A stretch of DNA of 64,000 nt, from positions 17,900 through 81,899 of the forward strand of contig JACQCH010000007.1 of assembly GCA_016201735.1 (NCBI GenBank), in the 5' to 3' direction. Origin of the DNA: Candidatus Omnitrophota bacterium (GTDB lineage: Bacteria > Omnitrophota > Gorgyraeia > 1-14-0-20-64-10). Made by a program: the position numbers and the translations under genes. The notes below the pieces were generated by a model. The model made no database searches, was not told the DNA's origin, and saw nothing but the letters and a program-made list of their open reading frames with translations. This document shows positions 1-64,000 of the stretch, in pieces (position 1 is the stretch's first letter; the number at the start of each line of letters is the position of its first letter).

Positions 1-661
1 GGTTTTCTTTGAGCGACACTCTGGCCGTCGGGCCTTCTCCAAGAAGACGGTGGAGTTCCGTGATTGCTTTAAAGGGAACAACGACCTGGTATTCCTTTTT
101 GGCGGTACTGCTAACCTGCTTCTCGATCAGCGCCAGGCGGTGGCCGTCAGTGGCAACCAGCCTCAAAAGATTCCCTTTTGTAACAAAGAGAATCCCGGTG
201 ACTACGTAGCGGGACTCATCTCGAGAAACAGCGAAGGCGGTTAAGCTTAGCATCTCTTGGAGCAGTTCTTGATCGATGACCAACCCGTCCTGATTCTCTA
301 TTTGTGGGATGCGTGGAAACTCCTCACGGGGAAGGCCGACGATCTTAAAGAGGCCTTTCTCACATTCGATTCCAACTTGCTGATTCTTCCGGGTGCTTAG
401 CTGTAAAGAGGTGTTTGGAAGCTCTTTGACCAGGTCAAAAAACCGCTTGGCGGGAATCGTGATGGCCCCTTCCTCCTGAACCTGCGCTGGGAGGGTACAT
501 GAGATCCCCAGCTCAAGATCGGTTCCCGCCAAGTACAGTCCGTCTTTTCGTGTTTCTATCAGTAGGTGGGAAAGAATTGGGAGCGTGCTTCGTGTTGGGA
601 TAACCGGGTAAACGGTTTGGAGCCCTTTAAGCAGGTGTTCTCGTGAAACGTGGACTTTCAT
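1..661 (-). CDS. dnaN: DNA polymerase III beta subunit (sliding clamp), N-terminal ~220 aa; gene runs off the left edge of the window
   Basis: Manual minus-strand translation from ATG at 661-659 gives MKVHVSREHLLKGLQTVYPVIPTRSTLPILSHLLIETRKDGLYLAGTDLELGIS...IPAKRFFDLVKELP, a typical beta-clamp N-terminus. Frame stays open to position 1, so it is absent from the ORF track (incomplete). Sits directly downstream of dnaA. Confidence 0.8.
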   Translation of the reverse strand, partial: MKVHVSREHLLKGLQTVYPVIPTRSTLPILSHLLIETRKDGLYLAGTDLELGISCTLPAQVQEEGAITIPAKRFFDLVKELPNTSLQLSTRKNQQVGIECEKGLFKIVGLPREEFPRIPQIENQDGLVIDQELLQEMLSLTAFAVSRDESRYVVTGILFVTKGNLLRLVATDGHRLALIEKQVSSTAKKEYQVVVPFKAITELHRLLGEGPTARVSLKEN

Positions 662-844
662 CGTGTCTTGTTGTTATTAGTTAGATTAATAGTAACAGTA
701 ATAATAACTGGTGTTGAATTTGTTGAAAAATCACCTAACCAGCTTACTATAAAAAGGATAGGATTCAACACATAGAGTGAAGAACTCGCGCGTTCTCTAA
801 ACAAACCCCACACCTCATGAGGGCCGAACCGAGTTTTCAACAAA
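662..844. promoter_or_regulatory. AT-rich dnaA-dnaN intergenic region; candidate DNA-unwinding element / part of oriC
   Basis: A ~100-bp stretch of very low GC (ttagattaatagtaacagtaataataact...) in an otherwise ~60% GC genome, between dnaA and dnaN. No perfect TTATCCACA DnaA box was found by eye. Confidence 0.25.
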
Positions 845-2254
845 CTATTCACAATTTTCACCCAACATCTTAACCAGCGTAGCCAGCAGTTCCTGAAGCT
901 TCGGGTCATTTCCCCTAGCTGAAGAGACCCTTTGGCAGGCATAGAGAACCGTTGCGTGGTCCCTGCCACCAAAGGCCTCTCCGATGGCAAGCAGAGAAGC
1001 CTCGGTCAACTCCCGCGAAAGAGCCATGGCGACCTGCCGGGGAAGGGCCACCTCCTTGGTCCGGCGTTTTCCACGGATGTCATTCACTGTTAGGTTAAAA
1101 TAACTCGCCACCACCCGCTGAATTCGCTCCAGAGTCACCCGTTTCGCCGTCTCGGCGACCATTCCCTTCAAGGTCTCCTGCGCCATTCCGAGCGTAATCC
1201 CCCGGCTCACCAGGACCGAGTAGGCAATGACCCGATTTAAAGCCCCCTCCAGCTCCCGAATATTGGAAGAAACCCTCTCAGCGATAAAAAGGGTCACGTC
1301 GTCGGGCACCTCCTGTCCCTGAGCCGCCGCCTTTTTTCGGAGAATGGCGACGCGAGTCTCCAGATCCGGAGGATGGATGTCGGTCACCAGCCCCCACTCA
1401 AACCGTGAAACCAAACGCTCCTCGACGCCGCGGAGCTCTTTCGGAGGCCTGTCGCTGGAGATCACCAACTGCTTATGGGCGTCGTAGAGGGCGTTGAAGG
1501 TGTGAAAGAAACCTTCCTGCGTCGACTCCTTCCCTCCGATAAACTGAATGTCATCGATCATAAGAACATCGGCCGACCGGAATCGATCCCGGAAAGAAGC
1601 CATCGTCCGGTTTTGAATCGCCCCAATGAGTTGATTCGTGAACCGTTCGCTGGAAAGGTAGATACACCGTGCCTGTGGAAAACGTTCTTGGAGCCGGTGT
1701 CCAATGGCCTGCATCAGGTGGGTCTTCCCCAACCCCACCCCCCCATAGATAAACAGAGGATTGTATGCCTTCGCGGGGGACTCACTGACCGCCAGCGCCG
1801 CCGCATGGGCGAACCGGTTCGAAGGGCCGATGACAAACTGTTCAAAGACGTAGCGGGGATTCAAGACCGGCCTGGGCCCGACGGGAGACGAAGAGACCTC
1901 CGGCTGCTCCAAGGATTTCTCGGGAAGCGTCGCCGTCGCCTGAGCGGCGCCCGTCATCAGGCCGTGCAGGTTTGCCAGGGGCTGTCTGGTTTGCGAAGCG
2001 ATCGTGAACTCGATACGCACCTTGGAGGGATAAAGGCCTCCCAGGATCCGGTCGATCAGCTCCGTGTAATGACTGGAGATCCAATCCCGGAAGAACGGGC
2101 TGGGAACCTCGACGATGAGAGAGGTTCCGGTCGACGACACGGCCCGCGTCGGCTGAAACCAGGTTTCGTAGGCTTGACTCGGCAACTCACGCTGAATGCA
2201 GGCGAGCGCCTGATTCCAAAGATTGAGATCCAACGGTTCCATTCGAAAGGACAA
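845..2254 (-). CDS. dnaA: Chromosomal replication initiator protein DnaA
   Basis: 469 aa. Walker A GGVGLGKTHL, AAA+ core, C-terminal DnaA-box binding helix (KRRTKEVALPRQVAMALSRELT). Confidence 0.95.
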   Translation of the reverse strand: MSFRMEPLDLNLWNQALACIQRELPSQAYETWFQPTRAVSSTGTSLIVEVPSPFFRDWISSHYTELIDRILGGLYPSKVRIEFTIASQTRQPLANLHGLMTGAAQATATLPEKSLEQPEVSSSPVGPRPVLNPRYVFEQFVIGPSNRFAHAAALAVSESPAKAYNPLFIYGGVGLGKTHLMQAIGHRLQERFPQARCIYLSSERFTNQLIGAIQNRTMASFRDRFRSADVLMIDDIQFIGGKESTQEGFFHTFNALYDAHKQLVISSDRPPKELRGVEERLVSRFEWGLVTDIHPPDLETRVAILRKKAAAQGQEVPDDVTLFIAERVSSNIRELEGALNRVIAYSVLVSRGITLGMAQETLKGMVAETAKRVTLERIQRVVASYFNLTVNDIRGKRRTKEVALPRQVAMALSRELTEASLLAIGEAFGGRDHATVLYACQRVSSARGNDPKLQELLATLVKMLGENCE

Positions 2255-2311
2255 GTCCTCAAATAATAATGCGATGGATGAGACCCCGCATCATAACATG
2301 CGGGTGCTTGT

Positions 2312-2341
2312 TTGACAAGGGTGCCGCCGCGCTGTTAGAAT
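2312..2341 (+). promoter_or_regulatory. Sigma70-like promoter (TTGACA-18-TAGAAT) driving rpmH; predicted transcription start falls at the left end of repeat copy 1
   Basis: ttgaca at 2312-2317, tagaat at 2336-2341. Confidence 0.4.
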
Positions 2342-2350
2342 GCAACCCTC

Positions 2351-2551
2351 ATGACCCCGCCCCTCCATGGGTTTCTCTGGAGCAAGGTGGGGATAACGCA
2401 CGTTCCTCAGAGTATCAGAGGGGGGACCTTGTACATTAAGGCAGCTTCTAACTTGCTCCAGAGAATAAAAGCTCATGAAGCTTTTCGGGACGCCCAAGAG
2501 ACTCCTCAAGGGTGTCCCTCAAGCGTCCCGACCCATGGAGGGGCGGGGTGA
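2351..2551 (+). repeat. TIR-bounded structured repeat, copy 1 (201 bp) in the rpmH 5' leader
   Basis: Left terminus aTGACCCCGCCCCTCCATGGG and right terminus CCCATGGAGGGGCGGGGTGA are perfect 19-20 bp inverted repeats. Internal hairpins (ctctggagcaagg/ccttgctccagag; aaaagct..agctttt; cgggacgc..gcgtcccg). ~80% identical to copy 3. Confidence 0.75.
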
Positions 2552-2685
2552 AGAAACACCTGAAGCCGATCTCGATCCTCAAGCGGAAACGCCGGCATGG
2601 ATTTCGTCGACGGATGTCCAAAAAAGGGGGCCGCAAAGTGCTCAGACGCCGACGACAAAAAGGGCGCCGCCTCCTGATTCCGTGA
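2548..2685 (+). CDS. rpmH: 50S ribosomal protein L34
   Basis: Frame from GTG 2548 gives [45 protein letters not shown] (45 aa), a classic L34. The GTG lies inside the right TIR of repeat copy 1, 8 nt after GGAGG. Confidence 0.8.
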
Positions 2686-2688
2686 GGA

Positions 2689-3072
2689 TTGAAGAGCGGC
2701 CCCTCCGAAATGCGGCCGGCCAAGCTGACAAAATCAAAGCGATTGATGGGAGGAGACGGTTTTCGACGCCTTGTGCGGTACGGGAAACGTCTTCGGGCGA
2801 GCGATTCCCTCCCCGCCGGCTGGCTGAGCTTAACGGTGCTTCCCAACGGTTTGTCTTACAGCCGGTTCGGTTGCACCGTCCGTCGACGGGCAGCCGCCGG
2901 AGCCGTTTCTCGGAACCGCTTAAAGCGGTGGCTCCGGGAGGCGTATCGGCTCAACCAGAGCGAATTTCCGTCGGGGGTCGACCTGCTGGCGGTTGTTTTA
3001 CAAGCCCCTGCGGGACTTACTTTTCAGACGGCGCAGCAAGCTCTGCGGAACCTTTCCCGCCGCCTGGCCTAG
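2689..3072 (+). CDS. rnpA: Ribonuclease P protein component
   Basis: 127 aa; KLTKSKRL...[16 protein letters not shown] motif; follows rpmH as in the conserved rpmH-rnpA-yidD-yidC operon. Start could be ATG 2710. Confidence 0.8.
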
Positions 3073-3083
3073 CGGCCAGGATT

Positions 3084-3314
3084 CTGTTTCGAGGGATTCG
3101 GTTTTATCGAGAGGCCCGTTTGAGCGGGCTCTTTTCCACCCTTGGGCTGATCGAATCCGGGTGTCGATTTTATCCAACCTGTTCCCGATACATGGAGGAG
3201 GCGGTGGTGCGGCATGGGTTTTATAGAGGGATACGGCTGGGTCTGCAGAGGATGCTTCGGTGCCATCCGCTCCAGCAGCCAGGTGGATGGGATCCGGTGA
3301 TAGAAACGAAATGA
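3084..3314 (+). CDS. yidD: Membrane protein insertion efficiency factor YidD
   Basis: C-terminal part of ORF 2475..3314 reads [47 protein letters not shown], the YidD signature. Start codon uncertain (CTG 3084 or TTG ~3117). Confidence 0.65.
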
Positions 3315-3448
3315 CCCCGCCCCTCCGTTCCTGCGCTGTCGAACAGCGCAGGACAGCCAAGATAGAGTTTGACAGCGCCTGTGCCGAGCGATTGCTCGGC
3401 ACCATGAAAGGCCGTTCGGCCTTTCATGGGAACGGAGGGGCGGGGTGA
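3311..3448 (+). repeat. TIR-bounded structured repeat, copy 2 (138 bp) between yidD and yidC
   Basis: Termini TGACCCCGCCCCTCCGTTCC / GGAACGGAGGGGCGGGGTGA are inverted repeats sharing the ACCCCGCCCCTCC core with copies 1 and 3. Interior is three perfect hairpins (cctgcgctg-tcgaa-cagcgcagg; gccgagc-gatt-gctcggc; catgaaaggcc-gttc-ggcctttcatg). Confidence 0.75.
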
Positions 3449-4974
3449 AACCTGAACAGCGACTCTTGTTGGCGCTCGGGCTTACCTTGGGGATCCTCCT
3501 CTCCTGGACGATGCTGCTTCCTCCCTCACAGCAACCCCCCGCGACAAATACACAACTTAATGGAAATAAAGTAATTAGAAAAATAGATAGGCTGGCGGAG
3601 CCACTTTTTTCGGTGGAGAATGGACCGTTTAAGTTAGGGATAGGAACTCAGCGAGGCGGCATTCAAACCGTTCGGGTGGAAGGAAGCGATCTATTGGTCT
3701 CTGCTAACCCAGGGCTGTTCCAGGTGGAACGGATAGAATCCAGCGAGACGCCCCTGCAGTTTGAAAGTCGATGGGAAAGCGGAACCCTTTTAAGCACGTC
3801 GGACCTGACTTCTCAAGGGAGCCGAATCATTCGTCAGATTTCAATTCCTGGGGATAGCCATAACTATTTGTTGGAATGTAAGTTAAAACTATCAAACGAA
3901 TCTAAAACAACCCAGGAATATCAACTCCGGATAGTAACGTATCTTCCCCTCCATCTGCCGATCTCCAGCGATCAAAGGTATCAGGATGGGATCGTTTCCA
4001 TCGATGGGAAGATCCAACACATTCGCCTAAAGCCGAACCAGATACTTCGGTTTTCCGGATCCCCCGCCTGGATCACGGCTCAAGGGAAATCCTACGCCCT
4101 TATTCTCCAGCCCAGGGTTCCTTTGGGAATGTTCCACGTGGAACATTCCTCCTCAGGGGTTCCGGTTGGGTGGTTGACCCTCCCTCCGGTTGAATTGGCT
4201 CCCGGGGGACAGAGCCAGTGGGATTTTAAGCTGTACGCGGGGCCGATGAGCCTGGAAAGCTTAAAGAAAGCAGGACTAGAGGAAACTATTTCTTTTGGGG
4301 CATTTTCCGGTATAGCGAAATTCCTTTTCGGAATCCTCCGCTGGAACCAGGGCTGGATGAAAAATTACGGTTTAGCAATCGTCCTTTTAGGATTTCTGAT
4401 CTGGAGCCTCTTTTTCCCGGTGACCTGGTCCGGCATCCGGATGACAAAAGTAATGGCAAAACTGCAGCCCCAGATGGAGAGGATCCGGAAAGAGTACGGG
4501 AAGGATCCGCAGCGGATGAACCAGGAAATGATGCGGTTATATAAGAAAAACAGGGTGAACCCATTAAGCGGATGCCTCCCACTCCTGTTCCAGATGCCGA
4601 TATTTATTGCTCTGTTTCAGGTGCTGAGCCGGTCGCCGGAACTGCGGGGCGCAACCTTCCTGTGGATTCGAGATCTCTCAGCCCCAGACGCCCTCATTCA
4701 TTTCCCGTCGACGATTCCTCTTTTGGGAAACAGTTTAAATCTCCTGCCGATCCTGATGATGGGGGGTATGTTTCTCCAGCAGCGGATGAACAAGACTCCT
4801 GAAACCACCCTTACTGAAGAGCAAGCGATGCAGCAGGGATTCATGCGCTGGTTTCCCCTCCTCTTCGGATTCCTCTTCTATAGTCTTCCTTCCGGTCTTG
4901 TGTTATATTGGGTGACCAATACCACTCTAACGCTCGGGCAATATCTCCTTTATTTTCGACTGCATACAGAATAA
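3445..4974 (+). CDS. yidC: Membrane protein insertase YidC
   Basis: 509 aa; N-terminal TM, large periplasmic domain, C-terminal 5-TM core (GCLPLLFQMPIFIALF...). The GTG start lies inside the right TIR of repeat copy 2. Confidence 0.9.
   Translation: MKPEQRLLLALGLTLGILLSWTMLLPPSQQPPATNTQLNGNKVIRKIDRLAEPLFSVENGPFKLGIGTQRGGIQTVRVEGSDLLVSANPGLFQVERIESSETPLQFESRWESGTLLSTSDLTSQGSRIIRQISIPGDSHNYLLECKLKLSNESKTTQEYQLRIVTYLPLHLPISSDQRYQDGIVSIDGKIQHIRLKPNQILRFSGSPAWITAQGKSYALILQPRVPLGMFHVEHSSSGVPVGWLTLPPVELAPGGQSQWDFKLYAGPMSLESLKKAGLEETISFGAFSGIAKFLFGILRWNQGWMKNYGLAIVLLGFLIWSLFFPVTWSGIRMTKVMAKLQPQMERIRKEYGKDPQRMNQEMMRLYKKNRVNPLSGCLPLLFQMPIFIALFQVLSRSPELRGATFLWIRDLSAPDALIHFPSTIPLLGNSLNLLPILMMGGMFLQQRMNKTPETTLTEEQAMQQGFMRWFPLLFGFLFYSLPSGLVLYWVTNTTLTLGQYLLYFRLHTE
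4130..4145. promoter_or_regulatory. parS: parS centromere-like site TGTTCCACGTGGAACA (inside the yidC CDS)
   Basis: Perfect 16-bp palindrome matching the parS consensus TGTTNCACGTGNAACA; extended palindrome AATGTTCCACGTGGAACATT at 4128-4147. Confidence 0.6.
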
Positions 4975-4976
4975 AG

Positions 4977-5180
4977 ATGAAACAGAAAGAAACCCGATCT
5001 GTAGAGGCAGAAGGACGCACCGTCCAGGAAGCGATCGGGAAAGCTCTTTCGACTCTTGGGGTTCCTAGGAGTTCCGTCACGGTTTGGGTATTGGCGGAGG
5101 AAAACAAAGGGTTGTTCGGGATGCGGGGAGCCAAACCTGCCCGGGTGAAAGTCAGGCTGAAGGCCGAGAATAAAACCTGA
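4977..5180 (+). CDS. Small Jag/KhpB N-terminal (Jag_N) domain protein
   Basis: MKQKETRSVEAEGRTVQEAIGKALSTLGVPRSSVTVWVLAEENKGLFGMRGAKPARVKV resembles the Jag_N domain. Occupies the position where jag normally follows yidC; only ~68 aa, with no KH/R3H part. Confidence 0.5.
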   Translation: MKQKETRSVEAEGRTVQEAIGKALSTLGVPRSSVTVWVLAEENKGLFGMRGAKPARVKVRLKAENKT

Positions 5181-5196
5181 TGTTCCACGTGGAACA
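5181..5196. promoter_or_regulatory. parS: parS centromere-like site TGTTCCACGTGGAACA immediately upstream of parA
   Basis: Identical 16-bp palindrome to the 4130-4145 site; intergenic, 23 bp before parA. Confidence 0.65.
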
Positions 5197-5218
5197 CCTG
5201 TCCTGAGCTAGTCGAAGA

Positions 5219-6166
5219 ATGTCCAAAATCATCGCGGTCTGTAATCAAAAAGGCGGGGTCGGCAAGACCACGACGGCAATTAACCTGGGAGCCGACCTGG
5301 CCTTCTCCGGAGATCGAGTTCTCCTGATCGACCTGGATCCCCAGGCGAATGCGACCGGCGGACTGGGAATTGATAAGAAAGGGGTTTCCCAGTCGATTTA
5401 CCAGGCGATCTTCGACGGAGTTCCGATGGGGAAGGCCGTTCTGACGACTAAGATTCCAAATCTGTGGCTGGTTCCTTCCCAGACCGCTTTGTCCGGCGCC
5501 GAGGTAGAATTGGTTAGCTTGCCCGCCCGCGAAGAACGGCTCAGATCGGCCCTGACCCCCCTGCGCTCCTCCTACGATTGGATCCTCATCGATTCTCCTC
5601 CATCCCTGGGACTCTTGACCGTCAACGCCTTGACTGCGGCCGACAGTATCCTCATTCCTCTCCAGTGCGAATATTACGCCCTAGAGGGGTTAAGCCAGCT
5701 TCTGGAGACCGTCCGCCTGGTTAAGGAGCATTTGAATCCTGCCCTATCCATGGAAGGAATTCTCCTCACCATGGCTGATTTTCGGACGAAGTTAACCAAC
5801 GATGTAATCCAGGAAGTCCGCCGGTTTTTCGGGTCCCAGGTATACGACCTGGTGATTCCCCGGTCGGTTCGTTTGAGTGAAGCCCCGAGCCACGGGTTGC
5901 CGATCCATCTTTACGATCCACAGTCCGCCGGGGCCAAAGCGTACCGACTGTTGGCGGAGAGAATAAAGAGTTGCTGCCGGCCCGGGGAAACCGGAAGCTG
6001 GCAGCCAAGACAAGAGGAGAAAAATGCCGATGCCAGAGAATCGTGGACTAGGCAAAGGGATACGGGCTCTGATTCCGGAGGGGCCCCCGCAGTCCAAGAA
6101 GACCTCGGAGGAGCAGATCAAAGTTCCTCTGGAGGCGATCCGGCTCAATCGATTCCAGCCGCGTAA
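5219..6166 (+). CDS. parA: Chromosome partitioning ATPase ParA/Soj, with an unusual ~60-aa C-terminal extension
   Basis: MSKIIAVCNQKGGVGKTTTAINL deviant Walker A. Frame stays open past the usual Soj end (…AYRLLAERI) and overlaps parB by 143 nt. Confidence 0.85.
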   Translation: MSKIIAVCNQKGGVGKTTTAINLGADLAFSGDRVLLIDLDPQANATGGLGIDKKGVSQSIYQAIFDGVPMGKAVLTTKIPNLWLVPSQTALSGAEVELVSLPAREERLRSALTPLRSSYDWILIDSPPSLGLLTVNALTAADSILIPLQCEYYALEGLSQLLETVRLVKEHLNPALSMEGILLTMADFRTKLTNDVIQEVRRFFGSQVYDLVIPRSVRLSEAPSHGLPIHLYDPQSAGAKAYRLLAERIKSCCRPGETGSWQPRQEEKNADARESWTRQRDTGSDSGGAPAVQEDLGGADQSSSGGDPAQSIPAA

Positions 6167-6908
6167 GAAAATCGATGAACCGAAGATCCAAGAATTAGCC
6201 GAATCTATACGTCAAAGTGGTTTGATTTACCCACTTTTAGTTAGGAAAATAGATAAAAGTGGTTTGAATAGACCAGAATACGAATTAATCGCCGGAGAGA
6301 GAAGGTATCGGGCCCTTCGTTTGATCGGAGAAACTGAGGCCCCCGTCATTGTGAAGGAGATTCCCGACCAGAAGGCGCTGGAACTTTCCCTGGTCGAGAA
6401 TCTTCAGCGGGAGGGACTCAACCCCATCGAAGAGGCGTTGGCCTATCAACGGTTGGTTCAGGAGTTCGAGTTGACCCAGGAAGAAATTGCGGCCGCAATG
6501 GGAAAGGATCGGGCGACGATCGCCAACACCTTGCGGCTTTTGAAGCTGGATTCCAAAGTGCGGGAGGAGCTGATCCAGGAACGGCTGACCCTGGGGCATG
6601 CCCGAGCGCTCCTGGGGGTCGAATCACAGCCGGCCCAAATCCTTTTGGCTCAGCGGATCGTCGCGCAGGGGCTTTCCGTCCGTCAACTGGAGCGGATTGT
6701 GCGGGAAATGACCACCCGATCCCGGAGAGGGCGCGTCTCTAAGACGGAGGATCCACACCTGAAGGACGCAGAGGGCCGTTTGAAGAGATCGTTGGGCACA
6801 CACGCGGAGATTCTTCCCGGAGGAGTTCACGGGCACTCCGGCGGCTGGATCCGGATCGCCTATTACTCTTTGAAGGATTTGGACCGCCTCTTGGCAAGGT
6901 TGACTTGA
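6024..6908 (+). CDS. parB: Chromosome partitioning protein ParB/Spo0J
   Basis: N-terminal RGLGKGIRALIP, GERRYRA motif, HTH, C-terminal dimerisation domain. Confidence 0.9.
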   Translation: MPMPENRGLGKGIRALIPEGPPQSKKTSEEQIKVPLEAIRLNRFQPRKKIDEPKIQELAESIRQSGLIYPLLVRKIDKSGLNRPEYELIAGERRYRALRLIGETEAPVIVKEIPDQKALELSLVENLQREGLNPIEEALAYQRLVQEFELTQEEIAAAMGKDRATIANTLRLLKLDSKVREELIQERLTLGHARALLGVESQPAQILLAQRIVAQGLSVRQLERIVREMTTRSRRGRVSKTEDPHLKDAEGRLKRSLGTHAEILPGGVHGHSGGWIRIAYYSLKDLDRLLARLT

Positions 6909-6939
6909 AAGGCCTATCTTCTATAATAGAATTTTTACC

Positions 6940-7143
6940 ATGACCCCGCCCCTCCATGGGTTTCTCTGGAGCAAGGTGGGGATAACGTGTGGGTGTGTTC
7001 TTCCGAATATTAGAGGTCAGACATTGTACATCGAGGTGACTTCCAACTTGCTCCAGAGAATAAGAGCTCGTGGAGCTTTTCGGGACGCCCAAGAAGATCC
7101 TCAACAGCGCTCGGGCGTCCCGACCCATGGAGGGGCGGGGTGA
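6940..7143 (+). repeat. TIR-bounded structured repeat, copy 3 (204 bp) between parB and ndk
   Basis: Same termini as copy 1 (aTGACCCCGCCCCTCCATGGG ... CCCATGGAGGGGCGGGGTGA). Internal differences from copy 1 largely preserve hairpins (agagctc-gtg-gagcttt vs aaaagct-catga-agctttt). Confidence 0.75.
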
Positions 7144-7646
7144 TCCAACAAACACTGGTTTTAATCAAGCCGGATGGGCTTGTCCGCTCCCTGACGGGGA
7201 ACATCCTGACCCGGCTATCCGAGACGAAGCTGGAGATTGTGGCGGCCAAGATCACCCGGGTTTCCAAAGAGGTGGCGGAAGCCCAGTATCGCCAGCTTCG
7301 GGACAAACCGTTTTACCCGGAGCTGATCCAGTATCTTCAAGGGGAACTGCACGACCGCCGAAAGGTTCTGGCCATGATCTATTGGGGGCAGCATGCGATC
7401 ACGAAACTGCGAAGTCTGGCCGGATCGACAAATCCCGAAGAGGCGGATCCGGTTTCCATCCGGGGTTCTTACGGGCGGATCCGAACCAGCGGCCTGTTTG
7501 AAAATGTCATTCACGCCTCTTCCTCGGAAGCGGAGGCAGAGCGGGAGATCAAGCTTTGGTTTCAACCGGATGAGATCATCGTAGACCTTTACCCCACCCA
7601 GGAGGTCACCTTAAAAGAGGTAAAGGTTCGGCAATGGGCTCCCTGA
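7140..7646 (+). CDS. ndk: Nucleoside diphosphate kinase
   Basis: VIQQTLVLIKPDGLVRSLTGNILTRLSE...; Ndk fold motifs plus a C-terminal extension. The GTG start is inside the right TIR of repeat copy 3. Confidence 0.85.
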   Translation: MIQQTLVLIKPDGLVRSLTGNILTRLSETKLEIVAAKITRVSKEVAEAQYRQLRDKPFYPELIQYLQGELHDRRKVLAMIYWGQHAITKLRSLAGSTNPEEADPVSIRGSYGRIRTSGLFENVIHASSSEAEAEREIKLWFQPDEIIVDLYPTQEVTLKEVKVRQWAP

Positions 7647-7662
7647 ATTTTCCCTCGAGCAG

Positions 7663-8538
7663 ATGCTCACCAGTATGACCGGCTTCGGCCGGGCGGAAGT
7701 CTCCCTGCCGCCGTCGGGCCGAGCGATCGTAGAGATCCACACCCTGAATCATAAGTTTCTGGAGCTGGAATGCCGCCTTCCGGAAGGCTTTCAAGGATTT
7801 GAGGAACAGATCCGGTCTCTGGTGAGCCGGGAGATCCGTCGGGGCCGGGTGAGGGTGACGGTGACCCTCAAGGCGAAGGGGGTTCGGTCCCCGGTCGTTT
7901 TCCAAACGGCCCTGGCCCGTCGGTATTTGAGGCAGCTGCGGGGTTTTCAAAGAGAGCTTAAGATTCCCGGATCGGCAGACTTGAATCTTGTTTTGACCCT
8001 TCCGCAAGTCGTCGCGGCCGCCGAGCCGGAGCTTCTGCCGGCCCGCTGGGGGTCGCTGCTCAAGACCGGCGTCTCACAGGCGCTGAGTCGGACCGTTCGG
8101 ATGCGCAGACAAGAGGGAGAGCGGTTAAAGAAAGCGCTCCTACAGTTGTTTCACCAGCTGGAGAATCTGCGGCGAAGGATTCAGGGGCGGGTCCCGTTGA
8201 TGCAGAAACAGATGGAGAAGAAGATAGCCGGTCGGATCCAGGCGGTGGTTCCGTCGGCGGATCCGAGGGCCGTCGTTGCCGAAGCGGCTTCCCTGGTCCA
8301 GGGGACCGATGTCTCTGAAGAGATGGAACGGATCCGGTCCCATTTGACGGCCCTGCATCAGGTGATGGCCCAGGGAGCCGAGAGCCCCGGGCGGACGATT
8401 GATTTCCTCGCCCAAGAGCTCCATCGGGAAGTGAATACCGTGGGGTCCAAGATCCGGGATACGGCGATTGTTCGACAGGTGATCGCCATGAAGGGCCACA
8501 TCGAGAAGTTGCGGGAGCAGGCGGCCAACGTCGAATAA
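7663..8538 (+). CDS. yicC: YicC-family stress-induced protein (UPF0701)
   Basis: MLTSMTGFGRAEV... typical YicC N-terminus; conserved yicC-gmk-rpoZ neighbourhood. Confidence 0.8.
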   Translation: MLTSMTGFGRAEVSLPPSGRAIVEIHTLNHKFLELECRLPEGFQGFEEQIRSLVSREIRRGRVRVTVTLKAKGVRSPVVFQTALARRYLRQLRGFQRELKIPGSADLNLVLTLPQVVAAAEPELLPARWGSLLKTGVSQALSRTVRMRRQEGERLKKALLQLFHQLENLRRRIQGRVPLMQKQMEKKIAGRIQAVVPSADPRAVVAEAASLVQGTDVSEEMERIRSHLTALHQVMAQGAESPGRTIDFLAQELHREVNTVGSKIRDTAIVRQVIAMKGHIEKLREQAANVE

Positions 8539-8566
8539 GACAAAGAAGGGGGGCCGGCTGTTTATC

Positions 8567-9130
8567 TTGTCGGCTCCTTCGGGAAGCGGCAAGACGACGA
8601 TTCTCGAGGCGATTCGAAAGAGCGACCCGAGAGTGGTCCGATCGATCTCCGTGACCACCCGGCCTCCTCGGGCCGGAGAACGGCATGGGCGGGATTACTG
8701 GTTCGTGAGCAAGACGCAATTCGCCCGGCGCAAAAAAGAGAGAATGTTTTTGGAGTGCGCCCGGATCCTGACTCATTGGTACGGGACGTTGCTGGCCCCC
8801 GTCGAGAGGGCGCTGCGATCCGGACGGGATGTTCTTTTGGATCTGGATATCCAAGGGGCCCGGCAGATTCGGCGGTCCGGTTTGCCGGCGACGACGATCT
8901 TTCTTCTTCCGCCGTCCTTTGCCGTCCTGCGGGAGCGCTTGAAGCGCCGCGGGACGGAGTCGTCCGCGCAGATCCAGGCCCGGCTCCGGCTGGCGCGGCG
9001 CGAGCTGGCCGAGCTGCAGCATTACGATTACGCCGTGGTGAACGACCGGTTGGAAGAGGCCGTCGTTGCCGTCAAGACCATCGTGAGGGCAGAACGATTT
9101 CGAGTGAACCGAGTTGCTAAACCGTGCTAA
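8567..9130 (+). CDS. gmk: Guanylate kinase
   Basis: SAPSGSGKTT P-loop; GMP-binding residues. TTG start at 8567 assumed; an upstream start overlapping the yicC end cannot be excluded. Confidence 0.85.
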   Translation: MSAPSGSGKTTILEAIRKSDPRVVRSISVTTRPPRAGERHGRDYWFVSKTQFARRKKERMFLECARILTHWYGTLLAPVERALRSGRDVLLDLDIQGARQIRRSGLPATTIFLLPPSFAVLRERLKRRGTESSAQIQARLRLARRELAELQHYDYAVVNDRLEEAVVAVKTIVRAERFRVNRVAKPC

Positions 9131-9139
9131 GCTCAAGGA

Positions 9140-9355
9140 GTGTCCGTGCCTTATAGACAAGCTCCACCCAGTCTTTTAGACAAAGAAGGTTCCAGGTACA
9201 AGATCGTGATTCTCGCGGCCAGGCGAGCTTTGGAGCTTAGCGAAGGGGCTCCCAAGTTGGTGGACGCCAATCCGAAGGCAAAGCCGTCTATCGTCGCCCT
9301 CAAGGAAATTTCCGAGGGAAAAGTCACTTACCGGGTCAAGAAGCAGGCGAAGTGA
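9140..9355 (+). CDS. rpoZ: DNA-directed RNA polymerase omega subunit
   Basis: 71 aa, KIVILAARRALEL motif; follows gmk. Confidence 0.8.
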   Translation: MSVPYRQAPPSLLDKEGSRYKIVILAARRALELSEGAPKLVDANPKAKPSIVALKEISEGKVTYRVKKQAK

Positions 9356-9942
9356 GCCCATTGGTGAAGGAGATGGTGGTTGGGGTCACCGGGTCGATCG
9401 CCTGCTACAAGGCCTGCGATGTGGTGAGCACCCTGCGAAAGACGGAAGGGCTCAGCATTCATGTGGTCATGACGAAGGAGGCGACCCGTTTCGTCAGCCC
9501 CTTGACGTTCCAAACTCTCTCGGGGAACCGGGTTTATTCCGACGTCTTTGAGCTTCCCGAGGAGTGGGATCTGCTCCACACCTCCCTGTCGGCCCGGGCG
9601 GAGCTGATCCTGGTCTGTCCAGCGACCCAGAACCTGATCGCCAAGCTTTCTCATGGGATCTGCGATGATCTGTTGACCAGCGTCTTGTTTTCTTCCAAGG
9701 CGCCGGTTCTTCTGGCTCCGGCGATGAACAAGGCGATGTACGAGCATAAGATCACCCAGGAGAATATCGGACGCCTGAAAGGGCTTGGTTACGAATTCAT
9801 CGGCCCCATTCACGGTGAGCTGGCCTGCCGGCAGGTGGGGATGGGCCACATCGCGGAGGTAGAGGAGATCGTCAGCGCGGTGCGGCTGCGGCTGGCGAAG
9901 ATCAGCGGCCGGAAGCAAAAGGAGAAGGCGGGACGCCGATGA
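9352..9942 (+). CDS. coaC: Phosphopantothenoylcysteine decarboxylase (CoaC flavoprotein domain as a separate gene)
   Basis: VGVTGSIACYKACDV flavoprotein motif; 196 aa; overlaps coaB by ATGA. Confidence 0.8.
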   Translation: MSPLVKEMVVGVTGSIACYKACDVVSTLRKTEGLSIHVVMTKEATRFVSPLTFQTLSGNRVYSDVFELPEEWDLLHTSLSARAELILVCPATQNLIAKLSHGICDDLLTSVLFSSKAPVLLAPAMNKAMYEHKITQENIGRLKGLGYEFIGPIHGELACRQVGMGHIAEVEEIVSAVRLRLAKISGRKQKEKAGRR

Positions 9943-10637
9943 AGCCGCGGCGCCGAAGGTCTTACCGCCTGCTCATCACGGCCGGGCCCACCCGGGAGCC
10001 GATCGACCCGGTCCGGTTCATCTCGAACTATTCGACCGGGACGCTGGGATACGCCCTGGCGAGAATGGCCAGAGCGCGCGGACATCAGGTGACCTTGATC
10101 AGCGGCCCAACGGAGCTCGTGGCTCCCCGGGGAGTAAGAAAGATCGACGTGGAAACGGCCGGTGAAATGGAGCAGGCCGTCGTGAAAACCTTCCCCAAGG
10201 CGGATGGATTGATCATGGGAGCTGCCGTGGCCGATTTCAGGCCGATTCGGGTGGCCACCCAAAAGATCAAGCGCTCCGGGGTGGCCGGTTCCCTGCGCCT
10301 TTGGCAGCTGGAGCTGGTGGAGAACCCGGACATCGTCGCCCGGGTCGCCCGGCAGCGCAGGGGAAGCCAGGCGATCATCGGATTCGCCTTGGAGACGGAG
10401 AGCCTCTTGGCCAACGCCCGCCGGAAATTGAAATCCAAGGATCTCGATGCCATTGTGGCCACCCAGCTGTCTCCCCGGGGGAAAGGGCGCGGTCCCTTCG
10501 GGACCGATCCCGTGGACGGAGCGATCCTGGACCGGGAAGGCCGCACCAAGTCCTTCCGGTCCCTTGCAAAATCCCGCTTAGCCGCCCGGATTCTTGACAC
10601 CGTCGAGGAAACCCTCGCTTCTCGCGCCAAAGAATGA
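9939..10637 (+). CDS. coaB: Phosphopantothenate-cysteine ligase (CoaB domain as a separate gene)
   Basis: ITAGPTREPIDPVRFISNYSTG and ADFRP...KIKR motifs. Confidence 0.8.
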   Translation: MKPRRRRSYRLLITAGPTREPIDPVRFISNYSTGTLGYALARMARARGHQVTLISGPTELVAPRGVRKIDVETAGEMEQAVVKTFPKADGLIMGAAVADFRPIRVATQKIKRSGVAGSLRLWQLELVENPDIVARVARQRRGSQAIIGFALETESLLANARRKLKSKDLDAIVATQLSPRGKGRGPFGTDPVDGAILDREGRTKSFRSLAKSRLAARILDTVEETLASRAKE

Positions 10638-10763
10638 GGATCTCTTTCCCGCCGGTTTTTTCCCAGGAGCTATTGGATTCAATTAAATCTTTGATATATG
10701 GAAATGAACCGTAATCTCCCACCTTCCTCATATTGGAATCCATCTTGGATCGTTGGATTTTTT

Positions 10764-10835
10764 GGCGCGGTAGCCAAGTGGTAAGGCAACGGTCTGCAAA
10801 ACCGTTATTCGTCGGTTCGATTCCGACCCGCGCCT
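10764..10835 (+). tRNA. tRNA-Cys (GCA)
   Basis: Cloverleaf folded by hand: acceptor GGCGCGG/CCGCGCC, anticodon loop CTGCAAA, T-arm GTCGG-TTCGATT-CCGAC; no encoded CCA. Confidence 0.8.
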
Positions 10836-10853
10836 TGTTTGATTTGATCCGGG

Positions 10854-10936
<83 letters not shown>

Positions 10937-10952
10937 CGAATTGAAAAATTTT

Positions 10953-11030
10953 GGGCGGTTGGCGCAGTCCGGTTAGCGCGTTTCCTTGACATGGAAAAGG
11001 CCACTGGTTCGAATCCAGTACCGCCCACCA
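10953..11030 (+). tRNA. tRNA-Val (GAC), CCA encoded
   Basis: Acceptor GGGCGGT/ACCGCCC, anticodon loop TTGACAT, T-arm ACTGG-TTCGAAT-CCAGT, 3' ACCA. Confidence 0.8.
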
Positions 11031-11093
11031 TTATTACGCACGGATGTTAGACATAATGTCTTACATATGTTATACTTGTTGTGGAGGTGAAAA

Positions 11094-11324
11094 ATGAGAC
11101 CGGTAAATATCCGCGAATTGACGCATCACTTCTCAAGCTATCTTAAGGTGGTGAAGCGGGGAGAACGGATTGTGGTCATGGAAAGGAGTTCGCCAGTGGC
11201 AGACCTGGTTCCTCATAACGAGAACTTGACCTCACCCGGCTGGAAGCGGCCGATTCAAAAGATCCAGGTAAAAGGAGAAACCTTTTCTGAAACAACAATC
11301 CGCTCACGATCCGAACAGCGATGA
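11094..11324 (+). CDS. Type II antitoxin (Phd/YefM-like), partner of the downstream PIN toxin
   Basis: 76 aa; 4-nt overlap with the PIN gene; low-GC context. Confidence 0.5.
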   Translation: MRPVNIRELTHHFSSYLKVVKRGERIVVMERSSPVADLVPHNENLTSPGWKRPIQKIQVKGETFSETTIRSRSEQR

Positions 11325-11734
11325 GGGCGTTTATAGACACCTCTTCGCTCTTCAAAAAATATGTTGAAGAAGATGGTTCAAAGGAATTGGATTCTCTGCT
11401 CCAAGAAGTTTCAGAAATAGCGGTTTCCCCTATAACGTGGGTTGAGATGAGCGCAGTAGTTGCCAGACGTCTGCGCGGAAAATCCTTAACCTCACAGCAG
11501 GCGGCATGGCTTAAATCCGAGATGTATAAAGATTTTCAGAGTTTTCACCGAGTCGTTTGGAATGAATCCTTAGAAAAGGTGGCAACAGATTTTGTTTATC
11601 AGTATTCACTCGCGACTCTAGACGCTATTCAGCTGGCTTCAGGAGTTCTCTCGAAGGCTGAGACATTTGTAACGTCCGACAGGAGGTTGTTTGGGGAAGC
11701 GCAAAAGAAGGTTCGCAAGGCCGTGTGCATATGA
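11321..11734 (+). CDS. vapC: PIN-domain toxin VapC
   Basis: N-terminal FIDTS acidic residue, later TSD motif; 137 aa. Confidence 0.7.
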   Translation: MRAFIDTSSLFKKYVEEDGSKELDSLLQEVSEIAVSPITWVEMSAVVARRLRGKSLTSQQAAWLKSEMYKDFQSFHRVVWNESLEKVATDFVYQYSLATLDAIQLASGVLSKAETFVTSDRRLFGEAQKKVRKAVCI

Positions 11735-11758
11735 GGAAGAAGGCCCTTCCTCCCAATT

Positions 11759-12550
11759 GTGGGTACACGACGGCACCGTTATTGCGCGCGGATGTTAGGG
11801 TTTATGCGAAATCTAGATGAGATTCCGAGTTCCGGACCCGGCACTTTTGGAAATGGTACCGGATATTACCCACGTTTTTATCCTAAAGCGATGACAGCAA
11901 AGTCAGTAGATAACATATTAGCTAGCATTGAACTTCCTCTAAGTCCGGCAGAGCTATATCGGGAATTAGATATGGCTCTTAAGGATCGAGATCCCTACGA
12001 TTTTGTCGCTGACAGAGGAGCTAAAAAAGCGCGAGAATGCTGGGTCGCTAGCCAATTTCTCGAGACCCACTCCCAACGGACATGCCGACGCTATCAAATA
12101 ACGAATATCGTAACGGAGGCACCGGACGTCGAATATCGAGATACAGCAAATCTTACCGAAATACTATCTATCGAAGTGGCAGAGTTGCTGAGTCCTGACC
12201 GTAGGCGATCGGAAGAATATTTGAGAGAGAAAGAAGAACGGGAAACGTGTGCTAGGGAGAACCGCGAATACAGCTCCAATCCAAAGGACCTTTCTCAGGA
12301 GTTTCTTGAGAAAGAAAAAGCCCAATTTCCGATTGTTGCTGCTCAGGTTCTGGAAGAAAAACTGGTAAATAGCTACGGACCCAACTGCACGCTTATTCTT
12401 TACGTAGGTCTTCGGCTGTTCGGCCGGGAGCCGATTCTCAGCTTTATAAAAACGTATCGGTTTACATCTGTAAATAGGTTTAGAGAGATTTGGTTTCTTT
12501 ATAATAGAGGAGACATAATCCCATTACAAGAGTCGGCGAGCCAGAAATGA
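11759..12550 (+). CDS. Hypothetical protein in the low-GC islet (start uncertain)
   Basis: 263-aa ORF with AT-rich codon usage. Its stop TGA overlaps the ATG of the thrS-5' duplicate. Confidence 0.35.
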   Translation: MGTRRHRYCARMLGFMRNLDEIPSSGPGTFGNGTGYYPRFYPKAMTAKSVDNILASIELPLSPAELYRELDMALKDRDPYDFVADRGAKKARECWVASQFLETHSQRTCRRYQITNIVTEAPDVEYRDTANLTEILSIEVAELLSPDRRRSEEYLREKEERETCARENREYSSNPKDLSQEFLEKEKAQFPIVAAQVLEEKLVNSYGPNCTLILYVGLRLFGREPILSFIKTYRFTSVNRFREIWFLYNRGDIIPLQESASQK

Positions 12551-12617
12551 GTAACGAGTTGCATCGACTACGGCACAGCGCGGCCCATATCCTGGCGCAG
12601 GCGGTCAAGCGGCGATG
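12547..12617 (+). pseudogene. Diverged duplicate of the thrS 5' end (MSNELHRLRHSAAHILAQAVKRR*)
   Basis: ~85% nucleotide identity over ~68 nt to the authentic thrS start at 12914 (MSDELHKLRHSAAHILAQAVKRLW); terminated after 23 codons. Confidence 0.55.
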
Positions 12618-12762
12618 AAAAGAATCTGGGTGCACAAGGCGAGATCCTTTGAGGACGTGGAACAGGCCGATGTTTCGTTCTGGCGACGAGCGGGAGCCGC
12701 AGCCCGCTTCGAGGCCGCGTGGGTGATGCTTGGCGAGTTTCTCAAGATGAGAGGAAAGTCCC

Positions 12763-12919
12763 GTGATCAGCTCCGATTACGAAGATCTGTTCAACACATT
12801 AAACGCTCATAGGATCAAGTACCTTGTGGCGGGGGCCCATGCGGTCATGTTCTACTCGGAGCCCCGGTTTACCAAAGACAATCTGGATCTGGCCAAGCTG
12901 AGAAAGCGTCGGGATGAGT
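12763..12919 (+). pseudogene. Truncated N-terminal fragment of a nucleotidyltransferase-like gene (…IKYLVAGAHAVMFYSEPRFTKDNLDL…)
   Basis: 52-codon frame ending in a TGA that overlaps the thrS ATG; sequence resembles the N-terminus of Pol-beta-superfamily NTase toxins. No plausible full-length gene. Confidence 0.3.
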
Positions 12920-14632
12920 GACGAGTTGCATAAACTGCGGCACAGCGCGGCGCATATCCTGGCGCAGGCGGTGAAACGCCTCTGGCCCGGGACGAAGCTG
13001 GCCATCGGCCCGCCGATCGAGGAGGGTTTCTACTACGATATCGCCCCACCGCAGCCCTTGACCGACGAGGATCTGCCGAAGATCGAGCAAGAGATGGCTA
13101 AGATCATCAAGGGGGACATCCCTTTCCAGCAGTCCTGGATGTCGAAGGAAGAAGCATCCTCTTTTTTTGAAAAGCGGGGCGAACCGTTCAAGCAGGAGAT
13201 TATCCGGGACATTCCGGACCCGAAAGTCTCGATCTACACGAATGGGGATTTTGTGGATCTGTGCGAAGGGCCCCACATGAATTCCACCGGAGAGGTGAAG
13301 GCATTCAAGCTCACGTCGCTCGCCGGGGCCTACTGGCGGGGGAACGAGCGGAATCCCCAGCTGACCCGGGTGTACGGGACCGCCTTTTTCAAGCCGGAGG
13401 AGCTGGAGAATTTTCTTAAAGTCCGGGAAGAGGCCAAGCGCCGAGACCATCGGAAACTGGGCCAGAGCTTAAAGTTGTTTTCGATTCTTGAGGAGGCGGG
13501 AGCCGGTTTTGTCTTCTACCATCCCAAAGGGGCGGTGTTGAGGCAGATCATCGAGGAGTACTCGCGGCGGCAGCATGCTTCCCGCGGCTACCAGCCGGTG
13601 ATCACCCCCCACATCATCCGGAGCGACATCTGGGTCCGGTCCGGCCATTACGATTTCTACAAGCCGAACATGTACATCTTCCGGATCGAGGAGCAGGAGT
13701 GGGGGGTCAAGCCGATGAATTGCCCGGGCCACATCCTGATCTACAAATCGGCCCTGCGCAGCTACCGGGAGCTTCCCCTCCGGTTCTTCGAGCTGGGGAC
13801 GGTCTACCGGAACGAGAAGTCCGGCGTCCTGCACGGACTCCTGCGGGTCCGGGGATTCACGCAGGACGACGCCCACATCTTCTGCCGGTTGACCCAATTA
13901 GAGGCGGAGATCGAAGCGGTCCTGGAATTTATTCAGGCCGCCATGCGGGATTTCGGGTTTTCAGAGTACCGGGTGGAGATGAGCACCCGCCCGCCGGAAT
14001 TCTTAGGAGATGCGGGACAATGGACCCGCGCCGAGGAGATTCTGATTCGGGTTTTGAAGGCCCGGAACATTGTTTACACGGTAAGCCCCGGAGCGGGCGC
14101 TTTCTACGGGCCGAAGATCGACATCCATATCAAGGACACGCTGGGCCGGTACTGGCAATGCGCCACCGTCCAGCTGGATTTCGTCCTGCCGCAGCGGTTC
14201 GACTTGAGCTACGTGGAAGAGAACGGTCAGGAAGCGCCGCCGGTGATGATTCATCGGGCGATCTTCGGATCGCTGGAACGGTTCTTGGGGACGCTGATCG
14301 AGCAGTATGCCGGCGCCTTCCCTGTCTGGCTGGCTCCGGTGCAGGCGGTGGTGATTCCTCTGACGAAAGACCAGGAGCCGTACGCCGGGACCCTGCTGCG
14401 GGATCTGGCCGAGAAGAATCTGAGGGTGGAGTTGGACGATCGCCGGGAAACATTGCAGGCTCGGATCCGGGACGCGGAGATGAACAAGGTACCGTACATG
14501 CTGATCGTCGGAAAGCGGGAAGCGGAGTCAGGAAAGATTGCTGTCCGGGCCCGGGGCACCGGCGATATCGGCGCGATGTCAGTGACGGAATTCGTTGAGC
14601 GTGTAACACTGGAAGTCCAGCAAAAACGATGA
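12914..14632 (+). CDS. thrS: Threonine--tRNA ligase (lacks the N-terminal TGS domain)
   Basis: 572 aa starting at the N2/editing-domain motif LRHSAAHIL; class II motifs and anticodon-binding domain present. Confidence 0.9.
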   Translation: MSDELHKLRHSAAHILAQAVKRLWPGTKLAIGPPIEEGFYYDIAPPQPLTDEDLPKIEQEMAKIIKGDIPFQQSWMSKEEASSFFEKRGEPFKQEIIRDIPDPKVSIYTNGDFVDLCEGPHMNSTGEVKAFKLTSLAGAYWRGNERNPQLTRVYGTAFFKPEELENFLKVREEAKRRDHRKLGQSLKLFSILEEAGAGFVFYHPKGAVLRQIIEEYSRRQHASRGYQPVITPHIIRSDIWVRSGHYDFYKPNMYIFRIEEQEWGVKPMNCPGHILIYKSALRSYRELPLRFFELGTVYRNEKSGVLHGLLRVRGFTQDDAHIFCRLTQLEAEIEAVLEFIQAAMRDFGFSEYRVEMSTRPPEFLGDAGQWTRAEEILIRVLKARNIVYTVSPGAGAFYGPKIDIHIKDTLGRYWQCATVQLDFVLPQRFDLSYVEENGQEAPPVMIHRAIFGSLERFLGTLIEQYAGAFPVWLAPVQAVVIPLTKDQEPYAGTLLRDLAEKNLRVELDDRRETLQARIRDAEMNKVPYMLIVGKREAESGKIAVRARGTGDIGAMSVTEFVERVTLEVQQKR

Positions 14633-14665
14633 AACGGATCACGAGAGTGATCCGTTAAAAAGGAG

Positions 14666-15184
14666 GTGATGCGCATCCAAAAGGGAGAGTTGCGAGTTAA
14701 TGATCGGATTCGTGTGAGGGAAGTCCGTTTAGTGAGTGCCGATGGGGCGCAGGCAGGGGTTGTCCCCGTTGAAGAAGCGCTGAAGGCGGCGCGAGAAGCA
14801 AATCTGGATCTGGTGGAGGTGGCTCCTTTGGCGAGCCCGCCGGTCTGCCGGGTGATGGATTACGCGAAGTATCGGTATGAACAGGCAAGGCAGGAGCGGG
14901 AGAGCCGGCAGCATCAGCGGCACTCGCATCTGAAAGAGTTGAGGTTTCGTCCGCAGATCGATGAGCACGACTATCAGACGAAACTTCGGTCGCTGGTGAA
15001 GTTCCTTAAACGGGGAGACAAGGTGAAGGTGACCCTGGTTTTCCGGGGACGGGAGATGGCCCATCAGGAATTTGGGCATCGGCTCGTACAGCGTCTCCAG
15101 ACCGACATTGCCGATGTGGCGCAGGTGGAGCGGGCTCCCATGCAGGAAGGGAGATTTGTCTTCCTGACCGTCGCTCCAAAATGA
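14666..15184 (+). CDS. infC: Translation initiation factor IF-3
   Basis: 172 aa, IRVREVRLV... and C-terminal domain; conserved thrS-infC-rpmI-rplT order. Confidence 0.85.
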   Translation: MMRIQKGELRVNDRIRVREVRLVSADGAQAGVVPVEEALKAAREANLDLVEVAPLASPPVCRVMDYAKYRYEQARQERESRQHQRHSHLKELRFRPQIDEHDYQTKLRSLVKFLKRGDKVKVTLVFRGREMAHQEFGHRLVQRLQTDIADVAQVERAPMQEGRFVFLTVAPK

Positions 15185-15197
15185 AAGAGGGTTATCC

Positions 15198-15395
15198 ATG
15201 CCTAAGATAAAGACAAGGAAGTCGGTGGCAAAAAGGTTCCGGCTGACGGGAACCGGGAAGGTCAAAAGATCGCACGCGTTCCGGTCCCATCTTTTGGCGG
15301 GGCGGAGCCGGAACCGGAAACGCCGGCTCCGTCGGCCGGATCTGGTCAGCTCGGCGGGTGAGAAACGGATCAAGCAGCTGATTCCATATTCATAA
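15198..15395 (+). CDS. rpmI: 50S ribosomal protein L35
   Basis: MPKIKTRKSVAKRFRLTGTGKVKR. Confidence 0.85.
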   Translation: MPKIKTRKSVAKRFRLTGTGKVKRSHAFRSHLLAGRSRNRKRRLRRPDLVSSAGEKRIKQLIPYS

Positions 15396-15407
15396 GGAGA
15401 ATCACCG

Positions 15408-15779
15408 ATGGCTCGAGTAAAACACGCGGTGTCCAACCTCCGGCGGCACAAGCGGATGATCAAGAAGGCCAAGGGGGCTTGGGGGAAACGGTCCAAGATT
15501 TTCCGGCGGGCGAAAGAGACCGTTAACCGGGGGATGGTTTTTGCAACGCGGGACCGGAAGGCCCGGAAAGGGGATTTCCGGCGGCTTTGGATCACCCGGA
15601 TCCATGCCGCCTGCGGCGAGCAGGGGATCCGCTACAATCAGTTCATGGCCGGTCTGAAAGCGGCGGACGTCCGGTTGGATCGGAAAATCTTGGCTGATCT
15701 GGCGGTGACCGACCCGGCCGCTTTCCAGCAGATCGTGGAAGTGGCCAAGCAGCTGTCTGAAAAACCGGCCGCCGCTTAA
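15408..15779 (+). CDS. rplT: 50S ribosomal protein L20
   Basis: MARVKHAVSNLRRHKRMIKKAKG... Confidence 0.9.
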   Translation: MARVKHAVSNLRRHKRMIKKAKGAWGKRSKIFRRAKETVNRGMVFATRDRKARKGDFRRLWITRIHAACGEQGIRYNQFMAGLKAADVRLDRKILADLAVTDPAAFQQIVEVAKQLSEKPAAA

Positions 15780-15788
15780 AGAGGTCCG

Positions 15789-16853
15789 GTGGAGCCGCTC
15801 GAGATCGGCAGGATCGAACAGGAGCTGGAGAAGCTCCTGAGCGACACGGCGCAGGCCCTGTCCAAGGCGGATCAGCCCGTTGCCGTCGAGGAAATCCGGG
15901 TCAAGACGCTGGGCCGCCGGGGCGGGCTCAACCAGTTTTTTAATCTCCTAGGCCAAGGGGTCCTGACTGCCGAGGAGAAGGGCCGCTTGGGGCAGAAACT
16001 CAACGCCGTCAAGCAGAAACTCGAACAGGCAATTCAAGAGCGCCAAAAGAAACTCGACAAGACCGCCGGCGCCAGGGCCTCCGTTTCAGAAGACCCGACG
16101 CTGCCGGGAATTCTCCCGCAGGGTGGTCGGCTTCATCCCATCAGCCAGACGATTCTTGAAATCCTCACGATCTTCCAGGAGATCGGGTTTTCCGTCGTGG
16201 AGGGATTCGAAGGGGAAACGGAGTTCCACAATTTTGACGCCCTGAACATCCCGCCGGAACATCCGTCCCGGACCGAAAGTTTCGATACCTTCTACCTGGC
16301 CAAGGAACGGGACGCGGAGCCGAGCCGGCTGCTGCGCTCCCACACCAGCCCCATGCAGATCCGTTTCATGCAGGGCCGTCAGCCCCCTTTTCGGATCGTT
16401 GTGCCCGGCCGGGTCTTCCGCCCGGACGCGGTGGATGCCTCCCACTGTTTCCAATTCCATCAGATCGAAGGACTGGCGGTCGCCCCGGGGCTCACGTTTG
16501 GGGATCTGAAAGGGGTTTTAACCGTCTGGGCCCGCGGGATGTTCGGAAGCCAGACCCGACTCCGGTTCCGGCCCCATTACTTTCCGTTCACCGAGCCCAG
16601 CGCCGAGGTGGACCTGGCCTGCATTTTCTGCGCCGGGAAAGGATGCCGCGTCTGCGGGCAGAAAGGATGGCTGGAGATCTTAGGATGCGGCACCGTTCAT
16701 CCGGCGGTCTTTAAAGCGGTCGGATATCCCGTCGGGACGATCGGCTTTGCCTTCGGGATGGGAGTGGAACGGATCGCCATGCTGAAATTCGGGATCGAAG
16801 ACATCCGCCTCTTCTTTGAAAATGATCTGCGCTTCCTCCAACAGTTTCCCTGA
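15789..16853 (+). CDS. pheS: Phenylalanine--tRNA ligase alpha subunit
   Basis: 354 aa; class II motifs (FRPHYFPFTEPSAEVD). Confidence 0.9.
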   Translation: MEPLEIGRIEQELEKLLSDTAQALSKADQPVAVEEIRVKTLGRRGGLNQFFNLLGQGVLTAEEKGRLGQKLNAVKQKLEQAIQERQKKLDKTAGARASVSEDPTLPGILPQGGRLHPISQTILEILTIFQEIGFSVVEGFEGETEFHNFDALNIPPEHPSRTESFDTFYLAKERDAEPSRLLRSHTSPMQIRFMQGRQPPFRIVVPGRVFRPDAVDASHCFQFHQIEGLAVAPGLTFGDLKGVLTVWARGMFGSQTRLRFRPHYFPFTEPSAEVDLACIFCAGKGCRVCGQKGWLEILGCGTVHPAVFKAVGYPVGTIGFAFGMGVERIAMLKFGIEDIRLFFENDLRFLQQFP

Positions 16854-16856
16854 CCC

Positions 16857-18983
16857 ATGAAAATTCTTTTCTCCTGGCTTAAAGAGTTCATCGAAATTTC
16901 CCTCCACCCGGAGGCGTTGGCGGAGCGGCTGACCTTGTCCGGCGCCGAGGTGACCGGGCTCACCCAAGCCGACGGCGATTGGGTTTTCGAGTTGGAGATC
17001 ACTCCCAACCGGCCCGATCTCCTGAGCCATTTAGGGATGGCCCGGGAAATCGCGGCGATTTTAGGACGCCCATTCCGCCCGACAAAAACGGCTCGAGAGA
17101 ATGTCTCTCTGATGAATCAACCGCCGCCTTCGTTCCCAGTGGTCATTGAGGATACCCAAGGATGCGCCCGCTACGTGGGGATCGTCATGGAAAGGGTTCG
17201 GGTGGGAGAAAGTCCGCCGGAAATGGCCCGGCGCCTGATCCGTTTGGGGGTGCGGCCGGTCAATAACGTGGTGGATGTCACAAATTTGTGCCTGCTGGAA
17301 CTTGGCCAGCCGCTGCACGCGTTCGACCTGGACCGCTTGGAGGGGCGCTCGATCCGGGTCCGGACCGCCGGGGCGAAAGAAACGCTGGTGACGCTCGATG
17401 GAGTTTCCCGGGCGCTTCCTCCGGACACGCTGGTCATCGCCGATGCGAAGCGGCCGGTGGCACTGGCGGGGATCATGGGGGGCCGCGACACGGAGATCAG
17501 CTCCAAGACGAAACGGATTTTTCTCGAGTCGGCCTGCTTTCATCCGGACCGGATTCGCAGGACCGTCCGGCTGACCAAGCTTTCCTCCGACTCTTCCTAT
17601 CGGTTCGAGCGGGGAGTGGATTTACAGATGGTGCCGATGGCAGCGGTTCGGGCCGCCCGTTGGATTCAAAAGGTCGCCGGAGGAAAAATAGAAGGGGGCC
17701 TGATCAATGTCGGAGAGCCCTCACCGGTGCGGCGGCGGATCCCCCTGCGTCCGAAGCAGGCCCAGAGTCTGCTCGGGATGCGGATTTATCCCGCGCAACA
17801 GCGTCGATACCTGGAACGGCTGGGCTGCCGTGTCACCGGGACCCAACAGGGGTACCGGGTGGAACCCCCCTCTTGGCGCAGCGACCTCAAAATCCCGGAG
17901 GATCTTTACGAGGAATTGGCCCGCCTCTGGGGATACGATCGGTGTCCCACTTCCCTTCCGCCCGTTCCCCGGCAGGAGATCAGTTCCCGCTGGCAGCCGG
18001 TGGAGGATCACTGGCCTGTTCTTCAGACGCAGATTCGCCGCCTGCTGGTGGCGGCAGGGGCACAGGAGATCATGACCTACACGCTTCTGAGTCAAGAGGG
18101 CCTTTCCCGCTGTCGGCTGGCCCCTTCCCGCAGGATTGCGAATCCGTTGAGCCGGGAACAGGAGTGCCTGCGCCCTTCCTTATTACCGGGTGCCTTGGAG
18201 GTGGCGGCCCGAAATCTTCATCGAAAGACGGCAGCCCATTTCCAGTTTTTTGAGTTGGGGCACCTCTATGAAAGAGAAAAGGTCTCCGGAGAACCTTCTG
18301 CCCTTCCGGACCGGGCCCTTCCCTTTGAAAAGAGAACCCTTTCAGTCCTGGCGGCAGGAGTTCCCCTCCCCGCTTGGGGAGGGACCCCGAAGGGGCCGAG
18401 CATCCTGTACCTTAAAGGAATCATCCAGTTCCTCTGTGAGCGGCTCCGAATCGGTCTCCCCCGCGAAGAAATTCTTGGAGAGAAAGAAATTCAAAAAAAC
18501 GATTGTCCCTGCTCGTACCTTCTGGCCCCGGCCGTTCAATTCCGGCTAGATGACCAGCTTCTTGGATGGACCGGCAGAGTGGATCCAAAGGTCTTGAGCG
18601 CCCATGAAATCCCAGAAGAGATTCCTCTCATTTATGCGGAGCTGAACCTGGAGTTGATCATAAAGACCCCAGCCGTTCCTTTGAAGGTTCAGCCGTTGGC
18701 CAAGGTTGCCCCGGTTCTCCGGGACCTGGCGATCCTGGTGCCGGCGGAGATTCTTCATGAAGCAATCCTGCAGGCCATACAGACGGCGGGACGGCCTCTT
18801 TTAAAGGAAGCGACCCTGTTTGATTTTTACCAGGGGCCTCAAGTGCCGCCGGGGGAAAAGAGTTTGGCCTTCCGGCTGGAGTTTTCCGCTGGAGACCGGA
18901 CCCTGACCGAAGAAGAAGTCGCCGCTGCCTTCCGGAAAATCCTAGACTCCCTGGGATCCCGCTTCAATGCCAGCATCAGGTAA
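16857..18983 (+). CDS. pheT: Phenylalanine--tRNA ligase beta subunit (short ~700-aa form)
   Basis: MKILFSWLKEFIEI... B3/4 and B5 domains; follows pheS. Confidence 0.9.
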   Translation: MKILFSWLKEFIEISLHPEALAERLTLSGAEVTGLTQADGDWVFELEITPNRPDLLSHLGMAREIAAILGRPFRPTKTARENVSLMNQPPPSFPVVIEDTQGCARYVGIVMERVRVGESPPEMARRLIRLGVRPVNNVVDVTNLCLLELGQPLHAFDLDRLEGRSIRVRTAGAKETLVTLDGVSRALPPDTLVIADAKRPVALAGIMGGRDTEISSKTKRIFLESACFHPDRIRRTVRLTKLSSDSSYRFERGVDLQMVPMAAVRAARWIQKVAGGKIEGGLINVGEPSPVRRRIPLRPKQAQSLLGMRIYPAQQRRYLERLGCRVTGTQQGYRVEPPSWRSDLKIPEDLYEELARLWGYDRCPTSLPPVPRQEISSRWQPVEDHWPVLQTQIRRLLVAAGAQEIMTYTLLSQEGLSRCRLAPSRRIANPLSREQECLRPSLLPGALEVAARNLHRKTAAHFQFFELGHLYEREKVSGEPSALPDRALPFEKRTLSVLAAGVPLPAWGGTPKGPSILYLKGIIQFLCERLRIGLPREEILGEKEIQKNDCPCSYLLAPAVQFRLDDQLLGWTGRVDPKVLSAHEIPEEIPLIYAELNLELIIKTPAVPLKVQPLAKVAPVLRDLAILVPAEILHEAILQAIQTAGRPLLKEATLFDFYQGPQVPPGEKSLAFRLEFSAGDRTLTEEEVAAAFRKILDSLGSRFNASIR

Positions 18984-18996
18984 TCCCGCTTAGAGA

Positions 18997-19025
18997 TTGA
19001 ACTCGGAGCTGTTTTGTGGTATAAG
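18997..19025 (+). promoter_or_regulatory. Strong sigma70-like promoter TTGAAC-17-(TG)TATAAG
   Basis: ttgaac 18997-19002, 17-nt spacer ending in tgtgg (extended -10), tataag 19020-19025. Confidence 0.45.
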
Positions 19026-19032
19026 AGAAATG

Positions 19033-19240
19033 TCCCTGCGGTGTTCGTGATTGGTCGAAAGCGATTCTGAACCAACAGCAGAATCGTAGGGAGCTTGACT
19101 TCAGCGGTGGAGAGCAGGCCCACCGGGTGTTGAAACAGGCCCGGAGGGAAGCAAGAAACCGGTGAGCAGGTTCCCGATGGTGAAGATACCAGGTTCAAGA
19201 ATGGATTCGACACACGGCATTCGCGGGGACGTTTTTTTGA
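19033..19240 (+). ncRNA. Candidate small RNA (~205 nt), possibly 6S RNA-like
   Basis: Starts just downstream of the promoter above and ends at a T7 run (gacgtttttttg) 22 nt before rarA. 5' GTCCCTGCGG pairs with 3' CCGCGGGGAC to close a long terminal helix; internal hairpins cgattctg..cagaatcg and ccggg..cccgg; no coding potential. Confidence 0.35.
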
Positions 19241-19262
19241 AGGGCGGTTTTGAGGTTTCGAA

Positions 19263-20645
19263 ATGAGCAAATCCCCGAAAATCACCCCCTCACTCAGTCT
19301 CTTCCAGAAGGAGTTGGATCCGTCCCCCGAGGCGATGCCCCACGCGGCCTCCACGCCGCTGGCGGCCCGGATGCGCCCGCGGGACTTGTCGGAATACGTC
19401 GGCCAACCCCACCTTTTAGGCCCCGGGAAAATCTTAAGGCGGGCGATCGAAGCAGACCGGCTCTCGAGCTTGATTCTGTACGGCCCGCCGGGCTGCGGCA
19501 AGACGGCGCTGGGCTTTTTGATTGCGGCGAAAACCAAGAGTCACGTCGAGCGGATCAATGCCGTCGCCGCCGGAGTGGAGGATCTCCGGCGGGCCATTGA
19601 AGGGGCCCGGTTCCGGCGCTCGACGGCGGAGAAGCGGACGATCCTTTTTATCGACGAGATCCACCGGTTCAACAAGGCCCAGCAGGATGTCCTGATGCCG
19701 GAGGTGGAGGATGGGACAGTCCTCTTGATCGGGGCCACCACCCACAACCCTTTCTTTTCACTCGTCTCACCGCTTCTGTCCCGTTCCCTGGTGGCGGAGT
19801 TAAAACCCTTGTCGAAAGAAGAAATCCTTTTGATCCTCCGCCGGGCGCTGGTCGATAAGGAGCGGGGGTTGGGGCGGATGAACCTGCAGGTCGATGAGGA
19901 GGCACTGGCCTTTTTAGGGACCATCGCCGACGGAGACGCCCGCCGGGCCTTAAACGGGTTGGAGTTGGCCGCCGTCACGACCCCGCCGGATCAAACCGGC
20001 CCGCCGGACAAAGAGGGACTTTCCCGAATCACCCGGGAAGTGGTGGAGGAGTCGGTCCAGAAGAAAGCGGTTGTGTACGACCGGGACGAAGACGCCCATT
20101 ACGATACCATCTCGGCCTACATTAAATCGATGCGCGGGTCCGATCCGGACGCAGCCCTCTACTGGCTGGCGAAGATGCTCTACGCCGGGGAGGATCCCCG
20201 GTTTATCGCCCGGCGTCTGGTCATCTGCGCGTCGGAGGATGTCGGCAACGCCGACCCACAGGCGCTGGTTGTGGCCACTGCCGCGGCCCAGGCGGTGGAA
20301 ATGATTGGGCTGCCGGAGTGCCGGATTCCGCTCGCCCAGGCGACTGTTTATGTCGCGTGCGCGCCGAAATCCAATGCTTCTTATGTTGGAATCGAGAAGG
20401 CCTCTGAAGATGTGGAGAAGGGAACCCTTCTGGAGGTTCCCGAGCATCTAAAAGATTCCCATTATCCAGGAGCCAAACGGTTAGGGCATGGGAAAGGGTA
20501 CAAGTATGCTCACAGCTTTCCGGGACATGTTGTGGAGCAGACCTACCTGCCTAGAGAAAAGGTTTATTATGAACCCAGCGATCAGGGATTCGAGAACCAA
20601 ATCAAAGAACGGTTATCCCAGATTCGCCTAAAACGGAACTCGTAA
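19263..20645 (+). CDS. rarA: Recombination factor RarA/MgsA (AAA+ ATPase)
   Basis: LILYGPPGCGKTAL Walker A; MgsA C-terminal domain. Confidence 0.85.
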   Translation: MSKSPKITPSLSLFQKELDPSPEAMPHAASTPLAARMRPRDLSEYVGQPHLLGPGKILRRAIEADRLSSLILYGPPGCGKTALGFLIAAKTKSHVERINAVAAGVEDLRRAIEGARFRRSTAEKRTILFIDEIHRFNKAQQDVLMPEVEDGTVLLIGATTHNPFFSLVSPLLSRSLVAELKPLSKEEILLILRRALVDKERGLGRMNLQVDEEALAFLGTIADGDARRALNGLELAAVTTPPDQTGPPDKEGLSRITREVVEESVQKKAVVYDRDEDAHYDTISAYIKSMRGSDPDAALYWLAKMLYAGEDPRFIARRLVICASEDVGNADPQALVVATAAAQAVEMIGLPECRIPLAQATVYVACAPKSNASYVGIEKASEDVEKGTLLEVPEHLKDSHYPGAKRLGHGKGYKYAHSFPGHVVEQTYLPREKVYYEPSDQGFENQIKERLSQIRLKRNS

Positions 20646-20653
20646 TTTTCATA

Positions 20654-20706
20654 TTGACAAGGTGTTGGGAATATTTTATTATTTTAGTCTGTATTTATGA
20701 CTAAAA
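20654..20706 (+). promoter_or_regulatory. cysH promoter (TTGACA-17-TATTAT) with overlapping inverted-repeat operator TTTTAGTC-N9-GACTAAAA
   Basis: ttgaca 20654-20659, tattat 20677-20682; perfect 8-bp inverted repeat arms at 20682-20689 and 20699-20706, resembling Rrf2 (IscR/CymR) half-sites. Confidence 0.5.
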
Positions 20707-20734
20707 TAGTCAAGATTTCGGAGGGAATAGAAAT

Positions 20735-21457
20735 ATGTCAGCGAAGAGTTTGTCTGAAGCAGAAATTTCTGAAGTAGCCAAGCGGCTTGAATCTCAGTCT
20801 GCGGAGGATGTCCTTCGGTGGGGAATTGAAACCTTTTTCCCCAAGATCGGGTTTGCCTCCAGTTTCGGAGCGGAGGATGTGGTGGTGATTGATCTTATTT
20901 CCAAGGTCAGGAAGGAAACGACGATCTTTACGTTAGACACCGGCCGGCTTCCGGAGGAGACGTACGAGGTGATGGATCAAATCCGTGCCCGTTACGGGGT
21001 GACGATCACCAGCTATTTCCCGGACCGTCCGGCGGTGGAAAAATTGGAGCGGGGAAAGGGATTCTACTCCTTCCGCCAGTCGATTGAGAACCGGAAAGAG
21101 TGCTGCGGGATTCGGAAGGTGGAGCCGTTGAACCGAGCGCTGGCCGAGCTGGATGCCTGGGTGACCGGTTTGCGGCGGGAGCAGGCGGTGACCCGGGCCG
21201 CGCTGCCGAAGGTGGAAGTCGACACGGCCCACCGGGGCATGGTGAAGTTGAATCCGATCGCCGAGTGGACCACCCAACAAGTTTGGGATTACATTCGCAA
21301 GAACAAGGTGCCGTACAATAAACTGCACGACAAAAATTATCCTTCCATTGGATGCGCTCCCTGCACCCGGGCAGTTAAGCCCGGCGAGGATATCCGGGCC
21401 GGCCGTTGGTGGTGGGAACTGCCGGAGCAGAAGGAATGCGGTTTGCACGTCAAATGA
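20735..21457 (+). CDS. cysH: Adenylyl-sulfate / phosphoadenylyl-sulfate reductase (thioredoxin-dependent; C-terminal CC…ECGLH cluster suggests the APS-reductase type)
   Basis: PAPS_reduct fold, KNYPSIGCAPCT and C-terminal ECGLHV. Confidence 0.85.
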   Translation: MSAKSLSEAEISEVAKRLESQSAEDVLRWGIETFFPKIGFASSFGAEDVVVIDLISKVRKETTIFTLDTGRLPEETYEVMDQIRARYGVTITSYFPDRPAVEKLERGKGFYSFRQSIENRKECCGIRKVEPLNRALAELDAWVTGLRREQAVTRAALPKVEVDTAHRGMVKLNPIAEWTTQQVWDYIRKNKVPYNKLHDKNYPSIGCAPCTRAVKPGEDIRAGRWWWELPEQKECGLHVK

Positions 21458-21552
21458 GGCCCGGACTTGCGGAGGGGAACGACGCAAGTCCGTTGGCCGA
21501 ATTTGATCCCGAGGAGCGTAGCGACGAGGGATCTCAAAAGGAGAGCAAATTT

Positions 21553-21996
21553 ATGAAACCGATGATTTCTATTCTTGGAGTGGCGGTGACGTCTGTTTTT
21601 CTGGCCGGATGCGCGACCTCTCTTGGGACCAAGACGAGCGAGGCGGAATCGTTGAAAGCCCAGGTCGCTTCCTTGGAGGGCCGGGTGGGAGAGTTGAATT
21701 CCAAGGTTGAAGATCTCTCGAAGCAGCAGGGATTGTCGGAGGGGGAGGCCCAGGCGACTCCAACGGCCGCCTCGGAGAAGGAAAGCGGGAAAGGATCGGC
21801 AGCCCTCTCTGCCCGCCAGGTTCAGCTGGCGCTGAAGAACGCCGGTTTTTATTCCGGGCAAATTGACGGCAGGCTGGGCCGGAAGACCAAGCAGGCGGTC
21901 AAGGCGTTCCAGCGTTCCAACGGTTTGACCCCGGATGGAAAGATAGGGGCCAGAACCTCGATGGCCTTAGCGAAATTCATTGAGAAAGAAAAATAA
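21553..21996 (+). CDS. Lipoprotein with coiled coil and C-terminal peptidoglycan-binding domain
   Basis: Start MKPMISILGVAVTSVFLAGC (lipobox); C-terminal LKNAGFYSGQIDGRLGRKTKQAVKAFQRSNGLTPDGKIG is a PG_binding_1-type repeat. Confidence 0.6.
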   Translation: MKPMISILGVAVTSVFLAGCATSLGTKTSEAESLKAQVASLEGRVGELNSKVEDLSKQQGLSEGEAQATPTAASEKESGKGSAALSARQVQLALKNAGFYSGQIDGRLGRKTKQAVKAFQRSNGLTPDGKIGARTSMALAKFIEKEK

Positions 21997-22014
21997 GACT
22001 CGCCGGAGCGGCCG

Positions 22015-23196
22015 ATGAGTGACCTTGTTCTCCCTCATGGTGGAAAACTCGTTGAGCGGTTGATCCAGGGGTCCGAGCGGGAAGCGCTGCTTCATCAAGC
22101 GCAATCCTTGCCTTCCCTGGTGTTAAACGAGTGGGTCCTCTCCGATATCGAGATGCTCGGGATCGGCGCCTTCTCTCCCCTGGAGGGTTTCTTGCGGGAG
22201 GCCGATTACGATTCCGTCATCGACCGGATGCGGTTGACCAACGGGGTTGTCTGGCCGATCCCGGTCACCCTCGCCGTCACGGAAGGCCAAGCCGACTCCT
22301 GGAAGGAAGAGGTGGATCTGGCCTTAAGATCCCCCGAGGGGGAAATCATCGCGGTCCTGCATCAGCCGACGCTGTTTCCTTACAACCGGATGGTGGAGTC
22401 GAAGCTGGTCTACGGGACGACCGATGTGAGTCATCCCGGAGTGGCTCGGGTCATGGCTCAAGGCCCCTATTACGTGGGGGGGCGCGTCTCAGTGTTGAAT
22501 CTGCCGCGGCATCCCGCTTTCTTGACGTGCCGGCGGACCCCCGCGCAGATCCGCCAGGAATTTCACCTGCGGGGCTGGAAACAGGTGGTGGGATTCCAGA
22601 CCCGCAACCCGATCCACCGGGCCCATGAGTATCTGCTTCGGTGCGCGCTGGAGATCGTCGACGGGCTGCTGATCCATCCGCTCGTCGGACAGACCAAGGG
22701 AGATGACATCCCCGCTTCCACGCGGATGCGCTGCTACGAGGCGCTCATTGAAGGGTATCTCCCGAAGGACCGGGTCCTCCTGGTGGTCAACCCCGCCTCC
22801 ATGCGCTACGCGGGGCCCCGGGAAGCGGTCTTTCACGCGATTATCCGTCAGAACTATGGCTGCAGCCACTTCATCGTCGGCCGCGACCATGCCGGCGTCG
22901 GGAAATTCTACGGGCCGTTTGATGCCCAGAGGATTTTCGAACGTTTCTCGAAAGAGGAACTGGGGATCACGCCGCTGTGCTTCGACAACGCCTTCTACTG
23001 CCGGGTTTGCCAGGGGATGGCCACCGTCAAAACATGCCCGCACCCGGCCGCGGAGCGGATTTCTTTGAGCGGGACGGCGGTTCGGCAGATGCTCTCGGAA
23101 GGGAAATCCCCTCCGCCGGAATTCACCCGTCCCGAGATCGCCGAGATTTTAAAGGAAGTCCACAGCCAGGCCAGCCAAGTCCATGCGGGGTCGTAA
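22015..23196 (+). CDS. sat: Sulfate adenylyltransferase (ATP sulfurylase)
   Basis: 393 aa, QTRNPIHRAHE and GRDHAG motifs. Confidence 0.9.
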   Translation: MSDLVLPHGGKLVERLIQGSEREALLHQAQSLPSLVLNEWVLSDIEMLGIGAFSPLEGFLREADYDSVIDRMRLTNGVVWPIPVTLAVTEGQADSWKEEVDLALRSPEGEIIAVLHQPTLFPYNRMVESKLVYGTTDVSHPGVARVMAQGPYYVGGRVSVLNLPRHPAFLTCRRTPAQIRQEFHLRGWKQVVGFQTRNPIHRAHEYLLRCALEIVDGLLIHPLVGQTKGDDIPASTRMRCYEALIEGYLPKDRVLLVVNPASMRYAGPREAVFHAIIRQNYGCSHFIVGRDHAGVGKFYGPFDAQRIFERFSKEELGITPLCFDNAFYCRVCQGMATVKTCPHPAAERISLSGTAVRQMLSEGKSPPPEFTRPEIAEILKEVHSQASQVHAGS

Positions 23197-23205
23197 GAGA
23201 AGCCC

Positions 23206-24039
23206 ATGTCGGTGGTTCTTGATCGGGTCTCCAAACGGTTTTCCCAGAACGGCTCGACCGTCGAGGTCCTTAAGGAGATCAGCCTCACGATCGAGGATGG
23301 AGAATTTGTCTGCCTCGTCGGCCCCTCCGGCTGCGGTAAAAGCACCCTCATCAACTTAATCGCCGGCCTGGACCTGCCTTCCTCAGGCAGGGTTCTCATC
23401 GATGGAGTTCCCGTTACCGGTTCCGGCGATTGCGGGCTGGTGTTTCAGGAACCGGCTCTTTTCCCGTGGCTCACCGTGCAGGGCAATGTGGAGTTCGGCC
23501 TCCGGATGGCCGGGAGTCTCCCCGCGAAGCGGCGGGAAAGGACCGCCAAATATCTGAAGATGGTGCACCTGAGCCGCTTCGCCGATTTCTATCCTTATCA
23601 GCTCTCCGGGGGAATGAAACAGCGGGTCGCGATCGCCCGGGCGCTGGTGATGGATCCCAAACTTCTTCTCATGGATGAGCCGTTCGCCGCGCTGGACGCC
23701 CAGACCCGCCGTCTGCTTCATGAAGAACTGCTGGAGATCTGGCAGGAAACGGGCAAGACGGTCTTCTTCGTCACTCACAATGTGCGGGAGGCCACGGTGC
23801 TGGCGGACAAGGTGTTGACGATCTCGGCCCGGCCGGGCCGGATCAAGAATGGATACGCCATTCACTTGCCCAGGCCCCGACGGGAAAGCGATCCGCATCT
23901 GATCGTCATCCAGCAGAGGATCCTTTTGAACATCCAGGAAGAGATCGCGAAGGTGGTGAAGGATGAAGACATGGATTACCTGGTCAAAAAGAGCATCCCC
24001 CAGGGACATGCCCATCGGAGCGGGGGAAACGAACCCTGA
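23206..24039 (+). CDS. ABC transporter ATP-binding protein (NitT/TauT-SsuB family); no permease or binding protein adjacent
   Basis: GPSGCGKST Walker A, LSGGMKQRVAIARAL signature, Walker B. Confidence 0.8.
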   Translation: MSVVLDRVSKRFSQNGSTVEVLKEISLTIEDGEFVCLVGPSGCGKSTLINLIAGLDLPSSGRVLIDGVPVTGSGDCGLVFQEPALFPWLTVQGNVEFGLRMAGSLPAKRRERTAKYLKMVHLSRFADFYPYQLSGGMKQRVAIARALVMDPKLLLMDEPFAALDAQTRRLLHEELLEIWQETGKTVFFVTHNVREATVLADKVLTISARPGRIKNGYAIHLPRPRRESDPHLIVIQQRILLNIQEEIAKVVKDEDMDYLVKKSIPQGHAHRSGGNEP

Positions 24040-24081
24040 AAGGGGCTCTGAGATCTCTCATTGAGTTTCGGGGGCGGTCGG

Positions 24082-24573
24082 ATGCTGAAAATCAAAAGTT
24101 CAATCCTACAGAAGATGATTCAGTATTGCGAGAAGGAAAAACAGGAGGCCGGCAACGAAGCATGCGGCTATCTTGTGGGCCGGGATGGCGTTGTAACGGA
24201 GGCTTATCTCGTAGAAAACGCTCATCGGAGCCCCACGAGTTATCACATGCAGCCCGTAGCACAGCTCGTGCTTCAAAAGACGCTTCGGGAGTTGAAGTTG
24301 GAGGAGATGGCAATTTATCATTCTCACGTGGCGACACAAGCTTATCCTTCGCGCCGCGATATCGATAACGCGACAGCTGTTCAAGATCTTTTCGACGGCC
24401 ACTACGTACTGGTCTCATTGCAGGAACCGGGCCGGCCTATTGTTAAAGCCTTCAAAATCCGGGACGGGAATGTTCAGGAAGAGGAAATTCAGGAGGTGTC
24501 GCCCGAAGGGCGTCATCCTCGCGGAAGCGAGGATCAGCGAAGGGAAGATTCCCGCTTTCGCGGGAATGACTAG
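24082..24573 (+). CDS. JAMM/MPN+ metalloprotease (Mec+-like), C-terminally extended by a REP-like element
   Basis: JAMM motif E…HSHV…S..D (EMAIYHSHVATQAYPSRRD). Last ~20 codons and the stop are encoded by the palindromic element at 24513-24570. Confidence 0.7.
   Translation: MLKIKSSILQKMIQYCEKEKQEAGNEACGYLVGRDGVVTEAYLVENAHRSPTSYHMQPVAQLVLQKTLRELKLEEMAIYHSHVATQAYPSRRDIDNATAVQDLFDGHYVLVSLQEPGRPIVKAFKIRDGNVQEEEIQEVSPEGRHPRGSEDQRREDSRFRGND
24513..24570 (+). repeat. Bipartite REP-like palindromic element, copy A (hairpin ATCCTCGC-GGAA-GCGAGGAT plus hairpin GATTCCCGC-TTTC-GCGGGAATGAC)
   Basis: Two adjacent perfect hairpins; the second hairpin recurs at 27484-27509 (inverted) and 32540-32563. Confidence 0.7.
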
Positions 24574-25521
24574 ATGGGCATGAATCGGCTGCTGCGGATC
24601 GGAACCCGGGGATCTCCATTGGCACTCGCGCAGGCGGCGGAGGTGAAGCAGGCGCTGGAGAAGGGGCATCCGGGTTTGAGCTGCGAGCTCGTCGTGTTAA
24701 AGGTAAGCGGCGATGACTTCACGGTCTGGAAAGGGAACGAAGGGGTTCCGTTGAAGGGGCTGTTCGTTAAGGAAATCGAAGAGGCCCTTTTGAAAGGAAG
24801 CATCGAGTTGGCCGTCCATTCGGCGAAAGATCTTCAAGCGGATCTTCCGGCGGGATTGAAGATCGCCGGGGTGCTGCCGCGGAAGGATCCGCGGGACGCG
24901 CTGGTGGGCCGAGATGGAAAAGGGCTGGCGGATCTGCCGGCGAACGCCCGGATAGGAGTCAGTTCTTTGAGACGGCAGTCGCAGTTGAAACGGCTGCGAC
25001 GGGACCTGGAATTGTTGCCGATCCGGGGGAATGTGGATACCCGGCTTAAGAAATTGGATGCCGGCGAATACGACGCGCTGGTTCTGGCGGTCTGCGGGTT
25101 GATCCGGCTGGGGCGTGAGAGTCGGATCACGGAAATTCTAGAGACGGCGAAGATGATGCCGGCACCTGGGCAAGGAGCGCTGGCGGTGGAGATTCGGGAG
25201 GACAATCAGGAAGTTGCTCAACTGCTGCAGGCCGTGAACGACCCGGATGCCGAGACGGAAGTGGAGGCGGAGAGGGCCTTCTTGAAGGCGCTGGGCGGGG
25301 GCTGTTCGGTTCCGGTCGGGGGATTGGCCCGGGTCGAGGGAGAGAATTTAACGTTGACCGGAGCGGTCTTCTCCCCGGACGGATTGAAGGTGGTGCGTGA
25401 ACAGATCGTCGGCCCCCGACAGGCGGCCCGGCGGATCGGCACGGAACTGGCCAGCCACCTGCGGGCCGCCGGCGCCGACCGGCTGCTGTACGGCCAGTGG
25501 AAGAAACCGGTGGGCGCGTGA
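24574..25521 (+). CDS. hemC: Porphobilinogen deaminase (hydroxymethylbilane synthase)
   Basis: IGTRGSPLALAQA N-terminus, 315 aa. Confidence 0.9.
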   Translation: MGMNRLLRIGTRGSPLALAQAAEVKQALEKGHPGLSCELVVLKVSGDDFTVWKGNEGVPLKGLFVKEIEEALLKGSIELAVHSAKDLQADLPAGLKIAGVLPRKDPRDALVGRDGKGLADLPANARIGVSSLRRQSQLKRLRRDLELLPIRGNVDTRLKKLDAGEYDALVLAVCGLIRLGRESRITEILETAKMMPAPGQGALAVEIREDNQEVAQLLQAVNDPDAETEVEAERAFLKALGGGCSVPVGGLARVEGENLTLTGAVFSPDGLKVVREQIVGPRQAARRIGTELASHLRAAGADRLLYGQWKKPVGA

Positions 25522-27050
25522 TCGGAGCCGTCTATTTCGTTGGGGCAGGGCCCGGCGATCCGGAGCTGATCACTCTGCGGGGAGCGGAACTTCTGAAGAA
25601 GGCCGACTGCGTGATTTACGACCGGCTGGCGGATCCGCGGCTCCTTCGATGGACGAAACGAACCTGTCAGCGAATCTACGTCGGCAAAAAATCCGACGAG
25701 GGAGGAGAAAGTCAGACCCGGATCAACCGGCTGCTCGTTCAGAAAAGCCGGCGGCATTCGACCGTTGTCCGTTTGAAAGGAGGAGACCCGACGGTTTTCG
25801 GGAGGATCTCCGAAGAGATGGGAGCCCTTTCGAAAGCCGGCATCCGGTTTGAGATCATTCCTGGGGTCAGTTCCGTTTGGGCGGCCGCCGCGGCGGCGGG
25901 GATTCCACTCACGGACCGGGAGTTCAGCTCCAGTGTGGCGGTTGTAACCGGCCAGCAGGCCGCGGGCAAAAAAGAGTCGGTTCGGTGGAAAAATTTAAGC
26001 CGTGGTGTGGACACCCTGGTGGTCTTGATGGGGCGCTCCGCCCTGCCGACGATTGTCCGGAGAATTCGGGCGGCCGGCCGGCCGGCATCGACGCCGATCG
26101 GGCTGATCCGCTGGGCGACAACACGGCGGCAGGAAATCTTGATCAGCACCCTGGGGAAGATCCGAGAAGAGTTAAAGCGGCGGCCCGAGTTCGGGCCGCC
26201 GGTCGTGACGATTATCGGTGAGGTAGTCCGTCGGGTGGAAAACAAGCCGTTGAAAGGGCTTCAGCCCTTGAAAGGCAAACGGATTTTGGTGACCCGGCCG
26301 AAAGAGGACGCGGCCGGCTTGGCGCGCCGGCTGGAAGCGCTGGGGGCGACCTGCGTGAGTCTGCCGACGATCGAGATCCGGCCGAGGGGACTTAGCAGTT
26401 CGGAGGCGAAACGGTTATCGGAGAAACTCCCTCGATACGGCTGGATTTTGTTCACCAGCCATCACGGCGTCGAGGCCTTGCAGAGGATTGTTCGGCGAAG
26501 GAAGGGACTCATCCGAGGGAAGATCTGCGCCATCGGGCCCCGGACCGCCGAATCGGTCCGGGCGGCCGGGTTGAAAACGGAGTTGGTGCCGTCGGAATTT
26601 TCGACGGATGGAATCCGGGAAGCGTTCCGCCGCATCCAAATCCGTTCCCGGAAGATTCTGATCCCACGCTCGAACCTCGGGGCCCGGGACGCGCTGGCGC
26701 AGGAACTGCGCCGCAGGGGGGCTTTGGTGGATGAGGCGATTCTGTATGAAACGGTGAATCTTAAAATTCCTCCGGTCCGGTTGAAAAAAGCGCTGCATCG
26801 GATCAATGCGGCGACCTTCACCTCCGCCTCGACGGTCAAGGGGTTCTTTAAAGCACTTGAGGAAGCGAAGATTCCGGTCCGTTCGGCGTTGAACGGAGCG
26901 GCGGTGGCGGCGATCGGACCGGCGACGGCGGATGCCCTTAAAAGAGGGGGGATTCGCCGGTTTCATCTGCCGAGGGAGGGTTGGACAATTGAAGGCCTCA
27001 TTAAAACTGTGATAGACGTAACCGGTCATGGTTCGACGGGCTCACCATGA
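25497..27050 (+). CDS. Bifunctional uroporphyrinogen-III C-methyltransferase / uroporphyrinogen-III synthase (CobA-HemD fusion)
   Basis: N-terminus VYFVGAGPGDPELITLRG (SAM-dependent tetrapyrrole methylase); C-terminal HemD-like half. 517 aa; start may be GTG ~25519. Confidence 0.8.
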   Translation: MEETGGRVIGAVYFVGAGPGDPELITLRGAELLKKADCVIYDRLADPRLLRWTKRTCQRIYVGKKSDEGGESQTRINRLLVQKSRRHSTVVRLKGGDPTVFGRISEEMGALSKAGIRFEIIPGVSSVWAAAAAAGIPLTDREFSSSVAVVTGQQAAGKKESVRWKNLSRGVDTLVVLMGRSALPTIVRRIRAAGRPASTPIGLIRWATTRRQEILISTLGKIREELKRRPEFGPPVVTIIGEVVRRVENKPLKGLQPLKGKRILVTRPKEDAAGLARRLEALGATCVSLPTIEIRPRGLSSSEAKRLSEKLPRYGWILFTSHHGVEALQRIVRRRKGLIRGKICAIGPRTAESVRAAGLKTELVPSEFSTDGIREAFRRIQIRSRKILIPRSNLGARDALAQELRRRGALVDEAILYETVNLKIPPVRLKKALHRINAATFTSASTVKGFFKALEEAKIPVRSALNGAAVAAIGPATADALKRGGIRRFHLPREGWTIEGLIKTVIDVTGHGSTGSP

Positions 27051-28123
27051 CCGGAAGCCGTGGGGTGGCGATGAAGATGCAGGCCCGGTTCCCGAACTAT
27101 CGGCCGCGGCGGCTCAGGCAATTCCCGGTTTTGCGCCGGCTGATCCAGGAGACGCGGCTGATGCCGGAGCAGCTGATCGCTCCGGTTTTTGTCGCCTCGG
27201 GTCTGCGGCGGCGGGAGCCGATCCTGTCGATGCCCGGAGTTTTCCGGCTGCCGCCGGCGGAGGCGGTGGAGGAGGCCGCGGCTCTTTCGAAACGGAAGAT
27301 CGGAGGGATCCTTCTGTTTGGAATTCCGGACCGGAAGGATGAGGCAGGATCGGGCGCCTTCGATCCCGACGGGGTGGTTCAGCAGGCGGTCCGGGCGATC
27401 AAGCGGGCGGTCCCGGATTTCACCGTGATCACGGACGTCTGCCTCTGTGAATACACGGCTCACGGCCACTGCGGGATTGTCCCGTCATTCCCGCGAAAGC
27501 GGGAATCGATCCTCCGGTCAAGCCGGAGGATGACGGTTTCCATCGATAACGACGCGACACTGCCGGTCCTCGCGAAGATCGCGGTTTCCCACGCGAAGGC
27601 GGGGGCGGACCTCGTCGCTCCGTCGGCGATGATGGACGGGCAGGTGGGGGCCATCCGGCGCTCACTCGACGCGGCCGGTTTCACCGAGGTTCCGATTATG
27701 AGCTACGCGGCGAAGTACGCGTCGGCCCTTTATGGACCGTTTCGGGAAGCGGTCGAGTCGGCCCCGAAATTCGGGGACCGGCGCAGCTACCAGATGGACC
27801 CGGCGAACCGGGAGGAGGCGCTGAGGGAGGTGGCGCTGGATATTAAGGAAGGGGCCGACCTGGTCATGGTCAAGCCGGCGATCGCTTACCTCGACGTGCT
27901 CAAGGCGGTGAAGGAAACGTTCCATTGGCCGACCGCCGCCTACCAGGTGAGCGGAGAGTACGCCCTGATCAAAGCAGCGGCTTCCAAAGGGTGGGTCGAC
28001 GAGAAACAACTGGTCCTGGAATTCGCCGCCGGGATCAAACGGGCGGGAGCGGATCTTATTATTACCTACTACGCTAAACAGCTTGCCGAATGGCTGAATG
28101 GAGGAAAGAATTCCCGTGAATGA
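27047..28123 (+). CDS. hemB: Porphobilinogen synthase (delta-aminolevulinate dehydratase), Zn-type, with an in-frame REP-like insertion
   Basis: RPRRLR, DVCLCEYTAHGHCG Zn site, IDNDATL. Between HGHCGIV and SIDNDATL sits a ~17-aa loop (PSFPRKRESILRSSRRMTV) encoded by the palindromic element at 27484-27534. Confidence 0.85.
   Translation: MTGSRGVAMKMQARFPNYRPRRLRQFPVLRRLIQETRLMPEQLIAPVFVASGLRRREPILSMPGVFRLPPAEAVEEAAALSKRKIGGILLFGIPDRKDEAGSGAFDPDGVVQQAVRAIKRAVPDFTVITDVCLCEYTAHGHCGIVPSFPRKRESILRSSRRMTVSIDNDATLPVLAKIAVSHAKAGADLVAPSAMMDGQVGAIRRSLDAAGFTEVPIMSYAAKYASALYGPFREAVESAPKFGDRRSYQMDPANREEALREVALDIKEGADLVMVKPAIAYLDVLKAVKETFHWPTAAYQVSGEYALIKAAASKGWVDEKQLVLEFAAGIKRAGADLIITYYAKQLAEWLNGGKNSRE
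27484..27534 (-). repeat. Bipartite REP-like palindromic element, copy B (inverted relative to copy A), inside the hemB reading frame
   Basis: gtcattcccgcgaaagcgggaat + atcctccggtcaagccggaggat; its reverse complement matches the copy-A architecture. Confidence 0.7.
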
Positions 28124-29894
28124 AGAACTGAAGCGTTATGCCAAGTGCATCAACCCGGAAGCGCAGGCCAACGAGATTTCCCGGTTCGAGAAGGAAATCC
28201 TTCGGCTCGAACAGCAGCAGCTTGAACCGGATGATTTCAAGAAGTTCCGGCTCGAGAACGGAGTGTATGGGATCCGGGGCGTCATGGACGAGCACATGAT
28301 CCGGATCAAGGTCCGGTACGGAGTGATGGACGCCGATCAGTTGGAAGCGGTCGCCGACATCGTGGAAAAATACGCCACGCCGAAGGTGGGACACGTCACG
28401 ACCCGGCAGGCGATCCAGCTCCACAAGATCAAACGGCACAACGTTCCGGCGGCGCTTAAACATATCGCCGAAACGGGGCTGACCGCGCGGGAAGCCTGCG
28501 GCAACACGGTGCGCAACGTCACCGCCTGCCCCTTCGCCGGGATCTCGGCGGAAGAGGCGTTCGACGTCATCCCGTACGCCGACGCGGTGAGCCGGTATTT
28601 CCTGCGCAACCCGGTCTGCCAGAACCTGCCCAGGAAATTCAAGATTGCCTTCGAGGGCTGCCCGACCGACCATGCCCGGGTCCCGATCCACGACTTCGGC
28701 GCGGTGGCCCGGGTCCGGGAGATCGACGGCAAGCAGGTGCGCGGGTTTGCCACGTACGTCGGCGGGGGATTGGGGACGGTTCCGTTCGCCGCCCACCTGC
28801 TGGAGGAATTCACCCCGGTGGATCTGCTGATCCCGACCATCGAGGCGGTGATCCGCCTGTTCGACCGGCACGGAGACCGGAAGAACCGGGCCACGGCCCG
28901 GATCAAGTTCGTCATCAAGAAATGGGGGATCGACGAGTTCCGGACGCAGTTCGCAGCCGAGCGGAAGGCCGTCCTGATGACCAGCTCCGGCAAGACCGAT
29001 TGGGAGATCCCGCTCTACGAGCAGGAAGCGCCGCCGGCCAACGTCAAGGCGAAGATCCCGGTGATGCCGGTCCAGATGAAGGAGTACGAGCGCTGGCGCC
29101 AAACCAACCTGTTCAGGCAAAAACAGACCGGTTACACGGCGGTCCAGATCCGCTGCGTTATGGGGGACATCACCGTCGAGCAGATGCGGGGCGCGGCAGC
29201 GATCGCCCGGGAGTTCAATGGCGGGCGGATCCGGACGATGATCACGCAGAATATTCTGCTCCCGTGGATCCGGGAAGAGGCCGTTCCCGCGGTTTATCAG
29301 CGGCTGGTCCAGTTGGGGATTGCCCAGACCGATGCCGGGTCGCTGGCCGACATCACCCGCTGTCCCGGAGCGGACACCTGCCAAATCGCGATCACTCATT
29401 CGCGGGGGCTGGCGGTGTCGATTGGGGAAATTTTCAGCAACGGGAGCAAGGCCTTGTTGGACGACGTGGCCATGAAAGATTTGACGATCAAGATCAGCGG
29501 CTGCCCCAACTCCTGCGGCCAGCATCACATCGCCGACATCGGGTTCCACGGGGCCGCATCCCAGATCAACGGCCACGCGGTCCCACACTACATCGTGATG
29601 GTCGGCGGCCGGACCGCGGAAGGAGTGGCGGAGTTCGGCCTGCGTCTTGGGATGGTTCCGGCCAAGCGGGTGCCCGAGGCGACCAAGAAGCTGCTCACTC
29701 TGTACCGGGACGAGCATCACAGCGGCGAGGCGTTCCGCCAGTGGGTGCATAGGGTCGGGGTGGATCGGCTGAAAACGGAACTCGATCCGATCCGCACGCT
29801 CCCGGCCTTCGAGCAGAGTCCGGAGATGTACGAGGACCTCGGCGCGATCGGCGAGTTCAAGCTGGAAGTCGGGAAGGGGGAGTGCGCGACGTGA
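28098..29894 (+). CDS. sir: Ferredoxin-dependent assimilatory sulfite reductase (siroheme/4Fe-4S hemoprotein, NirA/Sir family)
   Basis: 598 aa; two NIR_SIR ferredoxin-like halves; siroheme-4Fe4S cysteine motif CPNSCGQHH…; set among cysH/sat/cysK and siroheme-precursor genes. Confidence 0.8.
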   Translation: MEERIPVNEELKRYAKCINPEAQANEISRFEKEILRLEQQQLEPDDFKKFRLENGVYGIRGVMDEHMIRIKVRYGVMDADQLEAVADIVEKYATPKVGHVTTRQAIQLHKIKRHNVPAALKHIAETGLTAREACGNTVRNVTACPFAGISAEEAFDVIPYADAVSRYFLRNPVCQNLPRKFKIAFEGCPTDHARVPIHDFGAVARVREIDGKQVRGFATYVGGGLGTVPFAAHLLEEFTPVDLLIPTIEAVIRLFDRHGDRKNRATARIKFVIKKWGIDEFRTQFAAERKAVLMTSSGKTDWEIPLYEQEAPPANVKAKIPVMPVQMKEYERWRQTNLFRQKQTGYTAVQIRCVMGDITVEQMRGAAAIAREFNGGRIRTMITQNILLPWIREEAVPAVYQRLVQLGIAQTDAGSLADITRCPGADTCQIAITHSRGLAVSIGEIFSNGSKALLDDVAMKDLTIKISGCPNSCGQHHIADIGFHGAASQINGHAVPHYIVMVGGRTAEGVAEFGLRLGMVPAKRVPEATKKLLTLYRDEHHSGEAFRQWVHRVGVDRLKTELDPIRTLPAFEQSPEMYEDLGAIGEFKLEVGKGECAT

Positions 29895-31171
29895 GGATGA
29901 CGAACGCAACCTGCTGGCGGGAAGCCCAACGATACTTAGTCGGCGGGGTCAATTCGCCGGTGAGGTCATTCCGGGCGGTGGGAGGGCGGCCCTTCTTTGT
30001 GGACCGGGGACAGGGGCCGACTCTCTGGGATGTGGAGGGGAACCGTTACCTCGATTACGTCTGCTCCTGGGGGGCGCTGATCCTGGGTCACCGGCCGCCG
30101 GAAGTTCTGAAGGCGGTCAATGAAGCATTGGAGCGGGGGACGACGTTCGGCACACCCACTCCATGGGAAGCGGAACTGGCGAAAGAAATTTCGCAAGCGG
30201 TCCCTTCAATGGAGCAGATCCGGTTCGTCTCCTCCGGGACGGAGGCCGTGATGAGCGCCTTAAGGCTGGCCCGAGCGGTGACGGGCCGGAATAAGATTCT
30301 GAAATTTGACGGGGCCTATCACGGCCATTCGGATGCGCTGTTGACGAAAGCCGGGTCCGGGATGGCGACCCTGGGACTGCCCGCGGTGCCGGGAGTTCCC
30401 AGACAGGTCACGCAAGACACGATCACGATCCCATTCAACGATCCGAAGGCCGTCGAGCAAATGTTCCGCCGTCACCGGAAACAGATCGCCTGCGTTTTGG
30501 TGGAGCCGGTGCTGGCCAATGTCGGGGTGATCCCGCCGGCCGAGTGGTTTTTGCAGAGACTGCGCGCTTTAACGAAAGAGGACCGATCCCTGCTGATCTT
30601 CGACGAGGTGATTACCGGTTTCCGGGTGGCCTACGGCGGCGCGCAGGCACGGTTCGGCGTCAAGCCCGACATCACCCTTTTAGGCAAGGTGATCGGCGGG
30701 GGATTTCCCGTCGGGGCGTATGGCGCGAACCGCCGGCTGATGCAGTGGGTGGCGCCACAGGGACCGGTCTATCAGGCCGGCACGTTGGCGGGCCATCCGG
30801 TAGCGATGGCGGCCGGCCTAGCGACCCTGCGGGCCTTGCGGCGGCCGGGGGTCTATTCCCAACTGGAGAAAACCGGCGCGGGACTTCGGAAAGGACTTTT
30901 GCGTTTAAGCGTGGGGATGGGGGTTCCGATCGTGGTGAATCAAATCGGCGGATTGCTGTCCTTGTTTTTTAGAAGCAGTACCATCGAGACGGGGAAACAG
31001 GCGCGGGCTTCAAACACCCGCCGGTACGCCCGGTATTTTCGGGGGATGCTGGCCCGGGGCGTGTATCTGCCCCCGTCGGCTTACGAAGCATGGTTCCTCT
31101 CGACGGCCCACGGGGAGCGGGAGATCGAGAAGACGCTGAAGGCCCATTCAGCAGCCCTGGAGGAATTTTAA
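29882..31171 (+). CDS. hemL: Glutamate-1-semialdehyde 2,1-aminomutase
   Basis: GGVNSPVRSF N-terminus, PLP-lysine region; alternative start ATG 29897. Confidence 0.9.
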   Translation: MRDVRMTNATCWREAQRYLVGGVNSPVRSFRAVGGRPFFVDRGQGPTLWDVEGNRYLDYVCSWGALILGHRPPEVLKAVNEALERGTTFGTPTPWEAELAKEISQAVPSMEQIRFVSSGTEAVMSALRLARAVTGRNKILKFDGAYHGHSDALLTKAGSGMATLGLPAVPGVPRQVTQDTITIPFNDPKAVEQMFRRHRKQIACVLVEPVLANVGVIPPAEWFLQRLRALTKEDRSLLIFDEVITGFRVAYGGAQARFGVKPDITLLGKVIGGGFPVGAYGANRRLMQWVAPQGPVYQAGTLAGHPVAMAAGLATLRALRRPGVYSQLEKTGAGLRKGLLRLSVGMGVPIVVNQIGGLLSLFFRSSTIETGKQARASNTRRYARYFRGMLARGVYLPPSAYEAWFLSTAHGEREIEKTLKAHSAALEEF

Positions 31172-31174
31172 AAG

Positions 31175-32110
31175 ATGTCTCGGCGCGGCGTAGCCAAATC
31201 GATTCTGGAATTGATCGGAGACACCCCGATGGTGGAGTTGACCAAGGTGGCGACTCCGTCGATGGCTAAGGTGTGGGGGAAGCTGGAGGCGTTCAATCCA
31301 GGCGGGTCGGTCAAGGACCGGATCGCCTTCGCGATGATTGAGGATGCCCGGGAGCGGGGCCTGCTCAAAGAGGGAGGAACGATCGTCGAGCCGACCAGCG
31401 GCAACACGGGGATCGGGCTGGCGATGGTTTCGGCGGTCCGGGGGTATCGGCTGATCCTGACCCTGCCGGAAGGGATGAGCATGGAGCGGGTCTCTCTGCT
31501 GGAGCGGTTCGGCGCGGAAGTGGTGATCACTCCGGCGAACGAAGGGATGGCCGGTGCGGTGAAGAAAGCGCAGGGACTGGCGGCTTCGATGCCCGGTTCT
31601 TTTATGCCGCACCAATTCTCGAACCCGGCGAATCCCAGGATCCATCGGCAGACCACCGCCCAGGAAATTTTGCGCTCGACCGACGGGGAATTCCACGCCT
31701 TTGTCGCAGGGGTCGGCACGGGTGGGACGATCACCGGCATCGGGGAAGTCTTAAAGAAGCGCAACCCGGAGATCCGGGTGATCGCCGTGGAACCGGCCTC
31801 TTCCGCCGTCATCTCCGGGAAACCGGCGGGGGTCCATAGGATCCAGGGAATCGGGGCCGGGTTTGTGCCGGAGGTACTCAACCGGTCGGTGATCGATGAG
31901 ATCATCCCGGTGGAGGACATGGACGCCTATCAGATGGCCCGCCGGCTGGCCAAGGAAGAAGGGGTGTTGGCGGGACTCTCCGCTGGCGCGGCGGTTTGGG
32001 CCGCCCTGAAAGTGGCCGAGCGGCTGGGGCCGGAGAAAACCATCGTCGTGATCCTGCCGGATACCGGAGAGCGATACCTGAGCATCGATCCTTACTTCGA
32101 GGAATTTTAG
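31175..32110 (+). CDS. cysK: Cysteine synthase (O-acetylserine sulfhydrylase)
   Basis: PLP motif GSVKDR, 311 aa. Confidence 0.9.
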   Translation: MSRRGVAKSILELIGDTPMVELTKVATPSMAKVWGKLEAFNPGGSVKDRIAFAMIEDARERGLLKEGGTIVEPTSGNTGIGLAMVSAVRGYRLILTLPEGMSMERVSLLERFGAEVVITPANEGMAGAVKKAQGLAASMPGSFMPHQFSNPANPRIHRQTTAQEILRSTDGEFHAFVAGVGTGGTITGIGEVLKKRNPEIRVIAVEPASSAVISGKPAGVHRIQGIGAGFVPEVLNRSVIDEIIPVEDMDAYQMARRLAKEEGVLAGLSAGAAVWAALKVAERLGPEKTIVVILPDTGERYLSIDPYFEEF

Positions 32111-32111
32111 C

Positions 32112-32534
32112 GTGAAACCTTCCAGCGGAGTCCGTTACGCATTGACCGCTCTGGTGGATCTGACCCTTCACCAGCAGACCGGGCCGGTGACCGTCGCGGC
32201 GATCGCCAAGCGCCGGGGGATTCCGGTCCGGTACCTGGAACAGCTGTTCAACCGACTCCGGCGTCGCGGGATCGTAGCTGCCGAGCGGGGTCCCCGAGGA
32301 GGGTACCGTTTAAACCGAACCCCCGGGGAAATCCCAGTCAGTGAGATTTTCCACTGCTTGGAATCGGTCGATGCCGTTCACCCTGAGCAAGCCGATCCTT
32401 CCCTTGCGGTCTGGAAACAGGTGGAGGCGGCGGTCCAGACCACGTTGGAAGCGACCACCCTCGAGGCCCTGGTCGCCCAAGCCCGGGAGAGGGTCCCTTC
32501 TCCCATCAACCACCCGTTCACCTTCCACATCTGA
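32112..32534 (+). CDS. Rrf2-family transcriptional regulator (CymR/IscR-like; only one Cys, so probably no Fe-S cluster)
   Basis: N-terminal wHTH (VRYALTALVDL...IAKRRGIPVRYLEQLF). Confidence 0.8.
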   Translation: MKPSSGVRYALTALVDLTLHQQTGPVTVAAIAKRRGIPVRYLEQLFNRLRRRGIVAAERGPRGGYRLNRTPGEIPVSEIFHCLESVDAVHPEQADPSLAVWKQVEAAVQTTLEATTLEALVAQARERVPSPINHPFTFHI

Positions 32535-32539
32535 CGAGG

Positions 32540-32563
32540 GATCCCCGCTTTCGCGGGGATGAC
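32540..32563 (+). repeat. REP-like palindrome, copy C (GATCCCCGC-TTTC-GCGGGGATGAC), immediately after the Rrf2 stop codon
   Basis: Same hairpin family as 24547-24570. Confidence 0.6.
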
Positions 32564-32710
32564 GCTGCGCGTCAATTTTTCTTCCTGCCCCTCTTGTATT
32601 TTGGACGGCGAATCAGGTATGCTTTTTATGTAAAAGCACATTGACGCCAACGACCCTGTTATCAAGGCAAATCCGCCGCAAGGCGGAGACGCAAAGCTAG
32701 AGGGCCCCCT

Positions 32711-32780
32711 CGGGGCAGCCAGTTACCAGGGACGTAAAAACGGCCTTGGCTCCTTATAACAAGAGAGACCCAAGGCCGTT
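32711..32780 (+). repeat. Leader module 1: 38-nt motif GGGGCAGCCAGTTACCAGGGACGTAAAAACGGCCTTGG plus hairpin AACGGCCTTGG…CCAAGGCCGTT
   Basis: Direct repeat of the module at 32869-32938. Confidence 0.5.
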
Positions 32781-32868
32781 GGCGTTTTGACCCTTGCCCA
32801 TCCTGCCGTTTTATCCATCACCTTGTTTTTTCAAAACCGATCAGGTAATTATTGGACTAGGCAGTTTG

Positions 32869-32947
32869 AGGGGCAGCCAGTTGCCGGGGTCAAGAACGGC
32901 CTTGATTTCTGGCGATGGATCAGAAATCAAGGCCGTTCTTGTTTTGC
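32869..32947 (+). terminator. Leader module 2: repeat GGGGCAGCCAGTTGCCGGGGTCAAGAACGGCCTTGA, 19-bp perfect hairpin (AGAACGGCCTTGATTTCTG / CAGAAATCAAGGCCGTTCT) and TGTTTTG; terminator/attenuator-like, 24 nt before the RBS of the next gene
   Basis: Perfect long stem followed by a U-rich tract, then AAAAAAGGAGG and ATG 32971. Confidence 0.4.
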
Positions 32948-32970
32948 GTAAATAAAAAAGGAGGAAACCA

Positions 32971-33912
32971 ATGCGAGGCTTTCATTTGTTGGCTATTGGA
33001 GGGCTGGTGGTGGGTCTGATCGGGGTTACCGGGAACGAGGCGCTGGCCGCCAAGGCAGAGGCCGAAGCGACCAAGGCGGATTCAGAGAATGCGGCCCTGG
33101 ATGCATCGAGTTTTGAGGGAACAGTCGCCGATTTCCAAAGCCAGGGGTTGAGCCGGTCCGAAGCGGAAGCGTTGGTCCGGCAGGCGTCCGGTGAGGTCGG
33201 CGCGTCTCGGGACCTGCCGTCTGCTGGAAGAGAAATAAGAGAGCAAAGCGGCAACTTACTCCAGGGCTCGACCGGCTTAGGCGGTGGGACCACGGGCGGC
33301 CAGGGCCAAGGACAAGGAAACAGCCAGGGAGCTTCTTCTAATAAGAATAATGAGACCACCGGTGGAAACAATCAAGAGCGCGGCCAATCCGGTGGATTTG
33401 GCGGGAACCAAGAGCATGGTCAATCCGGTGGATTTGGTGGAAGCCAGGAGCGTGGCCAATTCTCTAATGAGGGGCAGGGTCGGGGCCAAGAGCGCGGCCA
33501 ACCCTCTAATGAAGGACAGGGTGGGAACCGGGAGACCGGTGGTAATCGAGAAGGCAACCGTGAGATGAGCGGAAATCGGGAGGGTAATCAAGGAGGCGGT
33601 CGTGAAACGGGCGGCCGTGAGATGGGTGGTCGCGAGGCAGGTGGCCGCGAGACAGGGGTTCGTGAGACCGGAGGCCGCGAAACGGGCGGACGCGAGGCGG
33701 GTGGTCGCGAGCAACCGGAACAGCGCGAATCCGGGGGTGGCCGTGAGAGCAACCGGGAACAGCGCGAATCCGGTGCTGGCCGTGAGCAGCGGGAGCAACC
33801 CCAGATGGAACGCCCACAGATGGAGCAGCCCCAGAGGGAACAGCCTCAGCAGGAGCGGCCCACATCCGAGCGGCCCGAAGGGCCTGTGCCGGGTGCACCG
33901 GAGGTTCACTAA
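32971..33912 (+). CDS. Secreted low-complexity protein with ~12 tandem GGRE(T/A/M) pentapeptide repeats, also Q/E/R/G-rich
   Basis: Signal peptide MRGFHLLAIGGLVVGLIGVTGNEALA. The DNA carries 15-nt tandem repeats (ggNggNcgNgagNNN) at ~33520-33720. No recognisable catalytic domain. Confidence 0.55.
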   Translation: MRGFHLLAIGGLVVGLIGVTGNEALAAKAEAEATKADSENAALDASSFEGTVADFQSQGLSRSEAEALVRQASGEVGASRDLPSAGREIREQSGNLLQGSTGLGGGTTGGQGQGQGNSQGASSNKNNETTGGNNQERGQSGGFGGNQEHGQSGGFGGSQERGQFSNEGQGRGQERGQPSNEGQGGNRETGGNREGNREMSGNREGNQGGGRETGGREMGGREAGGRETGVRETGGRETGGREAGGREQPEQRESGGGRESNREQRESGAGREQREQPQMERPQMEQPQREQPQQERPTSERPEGPVPGAPEVH

Positions 33913-34027
33913 AATTTTTGGGAATATTTTTGGAGTTGGCGGATCTAATGGTTAGAGAGTTAATCGAAAATTAATTTGAATACTAAAAAGACAATTTGGC
34001 AAGAAGCAAAAAGGAGGAGGAAACGAC

Positions 34028-35299
34028 ATGGATAAGGCAATCTTTCGATGCACAGCGGTTGTTTTAGCGGTGGGGCTGGTTCTCTGGAGCCCAGGGATGC
34101 CGCTGGCTCTAGCGCTTGACGCAGAGGTAATCACTCAATGTCGGGAGGCGATCGCTAATGATTCCACTCTCGATCCTGCGGTCAAGGAGATCGCCTTGAA
34201 TGAAGTGGTGCCGAAGTTGGAGGAATCCACGAAGCCAGATGCTGCTCCGGAAGTGAAGGCTGAGGCCAAGATTGTGGAGACTACGGCAGGAACGCTTCAT
34301 CAAGCGAGCGAGGCAACCAAGAAAGCCCTGGAGAATTCGGACACGGTGGTGAAGGCCACCGTCGATGGACTGGTCAAGAATGGAGTTTCCGCCAGCGAAG
34401 CCAACAAGGCCGGAGAGAAAATGAAGACGGATCTGGCGAAGGCGCGTGAGACGCTTCAGCAAGGGGGAACTCTGCAGGACGCCGCGAAGTATTTTGAGAG
34501 CTGCCAGAAGACGTTCACCGATTACTCCGGTTCCGTGGGGAAGGATCAAACCCTAAACATGAAAGACATCCTTCTTAACAGCGGCAGCGGCGGACGCCCG
34601 GAGGATTTTAGATCCATGCAGATGTTGGGCTCCGTCATCGATTCATCCCGGAACGGCAACGTGACCGAAGCGGCGATGAGGGCCCATTTCGAAGCGACCT
34701 TCCACGACGTCATTCTTCAAGGGGGGACGGAGGGGAAGAATGGGCCGCCTCCCGAAGCGATGCGGGGATTGATGGAGCAGATGGTGGCTTGCGGAGTGAA
34801 CCCAATGGAAGTGGCGCAGAAGTCCTACGAGTCTTACCGAGCGGCGAACCCCGGACTTGAGACATTTGGCAATCCGGTCGGCGGTCCGAATGAGATGTTC
34901 GGGCCGGGACCCGGAATGGGGAATGTCCCACTAGATGCGGGCCGATTTTCTGGGCCTAGCCCAGAGGCCATCGCTGCGATGAGTCCGGAGCAAAAGGCCG
35001 GATATGAGGCGTGGAAAAGTGGGGATTCCGCTGTGATTCACGAGATGATGATGAACGACACCATGAGGGCGGCCGTTGAGGCAGGAACCCCCCCGCGCGA
35101 GGTGCTGGAACAGATGGCCCGCAATGAGGTGATGTACCGGGAGATAATAAGTCCCGCTGAGGTTACCCAGGCCCGGGTAGAGGCCCAACAGCAAACGGCG
35201 TTAGATAAATATGCGGACGGGCACGTGTTGTGTCCTCCAGGGAAGACGCATAATGAGGCATGGAAAGCAGGAGACCCTCCCGATCAGCACTGTCTATAA
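34028..35299 (+). CDS. Secreted hypothetical protein (423 aa)
   Basis: Signal peptide MDKAIFRCTAVVLAVGLVLWSPGMPLALA; AT-rich promoter region with TTAATCGAAAATTAA palindrome upstream. Confidence 0.5.
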   Translation: MDKAIFRCTAVVLAVGLVLWSPGMPLALALDAEVITQCREAIANDSTLDPAVKEIALNEVVPKLEESTKPDAAPEVKAEAKIVETTAGTLHQASEATKKALENSDTVVKATVDGLVKNGVSASEANKAGEKMKTDLAKARETLQQGGTLQDAAKYFESCQKTFTDYSGSVGKDQTLNMKDILLNSGSGGRPEDFRSMQMLGSVIDSSRNGNVTEAAMRAHFEATFHDVILQGGTEGKNGPPPEAMRGLMEQMVACGVNPMEVAQKSYESYRAANPGLETFGNPVGGPNEMFGPGPGMGNVPLDAGRFSGPSPEAIAAMSPEQKAGYEAWKSGDSAVIHEMMMNDTMRAAVEAGTPPREVLEQMARNEVMYREIISPAEVTQARVEAQQQTALDKYADGHVLCPPGKTHNEAWKAGDPPDQHCL

Positions 35300-35309
35300 A
35301 TCTCCAGAT

Positions 35310-36363
35310 TTAGAAGTGGGCGGTCAGGGAAGTGGTGGCGGTCCAGTCGACGTAATCGCCGGTGGGGTCGTTCGAGTTTAAAGAAGTGTGGCTGAAGCTG
35401 GAGCCGATGCTCCAGGTTTTGTTGAAGTCGTACGTGCCGGAGATCGTCCAGATCTGGGTGTCGTCGTACCGGGACTCGGCTGTGATGCCGCTGACCTGAC
35501 GGTGGAGGTAGTTTTTCAGTTCGTAGGAGTAGCTGGCGTTGGCCGAGAGTTTTTTGGTGATCGGCCGGTTGACCGAGGCGGTCAACTTGTAGTCCTGCGC
35601 ATCGTAGAAGTCCTGCCGGGCGTCGTTGGAATCGTGGAAGTACCATTCCTGCTTGACCTTCAAGAGGGCCTCTTTCCACGTCGTCCCCAATTCGTATCGG
35701 AACCGGTGCCGAGTGTCTTCCCGAGGGGTGAGCGTATCCAACCCGGCGCCGTCGCGGGCCCTTTTCGAGATGTAATGCCGGACGAACCATTCGTATCGGA
35801 CCGCATGAAACCACCGCCCCCAAAGATTCTGCCGCAGCCCAATGGAGGGTTTGATCTCCCGGTAATTGGAGGGACCGGAGGAGGGATACCAGGTGTCCCC
35901 CAAGTCGACACCCGCGTCCGCCCGCCACATCCGCCCCGGCTGCCAAGTCAATTTCACCGGCGTCAGGGTTTGGGAGGTATAGGTGCCGTCGCCGTACTCG
36001 AAGTATTTGTCAAAGGAGCCGGAGTAGGAGGTCTGCCAGCTTAGGGTGGGAGTCAGCTTTTTGGAGAGACTCAGATAGAGGGATTCTTCCGAGTACCAGT
36101 CGCCGTTGCGCTCCGCAGCGTTGGCCGGGTTTTTCTCGTAGGAGATCCCTTGAGAGACCTCTCCGGAGAACCGGAGCCGTCTGGCCTTGCGGCGCTCCTC
36201 CAGGATCTGCTGGGCCCGCCGCTTGATGGCGGCGACCACCTCCTGAGTCGTCGGCGCAGCCGGTTCCTCAGCGAAACTCAAACTGGCCTGATTTGGAAGC
36301 AGAAGGATCGATCCGACAAGAAGCCCGATGCCTAGGACCCGCTTACTGCTGGCGCCGTTCACG
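35310..36363 (-). CDS. Outer-membrane beta-barrel protein (porin-like); start uncertain
   Basis: Signal peptide KRVLGIGLLVGSILLLPNQASLSFA from GTG ~36363; alternating beta-strand pattern; C-terminal …TATTSLTAHF (terminal Phe). Confidence 0.55.
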
Positions 36364-36798
36364 GAGCACCTCCTCTTTCTGGTAGGCCCGTTCTTGGTAC
36401 CGCTCGAAGGCCTTCGCCCGCTTGAGGGCCGCATCGATCTGGGTCCATTCCGTCGCCCTCGCTTCCTCCACCAGATCATGGAGAAGCCGCTCCAGCATGT
36501 CCCGCTCCTTGCGCAGGCCGTCCAACTCGGCGTAAAGCGAGGCCTTCTGGGCTTCGTTGGGGACGGCGTTCAACGCCTTCCTCTTTTGGACCATCTGCTC
36601 ATAGATCTGCCTGAGGGCATCGTTGACCTTGAGGATCTGCTGTTTTAACGGCTCATCCTCGGTGGCAACGTTGAGGGCTTCTTCATGGGTGAGGGGCGTT
36701 TCTTCTTCGTCGGGCGGGGCCGCTTCCAAGCGGGGAACCAACCAAAGGGAACTGCTTAGGAGAACACCTAAGGCAAAAAACCTCAGATCTTTTCCCAT
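36343..36798 (-). CDS. Periplasmic LTxxQ-motif coiled-coil protein (Spy/CpxP-like)
   Basis: Signal peptide; LTHEE motif; helical, charge-rich; co-oriented and overlapping with the OMP gene. Confidence 0.45.
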   Translation of the reverse strand: MGKDLRFFALGVLLSSSLWLVPRLEAAPPDEEETPLTHEEALNVATEDEPLKQQILKVNDALRQIYEQMVQKRKALNAVPNEAQKASLYAELDGLRKERDMLERLLHDLVEEARATEWTQIDAALKRAKAFERYQERAYQKEEVLRERRQQ

Positions 36799-36904
36799 CC
36801 ATCCTCCTCTATTCTTCGGGGAGAGTGAAGCAAATTGGAAGTAGTTTAGGGAAGAACCTTCTGTTTGTCAAGGAGGTTATGATATGTTATCCTGACTTCT
36901 TCAG

Positions 36905-37460
36905 GATGACGAAGGAAGGGATCCGCCTCAAGCTCCTTGAAAAGCTTCGCCAGCAGCCGCCGAAAGCCCGTTTAAAGAAGAGCGCTGCCATCGCGCGAAA
37001 ACTCCGGCGTTTGCCCCTCTACCGGAAGGCCAAGGTTCTCCTCTGCTACGCGGCCGTCGATGGGGAAGTGGAGACCCGTCCGATCTTGGATCAGGCCATC
37101 GCCGACGGTAAGCGGGTCGCTGTTCCGATCACGTTCCGGCGGGACAAGAAACTGGCCGCCGCCGAGATCAAGGATCCCAAGAAGGGTTTGAACTTCAAAG
37201 GGCCGTTCGGGATTCCGGAGCCTTCGCGGCATCTCCATTGGAGGATCGCTCCTGATAAGCTGGACTTGGTCTTAGTCCCCGGTGTCGCGTTCGACCGCCG
37301 GGGCCATCGGCTGGGCCGGGGCTTAGGGTACTTCGACCGTTTCTTGGAGAAGGTGCCGGCGGATGTTCCCCGGATCGGGTTGGCCTTCCGGTTTCAGGTG
37401 GTGAGAGAACTTCCCTTCGAACCGCACGACCAGCCGATGCATCGAGTGATCACAGAATGA
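36905..37460 (+). CDS. 5-formyltetrahydrofolate cyclo-ligase
   Basis: 5-FTHF_cyc-lig motifs (…VPGVAFDRRGHRLGRGLGYFDRFL…); ORF track starts at 36825 but a start at ATG 36905 fits the family better. Confidence 0.75.
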
Positions 37461-37467
37461 GCAGAAC

Positions 37468-38259
37468 ATGAAAGTTCTATTGATTGGAGATATCGTCGGG
37501 GCGCCGGGGCGGGACGCGGTGAAGGCCCTGGTGCCGATTTTGAAGGCCCGGCACCGGATCGACTTCGTCATCGCCAACTGCGAGAATGTGGCCGGCGGGG
37601 CCGGGGTGACTCCAAAGACCGCCCAGGACCTGCTCCAGGGAGGGGCCGACGTGCTGACCTCCGGCCAGCACATCTGGCGCTACCGGGAGATCGGCCCCTA
37701 CATGGACGCGGAGCCGCGCCTCTTGAAACCGGCCAACTATCCGGCCGCCACGCCGGGGTTCGGGGCGTATGTCTACGAGTCCAGAAGCGGAGTGAAGGTG
37801 GGGGTGATCAATCTCTGCGGACGGGTCTTCATGGGGGTGGATGCGCTGGAGGATCCGTTCCGGGTGGGGAGCCGGCTCATCGAGGAGATCCGGAAGAAGA
37901 CACCGGTGATTTTCGTCGACATGCACGCGGAGGCCACTTCCGAAAAGGTGGTGATGGGCTGGTACCTGGACGGGAAGGTGAGCGCCGTCGTCGGCACCCA
38001 CACCCACATCCAGACGGCCGACGAACGGATCCTGCCCAAGGGGACGGCATATCTGACCGATATGGGGATGACCGGCCCGTACGACTCGGTGATCGGCCGC
38101 AAGGTCGAGCCGGTGCTGGAGAGGTTTTTGACCGGGATGCCGAGCAAGTACGGTGTCGCCGACGGAAATGTGAAACTGTGCGGGGCGATCGTCGAGGTGG
38201 ACCCCTCGACGGGGAAGGCGCTGGCCATCGAGCGGGTGCAGGAGAAATTCGGTGACTGA
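37468..38259 (+). CDS. YmdB-like metallophosphoesterase (TIGR00282)
   Basis: MKVLLIGDIVGAPGR… and GTHTHIQTADERIL motifs. Confidence 0.8.
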   Translation: MKVLLIGDIVGAPGRDAVKALVPILKARHRIDFVIANCENVAGGAGVTPKTAQDLLQGGADVLTSGQHIWRYREIGPYMDAEPRLLKPANYPAATPGFGAYVYESRSGVKVGVINLCGRVFMGVDALEDPFRVGSRLIEEIRKKTPVIFVDMHAEATSEKVVMGWYLDGKVSAVVGTHTHIQTADERILPKGTAYLTDMGMTGPYDSVIGRKVEPVLERFLTGMPSKYGVADGNVKLCGAIVEVDPSTGKALAIERVQEKFGD

Positions 38260-39049
38260 TACGAGCGTGGGGCGAATACGTGCATCGTGGCAGGCCGATG
38301 TGGAAAAACGCGGCTCTCTTCCGAAAAGATCACTCTCCCGGCCGGCGTTTAAAGCCGGATTCACCGTCCAGGATCTTCCTGTTCAGGAACGGCCGCGGGA
38401 ACGGCTGGCCGCTTTAGGGAGCGAGGCGATGTCCCAGCAGGAACTGCTCGCCTGCCTGCTGGGGCGGGGCTGCGCCGGGGAATCGGTGATCACGACGGCC
38501 CAGCGGCTGTTGAGCCGGTTCGGCGGCTTCTATGGAATCGCTCAGGCCCGGCTGGATGAATTGGCCCAGGTCCGGGGGATCGGACTCGCTAAGGCCGCCC
38601 AGCTCAAAGCGGCCTGCGAGATTTCCCGCCGAGCCGAGATGGCTCCGCCGAAATTAAGCGGCCCCATTGAATCAACGGACGCAGCGGCCGCCGCCGCCAA
38701 ACAATTTTTGAGTGGCCGGAAAAAGGAACATTTCATCGTCCTTCTGCTGGATGCCCGGTTCCGGCTCCTGCGGGTTTCCCCTGTTTCGATCGGATCGCTT
38801 CAGATGAGCATCGTCCATCCCCGGGAAACATTTCAGGAGGCGATTTCCGCCGGGGCGGCGGCCCTGATCGTGGCGCACAACCATCCCTCCGGAGATCCGA
38901 CCCCGAGCCAGGAGGACATCGGGCTCACCCGCCGGCTCGTCGAGGCGGGCCGCCTGTTGGGGATCCCGGTCCTGGATCACCTGATCATCGGGCAGGGCAG
39001 GCCTTTCAGTTTGAAAGAGGCCGGCTTCGTGGGATCTTCCGATGCGTGA
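38252..39049 (+). CDS. radC: RadC-like JAMM domain protein (UPF0758)
   Basis: HNHPSGDPTPSQEDI JAMM motif, HhH N-terminal part. Confidence 0.8.
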   Translation: MTDTSVGRIRASWQADVEKRGSLPKRSLSRPAFKAGFTVQDLPVQERPRERLAALGSEAMSQQELLACLLGRGCAGESVITTAQRLLSRFGGFYGIAQARLDELAQVRGIGLAKAAQLKAACEISRRAEMAPPKLSGPIESTDAAAAAAKQFLSGRKKEHFIVLLLDARFRLLRVSPVSIGSLQMSIVHPRETFQEAISAGAAALIVAHNHPSGDPTPSQEDIGLTRRLVEAGRLLGIPVLDHLIIGQGRPFSLKEAGFVGSSDA

Positions 39050-40373
39050 GTATCGGCTCCGCAGTCCGTTCGCCGGGGATCTGGAAGAATCGTTCGCCGC
39101 GGAACCGTCTGCCCGCCGGGTTTACACCGTCTCGGAACTGACCCGCCAGATCAAGGGGATCCTGGAATCGGCCCTCGGGCAGGTCTGGGTTGAGGGGGAG
39201 CTTTTCGAGCCGAAGGTTTATCCGAGCGGGCACCTCTGGTTCGACCTGAAGGATTCCCAATCCAGCCTGAAGTCGGTGATGTGGCGGGATGCCGCGGCCC
39301 AACTGAAATTCAGACCGGAGCACGGCCTGAAGGTGATCTGCTCCGGACGGGTCGATTTCTACGCCCAGCGGGGTGAGATAAAATTCATCGCCGATTCCCT
39401 CGAACCCAAAGGGCTGGGGGCCCTCCAGCTGGCCTTCGAACAGCTCAAAGAAAAACTTCAGAAGGATGGACTGTTCGACGAGGCCCGGAAGCGGCCGCTT
39501 CCCGTTTTCCCGGAACGGATCGGGATCGTCACCTCCCCGCGAGGTGCGGCGATCGACGACATCCTGAAGGTAATCCGGGGCCACGTTGAGATTTCCCTGT
39601 ACCCGAGCCGGGTTCAGGGAGAGGAGGCGGCTCGGGCGGTGGCTCACGGGATCCGGCAGTTGAACACTCTCGGGGATCTGGATCTTTTGATCGTCGGGCG
39701 GGGCGGCGGATCGCTCGAGGATCTTTGGGCCTTCAACGAAGAAGCAGTGGCTCGGGCGATCTTCGCTTCCCGACTTCCGGTCATCTCCGCCGTCGGGCAT
39801 GAGAAGGATGTGACGATCGCCGACCTTGTGTCTGACCTGCGGGCCCCGACTCCGACGAAGGCCGCGGAGCTGGTCCTCGCTCAGCGCAGAATCTGCCTGG
39901 ATCGGTTCGCCGCGGCCCTGGAGGAGCCGGCCTTCACCGAGGCCGGCGAATGGCTCAAGGAATTCCAGGAACAGATCGAAGAGTTCCAGGCCGGCCTTCT
40001 CGACGGAGTCCGGGAACCGCTGTTGGACACGGCCCACCGGATCCGGGTCCTCCAGGGGGATCTCCTGGCCGGATCGCCCCGGGTCCTCATCCTCCAGCAG
40101 GCCCAGCACCTTCAACGGCTGAAAGAGTCGCTCGTTTCCCGGACGGCCCGTTCCCTGGAAAAATCAGAGGCCCGCGTCGACGGGCTGGCCGGCCGCCTGC
40201 ACGCCCTAAGCCCGCTCGCCGTCCTGGAGCGGGGCTACTCGATCACCTTCGATGAGAAAGGCCGGATTGTGAAGGCGGCCGCCGATGTCAAACCCGGCGG
40301 TCTTGTTCAAACCCGGCTTCACCGAGGCCGGCTCACCAGCCGCGTGGAATCAACCACAGAAAAAGAGGAATAA
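39042..40373 (+). CDS. xseA: Exodeoxyribonuclease VII large subunit
   Basis: OB-fold N-terminus, catalytic core, 443 aa. Confidence 0.9.
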   Translation: MREYRLRSPFAGDLEESFAAEPSARRVYTVSELTRQIKGILESALGQVWVEGELFEPKVYPSGHLWFDLKDSQSSLKSVMWRDAAAQLKFRPEHGLKVICSGRVDFYAQRGEIKFIADSLEPKGLGALQLAFEQLKEKLQKDGLFDEARKRPLPVFPERIGIVTSPRGAAIDDILKVIRGHVEISLYPSRVQGEEAARAVAHGIRQLNTLGDLDLLIVGRGGGSLEDLWAFNEEAVARAIFASRLPVISAVGHEKDVTIADLVSDLRAPTPTKAAELVLAQRRICLDRFAAALEEPAFTEAGEWLKEFQEQIEEFQAGLLDGVREPLLDTAHRIRVLQGDLLAGSPRVLILQQAQHLQRLKESLVSRTARSLEKSEARVDGLAGRLHALSPLAVLERGYSITFDEKGRIVKAAADVKPGGLVQTRLHRGRLTSRVESTTEKEE

Positions 40374-40375
40374 GA

Positions 40376-40701
40376 TGGCGACAAAAACGAAAGGATCCAA
40401 TGAGCCGCCGAGCCGGCCCCAACCGGCCGGCCGGTTTGAAGCCGCGCTCAAGCGGTTGGAAGAGATCGTCGAGGAAATGCAGTCCGGGGATCTGACCCTG
40501 GAGGCCCGCCTCAAGCGTTTCGAGGAAGGGGTGGTGCTGGTCCGGGAATGCAAGAAGGCGCTCGAGGAGGCCTCCAAGAAGGTGGAGGTGTTGGTCAAAT
40601 CCTCCGGTGGGAAACAGGAGACCCGCCTGTTCGACGAGGTTCGCCAGCGTCTGCGGGAGAGCGACTCCGGCGACTACGAGGTCGAGGAAGAAAAATCATG
40701 A
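40376..40701 (+). CDS. xseB: Exodeoxyribonuclease VII small subunit with acidic C-terminal tail
   Basis: MATKTKG…FEAALKRLEEIVEEMQSGDLTLEARLKRFEEGVVLVRECKKALEEA; the ORF-track start at 40285 is probably too early. Confidence 0.8.
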
Positions 40702-40729
40702 GCCCGTCGAAGCACGAAGAGCGGTAGCG

Positions 40730-42031
40730 ATGGTTCGGGTCCGGTTCGCTCCGAGTCCCACCGGTTTCCTCCACGTCGGGTCCGCCCGGACGGCCCTCTT
40801 TAACTGGTTGTTCGCCCGGCACCAAAAAGGGGAATTCCTCCTGCGGATCGAGGACACCGACGCCGTCCGCTCGAAACTGGAATTCCTCGACGAGATCATG
40901 GATTCCCTCCGCTGGCTGGGCTTGAACTGGGACGGGGAACTGGCCTTCCAGAGCAAGCGCCTCGAGATTTACCGGAAGACCGCCGAGGGGCTTTTGAATC
41001 AAGGGGCCGCTTACCTGGACGGGAAAGCGATCATCTACAAGGTGACCCCCGGCGAGGTGATCGAGATCAACGACCTGATCCACGGCGTCATCCAGGTCAA
41101 CACCCTCGAGATCAAGGATCAGGTCCTCATCAAATCCGACGGGATGCCGACCTACAATTTCGCCTGCGTCGTGGACGACTCGGAATTTAAAATCAGCCAC
41201 GTGATCCGGGGGGACGACCACATCTCCAACACCCCCAAGCAACTTCTCCTGTACCGGGCGCTGAAATTGGCTCCTCCCCAATTCGCCCACATCCCGCTCA
41301 TTCTCGGCACCGACCGGTCCCGCCTCTCCAAGCGGCACGGGGCGACCAACTTGAACGAGTACCGGAGGATGGGGTACCTGCCGGAAACGGTGGTCAATTT
41401 CCTGGCCCTGCTGGGCTGGTCCCCCGGGGGCGACCGGGAGATCCTGTCGATCGAGGAGATCATCCAAGAGTTCGATCTCTCCCGTGTCGGGAAAACCGGC
41501 GCCGTTTTCGACCTGGCCAAATTCTCCTGGATGAACAGCCAGTATTTGAAGAACGCCTCCCTCGAGACCCTGATGCCGCTCGTCCAGGCAGCGCTCAAAG
41601 AGAGGGGCTGGTGGTCGAATGGTTTAGACCCGGTTTGGGTAGGGCAGGTGATCGAGCTTTACAAAGGGCGGGTCGAGACGATCCAGGATTTTTGTAAGCA
41701 GACGGAAGGATTTTTCACCGGCAACATTCCGTTCGACGCCGATGCGGTCCAAGCCCGGCTCAAACAGCCGGGGGTCGACGGCCGCCTGACCCAATTCGCC
41801 GACCGCCTGGAAAAAATCGCCCGGTGGGACTCCGCTTCGATCGAGACGGCCTGCCGCTCCCTCGCCGAGGAGTTGAAGATCAAGGCCGCCGATCTCATCC
41901 ACCCCACCCGGGTCGCCGTGACCGGCCGCTCCGTCGGGCCGTCCCTTTTTCACATCCTGGAGGTCGCCGGCAAGGAGCGCACCGTCAGCCGCCTTCGCCA
42001 CGCCGCAACCTCCCTCTGTTCGGTACAATAG
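40730..42031 (+). CDS. gltX: Glutamate--tRNA ligase
   Basis: MVRVRFAPSPTGFLHVGSARTA (HIGH), KLSKR (KMSKS) motifs. Confidence 0.9.
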   Translation: MVRVRFAPSPTGFLHVGSARTALFNWLFARHQKGEFLLRIEDTDAVRSKLEFLDEIMDSLRWLGLNWDGELAFQSKRLEIYRKTAEGLLNQGAAYLDGKAIIYKVTPGEVIEINDLIHGVIQVNTLEIKDQVLIKSDGMPTYNFACVVDDSEFKISHVIRGDDHISNTPKQLLLYRALKLAPPQFAHIPLILGTDRSRLSKRHGATNLNEYRRMGYLPETVVNFLALLGWSPGGDREILSIEEIIQEFDLSRVGKTGAVFDLAKFSWMNSQYLKNASLETLMPLVQAALKERGWWSNGLDPVWVGQVIELYKGRVETIQDFCKQTEGFFTGNIPFDADAVQARLKQPGVDGRLTQFADRLEKIARWDSASIETACRSLAEELKIKAADLIHPTRVAVTGRSVGPSLFHILEVAGKERTVSRLRHAATSLCSVQ

Positions 42032-42038
42032 AGACTCG

Positions 42039-42698
42039 ATGCCATTCTTGGCAGGACAGCGGGCGTGGAATCGCGGCAAGACCAAGGAAAACGATCCTCG
42101 CGTCCGCAAGATCTCGGAGACATTCAAGGCCAAGCGCATTGACAACTTTGACCAGTGGCGACGCAACGCAAGGCGCATCGGGAGGATCCCCAATACCCAG
42201 ACACCGTTGGCCAGAAGCGAACAGCTCGCATTCCTCATCGGGTTGGGTACAGATAAACCATTGCTTTGGCAATACGCCGTCAAGGTGACCCATGCTGTTT
42301 TCACCAAGGAACCCTGGGTGCAGCGGCGAAGGCATTCGGCATCTGTAGATATCGGCCTGTATCAGATGAGACTGAGTGAACGTCTGGGCATCCCGAGTGG
42401 AGGTCGCGGAAAGCTCATGGTACAGTTGCCGGAGTGGATCCGGTCGGATCGACGGTACCTTATTGCTTGTCTCAAGGGGTTATTCGAAGCGGAGGGATCT
42501 TACTCGGTGCATGCACCAACGTACACTTACAACCTAAGTTTCAGCAATAGGAACCCTGCGTTACTCGGTGAGGTCGAATGGGCTTTAACCCTCCTCGGGT
42601 TTCATCCCGAGCGACGATCTTACGCCGTTCGCTTACGAAAGAAACGGGAGGCGCTCCGCTTTATTGAACTCATCCAGTTCCGCCACTACGCGGGCTAA
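42039..42698 (+). CDS. Free-standing LAGLIDADG-family homing endonuclease-like protein with N-terminal NUMOD-like motif
   Basis: Two LAGLIDADG-type motifs (LAFLIGLGTD and LKGLFEAEGS); N-terminal GQRAWNRGKT…KISETFKAKRI resembles NUMOD DNA-binding motifs; 219 aa, not inside any host gene. Confidence 0.55.
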   Translation: MPFLAGQRAWNRGKTKENDPRVRKISETFKAKRIDNFDQWRRNARRIGRIPNTQTPLARSEQLAFLIGLGTDKPLLWQYAVKVTHAVFTKEPWVQRRRHSASVDIGLYQMRLSERLGIPSGGRGKLMVQLPEWIRSDRRYLIACLKGLFEAEGSYSVHAPTYTYNLSFSNRNPALLGEVEWALTLLGFHPERRSYAVRLRKKREALRFIELIQFRHYAG

Positions 42699-42738
42699 AG
42701 TATAATAGGCAACGCTGGCGAAGTCTTCGAAACTCCAT

Positions 42739-42812
42739 TGCCCTGTCGTCCAATGGTAAGACACCAGATTCTGGATCTGGGTATCTAGGTTCGAGTCCTA
42801 GCGGGGCAGCCA
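42739..42812 (+). tRNA. tRNA-Gln (CTG), U1:A72, CCA encoded
   Basis: Acceptor TGCCCTG/CGGGGCA, anticodon stem CCAGA/TCTGG with loop TTCTGGA, T-arm CTAGG-TTCGAGT-CCTAG, 3' GCCA. Confidence 0.75.
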
Positions 42813-44417
42813 CTCTGTACGCTCGACGAACCGGCAGGCCTTGACCTCCTCCGGCTTGATGAAGGGCAGCTCATAGAGCGTCAGGGTAATCTGGTTGGGT
42901 GTGTAAAGGACCTCCTTCACCGTCAGCTCAAACGCCCGCTTGCGCTCCACCGGGGTTAGCTCATCAAGCACCTGATCCAGCACCGCCAACCCTTGCTGAA
43001 CCACCTCCGGTTTGATCTGGCGGTTCTCGTACCGCCGGATTTCGGATTCCAACGCGATAATTTCTGCCTTAAGCTGCCTGCGCCGTTCCTCGAACTCTTT
43101 TAAGGTTTCCTGGACATAATACAGGCCTTCTGCGCCGTTTCCCAGGAAGCGAGTGACCGCCTCTTTCGCGTTGGCATCTACCTGAGACAGCTCCCGCTCA
43201 AACTGCACCTTCCGCTGTCGCAAAGGCCCCAGCTCCTTCACGAACAGCCGATTGGTGCTACCAACGAGGTCGTTGCACAGACGGGGGGACTGGGTGATCT
43301 TCCGTATCCGCTCGAGGATCAACCGCTCCAGCCCTGACGCTTGCACCCGCCGTACGCTGCAGGCCTGCGTCCCCAGCTTGTCCACCCGGGTGCAGGAATA
43401 GTACGGGTAGATCCGCCTGCGTCCCTTGCTCCAGGCGGAGGTCATGACCGACCCGCAAACGCCGCAGCGGACCCGCTCGTTGCCAAGCAGGTAGGTATGC
43501 TGGGTCGATTGGGCAAAACTGTGGTGGGTCCTGGCGTTTTGCTTGATCAGCTCCTGGACCCGGTTGAAGACGGCGATGTCCACGATCGGCCCGTGAACCC
43601 CATCGACAATCTGGTATCGCTCCTCGGGCTTGAGCATCTCCTGATTCTTTCGCTTCCTGAACTTGTTGACTTCCTTCTTGCCGATGTAATGGAGGTTCTG
43701 GAGGATATGGGCCACATCGGTCTTTTGAAATGGCCCGGCCGGGTGCACATTGCCGCGCCGGCCGGTGTAAGCCTTGGTGCGGTAGCCCCGCTCATTCAAG
43801 ATCCGGCAGGCTTTTCCGAAGGAGCCGTATTGGAGATAGGTTTTGAAGATGAGCCGCACCAGATCCGCCTCCTTCGGATTGATGATGAGGTAACCCTTCC
43901 TGGTTGGATCCACATCGTAGCCCAGGATCACGCCGCCGTTCCACAAGCCCCGCCTAGCCCGGGCAAACACAGCCGCCTTGGTCCGCTCGGAAACCAGCTC
44001 CCGCTCGAACTCCGCCAAGGCCGCAGTGATCACCATGAGCAACTTCCCGTGAGGTGTCGTGGTGTCGAAATTCTGCTTGAGGCACAGGAGGTCGCACCGC
44101 TGTTCGTGGAGGAACTGCGTGAACCTCAGGAAGTCCGACAGCGACCGGCTGATGCGGGAAAGTTCTGTGCAGGCGACCACATCGATCAGCCCTTCCTTGA
44201 TCTCATGGAGAAGCTGCTGAAATTCCGGCCGGTTGGTGTTCTTCCCGGACCGGCCGCGCTCCTCGTAAATCTTGGCACCGATCCACTGGCACTTGCCGTT
44301 GCTGCGCCGCCTCAGATCCTCTTCCAGCCGCTGCCGCTGTGTCTTCAAACTCCCCTCGATCTCCTTGGCCTGCAGATCGGTGGACACCCGAATGTACAAC
44401 CCGCAACGCTTAACCAT
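42798..44417 (-). CDS. Large serine recombinase (resolvase N-domain, recombinase domain, zinc ribbon, coiled coil)
   Basis: N-terminus YIRVSTDLQ (catalytic Ser); Cys cluster CGVCGS…YYSC; 539 aa. Last codons WLPR* are the reverse complement of the tRNA-Gln 3' end. Confidence 0.85.
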   Translation of the reverse strand: MVKRCGLYIRVSTDLQAKEIEGSLKTQRQRLEEDLRRRSNGKCQWIGAKIYEERGRSGKNTNRPEFQQLLHEIKEGLIDVVACTELSRISRSLSDFLRFTQFLHEQRCDLLCLKQNFDTTTPHGKLLMVITAALAEFERELVSERTKAAVFARARRGLWNGGVILGYDVDPTRKGYLIINPKEADLVRLIFKTYLQYGSFGKACRILNERGYRTKAYTGRRGNVHPAGPFQKTDVAHILQNLHYIGKKEVNKFRKRKNQEMLKPEERYQIVDGVHGPIVDIAVFNRVQELIKQNARTHHSFAQSTQHTYLLGNERVRCGVCGSVMTSAWSKGRRRIYPYYSCTRVDKLGTQACSVRRVQASGLERLILERIRKITQSPRLCNDLVGSTNRLFVKELGPLRQRKVQFERELSQVDANAKEAVTRFLGNGAEGLYYVQETLKEFEERRRQLKAEIIALESEIRRYENRQIKPEVVQQGLAVLDQVLDELTPVERKRAFELTVKEVLYTPNQITLTLYELPFIKPEEVKACRFVERTEWLPR

Positions 44418-44568
44418 TTCTGTTCCCCTCCTTGTTTAACAGGTCTACGACCTCCTGTTTCCGAAGGTCTGTCGCCAGCCGTTCCAACAACCCGTGCTTC
44501 TCAGCGTAGCGGATGAGGCCGCGGCTTAAGAGATCCAGCAACTCCTGGTAACGCTCCTCGTCGGTCAC
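44410..44568 (-). CDS. Small ORF (52 aa, GTG start) whose stop overlaps the recombinase ATG; candidate directionality factor or regulator
   Basis: Manual translation VTDEERYQELLDLLSRGLIRYAEKHGLLERLATDLRKQEVVDLLNKEGNRNG; GGGGG Shine-Dalgarno 8 nt upstream; AATGGTTAA / ATGGTTAAG overlap with the recombinase start. Below the 60-aa ORF-track cutoff. Confidence 0.25.
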   Translation of the reverse strand: MTDEERYQELLDLLSRGLIRYAEKHGLLERLATDLRKQEVVDLLNKEGNRNG

Positions 44569-44631
44569 TCATGTTCACCACCCCCTTTGCGTGCATTGGC
44601 ATTTAATCCGCCCCAGCCCACGCCGTTCCCT

Positions 44632-44871
44632 TTATAACGCTACGCCGTTCCTTTCCTGTCCATTCCCGGTACTCAGCTTGAAGAGCCGCTTGACCTGCTT
44701 TGCGGCGCCCTGTTCGCCGAACTCGTCCAGCACCAGTCGGCGGAAGGCCTTAAACTGCGGCTCCGGCAGGGCCGCCTCCGCAACGCGCAGCACCCGGTTG
44801 CACACAGCCCCATAAATCTCCAGAACCTCTAAGCCGACCCGCCCAAGATCGTTCATCCGAGCGGCCACCAC
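44632..44871 (-). CDS. Hypothetical small protein (79 aa) between terL-like and recombinase genes
   Basis: Intact ORF co-oriented with island genes; overlaps the terL end by 19 nt. Confidence 0.3.
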   Translation of the reverse strand: MVAARMNDLGRVGLEVLEIYGAVCNRVLRVAEAALPEPQFKAFRRLVLDEFGEQGAAKQVKRLFKLSTGNGQERNGVAL

Positions 44872-46154
44872 CGATCCCGGAACGGCGTTCCGGTCCCAAA
44901 TATCCTGATTGGGGAAGCGTAAGGCCGCTCCGGAGCGTATAAATCGGGCGGAGGATCGCCGGTGACCCCACAGGATTCGATCGCCCCTTGCTGAGAACAG
45001 CCGTGGTAGGCCAACGCCAGTGCCCAGACATAGTCGTCGTGGAGGCCTTCTTCATGTTCATAGCGGACAACCCCAGAGGCGGTTGCGCTTCGGCGAAGTC
45101 CATGGAGCTGGTGGATCAGCGCTTGGTGTCGTGGAATCTTGATCTGGCGACCCTCAAAGGCGATCCGGAGGTGGGTGATCAGCGACTCTTTCACCCCGCT
45201 GGTCAAGGTAACGCCCTCCACGATGGAGCCGAGCTTATCCCGTGCCTGCTCCTCAAGCGGAATCCCGTAGCCGGTGGCGTCCACCAGTATCTTGGAGGGA
45301 TTCAGCCGGTCTTTAAGTTGCTCGAGATAAGCCAGTTGCTCCGCGAAGCTGGCCTTCTTGAACTCGGCGAGGTGGACGACGCGGCTGACCGAATCTTCGG
45401 ATCGGGCGCAGCCGATCATGACGGTCGAATCCTGGATCTTCCCAAAATCGACACCGAGGCTAACCATCCCGTCGCCTTGGATGCTACTCCCAGGCAAGGT
45501 GTCATCCACGGCTGATAAGATCAGCTCATAGGGAAAGTAAGCCAATGTTTCATCGATGAACTCGCAGCAGTACTCCTGCCGGAAGCTGATTTCATCCAGG
45601 GTGGACCGGAGTTCCTCAATCTTTAAATCGGGGCAGGCAGTGAAATCGCACAGATGCTTGGAGAACTTGGGATCTTGTGTCCAGAGCCGGTGGAATTCGC
45701 CCCGTTTGCCCAGCGGTGTAGAGACAACCGTTAACCTGCCTCCACGAGAGATGGAAGGGACAATCGCCTGGAGCATGAGCTTGTCATCCTGGAAATGGGC
45801 GAACTCATCCAGGTACACATGATCGGCGGCAAAGCCCCGGACCGTGTTGGGGTTATTGGGCAGAGAATAGATGCTTGAGCCGTTGGCCAGGGTAAAGGAG
45901 GTCTTGGTCTCCTCCAGGAACTTAGGTTTGAGCGGCCGCAAGAAATCGTAAGCATACGAAAGAAGATTCATGCTCTGCCGCTCGGAGGCGGAGACGTACA
46001 GCGCGGCGTAGCGTTTATGCTTCAACACGCTCGACACCCCCTCCAGAGCGATCGCCGTCGACAGCCCGATCTGCCGGGCCTTTAAGACGATCCGGAACCG
46101 GTTCCAATCGGCCAAGAAGTTTTTCTGGTAGGGATACAGGATCCTCTGGTTCAT
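44853..46154 (-). CDS. Phage terminase large subunit-like protein (ATPase plus RNaseH-like nuclease)
   Basis: Walker A-like KARQIGLST, Walker B VYLDEFAHF, nuclease acidic motifs LGVDFG…D, VDATGYG, HDDYVWALALA; 433 aa. Confidence 0.7.
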   Translation of the reverse strand: MNQRILYPYQKNFLADWNRFRIVLKARQIGLSTAIALEGVSSVLKHKRYAALYVSASERQSMNLLSYAYDFLRPLKPKFLEETKTSFTLANGSSIYSLPNNPNTVRGFAADHVYLDEFAHFQDDKLMLQAIVPSISRGGRLTVVSTPLGKRGEFHRLWTQDPKFSKHLCDFTACPDLKIEELRSTLDEISFRQEYCCEFIDETLAYFPYELILSAVDDTLPGSSIQGDGMVSLGVDFGKIQDSTVMIGCARSEDSVSRVVHLAEFKKASFAEQLAYLEQLKDRLNPSKILVDATGYGIPLEEQARDKLGSIVEGVTLTSGVKESLITHLRIAFEGRQIKIPRHQALIHQLHGLRRSATASGVVRYEHEEGLHDDYVWALALAYHGCSQQGAIESCGVTGDPPPDLYAPERPYASPIRIFGTGTPFRDRWWPLG

Positions 46155-46551
46155 TCCCTCTCTCGCTCAGCAGAATGGAGATGTCCAGAGCTGGCGCATG
46201 GGCATCCCCCAACTCCTCTCTGAGAAGCTGGACGTACTCCCTTGTTTCCCGAAGGAGGGTGGCCAACGGTTCTTCATGGATTGCCTCCCCCTCCAGCCGG
46301 CGCAGGATCTCCTGGAAGCCGGCTTCGACGACCCGCTTGTAATGCTTGATCCGCTCCGTCTTCTGTGCCAGGCCCAACTCCCGTACCAACTCATCCACCC
46401 GCCTGCGAAACTCGGGGTGTCTCTGCCAGTTGTAGACCGTCGACTCGGCAACCCCCACCTCCCGGGCCTGCTCCTCATGCGTAAGCTTCCCTTCCGCAAT
46501 GAGTAAGGCCAACCGCTCCTTCTTGGCTGTCCACTGAAAATCAGGCTCCAT
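46015..46551 (-). CDS. HTH-domain protein, putative terminase small subunit/regulator
   Basis: N-terminal HTH (LTHEEQAREVGVAESTVYNWQRH), helical acidic C-terminus; directly upstream of terL-like; overlaps it by ~140 nt, so the start may be different. Confidence 0.45.
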   Translation of the reverse strand: MEPDFQWTAKKERLALLIAEGKLTHEEQAREVGVAESTVYNWQRHPEFRRRVDELVRELGLAQKTERIKHYKRVVEAGFQEILRRLEGEAIHEEPLATLLRETREYVQLLREELGDAHAPALDISILLSERGNEPEDPVSLPEKLLGRLEPVPDRLKGPADRAVDGDRSGGGVERVEA

Positions 46552-46596
46552 TTTCTCCAGTAACCCTCAGCCGGATAGAAAGCCGGAATTCTTGTT

Positions 46597-46680
46597 TCTG
46601 CTGCAGGGAATAGTGAGTCGCGGGGTGGGGTAAAGTCCGCTTTGCGACCCATGCTACCCCACCCTCCCACTCACTATTTC
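46597..46680. repeat. Long imperfect inverted repeat / hairpin (GGGAATAGTGAGT-CGC-GGGGTGGGGTA … TACCCCACCC-TCC-ACTCACTATTTCC)
   Basis: ~30-bp arms around a 22-nt loop, between the replication-protein stop and the terS-like start. Confidence 0.5.
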
Positions 46681-48377
46681 CCCAAAACAGGGACGATGAG
46701 CATTCTCCTTTTGTCATCCGGATCAGGCTCCTCCACGATCAGGCCAGCGGTGTCCAGCATCGGAAGGATCTCTTGTCGAAACTGCCAGGCCGCTAAGGGC
46801 CGCCCATAGGTTTTGAAGTACTGCTTCAAGACCTCCTGCCGCGTTAATCCGGATCCCTTGGCCTGAAAGGCGGGCGCGATCACCTCTTGGTACACTTGGA
46901 AGATATAGGGTGGCAGGTCGTGTTCCTGGCTGACCGATACCTGTTCCCAGAGGCGAAACGCCTCCTCATGATCGGATGGGTTGGCGATCACCGTTGGCCC
47001 CTGCCTTTCCCGGTGCCAGAAGTTGAGAAGGGCGAAGCCCTTGATCAGCGACATGAGCCGCCCGATGTCCCGCATGTCCCGTGGTTTTAACACAGTGCGC
47101 TTGCCCAGAAACTGTTCCTCAATCAGCTGGGTAGAGGGTATCTTGACGGTTTTAATCCGGGCCGCCTTGATGGCCGCGATGCGCGCCTTCAGAAGCTTTC
47201 TTTCCGGATTCTGATTGATGCTGAGGCGGTAGGCCTCCAGGTCCGCCTCCTTCCGGATCTTCTCGTAAACGGCCTCTCGGATCTTTTCTTGAGTAGTCTC
47301 GGGGCTCAGGAGGAAGAAACGGGTCGCCTCCTGCTCGTCTATCTTCATGTTTCCCGTGCAGAAGATCACGGCGGGGAATCCTTTGATGGAGATGTTTTTG
47401 GTCCGCAGGCTTCCTTTCTCCGATTTGTCCGTGATCTTCAAATGGAACTCCTTCTTGTCGTGAGACAGCAAGGGTCTGAGGTGCTGCAAGAGCAGCGTGT
47501 GGGGCTGGTCTAAAAAGATGAGGATCTTGCGGGACAGGTCGAGCAGGTATCCTTGCAGATCTTTCACGTAGCGGCCCACATCGTGGAAGAAGGCCGTTGG
47601 CGAGCAGTAACCCACAGCGAGCACGTCTTCGTTTGGGAACAGGGCCGAGATCTCGATGGGGATGTAGGATTTCCCGGTGGAGGATGGGGCGTTGTACATT
47701 GCGTTGAACTGCGCATCCTCGGTATAGGCCGACAAGGCGCAGAGAAAGGTGATCTGCTTGTTCTCGTCATCCCGCTTGATCGTTTGGCCCAATACCTTAA
47801 GGAGTTCTGTGGAGGCCATCGGTTGGAAATCAGCCCCTGCGGTATCTGCCGAACCGAGGTCTGCTTCGTTGCTTGCCGGGAATTCCCCGAGAAGCTGCTC
47901 GATCAGTTGATGGCCTTCTTCCTCGGGGTGACCGTTGGATAGCGTCTCCACCAGTTGCTCGGCAGCGCGCAGCTTCCTGCGCCGACTGGCTTCCTGTCGG
48001 ACAATGTTCACGTAATGGGGCAGGTGAGCGACGAGCGGGATCGCTTGGGTGAGGCCTGCGACGTAGCTGGCAGGGATGGAGCCGGCGTGATCGGTTGATT
48101 TCAGGGCGTTGCAGACCGTGACCAAATCTGCAGGCAGACCTTGTTGGATCAACTCCTGGATAGTCCTGCAAATCACTCTGTGCCTGGGATCGTAGAAGTC
48201 GTCCGGAGAAAGTTGCTGCAGCACCTGCTGGGTGGCAGAGCTATCCGTCAACAGAGCCCCTAAAACGGCCGCTTCCGCTTCAGGACTCCAAGGTCGGTTG
48301 GATATACCGGGTTCCTGAGAGTTCAATGTCTTTGAACGCATGCGCCAAGAATGATACGTCGTAACAACTTTGGCCAA
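46674..48377 (-). CDS. Putative replication protein: DnaB-helicase N-terminal-like domain plus P-loop NTPase domain
   Basis: PEAEAAVLGALLTD matches the DnaB_N signature; later SSTGKSYIP P-loop; 567 aa. Confidence 0.55.
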   Translation of the reverse strand: MAKVVTTYHSWRMRSKTLNSQEPGISNRPWSPEAEAAVLGALLTDSSATQQVLQQLSPDDFYDPRHRVICRTIQELIQQGLPADLVTVCNALKSTDHAGSIPASYVAGLTQAIPLVAHLPHYVNIVRQEASRRRKLRAAEQLVETLSNGHPEEEGHQLIEQLLGEFPASNEADLGSADTAGADFQPMASTELLKVLGQTIKRDDENKQITFLCALSAYTEDAQFNAMYNAPSSTGKSYIPIEISALFPNEDVLAVGYCSPTAFFHDVGRYVKDLQGYLLDLSRKILIFLDQPHTLLLQHLRPLLSHDKKEFHLKITDKSEKGSLRTKNISIKGFPAVIFCTGNMKIDEQEATRFFLLSPETTQEKIREAVYEKIRKEADLEAYRLSINQNPERKLLKARIAAIKAARIKTVKIPSTQLIEEQFLGKRTVLKPRDMRDIGRLMSLIKGFALLNFWHRERQGPTVIANPSDHEEAFRLWEQVSVSQEHDLPPYIFQVYQEVIAPAFQAKGSGLTRQEVLKQYFKTYGRPLAAWQFRQEILPMLDTAGLIVEEPDPDDKRRMLIVPVLGK

Positions 48378-48383
48378 AAAATT

Positions 48384-48908
48384 TTAGTCTGGGGGAGAAA
48401 GAGCCGTGAGCTTCCCAATCACGCTCTTCAATTCCCAGACGTTGTGGAGAAGGCGCTCATGCGATTCGAAGCGCCTCAACGCTTCTTTTAAGAAGCCGAC
48501 GTACTCCGCGTGGAGCTTCTTGAGTGCCTCTCGCTCCGCCTTGGTCAGTTTCGTTTTAACGGTCTCGTGCCCCACAACGACTAATCCCTCCGTAAAGAGC
48601 CCTCGGAGCAGCTCAGGCGCTTGCCTATCCTGTGGTTCGTGCATTTTCTGAAGCAACCCGAAGAGCCGGAGCTCCACCGGCTTCATCCGCCTAAGCTCGC
48701 GGATGCCGAATCCCAAGGAGCGAAAAACGATCAAAGCGCCGGCTCGCCGATACTCGTCTTCGGAGAAGAGACGGCGCTTCCCTCGGTGCGGCTCTCTCGC
48801 TGTTCGGAGAAGGCCCACCAGCCGATATTTATGAAGCAAAGGCGCGGAGACGCCAAACGCCTTCGCCACTTCTTCAACGCCGTAGGTCCTTTCCAAAACT
48901 GCACTCAT
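48384..48908 (-). CDS. MerR-family HTH transcriptional regulator
   Basis: N-terminal YGVEEVAKAFGVSAPLLHKYRLVGLL HTH; divergent from crp-like gene with palindrome TTATACATTGTATAA in the shared intergenic region. Confidence 0.6.
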   Translation of the reverse strand: MSAVLERTYGVEEVAKAFGVSAPLLHKYRLVGLLRTAREPHRGKRRLFSEDEYRRAGALIVFRSLGFGIRELRRMKPVELRLFGLLQKMHEPQDRQAPELLRGLFTEGLVVVGHETVKTKLTKAEREALKKLHAEYVGFLKEALRRFESHERLLHNVWELKSVIGKLTALSPPD

Positions 48909-49024
48909 CCAGCCTGTCCTCCTCGGGCATTAAGTATTATACATTGTATAAAACTTGGCATGCGTGTCAAGCGGATTCTTCGCTAACAGATCACTCGAAG
49001 CTTGTATAATGGAAGTACACTTCG

Positions 49025-49699
49025 ATGTCTCGACGGTACGGGGTAGAACTGTTTTTAAGGCAGGCGGAATTTTTTAAGAACCTCTCCTCGAAAGAGAGGC
49101 AACATGTGGCCTCTCAGTCGCTGGAGCGCACCTATGCAAAGGGCCAGACCATTTTCCACGAAGGGCACTCCTCGGATAGCGTCTGGTTAGTCATGGAGGG
49201 GAGAGCGCATCTTCTGCATTACCTCTCCGTCGGTCGGGTGCAGACGACCTGTGTGATGACACCGGGAGAAATCTTCTGCTGCCTGCCGGCGCTGGATCGG
49301 GGAACCTATCCGGCGACGGCGGTCGCCGCCACAAAGGCGAAGATCCTTCAGATTCCCAGCCGGATTTTTCATGGATTGATGCAAAGTTCTCCTGCCATGC
49401 TCCAGCAGGCCCTTTGTCTCTTCTGCAGCCGCCTGCGCCAGGTAGAGGCCAAAGGCTGTCTTGCCTACGATCCGGTGGAGCAGCGGATTGCCCAGGCCAT
49501 TTTGACCCTCCAGAAGAAATTCGGGGACACCATCCCCTTGACCCGCCAGGAGATTTCAGAATTGGTCGGCACCACGGTGGAAACCGCCATCCGGACCTTA
49601 AGCCGCTTCCAGAAGCGGGGGTGGCTGCGCTTAAGCCGGGGCAGCATTCAGATCCTCCAAGCAGGCGCCTTAAGTAAACTCTCCAGTTTGACTGTTTAG
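49025..49699 (+). CDS. Crp/Fnr-family transcriptional regulator (no N-terminal FNR Cys cluster)
   Basis: cNMP-binding beta-roll plus C-terminal HTH (RQEISELVGTTVETAIRTLSRF). Confidence 0.8.
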   Translation: MSRRYGVELFLRQAEFFKNLSSKERQHVASQSLERTYAKGQTIFHEGHSSDSVWLVMEGRAHLLHYLSVGRVQTTCVMTPGEIFCCLPALDRGTYPATAVAATKAKILQIPSRIFHGLMQSSPAMLQQALCLFCSRLRQVEAKGCLAYDPVEQRIAQAILTLQKKFGDTIPLTRQEISELVGTTVETAIRTLSRFQKRGWLRLSRGSIQILQAGALSKLSSLTV

Positions 49700-49798
49700 A
49701 GCCAACCGGCTCTTAGGACGAACGGCCTTCTCCCTCTTCCGATTAAATTCCGGATTCATGACCTATGTCATACACACCACCTGTCCAGTGAGGTAGCT

Positions 49799-50791
49799 TT
49801 GAGAATGAAGGCAAAAAGGGCAATTTGCCAAAGATGCCGTCTACTCTCGAGAGGAGAAGGAATTTTAGTGGCCACGCAGAACGGGATTCCGGTCCCTGAG
49901 ATTCTCTGGAACTCCTGCGACGGGATGATGGTGATCGACAAGAACCGAAAGGTTCTGGCCATCAATCCGGCGCTGGAGCGCCTCATCGGCTGCCGCAGCC
50001 AGGAGATAGCGGGAAGGGTGGCCTGCGGGGAGATGCTTGTTTGCCGCAACGCCCATGGTTGCAAACTTGCCCAATCTCCTTCCGAATGCCCGGGCTTGAA
50101 GGCGATCCAACAGGATGCTGTGGTCCCCACTGCGGAGTATACGATTCGGACGGCCGACGGCAGAAGGATCGCGATGAGCACCAGCTACACGCCCTTCCAG
50201 CTTCCGGGGCAACCGGTCTGGGCGTTGGCTGTGATGCGGAATGTCACTGCAAGGAGGCGTCGGGAGCGCCGGCTGGCCATTCAGGCGATGACCGATCCTT
50301 TAACCGGCTTGCCCAACCGGATGGCGTTCCGGCAGGCTGCCTTTCGGGAGATGAAACGGGCGGACCGACATCGTCAGCCGTTGAGTATCGCCATGGCGGA
50401 TCTCGATCGGTTCAAGGGGTTCAACGATACCTACGGCCATCCGATGGGGGATGTTGTCTTAAAGTCCGCGGCCCGGGTGCTTAGACAGAGGCGGCGCGCC
50501 TCGGACCTGGTGACCCGCTACGGCGGGGATGAGTTTGCGATTCTCTTGCCAGAGACAGACGCCGCAGGGGCAATGGTAGTGGCCGAACGGCTTCGAATCG
50601 CATTCGCCCAATCCCTCTTCGCCTCCGAGAGCTCAACACCTTCTTCGGTTTCTGTGCCGGTCACCCTCAGCCTCGGGGTGGCCGTTTTCCCCGGGGATGG
50701 GGCGAACTGGGAAGAGGTGTTGGCCGAGGCCGACAGAAGGTTATACGAAGCCAAGCAGGCAGGGGGCAACCGGGTGGCCGGGTCACCCTAA
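49799..50791 (+). CDS. PAS-GGDEF diguanylate cyclase with a 4-Cys motif in the PAS domain
   Basis: RYGGDEF active site; PAS carries CGEMLVCRNAHGCKLAQSPSEC (C-x5-C-x5-C-x8-C). Confidence 0.8.
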   Translation: MRMKAKRAICQRCRLLSRGEGILVATQNGIPVPEILWNSCDGMMVIDKNRKVLAINPALERLIGCRSQEIAGRVACGEMLVCRNAHGCKLAQSPSECPGLKAIQQDAVVPTAEYTIRTADGRRIAMSTSYTPFQLPGQPVWALAVMRNVTARRRRERRLAIQAMTDPLTGLPNRMAFRQAAFREMKRADRHRQPLSIAMADLDRFKGFNDTYGHPMGDVVLKSAARVLRQRRRASDLVTRYGGDEFAILLPETDAAGAMVVAERLRIAFAQSLFASESSTPSSVSVPVTLSLGVAVFPGDGANWEEVLAEADRRLYEAKQAGGNRVAGSP

Positions 50792-51173
50792 AGAGAGGAG
50801 CCTGAAAAGATGCGTTACCAGCCGCTTCGTGAGCGATCTCCGCATGGAGAGCCGTTTTTGTTCCGCACCCATATCCAGCATGGCGTTGTCTTTACCCATT
50901 TCCCAGAGAGGAGGAGCTTGCCGGCACCCACGTTTTTCGATCCTCTCAAGAGAGCAAAGACACGCCGAGAGAAGAGGGACTGGTCAAGGTTGATTTCGAA
51001 GCTCCGGGTAGCACTTCTTCCTTTTGCCTGGAAGCCATAAACTTAAGCCCCTCCCCCCAAGGAAATTCCCCCTTAGGGAAATTGTTCAAATCTATGAGCT
51101 GCGTCATACCCTTCTCCTCCGTTCCACGGTACCTTTGATCGTAGTGAGTAAAAGAAGAGGGGGGGTTTTTCCT

Positions 51174-51824
51174 GTGAAGCCTTGGCACTGCCAGGAGCCG
51201 TTCGTCCATCTGTCTGAGTCGGCTCTCAGAACTTTAAATGTGAGAGTGGAGGTGTCCCGCTATCCCAAGGGAGCGGTCCTGTTCCGCGAAGGGGAACCGG
51301 CGGAGATCCTCTGGGTTCTTCAGCGAGGGTGGGTCCGTTTGGTGAAGAAAACGACCGACAGCAAAACCTTAACGCTGGATCTGATGACTCCCAAGGATGG
51401 CCTCTGCGGCCTTTCCGCCTTCAGCGGAGATCGTTACCTGGCCAGCGCGGTAGCTGCCACGCCGGTGGAGGCTGTCCGCATTCCCGCGAAATCCATTCGT
51501 GCAATTCTCCAATCCAATGCCCCCTTCGCCTCCTGTGTGATCGGGATCTTCAGCCAGCGCTTCCACCACATGGCGGAGGCATACGCCACTGCGTTTGCCC
51601 CTGTTGAACAGCGGATTGCCTCGGTTCTGCTCAGGCTGGACGAGGACTTCGGGACGACCTTGCCCGTGACGCGGCGAGAGCTGGCGGAGCTGGCTGGTAC
51701 CACCGTGGAGACGGCCATCCGGGTCACCAACCGGATGCGTCAGGAGAATCTCCTCCTGATGCAACGGAAGAAGATTATCCTGGTGAATCCCAAGGGCCTG
51801 GCCCAGAAAATTCAGACAGTATGA
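51174..51824 (+). CDS. Crp/Fnr-family transcriptional regulator, paralogue of 49025..49699
   Basis: HTH RRELAELAGTTVETAIRVTNRM; GTG start 51174 preferred over the upstream ATG 51024. Confidence 0.75.
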   Translation: MKPWHCQEPFVHLSESALRTLNVRVEVSRYPKGAVLFREGEPAEILWVLQRGWVRLVKKTTDSKTLTLDLMTPKDGLCGLSAFSGDRYLASAVAATPVEAVRIPAKSIRAILQSNAPFASCVIGIFSQRFHHMAEAYATAFAPVEQRIASVLLRLDEDFGTTLPVTRRELAELAGTTVETAIRVTNRMRQENLLLMQRKKIILVNPKGLAQKIQTV

Positions 51825-51913
51825 CACAGATCATACATTTGTGTCTCTGATTTGCATAAGCTTGCATCTGAAACGCAAAGGAGAGGTTTGCCCATGCAGG
51901 AAGAACTACCCCC

Positions 51914-52738
51914 ATGACTCGGCGTGAGTTTTTGAGAGCGGTTGGTACCTTCATCGTTGTCGCGGCAGCCCTGAGATGGAAAACAGTGGTGGCGCTGGCC
52001 ATGAAGCCCAGGCAGGCCTATCCGCCGCTCCCCAGCGAAGTCCGCCGTGGCATTCCTGGCAAGAAGTTCGTGATGGTCATCGACCTGGCCAAGTGCGATG
52101 GCTGCCGGAAGTGCACACAGGCCTGTCAGGCCATGCACTTCACCCCGGCCCCCCGGGAATGGATCAAGGTCTACCAGATGCAGGATAGCCCTACGGCCGC
52201 CCCTTATTGGTTTCCAAAACCGTGCTTTCAGTGCGACAACCCCCCGTGCACCAAAGTCTGCCCGGTGGATGCGACCTTTAAACGTCAGGATGGGATTGTC
52301 CTCGTCGACAACGAACGATGCATTGGCTGCCGATTCTGCATGGCCGCCTGCCCTTACACAGCGCGGTTTTTCAATTGGGGCAATCCTTCGCACACGTCGG
52401 AAGAGCTCGCCACCCCTTACTCGCCTGAGTACGGCTTTCCTCGACGCATGGGAACCGTTGAGAAGTGTGACTTCTGTCCGCACCTGGCGCGGGAGGGGAA
52501 ACTCCCCCCCTGCGCGTCGGTCTGTCCGATGGGGGCGATCTATTTCGGCGATCAAAACGAGGATGCCGTGACAAACGGCCAGGGCGAGACCTTGAGGCTG
52601 TCGGAACTCCTGTTGGATCGGGCCGGTTACCGGTATCTGGAGGATCTTGGGACGCAGCCGCGCGTGTATTATCTGCCGCCGAAGAATCGGCGCTATCCAG
52701 CCCCGCCCAAAGTTCTGGAGGTGTCCCATGCAACCTGA
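51914..52738 (+). CDS. Tat-exported 4x[4Fe-4S] ferredoxin-type subunit (NrfC/PsrB/DmsB family)
   Basis: Twin-arginine signal MTRREFLRAVG; four Cys clusters (CDGCRKCTQAC…, CFQCDNPPCTKVCP…, CIGCRFCMAACP…, CDFCPH…C). Confidence 0.85.
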   Translation: MTRREFLRAVGTFIVVAAALRWKTVVALAMKPRQAYPPLPSEVRRGIPGKKFVMVIDLAKCDGCRKCTQACQAMHFTPAPREWIKVYQMQDSPTAAPYWFPKPCFQCDNPPCTKVCPVDATFKRQDGIVLVDNERCIGCRFCMAACPYTARFFNWGNPSHTSEELATPYSPEYGFPRRMGTVEKCDFCPHLAREGKLPPCASVCPMGAIYFGDQNEDAVTNGQGETLRLSELLLDRAGYRYLEDLGTQPRVYYLPPKNRRYPAPPKVLEVSHAT

Positions 52739-54047
52739 ACAGTCAGCAGACGCGGCGGCCGAAGAGCTTTTGCGATCTGTCCGGCAAACCAGTCGCAAGG
52801 GGCGCTTGTGGATCGGCAGCCTGGTTGCCGTCTGCTCCTTTGGCCTGTTTGCCTATGCGATCCAGCTCATCCATGGCTTAGAGGTCACCGCGATGCGGGA
52901 GTACGTCTCCTGGGGCCTCTACATCGCCACCTTCATCTTCTTTATTGGCATCAGCCACGCGGGAACGTTGATTTCAGCGATCCTCCGCGTCACCCATGCC
53001 GAGTGGCGCCGGCCAATCACCCGGATGGCCGAGGCGATTACCGTCATCGCACTGTTGGTCGGTGCCCCCATGGTGATTGTCGACATGGGACGTCCGGACA
53101 GGCTCCTCTACGTCATCCGGTATGGTCGACTGCAGTCGCCGATCCTGTGGGATGTCCTCTCGATCGCGACCTACCTGACCGGCAGTCTCCTCTACCTTTA
53201 TGTTGCACTCATCCCAGATCTGGCGAGGATGCGGGATCAGTGTACGGCAATCGCCGGGTGGCGCAAGCGGCTCTACCGCATCCTGGCCATCAGGTGGCAC
53301 GATACGCCGGCTCAGCGCGCCCATTTGGAGAAGGCTCTGGGAGCCATGGCGGTGATCATCATCCCGGTGGCGGTCTCCGTGCACACTGTGGTCTCGTGGG
53401 TGTTTGGCATGACGCTTCGTCCCGGCTGGCACAGCACGATCTTCGGCCCGTACTTTGTCGTGGGAGCTATTTTCTCTGGAACCGCAGCAATCATTACCGC
53501 CATGGCGGTTTTCCGCCGAGTGTATCATCTGGAGCGGTACATTGCCCTCCAGCAGTTCCGCAATCTCGGCAGCCTCCTCTTGACGTTGAGCCTCCTGTAC
53601 ATGTACTTCACGTTGAGTGAATACCTGACGAGTTGGTACAGCGCGGAAAGTATTGACGTGAAGCTCCTGAAGAATCTCTTCGACCTGCACCGCTACGGGT
53701 TCGATTTCTGGGTGATGGCCATGCTGGGGCTCTTCATCCCGACGATCCTGCTGATCTTGCCGAAAACCAGGACGATCATCGGAATCACCACCGCCTCGGT
53801 TTTGGTGAATCTCGGGATGTGGCTCAAGCGGTATCTCATTGTAGTCCCCACCTTACAAACCCCGTTCCTTCCGGTCCAGGGAGTGCCCTCGTCATGGATC
53901 CGCTATTTCCCGACCTGGATCGAGTGGTCCATTGTGGCGGGGGCGCTGGCGATGTTCCTCCTGCTGTTCACCCTCTTTTCTAAACTGTTTCCCATCGTCT
54001 CCATTTGGGAAACACTCGAGGACACGTCCGATGTCCCAACGACGTAA
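52728..54047 (+). CDS. NrfD/PsrC-family polytopic membrane quinone-interacting subunit
   Basis: ~8-9 predicted TM helices; start ATG 52728 overlaps the FeS-subunit stop (ORF track began at an upstream ATG). Confidence 0.8.
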   Translation: MQPEQSADAAAEELLRSVRQTSRKGRLWIGSLVAVCSFGLFAYAIQLIHGLEVTAMREYVSWGLYIATFIFFIGISHAGTLISAILRVTHAEWRRPITRMAEAITVIALLVGAPMVIVDMGRPDRLLYVIRYGRLQSPILWDVLSIATYLTGSLLYLYVALIPDLARMRDQCTAIAGWRKRLYRILAIRWHDTPAQRAHLEKALGAMAVIIIPVAVSVHTVVSWVFGMTLRPGWHSTIFGPYFVVGAIFSGTAAIITAMAVFRRVYHLERYIALQQFRNLGSLLLTLSLLYMYFTLSEYLTSWYSAESIDVKLLKNLFDLHRYGFDFWVMAMLGLFIPTILLILPKTRTIIGITTASVLVNLGMWLKRYLIVVPTLQTPFLPVQGVPSSWIRYFPTWIEWSIVAGALAMFLLLFTLFSKLFPIVSIWETLEDTSDVPTT

Positions 54048-54588
54048 GTGGCTTAGCATCGGTGGCCTGATTCTCGGGCTGGCCAGTCTTGGAAGTCTCG
54101 CAGTGGCCCAAGCCCCTGCTCGAGAGCCGCTGAGCGTGGCCGTGAGGGGAGCGGAGGGAGCTGGACGGCACCAGCTGGTTGCCTCTGTCGGAGGTCCTGG
54201 ACCGATGGCTGGGGTGACGGTCCACTTCTTTGCGAAACGCACCTTTGGATTGCTTTCGCTTGGCGAGGCAGACACCGACGACCAGGGCATGGCCAATTTC
54301 TCTTGTCCTGCAGACGTCCCAGGGGATGCCATCGGCGATGTCGACATCGTTGCCACCGTAGATGCGACCGAGGGGGTTGCGGGAGGTACGGGACGTACCA
54401 GAGTCAGATGGGGGATCCCGGTGCCTGTACAAGTCGCCCCCTTTCCTCCAGCCTTGTGGGCTCCACGCGCCCCTCGGGAGTTCGTAGCAGTCATCATCGT
54501 GTTATTGACAATCGTTTGGGGTACCTACGGATTTGCAGCCTACCATCTGGCACAGATCCCAAGGAGCAAATCGGGAGAGTCAGCATGA
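54031..54588 (+). CDS. Membrane-anchored periplasmic protein (signal/TM at N-terminus, TM at C-terminus); possibly ActD-like
   Basis: MSQRRKWLSIGGLILGLASLGSLAVA…FVAVIIVLLTIVWGTYGFAAYHLA; ATGA overlaps with neighbours on both sides. Confidence 0.45.
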   Translation: MSQRRKWLSIGGLILGLASLGSLAVAQAPAREPLSVAVRGAEGAGRHQLVASVGGPGPMAGVTVHFFAKRTFGLLSLGEADTDDQGMANFSCPADVPGDAIGDVDIVATVDATEGVAGGTGRTRVRWGIPVPVQVAPFPPALWAPRAPREFVAVIIVLLTIVWGTYGFAAYHLAQIPRSKSGESA

Positions 54589-55022
54589 CACAGATGGCTT
54601 GGCGTATGGCGCGTGTTGTAAGCGTGGCGATCTTCCTGACATTGGGGTTGGCGTATCTCGGGCTGGCCAGTAATGGCACGGATGAAAGCGAGTGGAAAGC
54701 TCCAGCGCAGGCTGTTCGCAAGGCAAACCCCCTTCCGGCCGATGAGGCGACCATCAAAGCTGGCAAGAAGCTCTATGAGGCAGAATGCCTCTCCTGCCAT
54801 GGGAGATTTGGCCGCGGCGATGGGCCTGCGGCGAGGGATTTAGAACGCGCCCCCGGTGATTTGACGGATGCCAAGCGCATGGATGCCCAAACTGACGGGG
54901 AACTCTTCTGGAAAATCACCGAAGGTCGAAAACCGATGCCAACACTCAAGAAGGAGTTGACCGAAGAAGAGCGCTGGCAACTGGTCCACTACGTGCGGAC
55001 CTTGGGGAGAGCAAAGAAATAA
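54585..55022 (+). CDS. Monohaem class I c-type cytochrome (membrane-anchored)
   Basis: CLSCHG haem-binding motif, conserved Met region PMP. Confidence 0.75.
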   Translation: MTQMAWRMARVVSVAIFLTLGLAYLGLASNGTDESEWKAPAQAVRKANPLPADEATIKAGKKLYEAECLSCHGRFGRGDGPAARDLERAPGDLTDAKRMDAQTDGELFWKITEGRKPMPTLKKELTEEERWQLVHYVRTLGRAKK

Positions 55023-55051
55023 ATGGGGTGTTCCATAAGGGGAGGAAAAAC

Positions 55052-56356
55052 ATGAACATGAGGTGGAGGCAGTCGAAGGTCTTTTTCGGTCTGGCGTTGC
55101 TTGTGGCGCTTGGTTTTTGCCAAGACGGATGGGCGGAGGAGACGGTAAGCGCAAGGGAATTTCAAAAGCTGAAGGAGGAACACGAGCAGCTCAAGCGTGA
55201 GGTGCAGCAGCTGCGAGAGGTGGTCGCTCGGCGGAGAGAAGTGGCCCCCGCCGTTGCCCCGGAAAAAGAACCTGTCAGCCCGGAGGAGTTCGGGCAACTT
55301 AAGGAGAAGGTGGATGCGCTGAGTCCTGGGCTGACGAAGTTCCTCCTTGCAGGGTATGCCGCGGCCGGCTACACCGATCCCCAGAGAGCGAAGACCAACT
55401 CCAACTTCACTGCGAACTTCAACCCGATCTTCCTCTGGGAGCCGACCGACCGGTTGCTCTTTGAGGGAGAGCTGGAGCTCGAACTGGAGGATGGAAAGAC
55501 GGAGACGAGCCTCGAGTATGCGGATGTGTCGTATCTGCTGAACGACTATATGACTCTTGAGGGAGGAAAGTTCCTCTCCCCGTTTGGGATTTTCATGGAG
55601 CGCTTGCACCCGGCTTGGATCAACAAACTGACAGACAAACCGCTGGGGTATAAGAGCGGTTCCACGCGGCTGGTTCCCGAATCCGAGATTGGAGCGCAGG
55701 TCCGCGGCGCGGTCCCGCTGCCCTTGTTCGAGTTGGCCAAAGCCAACTATGCACTCTGGATCTCCAACGGACCAACAGTGCAAACCTCCGCGACACACGC
55801 GGGGGAACTGGCCTTCGCCAACACGGAGGACAACAACAATAATAAAGCCGTGGGACTGCGGGTGGGCTTTTCGCCGATCCCGGAGGCTGAGGTCGGCTAC
55901 TCGCTGCTGCGCGCCCAGGTGGGCGGCAGGGCAGATGCCGATCCAGGTGTGCATGCGACTCTCCAAGGATTGGATTTTTCCTACACACGTGATTCGGAGC
56001 TCCTGAAGGGCATCATCGATCTGCGATCCGAATGGATCTGGTCGCATGTGGGTGCGTTTAACTATGGGACGGGGAAGGGGGCGTTTTCCAACGATCGCCG
56101 GGCTGGATATCTCCAGGGTGCCTATCGGCCCAAGGTGGGTGGAAAGCTCATCGAGCGCCTTGAACCGGTGGTCCGCTTTGACATCATCAATCAACCGAGC
56201 GATGCGCCGAGCAGCCAGGATGAGACGCGTTGGACGCTAGGCCTGAATTATCACCTGACACCCAGCGCGGTGTTTAAAACAGCCTATCGGCTCGATAAGC
56301 GAAAAGGCACGCAGGATGAGGACGCATTCTTGACTCAGGTAGCAATGGGCTTTTGA
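55052..56356 (+). CDS. Outer-membrane porin (OprO/P-like; N-terminal coiled coil then beta-barrel)
   Basis: Signal peptide; EFQKLKEEHEQLKREVQQLREVV coiled coil; C-terminal …TQVAMGF. Confidence 0.6.
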   Translation: MNMRWRQSKVFFGLALLVALGFCQDGWAEETVSAREFQKLKEEHEQLKREVQQLREVVARRREVAPAVAPEKEPVSPEEFGQLKEKVDALSPGLTKFLLAGYAAAGYTDPQRAKTNSNFTANFNPIFLWEPTDRLLFEGELELELEDGKTETSLEYADVSYLLNDYMTLEGGKFLSPFGIFMERLHPAWINKLTDKPLGYKSGSTRLVPESEIGAQVRGAVPLPLFELAKANYALWISNGPTVQTSATHAGELAFANTEDNNNNKAVGLRVGFSPIPEAEVGYSLLRAQVGGRADADPGVHATLQGLDFSYTRDSELLKGIIDLRSEWIWSHVGAFNYGTGKGAFSNDRRAGYLQGAYRPKVGGKLIERLEPVVRFDIINQPSDAPSSQDETRWTLGLNYHLTPSAVFKTAYRLDKRKGTQDEDAFLTQVAMGF

Positions 56357-56685
56357 GAAAGGGGGAAAAACTCATGAGGGGAGGGCGAATGTGGAGGTGG
56401 TGTTGGACGATAGCGGTTGGTCTGGCGGTGTTGGCGACAAGTGGACGGCTTGCATGGGCAGAGGGACGTTCGCCCTCGGCATCATCTGAAGGGAGGGGGA
56501 GCGTCACCAGGCCAGGCGGTGCGCAGCTGTGGGCGCAAAACTGTGCGCGGTGCCATACCATGCGTTCTCCAACGTCGTACAGCGACCGAGAATGGGATCT
56601 GATTACCCATCAGATGCGCGTGCGGGCAAACTTCACGAAGGAGGAGTACGAGGCGATCCGCGAATTCCTGAAATCCGGCAAGTGA
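56353..56685 (+). CDS. Small monohaem c-type cytochrome
   Basis: Signal peptide; CARCH haem-binding motif. Confidence 0.65.
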   Translation: MRKGEKLMRGGRMWRWCWTIAVGLAVLATSGRLAWAEGRSPSASSEGRGSVTRPGGAQLWAQNCARCHTMRSPTSYSDREWDLITHQMRVRANFTKEEYEAIREFLKSGK

Positions 56686-56793
56686 AGTTCCCTGTGGAGC
56701 CTCAGCCACGGCATTTGCTGTAGGCTTTGGTGTGAAGATGGGCTTGCCGAGGGGAGGGTATGGTAAGGACCGAATCGAGAGGAGGTGAGGTCC

Positions 56794-57054
56794 ATGTTTG
56801 GGTTTCTGCAGAACATCGGGTTCCCGGAGCTTTTGGTCATCCTGCTGATCGCGCTGCTTCTGTTTGGCGCTGGGCGGCTTCCGGAGATCGCACGCGCCAT
56901 CGGCAGATCATTCCACGAATTCAAGAAGGGGCTGAAGGAGGTAGAGAAGGAGGCGGACGAATTCAAAGACCTTAAAACGCCGAAGGGTTCCGGATCGTCC
57001 CAGGAAGCGGACGTCTCTTGCGAGTCACAGAAACACAAGGCCTTCTGCGGCTGA
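56794..57054 (+). CDS. tatA: Sec-independent protein translocase TatA/E
   Basis: [46 protein letters not shown]. Confidence 0.85.
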
Positions 57055-57088
57055 GCGCCAATGGAGGCACTCCTTTCCTCGCTGCCGC

Positions 57089-57832
57089 ATGCGCTTGAGA
57101 TGCTCCAAAGCGGTGGACGTGAAACGGGATATGCCGAAGGCAGTGCTCGTCAGGCACTACGGCCGGCTGGCCGCACGGTATGATCGTCGTTGGCAGGCGT
57201 ATCTGGCGCAGACGCTGGGGCATGCGCTGGAGGCGCTGCGGGTTTCCGGAACCGAGCGCATCTTGGATGTCGGATGTGGCACAGGGGAGTTTGCGCGGAT
57301 GGCGGTTGAGCGGTTTCCCAAGGTGAGCATCGTTGGAGTCGATGCGGCGCCGGCCATGGTCGGGCTGGCGCATACGAAATTGACGGGCTGTTCCAGGGCT
57401 ACATTCCAGATGAGCCGGGCTGAGGCGTTGCCGTTTGGGGCTGAAGAATTCGACGCAGTAGTGTGTGCGAATACCCTCCACCACCTTCCTGCGCCTCGAC
57501 AAGCGCTCCAGGAGTGGGTGCGGGTCCTGCGTCCGGGCGGGCGGTTGATCGTTGTGGACTGGTGCAGAGATTTCTGGCATTGCCGTCTGATGCACTACTG
57601 GGTGAAGCTCTTCGACCGCACCTACACGGCGATGCTGCGTTTGGGCGAACTCCGGAAGCTGGCTGAAGAGTTCGGTCTCACCGTGGAGAGAGCCGATCGA
57701 TTCATGGCGAAGCCGTTCTATGGGATGTTGTGCGTGTCGGCTCGGAAAGCGTCCCTGCCTGCGCCGCTGGCGCGGCAGGCAGATGAAGATGTCGAACCTA
57801 TTGCTCAACATGAAACCTCAGGCTCCCCCTGA
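57089..57832 (+). CDS. Class I SAM-dependent methyltransferase
   Basis: ILDVGCGTGEF motif I; lies between tatA and tatC. Confidence 0.75.
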   Translation: MRLRCSKAVDVKRDMPKAVLVRHYGRLAARYDRRWQAYLAQTLGHALEALRVSGTERILDVGCGTGEFARMAVERFPKVSIVGVDAAPAMVGLAHTKLTGCSRATFQMSRAEALPFGAEEFDAVVCANTLHHLPAPRQALQEWVRVLRPGGRLIVVDWCRDFWHCRLMHYWVKLFDRTYTAMLRLGELRKLAEEFGLTVERADRFMAKPFYGMLCVSARKASLPAPLARQADEDVEPIAQHETSGSP

Positions 57833-58580
57833 AACGACACCGGTTGTCAGGCTGCCGGATGGGGAGCGGACCCTTCCTGTCCTCCAGCATCTGGAGGAGC
57901 TGCGCAAACGTTTATGGGTGGGCCTGGGGGCGGTGGTACTCGGGACAACAGCAAGTTTCGTCTGGGCCGGACGAATCCTCGCATGGCTCAAAAAGCCGGC
58001 CGGAGACGCTTTGCCTTCGCTTGCCTTCTTCAGCCCGACCGAGGGAGTCGTGGCGTATCTGAAGGTGGCTTTCCTGGCCGGTTTTGTCCTTGCCATGCCG
58101 ATCCTTCTGTACGAAGCCTGGGCTTTTATCAGGCCGGGGCTTTCCCCTCGGGAGCGCCGCTACGGCATCCATTTCATCGGGTGGGGAAGCCTCCTGTTCT
58201 TGGCTGGGGTCGCCTTTGCCTATGGGGTGCTGTTACCGACTGCTTTACATTTCCTCTTGGGCTTCGGGACAGAGTCGCTGGTGCCGGTGATTTCGGTCAG
58301 CCGATACCTGGGGTTTGTGACAACCGTTTTACTGGCCTCGGGTGCGGTATTTGAGCTGCCGCTGGGCATCTTCCTTCTGACGAGGGTTGGAGTCATTACG
58401 CCGGGGATGCTCCGTGCCCGCTGGCGCATCGCCTTCCTGGGGATGACCATTGCTGCGGCGATCCTGACTCCAACTCCGGACGTGGTCAACATGACACTCC
58501 TTTGGGTACCCCTTCTTGTTTTGTACGGGATTTCCATCGGCGTCTCGTGGCTGGCGATGCCGCGTGGGCAGAAGCTGTGA
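57810..58580 (+). CDS. tatC: Sec-independent protein translocase TatC
   Basis: LQHLEELRKRL N-terminus, six TM helices; start ATG 57810 preferred. Confidence 0.8.
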   Translation: MKPQAPPETTPVVRLPDGERTLPVLQHLEELRKRLWVGLGAVVLGTTASFVWAGRILAWLKKPAGDALPSLAFFSPTEGVVAYLKVAFLAGFVLAMPILLYEAWAFIRPGLSPRERRYGIHFIGWGSLLFLAGVAFAYGVLLPTALHFLLGFGTESLVPVISVSRYLGFVTTVLLASGAVFELPLGIFLLTRVGVITPGMLRARWRIAFLGMTIAAAILTPTPDVVNMTLLWVPLLVLYGISIGVSWLAMPRGQKL

Positions 58581-58698
58581 GAAGTTTAGGATTGGTGAGA
58601 CCTCATAGAGGAGGGTTTTCCCCATGGAGCGATGGCACCGCTCGTTTCAAAGGGCTGTTTGGAAGCTCCGCGAAAAGATGTCGTAAAGGGTATCCCCG

Positions 58699-58968
58699 GT
58701 GGACTGGCGAATCGTGACAGCAACGTTTGGTATGGTGTTTGTCTCGGAGCTTGGCGATAAAACCTGGCTGGCGATCATCAGCACCTCCGCGGCATCCCAA
58801 GCTCCGGCCAGCGTGTTGACCGGCGCCATCCTGGCCCTCATCTGCTCCACCCTGGCCGCCGTAGGGCTGGGCTGGGGAGCAGGCTTTGCGTTACCCGCCA
58901 AACTCCTTCGTGCGGGGGTCGGAGTTTCGTTCATTCTCTGTGGCCTGTGGTTTTTACTGCGGCCATGA
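58699..58968 (+). CDS. UPF0016/GDT1-family half-size membrane protein (single E-x-G-D-K-T motif)
   Basis: VSELGDKTWLAI motif, three TM helices, 89 aa. Confidence 0.55.
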   Translation: MDWRIVTATFGMVFVSELGDKTWLAIISTSAASQAPASVLTGAILALICSTLAAVGLGWGAGFALPAKLLRAGVGVSFILCGLWFLLRP

Positions 58969-59225
58969 ACGGATTTCTTTGGATGCGTCAATCTCATGAG
59001 AAGGGGAAAGAAAAGATGGCTGAACGTCAGGCGTACCTCTGGTGCAAGGCGCTTCAGAAACGTGTCCGCGTCGTTCTGATCGAGAAGGAGGATGCTCCTG
59101 AGGAGGCATGGGTCCCGAAGGGATGGGGTCTTCGAAGATGCCTCGACCAGGGGTTCGCTTGTGTGGGTAAGGAGTGCCCCTTCTCGTTCGTCGCAAGGGT
59201 GCCTGGTCCATTCATAGCCCCCTGA

Positions 59226-59252
59226 AAATATTTTCCATATGATCCAAATCAT
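59226..59252. repeat. Left copy of a ~28-bp inverted repeat (GAAAATATTTTCCATATGATCCAAATCAT) flanking gene 59308..59835
   Basis: Reverse complement recurs at 59850-59876 (ATGATTTGGATCATGGAACCATTTTCC). Confidence 0.55.
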
Positions 59253-59307
59253 AGAGGAAGCTTTCCTCCTTCGCTAAACTTAGGGGTGAGGATGAGAAGA
59301 GGTTCCG

Positions 59308-59835
59308 ATGAAGCGGTATCAATTGCATTACCCCAAGGAACGTCCTCTTGAGGACTTGGTGGATGAGGTTTCCTGGGCCCTCTGGGAGAGAGTGATCCAA
59401 CGTCTCGAAATGGGACAGAGGGGATCCAACCTGCCTTTTTACACCTCGCTGCGAAACGCCGTCGGAGAACTTTTGCAACGGCACGTGACTCAGTACGACC
59501 TGTGTGGCTTGGGCAGGCAGTGCGAAGAGGGAGTGAGCCCCAGCCCTTGGGCCTCAGGGAGGGCGCCCTCCAAGGCGGAGGAGCGAGCGGGTTGGTACGT
59601 CTTGGAAGTGAATCAGGGCCTTGAAGAGTTGGTGAAAGAGGTGGCTGATGGGCTGGTCCTTCTTCTTTTGCAAGCGGGTGGGGGGACGATAACCGCTAGC
59701 CCCGTGGAGCTCCAAGCGTTGGCCGAGGAGAGTTTAAAGCAGAGCCTCGGACCCCACCTTTTCGAGAACATTTCCTGCGGAGAAACGCTCCTCTGTCGGG
59801 ATGCGGTGAAGCTCAATCCTTGGCTTGCCGCATAA
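59308..59835 (+). CDS. Hypothetical protein (175 aa) flanked by inverted repeats
   Basis: Intact ORF with normal GC codon usage; no recognisable domain. Confidence 0.45.
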   Translation: MKRYQLHYPKERPLEDLVDEVSWALWERVIQRLEMGQRGSNLPFYTSLRNAVGELLQRHVTQYDLCGLGRQCEEGVSPSPWASGRAPSKAEERAGWYVLEVNQGLEELVKEVADGLVLLLLQAGGGTITASPVELQALAEESLKQSLGPHLFENISCGETLLCRDAVKLNPWLAA

Positions 59836-59849
59836 AATCTCATTTTATG

Positions 59850-59876
59850 ATTTGGATCATGGAACCATTTTCCTGC
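59850..59876. repeat. Right copy of the inverted repeat flanking gene 59308..59835
   Basis: See left copy. Confidence 0.55.
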
Positions 59877-59913
59877 ACGCGGTAGAAAGGAGCCAAACGA
59901 GGGGGGCTCTGCC

Positions 59914-60378
59914 ATGGCCTGGAGAGAGCGATGGGATGAGAGGATCCGAGAGGAGCATCGGTCGTTGGAGTCGCAGGTGGAGGTGTTGGAACGGATATTG
60001 ACCGTCGATGTAAGTCCCGAAGACCGCCGAGGGGCTCTCAGGTGGCTCGTGGGTAGCTTAAGGCCCCTCCTGGAGATGCACCTAGAGAAAGAGGAGGGGA
60101 CCCTTTTTCCGGCTCTGGAACATCATCTGGGGAAAGAGGCTGATCCCTTGGAACAATTGCGGGACCAGCATCGGGAGCTTCGGTCTGCCGTGAAAGAGTT
60201 GACCGAATTGCTCCAGGGCTCGCGGGGGTTCCATTGGGCGGAGGTTGCCGGCGCCAGCCGGCTGTTCGTCGATCTCTGGGAAGACCACGAGAAGAAGGAG
60301 GATCGGTTACTCTTGGATGTGCTCGAGTTCGGCCTCAGGCCGCAGGAATTAAATGGGCTGGCGCAGGCCCTTCGGTAA
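59914..60378 (+). CDS. Hemerythrin-like (HHE cation-binding) domain protein
   Basis: H/E-rich helical pattern (…EMHLEKEEGTLFPALEHHL…HEKKEDRLLLD…). Confidence 0.45.
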   Translation: MAWRERWDERIREEHRSLESQVEVLERILTVDVSPEDRRGALRWLVGSLRPLLEMHLEKEEGTLFPALEHHLGKEADPLEQLRDQHRELRSAVKELTELLQGSRGFHWAEVAGASRLFVDLWEDHEKKEDRLLLDVLEFGLRPQELNGLAQALR

Positions 60379-60405
60379 ACCGACCAAATTGGGGAGGGGA
60401 AAGGC

Positions 60406-60612
60406 ATGCCGATCATGAGGAAGGAAAGACAAAGAAGGCCAAACCTGGAGCAGGCCTTTGGGCGTCCTGCAGGTGATGAAAAGCCAACGCAGGAGAGGGT
60501 TGCTCAACTGGCTTATCAGCTGTACCAGAAGCGGGGCGGGGAACATGGGCGGGACTGGGAAGACTGGTTTAATGCGGAGGAGATCTTGATTCAAGGAGGG
60601 AAGTGCCCATGA
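60406..60612 (+). CDS. DUF2934-like small protein
   Basis: LAYQLYQKRGGEHGRDWEDWFNAEEIL signature. Confidence 0.5.
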   Translation: MPIMRKERQRRPNLEQAFGRPAGDEKPTQERVAQLAYQLYQKRGGEHGRDWEDWFNAEEILIQGGKCP

Positions 60613-61064
60613 AGGTTCGAGAGTTGATGACCAGTAATCCAGCGGTGTGTACCCCGAAGGACAGTTGTGCCGCTGCAGGCCAGATCATGGCCCGCAAGAA
60701 CTGCGGATTTGTGCCGATCGTGGAGAATATGGAGACCCGGCGTGTGGTTGGGGTGGTGACTGACCGGGACCTGGCGCTTCATCTGGCCCAGGCAGGCCTC
60801 CCCGCGAACAAGATCTCCGTAGAGGCTTGCATGACGAAGCAGCCCAAGGTGCTCTCTGCCGAAGCGAGCCTGGAGGAGGCGGTTCAACTGATGGAGAAGG
60901 CAACGATCCACCGGTTGCCGGTGGTAGAAAACGGCAGGCTCGTTGGAGTTTTGTCTCTTAAGGAGATCGCTTGCTTGGCCCGCCGAGAGCATTCTTCCCA
61001 AGGCCTCGGCCCTACCGAGCGCCAGGTGGCGGAGATCGTTGAGACCATCGCGGTAGCGCGATAG
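60603..61064 (+). CDS. CBS-domain pair protein
   Basis: Two CBS repeats (GFVPIVEN…; HRLPVVENGRLVGVLS). Confidence 0.75.
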   Translation: MPMKVRELMTSNPAVCTPKDSCAAAGQIMARKNCGFVPIVENMETRRVVGVVTDRDLALHLAQAGLPANKISVEACMTKQPKVLSAEASLEEAVQLMEKATIHRLPVVENGRLVGVLSLKEIACLARREHSSQGLGPTERQVAEIVETIAVAR

Positions 61065-61068
61065 ACCC

Positions 61069-61791
61069 TTGGCGAGCTTTGGTTTTCCGACGGATGTCTC
61101 CGCCACCGGGAAAGCGGTGGACCACCTGTTCCGGGTGGCTTTCGGGTTAACCGGTGTGGCGTTCCTGGCGGTGGTTTTCATCCTGGGTTTTTGCCTGATC
61201 CGCTTTCGATCCCACCCTGGGCATCGCCCCCTCTATACCCACGGGGACAGCCGCTTGGCGATCAGCTTAACCGTTGGATTCGCGATCCTCATTTTTCTGG
61301 CCATCGACGTGAACCTGGCCATCCACGACCACTGGGCTTGGCGGGAGGCTTGGGGCTCCCCTCCGGACCCGGCCCTGGCGCTCAAGATTGAAATTATGCC
61401 GGAGCAGTTTGCCTGGAACATCCGATATGCCGGAATGGACGGCCGATTCCGAACAGGGGATGATGTCACCACGATCAACCAGCTTTACGTGCCGGTGAAC
61501 CGGCCGGTGATCGTACAGCTTTCCTCCAAGGATGTGATCCACAGCTTTTTCCTTCCAAATCTTCGGGTCAAGATGGACGCGGTTCCTGGGCTTGTCACCT
61601 CCCTTTATTTTCAGGCGACAAAAACCGGAACCTACGACATCGCCTGCGCCGAGCACTGCGGCTTCGGGCACTACCGGATGCGGGGTTTTTTGAATGTGTT
61701 GTCTGAAGAGGAATTCGGAGCCTGGCTGGCACAGGAGGGCCGGGAAGGACCCCAGGATGCCAATTGGGGTTGGGACTGGAAGGAAAGATGA
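61069..61791 (+). CDS. coxB: Cytochrome c oxidase subunit II (CuA cupredoxin; no fused cytochrome c domain)
   Basis: Two N-terminal TM helices; CuA site H…CAEHCGFGHYRM. Confidence 0.85.
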   Translation: MASFGFPTDVSATGKAVDHLFRVAFGLTGVAFLAVVFILGFCLIRFRSHPGHRPLYTHGDSRLAISLTVGFAILIFLAIDVNLAIHDHWAWREAWGSPPDPALALKIEIMPEQFAWNIRYAGMDGRFRTGDDVTTINQLYVPVNRPVIVQLSSKDVIHSFFLPNLRVKMDAVPGLVTSLYFQATKTGTYDIACAEHCGFGHYRMRGFLNVLSEEEFGAWLAQEGREGPQDANWGWDWKER

Positions 61792-63515
61792 ACCCCACGG
61801 ACACGCCCCCATCATTTTTACGGCGCCGCCTCTTTTCCACCAACCACAAGGTGATTGCCGTCCTGTACCTCTTGACCGGGATCTTCTGGCTTGCCTTTGG
61901 GGGCCTGATGACGCTTCTCATCCGCTGGCAATTGGCTTACCCTTGGCAGCCGATCCCACTGATCGGCAGATTCCTGTTTCCTGAGTCGGGAGGAGCGGTC
62001 ACTCCGGAGGCGTATCCGATGCTCTTCACCATGCACGGGGGGATCATGGTCTTCTTTGCCATCACCCCGATCCTTTTGGGGGCGTTGGGCAACTACACGA
62101 TTCCTTTGGAGGTGGGCGCCCGGGACATGGCGTTCCCACGCTTAAACATGCTCTCGTACTGGTTCCTGGTTGTGGGAAGCTTGATCCTCCTTGTCTCGTT
62201 CTTCGTTCCCGGAGGCGCGGCCGGCTTTGGCTGGACGATCTACGCGCCCCTTTCCTCCAGTACTGAGGTGACGCCCGGCTGGGGGCAGGACCTGTTTATC
62301 CTGGGGCTGGCTCTGGATGCTGTCTCGATCCTGATGGGAGGGATCAACTACATCACAACGATCCTGAAGCTTCGAGCCCCGGGTTTGAGCTTAAGGCGGC
62401 TTCCCTTGACTCAGTGGGGGCTTTTCTTTAGCGCCGTCTTGAACACCCTCTGGCTTCCCATTGTGGCGGCGGCCCTCTTTATGGTTCTTTGCGACCGGCG
62501 GTTGGGAACCGCTTTTTTCGTGGCCGGCCCTCTGGCCCCACGGGCAGGGGGGCAAGTTCTTTTGTTCCAGCATCTCTTCTGGGGATTTGGGCATCCGGAG
62601 GTATACATCCTGATTCTGCCGGTCTGGGGATTGGTCGGAGATCTGCTTTCCGTCTTCTCCAGAAAGCCGGCGTTTGGCTACAAGGCCACGGTCCTTTCCA
62701 TGCTGACGATCACGATTTTAAGTGGGGTCGTCTGGGGACACCATATGTTCACCAGCGGGATGAATCCCCTGGTGGGAAAGGCCTTCATGTTTCTGACGAT
62801 TGCCGTGAGCGTCCCAACGGCGATCTTCTTTTTCAATTGGCTGGCGACCCTCTGGAGAGGGTCCATCCGCCTGACGGTGCCGTTGCTCTTTGCACTGGGT
62901 ATCGTCTATGTGTTTGCCGTTGGCGGGTTGACCGGCCTGTTCCTGGCGCTGCAGACTTTTGATGTCTATGTCCACGACACCTATTTTGTGGTCGGCCACT
63001 TCCATTACACCTTGGCAGCCAGCGTCCTTTTCGGAGCGTTCGCATTCATCTATACCTGGTTTCCAAAGATCTTCGGCCGGCAGATGGACGAACAGATGGG
63101 GCGGTTGCACTTTTGGTTGAGCTTCGTATTGCTGAACATGGTTTTTTCCGTGATGATGTTCGTCGGCCTGCACGGCCACATGCGGCGGATTGCGGATGCG
63201 ACGGCGTATGAGTTCCTTAAACCCATTCAGCCGCTTAACGTGTTCTTGGGGTGGGCAGTTCTCGGCCTGGTTGCGTCACAGATCCTGTTCTTCTACAACT
63301 TCTTTCATTCGCTGAAGGGAGGGAAACCAGCCCCTGCCAATCCCTGGGAGGCGGGAAGCTTGGCTTGGACAGTTTCTTCACCACCGCCGTGGCACAACTA
63401 CGAAGTGATCCCGCAGGTCTGGTGCGGACCGCACGAGTACGGGGCGCCGGGCTTAACCGATCGAGATTGGATTTCACAGGCCGATCCCCGGGCCAAAACG
63501 TTAGGGGAAAGTTGA
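61764..63515 (+). CDS. coxA: Cytochrome c oxidase subunit I
   Basis: 583 aa, 12 TM helices, conserved His ligands (WFFGHPEVYILILP…). Confidence 0.9.
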   Translation: MGLGLEGKMNPTDTPPSFLRRRLFSTNHKVIAVLYLLTGIFWLAFGGLMTLLIRWQLAYPWQPIPLIGRFLFPESGGAVTPEAYPMLFTMHGGIMVFFAITPILLGALGNYTIPLEVGARDMAFPRLNMLSYWFLVVGSLILLVSFFVPGGAAGFGWTIYAPLSSSTEVTPGWGQDLFILGLALDAVSILMGGINYITTILKLRAPGLSLRRLPLTQWGLFFSAVLNTLWLPIVAAALFMVLCDRRLGTAFFVAGPLAPRAGGQVLLFQHLFWGFGHPEVYILILPVWGLVGDLLSVFSRKPAFGYKATVLSMLTITILSGVVWGHHMFTSGMNPLVGKAFMFLTIAVSVPTAIFFFNWLATLWRGSIRLTVPLLFALGIVYVFAVGGLTGLFLALQTFDVYVHDTYFVVGHFHYTLAASVLFGAFAFIYTWFPKIFGRQMDEQMGRLHFWLSFVLLNMVFSVMMFVGLHGHMRRIADATAYEFLKPIQPLNVFLGWAVLGLVASQILFFYNFFHSLKGGKPAPANPWEAGSLAWTVSSPPPWHNYEVIPQVWCGPHEYGAPGLTDRDWISQADPRAKTLGES

Positions 63516-64000
63516 AGGAAAACTTGAACGTAACGGTTGAAGGGCCCCTTCCTGAAATCCCATTAGGGAAGTTGGGGATGTGGGTCTTCATCGTCTCGGA
63601 GATCATGTTCTTCACCGGCTTGATCGGCAGCTACATCGTTTTGCGGCTCGGTAGCGCCGGTTGGCCGCGCCCAGGGGAGGTCCTCAATACCGCCCTCCTG
63701 GGAATCAACACCGTGGTCCTGATCACCTCCAGTTTGACTATGGCGCTAGCCTTAAATGCCGCCGAAGCAGATCGGCCGCGGGCTTCAGGGAAATTCCTCC
63801 TGGCGACGGCCCTGTTGGGCTGCACGTTTCTGGCGATCAAGATTTATGACTACGCCCACATGGTGCATCAGGGTTTTACGATCTCCTCCAGCCTCTTTGG
63901 CTCCTGCTACTACCTGCTGACTGGATTCCATGCGTTGCACGTCCTTTCGGGGGTTATCGTCGTGCTGTATCTTCTGGCGGCTTCCCGCGTCGCCCTTTCC
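63512..64000 (+). CDS. coxC: Cytochrome c oxidase subunit III (runs off the right edge)
   Basis: …LGKLGMWVFIVSEIMFFTGLIGSYIVLRLG… typical subunit-III start; TTG 63512 or ATG 63578 start. Confidence 0.75.
   Translation, partial: MKENLNVTVEGPLPEIPLGKLGMWVFIVSEIMFFTGLIGSYIVLRLGSAGWPRPGEVLNTALLGINTVVLITSSLTMALALNAAEADRPRASGKFLLATALLGCTFLAIKIYDYAHMVHQGFTISSSLFGSCYYLLTGFHALHVLSGVIVVLYLLAASRVALS

Follow-up and report, generated by a model that had tools for sequence, protein, structure and literature searches.

The DNA analyzed here (the window) is a 64-kb stretch from an uncultured Omnitrophica bacterium, in which a compact, apparently mobile island of about 6.2 kb adjoins a tRNA-Gln gene. The island extends from 42798/42813 to about 48985. 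It consists of seven ORFs, all on the minus strand, which form a co-directional array of integration, regulation, replication and packaging modules, and Pfam and PHROGs searches detected no capsid, portal, tail or lysis genes within the island or beside it. The island is flanked at one end by gltX and a LAGLIDADG-like ORF and at the opposite end by CRP/FNR and GGDEF genes. The sampled ORFs of the window included dnaA, yidC, thrS and cytochrome oxidase genes, and the presence of dnaA and yidC indicates that the surrounding DNA is chromosomal. An initial annotation had described the seven ORFs and their domains, as well as the lack of capsid, tail and lysis genes within about 6 kb. All of this was confirmed by the ORF positions and by Pfam and PHROGs, and the Resolvase, Recombinase, Zn_ribbon_recom, Terminase_6 and DnaB_N domains were all recovered with Pfam. 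Only two ORFs, of 52 aa and 79 aa, were left without a family assignment.

The probable integration target, tRNA-Gln(CTG), was located by ARAGORN at 42739..42812 on the plus strand. The adjoining gene (42798..44417, minus strand) encodes a 539-aa protein with Pfam matches to Resolvase (3e-36), Recombinase (4e-19) and Zn_ribbon_recom (6e-11), a PHROGs match to integrase phrog_95 (2e-98) and the catalytic motif YIRVSTDLQ at residues 8-16; its best similarity in NCBIfam, CcrB/XisF-like, was below the cut-off. Judging by these domains, the protein is a large serine recombinase, i.e., a phage-type serine integrase. The last 15 nt of the tRNA gene, encoded CCA included, are antisense to the recombinase stop and last five codons (W-L-P-R-stop). 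The stop codon (42798-42800) was thus indeed found within the 3' end of the tRNA, as initially annotated. The ATG of the recombinase gene is overlapped, by 8 nt, by a 52-aa helical ORF (orf52; 44410..44568, minus strand), again as previously noted, and orf52 may encode a recombination directionality factor or a regulator of small size. It is followed upstream by a conserved 79-aa ORF (orf79; 44632..44871, minus strand), whose start overlaps the 3' end of the next gene by 19 nt. Searches of Pfam, PHROGs, NCBIfam and PADLOC gave no match for orf52 or orf79.

This next gene encodes a 433-aa protein (44853..46154, minus strand) that matched Terminase_6N (4e-16) and Terminase_6C (9e-11) in Pfam, both above the gathering score, and phrog_2 (1.5e-40) in PHROGs. 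Its identity to the large terminase subunits (TerL) of cultured phages is about 30%. The ATPase domain aligns to T4 gp17 and the nuclease domain to Thermus phage TerL (5m1f/5tge), with conservation of GvDFGK, lvDatGyG and HDDyvwALALA; a deviant Walker A (KARQIGLST), a Walker B (VYLDE) and a VSTP motif could be read from the sequence, and the start at 46154 was supported by frame-specific conservation. By these matches, the protein is a TerL with an ATPase and an RNaseH-like nuclease, of the Terminase_6 / T4 gp17-Mu gp28 type. The preceding gene (46015..46551, minus strand) encodes a 178-aa protein with an N-terminal HTH, a helical center and a C-terminal ALDISILLSE motif directly before terL; an overlap analysis indicated that its last ~46 codons, which overlap terL, are apparently unconstrained. 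This protein matched HTH_Tnp_1_2 in Pfam (1.6e-8) and, over the HTH region only and with moderate scores, four PHROGs of terminase small subunits (TerS) (4e-9 to 1.6e-4). Its C-terminal part resembles the phrog_6299 TerS of two other contigs, L093 and L097 (blastp 4e-5), in which these genes precede a related TerL. No PDB relative was found for the protein, and its size and its position directly upstream of terL fit a terminase small subunit. The proposed pair of adjacent TerL-like and HTH TerS-like proteins was thus upheld by Pfam and PHROGs.

The replication protein (Rep; 567 aa, 46674..48377, minus strand) has a DnaB N-terminal domain (Pfam, 3e-25) that is confined to residues 29-128, and a core of ~380 aa with a P-loop NTPase, whose Walker A and B motifs are APSSTGKS and ILIFLDQP, and a winged helix, in agreement with the initial description of a DnaB-N plus P-loop protein. 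An exact look-up of the 567-aa sequence gave no record, because the public gene call begins 12 codons later. Compared with PDB sequences, the Rep core had a MarR-type winged helix as its sole match (E = 0.005), and a fold search with a model of pLDDT 68 gave weak MCM/ORC-like matches only (E of at least 6.5e-3, TM ~0.3). Neither TerL nor Rep is a housekeeping protein. The stop codon of rep and the rep-terS intergenic region are spanned by an imperfect inverted repeat of 27 nt with a 22-nt spacer (46606..46681; repeat search, 85% complementary), which is conserved in a second copy of the island (L092, see below) and may serve as an ori, a pac or a regulatory site. At the head of the array lies the gene for a 174-aa MerR-family regulator (48384..48908, minus strand; MerR_1, 7e-8), as had been suggested. 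Upstream of it, a consensus scan identified a sigma-70-like promoter, TTGACA-16-TACAAT (48943..48970, minus strand; 11/12 matches), which contains the dyad TATACAaTGTATA.

We then delimited the island. The left junction, attL, lies inside or directly after the 3' end of tRNA-Gln. The right end had been placed at 48960, but the alignment with L092 and the promoter scan locate it at about 48971-48993 (the attR region): the promoter block is near-identical in L092, the homology ends within this interval and the sequence directly outside is not alignable. Host sequence, with the CRP promoter and gene, starts again beyond this interval; L092 has an additional ~50-nt insert containing a hairpin at this junction. 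A repeat search and the L092 alignment revealed no direct repeat of the 3' part of the tRNA at the far end of the island that was longer than expected by chance, and tRNA-derived direct repeats were likewise not found in 15 other loci of the same Rep family with a serine recombinase. The att sites can therefore not be defined by repeats, as expected for a serine recombinase. In a related Omnitrophica genome, L098, gltX is 77% identical and the order ymdB-xseA-xseB-gltX is the same, and the tRNA-Gln(CTG) is unoccupied, with no island after it. From the anticodon stem through GGGGCAG, its sequence agrees with that of the window tRNA at every position, and beyond this point the two differ. Since L098 is a fairly distant relative with different genes downstream of the tRNA, the boundaries and att sites are only approximate. 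The comparison of relatives, proposed as a check on the island, therefore did not refute it: L092 carries the same genes at the same place, but an empty site does exist, in the more distant L098.

L092, which stems from a different sample, is 83% identical to the window island over 6,188 nt, with every ORF intact and at the same site beside an orthologous CRP gene. Pairwise dN/dS values were 0.10 for the integrase, 0.08 for orf79, 0.08 for TerL, 0.18 for TerS, 0.13 for Rep and 0.06 for MerR, i.e., 0.06-0.18 for these six ORFs, with orf52 at 0.41 and the flanking CRP gene at 0.11. The island genes are thus kept by purifying selection. Identity to L092 was 67% for orf52, 84% for orf79, 91% for MerR and 96% for the Rep core. 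The rep-terS segment was 90-96% identical, versus 75-80% for the chromosomal flank, with a dS of 0.30 versus 1.02; this low divergence fits a more recent exchange or an extra constraint such as an ori or pac site. The divergence of the integrase (dS 1.48) and of TerL (dS 0.89) is similar to that of the flank, as could be explained if a resident island was inherited vertically. Together with the shared position beside the CRP gene and the fact that no excised form was seen, this divergence would suit a domesticated island that is fixed in this Omnitrophica lineage and has lost its mobility. We consider such a loss quite improbable, given that the integrase is under selection and its tRNA junction is preserved, that the dS of the rep-terS segment is three-fold below that of the flank, that this tRNA is unoccupied in L098 and that members of the same family, one of them circular, occur at many tRNAs in several phyla.

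The two copies also bear on whether the island could be what is left of a temperate phage that used a serine integrase and whose portal-to-lysis genes were deleted. A single large deletion in such a phage would result in the order regulator-replication-terS-terL-(deleted block)-integrase-att, and TerL clearly comes from phages (about 30-45% identity to phage TerL). However, all seven ORFs are intact in both copies despite their nucleotide divergence, the genes are tightly packed and overlap, and pseudogene debris is absent. The origin of Rep (from a family of non-phage integrative elements, not found in IMG/VR) and three further backbones that carry the same TerL clade, also with portal and capsid absent, argue against it as well, so that we judge a remnant to be very improbable. 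A prophage, intact or defective, was set aside because structural genes and debris are absent and selection is not relaxed.

We further investigated the family to which Rep belongs. Among the matches listed, the core is 55-68% identical to relatives from several phyla, the N termini of which vary (zf-CHC2/Toprim primase, Toprim, DnaB_N or none). Alignment of the window core with 18 members gave 61-67% identity and 97 invariant columns, including the motifs NAPSSTGKSY, FLDQPH, LRPLLSHD and IDEQE, and the family comprises 1,864 representatives at 50% identity clustering. A contig scan with the single Rep sequence yielded one distant locus, from Saccharibacteria (39% identity), and no relative was found in IMG/VR viral contigs; 80 Rep-family loci were fetched from metagenomes. 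In the loci examined, Rep adjoins a serine or tyrosine integrase, with small HTH_17/MerR-type genes upstream. In 18 of the 24 family loci with a complete large serine recombinase, its ORF runs 14-108 nt into a convergent tRNA, and the window island is arranged likewise (15 nt). Members are inserted at many different tRNAs in several phyla, and one of them, L088 (5.7 kb), was assembled as a circle with a 141-nt terminal repeat. On the basis of its Rep core and of a recombinase gene that ends within a tRNA gene, the island is a member of a large and as yet unnamed family of small integrative elements. In the literature searched, we found no description of elements in candidate phyla that combine a serine recombinase, a tRNA and a primase; two papers that were promising by title, on Dehalococcoides IME1 and on haloarchaeal SRCE satellites, proved unrelated in content.

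None of the 82 other Rep-family loci contained a terminase or any other phage gene. The terminase module of the island is thus a lineage-specific acquisition, and a satellite nature is not inherent in the chassis. Indeed, these loci indicate that the chassis lasts and spreads without packaging genes, and the island might be a cryptic element that integrates and replicates but does not undergo transduction, that moves or is maintained in some other way and in which TerS-TerL is cargo; the pair might hinder the packaging of infecting phages, as a defense or decoy, or process the element's own concatemers. The missing Rep relatives in IMG/VR would suit such an element, and packaging proteins of satellites and prophages are known to interfere with phages (PMC9618062). 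However, TerL retains the motifs of both the ATPase and the nuclease, and strong purifying selection acts on it alongside its apparently cognate TerS, which corresponds to the needs of a working packaging enzyme and is more than a decoy requires. With respect to defense, PADLOC gave the island proteins two marginal matches only, to LmuB (1.3e-4, in the recombinase coiled coil) and to mad1 (1.8e-4, in the MerR HTH), and a known anti-phage system was thus rejected. Moreover, as described below, the pair recurs on unrelated replication-integrase backbones, as expected of a dissemination module. We thus consider the cargo interpretation unlikely.

The TerL of the window island forms a clade (59-87% identity) with those of L092, L093, L094 and L097. 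Each member has a TerS-like gene before TerL and lies on a contig of 6.7-15 kb (8.4-15 kb for L093, L094 and L097), and portal or capsid genes were detected on none of these contigs. L093 and L094 encode a replication initiator and a serine or tyrosine recombinase, and L097, which ends just past terL, encodes an AAA_25 replication-type ATPase; the TerS-TerL pair thus recurs on unrelated backbones. Apart from those in L092, homologues of orf52 and orf79 were not found among the contigs of the clade. As a positive control, we inspected 16 IMG/VR relatives of TerL (35-45% identity). An ORF of 411-480 aa directly followed TerL in 14 of them. PHROGs scans of five loci (37-45% identity) identified this ORF as a portal, and genes for a protease and for major head proteins came next where the corresponding ORFs were scanned. 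The PHROG models that found no such genes in the island do find portal, protease and MCP beside related phage TerLs.

Taken together, these data lead us to lean toward an integrative, self-replicating mobile element of about 6.2 kb that was put at the 3' end of tRNA-Gln(CTG) by its own large serine recombinase. Its chassis comprises MerR, Rep and the integrase whose gene reads into a tRNA, to which, on balance, a co-adapted TerS-TerL pair was probably added from tailed phages. As for its lifestyle, we slightly favor a PICI-like satellite candidate that packages itself, by means of its own TerS and TerL, into borrowed capsids. The satellite reading of the initial annotation was partly supported: the discrete element at tRNA-Gln, the fitting modules and the lack of virion genes stood, but the chassis is not satellite specific.

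For such a satellite, we infer helper dependence, excision, replication and packaging, each of them in the following order of events. Infection by, or induction of, a helper phage would lift the MerR-type control of the single leftward operon, and the recombinase would cut the element out, maybe with the help of orf52 or of a helper-encoded directionality factor. Rep would bind the origin and bring in the host primase or helicase via its DnaB_N-like domain, leading to concatemers. TerS might then recognize a pac site on the element, possibly in the unusually conserved rep-terS segment, and the element's own TerL would dock on helper procapsids, cut and package element DNA, probably as multimers that fill a helper-sized head. 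In the next cell, the recombinase would insert the element into tRNA-Gln.

To our knowledge, known satellites take over packaging by swapping the small terminase or by remodeling the capsid, or else they make their own capsids (cfPICIs). A whole terminase and nothing else would, if the interpretation is true, be a third packaging strategy; it predicts that two motors directly contest the same portals, and it would extend satellites to the Omnitrophica, a phylum whose very small bacteria are mostly uncultured. The literature searched held no description of a satellite with TerS and TerL but no capsid gene. That the island represents an undescribed class of satellites, defined by a TerS-TerL holoenzyme without a capsid, contesting motor docking on procapsids with the helper instead of remodeling capsids or swapping TerS, is a tentative proposal toward which we do not quite lean. 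In this proposal, the terminase module would move between unrelated small backbones with replication and integrase genes, among them the unnamed cross-phylum family of tRNA-targeting serine recombinase elements with its highly conserved Rep. Independently of the satellite question, the analysis brought out a large family of integrative elements of 5-10 kb, of which we found no description, with a conserved Rep core, interchangeable priming domains and serine recombinase genes that end within tRNA genes. Such tRNA-targeting recombinases may be of practical use, as integrases whose attachment sites are defined and conserved.

Among known systems, PICIs have a core of an integrase, a MerR/AlpA/Stl-type regulator, a primase-replicase and TerS, MerR being among the regulator types that define them, and a median size of 9.5 kb (PMC10085698). 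The island contains this core set (integrase, MerR, Rep and the TerS-like protein) and shares with PICIs such as SaPIs and EcCICFT073 its small size, an integrase at one end and the lack of capsid, tail and lysis genes. It differs from them by its large serine recombinase aimed at a tRNA 3' end, by a full TerL, which is absent from PICIs, by the lack of a detected capsid-morphogenesis gene, by a Rep core of another, unnamed family and by its host, an uncultured Omnitrophica bacterium. PICIs are, moreover, induced by a helper phage and packaged in its virions, as the island may be; no helper prophage was found among the sampled ORFs of the window. Satellites had been said to encode normally only TerS, and TerL in combination with a serine recombinase to be atypical; in fact, cfPICIs encode both TerS and TerL (PMC10085698), but they do so together with capsid, protease, portal and head-tail adaptor/connector genes, which Pfam and PHROGs did not find in the island and which are likewise absent from the TerL-clade contigs. 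The island was thus not assigned to the cfPICIs.

Nor is a serine recombinase new for satellites, since the PLEs of Vibrio cholerae and a module (module 3) of the marine, virion-packaged VEIMEs use one (PMC9618062). VEIMEs are also small and encode a primase/helicase and sometimes TerS (PMC9618062), but TerL has not been reported for them, and PLEs, unlike the island, insert into VCR repeats and depend on the terminase of the helper. The sequence comparison of the island with PLEs and VEIMEs covers the shared recombinase superfamily.

Staphylococcal SCC elements encode Ccr serine recombinases and Cch, an MCM-like helicase. Like them, the island is small and combines a large serine recombinase, CcrB-like below the cut-off, with a P-loop replication protein, although the Rep core resembles MCM only weakly (E of at least 6.5e-3 and TM ~0.3 with the pLDDT 68 model) and SCC elements integrate in rlmH rather than in a tRNA and have no terminase. 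Finally, the tycheposons of Prochlorococcus rely for the most part on tyrosine recombinases, with partial repeats of the tRNA left behind, their hallmark proteins differ from those of the island and their PICI-like members have terS or MCP but not terL. Still, they are a family of small tRNA-integrating elements with common integrase and replication hallmarks, most of which carry cargo and a PICI-like subset of which gained a phage packaging gene (10.1101/2020.12.28.424599).

Directly after tRNA-Gln(ctg) (ARAGORN; 42739-42812, plus strand), seven closely packed ORFs were found, all on the minus strand. The first encodes a 539-aa large serine recombinase (42798-44417; Pfam Resolvase, Recombinase and Zn_ribbon_recom); then come orf52 (44410-44568; 52 aa), for which a role as directionality factor is our guess, orf79 (44632-44871; 79 aa), TerL (44853-46154; 433 aa; Terminase_6N and Terminase_6C), a TerS-like protein (46015-46551; 178 aa; HTH_Tnp_1_2), Rep (46674-48377; 567 aa; DnaB N-terminal domain, residues 29-128 only) and MerR (48384-48908; 174 aa; MerR_1). 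ORF calls, ARAGORN, Pfam and PHROGs bore out the array and domains of the initial annotation in every particular, and the Pfam searches it had proposed for the recombinase, terminase and DnaB N-terminal domains all gave matches. In PHROGs, the recombinase matched integrase (2e-98) and TerL was recovered at 1.5e-40. The 178-aa HTH protein matched several small-terminase families with moderate scores (4e-9 to 3e-6), and its identity as TerS is thus putative. The public record of the contig (L001, 11625-12144; window 46210-46729) lacks this ORF and has a 58-aa and an antisense 102-aa ORF instead; it is called in L092, a second copy of the island from another sample. An imperfect inverted repeat with arms of 27 nt and a spacer of 22 nt (46606-46681), also kept in L092, extends over the rep stop and the sequence ahead of terS. 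Lacking a T-run, it is no typical terminator. The island is flanked by xseA, xseB, gltX and a LAGLIDADG-like ORF on one side and by CRP/FNR, GGDEF and respiratory genes on the other. With dnaA and yidC also within the window, which derives from a Candidatus Omnitrophica MAG, these flanks are chromosomal.

The nearest TerL relative, P0122, lies on L092 (6,689 bp), where the array MerR, Rep, TerS, TerL, orf79, orf52 and recombinase recurs next to an orthologue of the window's CRP gene. Across 6,188 nt the two copies are 83% identical, with all ORFs intact. Nei-Gojobori dN/dS values between them were 0.06 for MerR, 0.08 for both TerL and orf79, 0.10 for the recombinase, 0.13 for Rep, 0.18 for TerS and 0.41 for orf52, compared to 0.11 for the flanking CRP gene. 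The island genes thus appear to be functional rather than remnants, and it is very improbable that the integrase- and terminase-like genes are what is left of a prophage. Moreover, divergence was mosaic: the rep-terS segment (46015-48377) is 90-96% identical, with a dS of about 0.30, roughly one third of the value for the chromosomal flank (75-80% identity, dS 1.02), while dS reached 0.89 for TerL and 1.48 for the recombinase. The low value suggests that the elements exchanged this segment more recently, or that its nucleotide sequence is itself under constraint, as it would be if it held an ori or pac site.

The C-terminal ~380 residues of Rep (window 46674-47822) form a core with a Walker A motif (APSSTGKS), a Walker B motif (ILIFLDQP) and a C-terminal winged helix. 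This core, found also in proteins P0002-P0120 and P0361-P0509, is unusually conserved, with 55-68% identity to most of the 120 relatives listed, which are annotated from Omnitrophica, Planctomycetota, Margulisbacteria, Ca. Hakubella and an Aenigmarchaeota bin. Their N-termini are interchangeable, being a zf-CHC2 plus Toprim (DnaG-type) primase, Toprim alone, DnaB_N or none. Searching 1.84 billion representatives with a profile returned 1,864 clusters at E <= 1e-3, of which 723 reached E <= 1e-30. The Pfam release searched held no model of the core; in a precomputed table, some family members carry the more recent accession PF27228. Among PDB sequences the core had no relative except a MarR-type winged helix, and its AlphaFold model (pLDDT 68) gave only weak MCM/ORC-type matches, which leaves the NTPase class open. 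No family member was found in IMG/VR viral contigs. We examined 80 metagenome loci of the family, many on contigs incomplete at their ends. A large serine recombinase was present in 27, mostly 1-3 kb downstream of Rep (upstream in three), and a tyrosine integrase in 8. Recurrent companions were a DUF5659 protein, a 65-aa protein, a small MerR/HTH_17 protein and a ~197-aa Cys-rich protein, none of them phage-annotated. The closest full-length relatives with DnaB_N (~50% identity, n=4) lie on contigs of 5.7-11 kb; a tyrosine integrase is present on two of the four, and on two a small HTH_17/AlpA-like gene lies immediately upstream of Rep. One of these contigs (L088, 5,708 bp), where Rep of the DnaB_N type occurs with HTH_17/AlpA and a tyrosine integrase, ends in a 141-nt identical terminal repeat, indicating a circular assembly of ~5.57 kb, probably the episomal form of a family member. 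Judged by its Rep sequence, the island chassis is a member of this family of small integrative elements, which is large and unnamed.

The 3' end of the recombinase gene, comprising the last five codons and the stop, runs antisense to the final 15 nt of tRNA-Gln, CCA included. The same layout was observed in 18 of the 24 family loci with a complete serine recombinase (L002, L011, L016, L017, L021, L023, L029, L047, L048, L051, L053, L054, L070, L073, L077, L079, L082 and L086), where the ORF enters a convergent tRNA gene by 14-108 nt and, in a few cases, spans it entirely. Eight tRNA identities are overlapped in this way (His, Trp, Asn, Ser, Glu, Asp, Lys and Met). Direct repeats of tRNA fragments were not found at the far ends of the family's elements, as expected for serine recombinases. 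In the papers searched, we found no description of serine integrases that target tRNA 3' ends and whose own 3' coding end contains the attachment region.

The left end of the island lies at the tRNA-Gln 3' end or just past it. On the other side, a promoter-like TTGACA-16-TACAAT upstream of merR (48970-48943, minus strand; 11/12 consensus matches) sits in a block nearly identical in L092. Immediately outside it the two sequences cannot be aligned, L092 having ~50 nt extra, and homology picks up again at the CRP promoter. The element would thus measure ~6.2 kb, from 42798/42813 to about 48971-48993. The comparison with relatives called for in the initial annotation yielded an empty site in L098 (GCA_016177405.1), a related Omnitrophica with 77% identical gltX and the same ymdB-xseA-xseB-gltX order. 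Its tRNA-Gln(ctg) is not followed by an island; this tRNA and that of the window agree at every base from the anticodon stem through the acceptor-stem end and part immediately after it. This is an unoccupied target, in a relative too distant for att sites to be read off. That the island, which adjoins the same CRP gene in both copies, is fixed and vertically inherited is improbable; we are highly confident that it is a functional integrative and replicative mobile element.

Three further observations concern sequences near tRNA genes. One base past the L098 tRNA-Gln 3' end (12238), a 78-nt unit is repeated 2.3 times in tandem (12240-12415; 87% matches), which may have been left by earlier integration or excision events at this tRNA. 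Between gltX and tRNA-Gln, the window has a free-standing 219-aa ORF (42039-42698, plus strand) with a weak LAGLIDADG_3 match (8e-5), whereas in L098 this position is taken by TauE, encoded on the opposite strand; this spacer is therefore variable and may hold a homing-endonuclease-like insertion in the window. Finally, a tRNA-Cys/Leu/Val cluster (10764-11030) is followed by the window's lowest-GC stretch (0.47 at 11001-12000), in which a 263-aa ORF without Pfam match (11759-12550) lies just before thrS; a further small insertion at a tRNA may have occurred in this region (10764-12550).

The TerL nuclease domain aligns to that of Thermus phage G20c/P74-26, with all three acidic motifs kept, and the ATPase domain to T4 gp17. 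Within the 140-nt terS-terL overlap, 9 of 11 substitutions between window and L092 are silent in the terL frame and change the amino acid in the terS frame, indicating that TerL starts at 46154, Walker A included, and that the tail of TerS is free of constraint. TerL relatives at 59-63% identity were found on three small contigs, each with a different backbone: L093 (14.9 kb; replication-initiator O/DnaD-like protein, HTH_17, tyrosine integrase), L094 (12.3 kb; serine recombinase, D5/PriCT primase-helicase) and L097 (8.4 kb; AAA_25 protein). L093 also encodes a 1,284-aa protein (3813-7667) without Pfam match and with a weak match to a PHROG of unknown function. On all three contigs a TerS-like gene precedes TerL (phrog_6299 in two), and no portal, protease or capsid protein was detected. 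The C-terminal part of the window TerS, including ALDISILLSE just before terL, is common to these TerS proteins; the N-terminal HTH differs from theirs, a pattern expected of a TerL-binding tail with a swapped DNA-recognition domain. As a control, we inspected 16 IMG/VR contigs whose TerL is 35-45% identical to that of the island. A 411-480-aa ORF directly follows TerL in 14 of them; it was a portal in all five loci scanned with PHROGs (37-45% identity), and protease and major head proteins come next where those ORFs were scanned. Thus, the lack of capsid genes beside the island-clade TerL is real and not a problem of sensitivity. The ORFs of 82 other Rep-family loci gave no match to the TerL profile, nor to TerS, orf79 or orf52, and the terminase module, with its TerL from the portal-less clade, is an addition specific to the island's lineage. 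That the element is cryptic and uses its terminase for interference or processing is an unlikely reading, though less unlikely than a fixed island.

According to SatelliteFinder, the PICI core comprises an integrase, a MerR-type regulator, a replicase and TerS, without virion genes (PMC10085698), a set that the architecture of the island resembles, its TerS being putative. The initial annotation had singled out the pairing of a serine recombinase with TerL as atypical. Serine recombinases are already known from satellites, namely PLEs and VEIME module 3 (PMC9618062); TerL without capsid genes does stand as unusual. Indeed, TerL is known in cfPICIs only along with capsid, portal and adaptor genes (PMC10085698), whereas the island has a complete terminase and no capsid gene. 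Among tycheposons, one tRNA-targeting family includes cargo carriers and a PICI-like subset that gained a packaging gene (10.1101/2020.12.28.424599), and the overall picture of the island and the Rep family is similar. Neither a helper phage nor an excised or particle-borne form of the island was observed. Given the PICI-like core, the TerL without capsid genes and this tycheposon-like picture, we rank first, at somewhat better than even chances, a candidate satellite with its own packaging motor.
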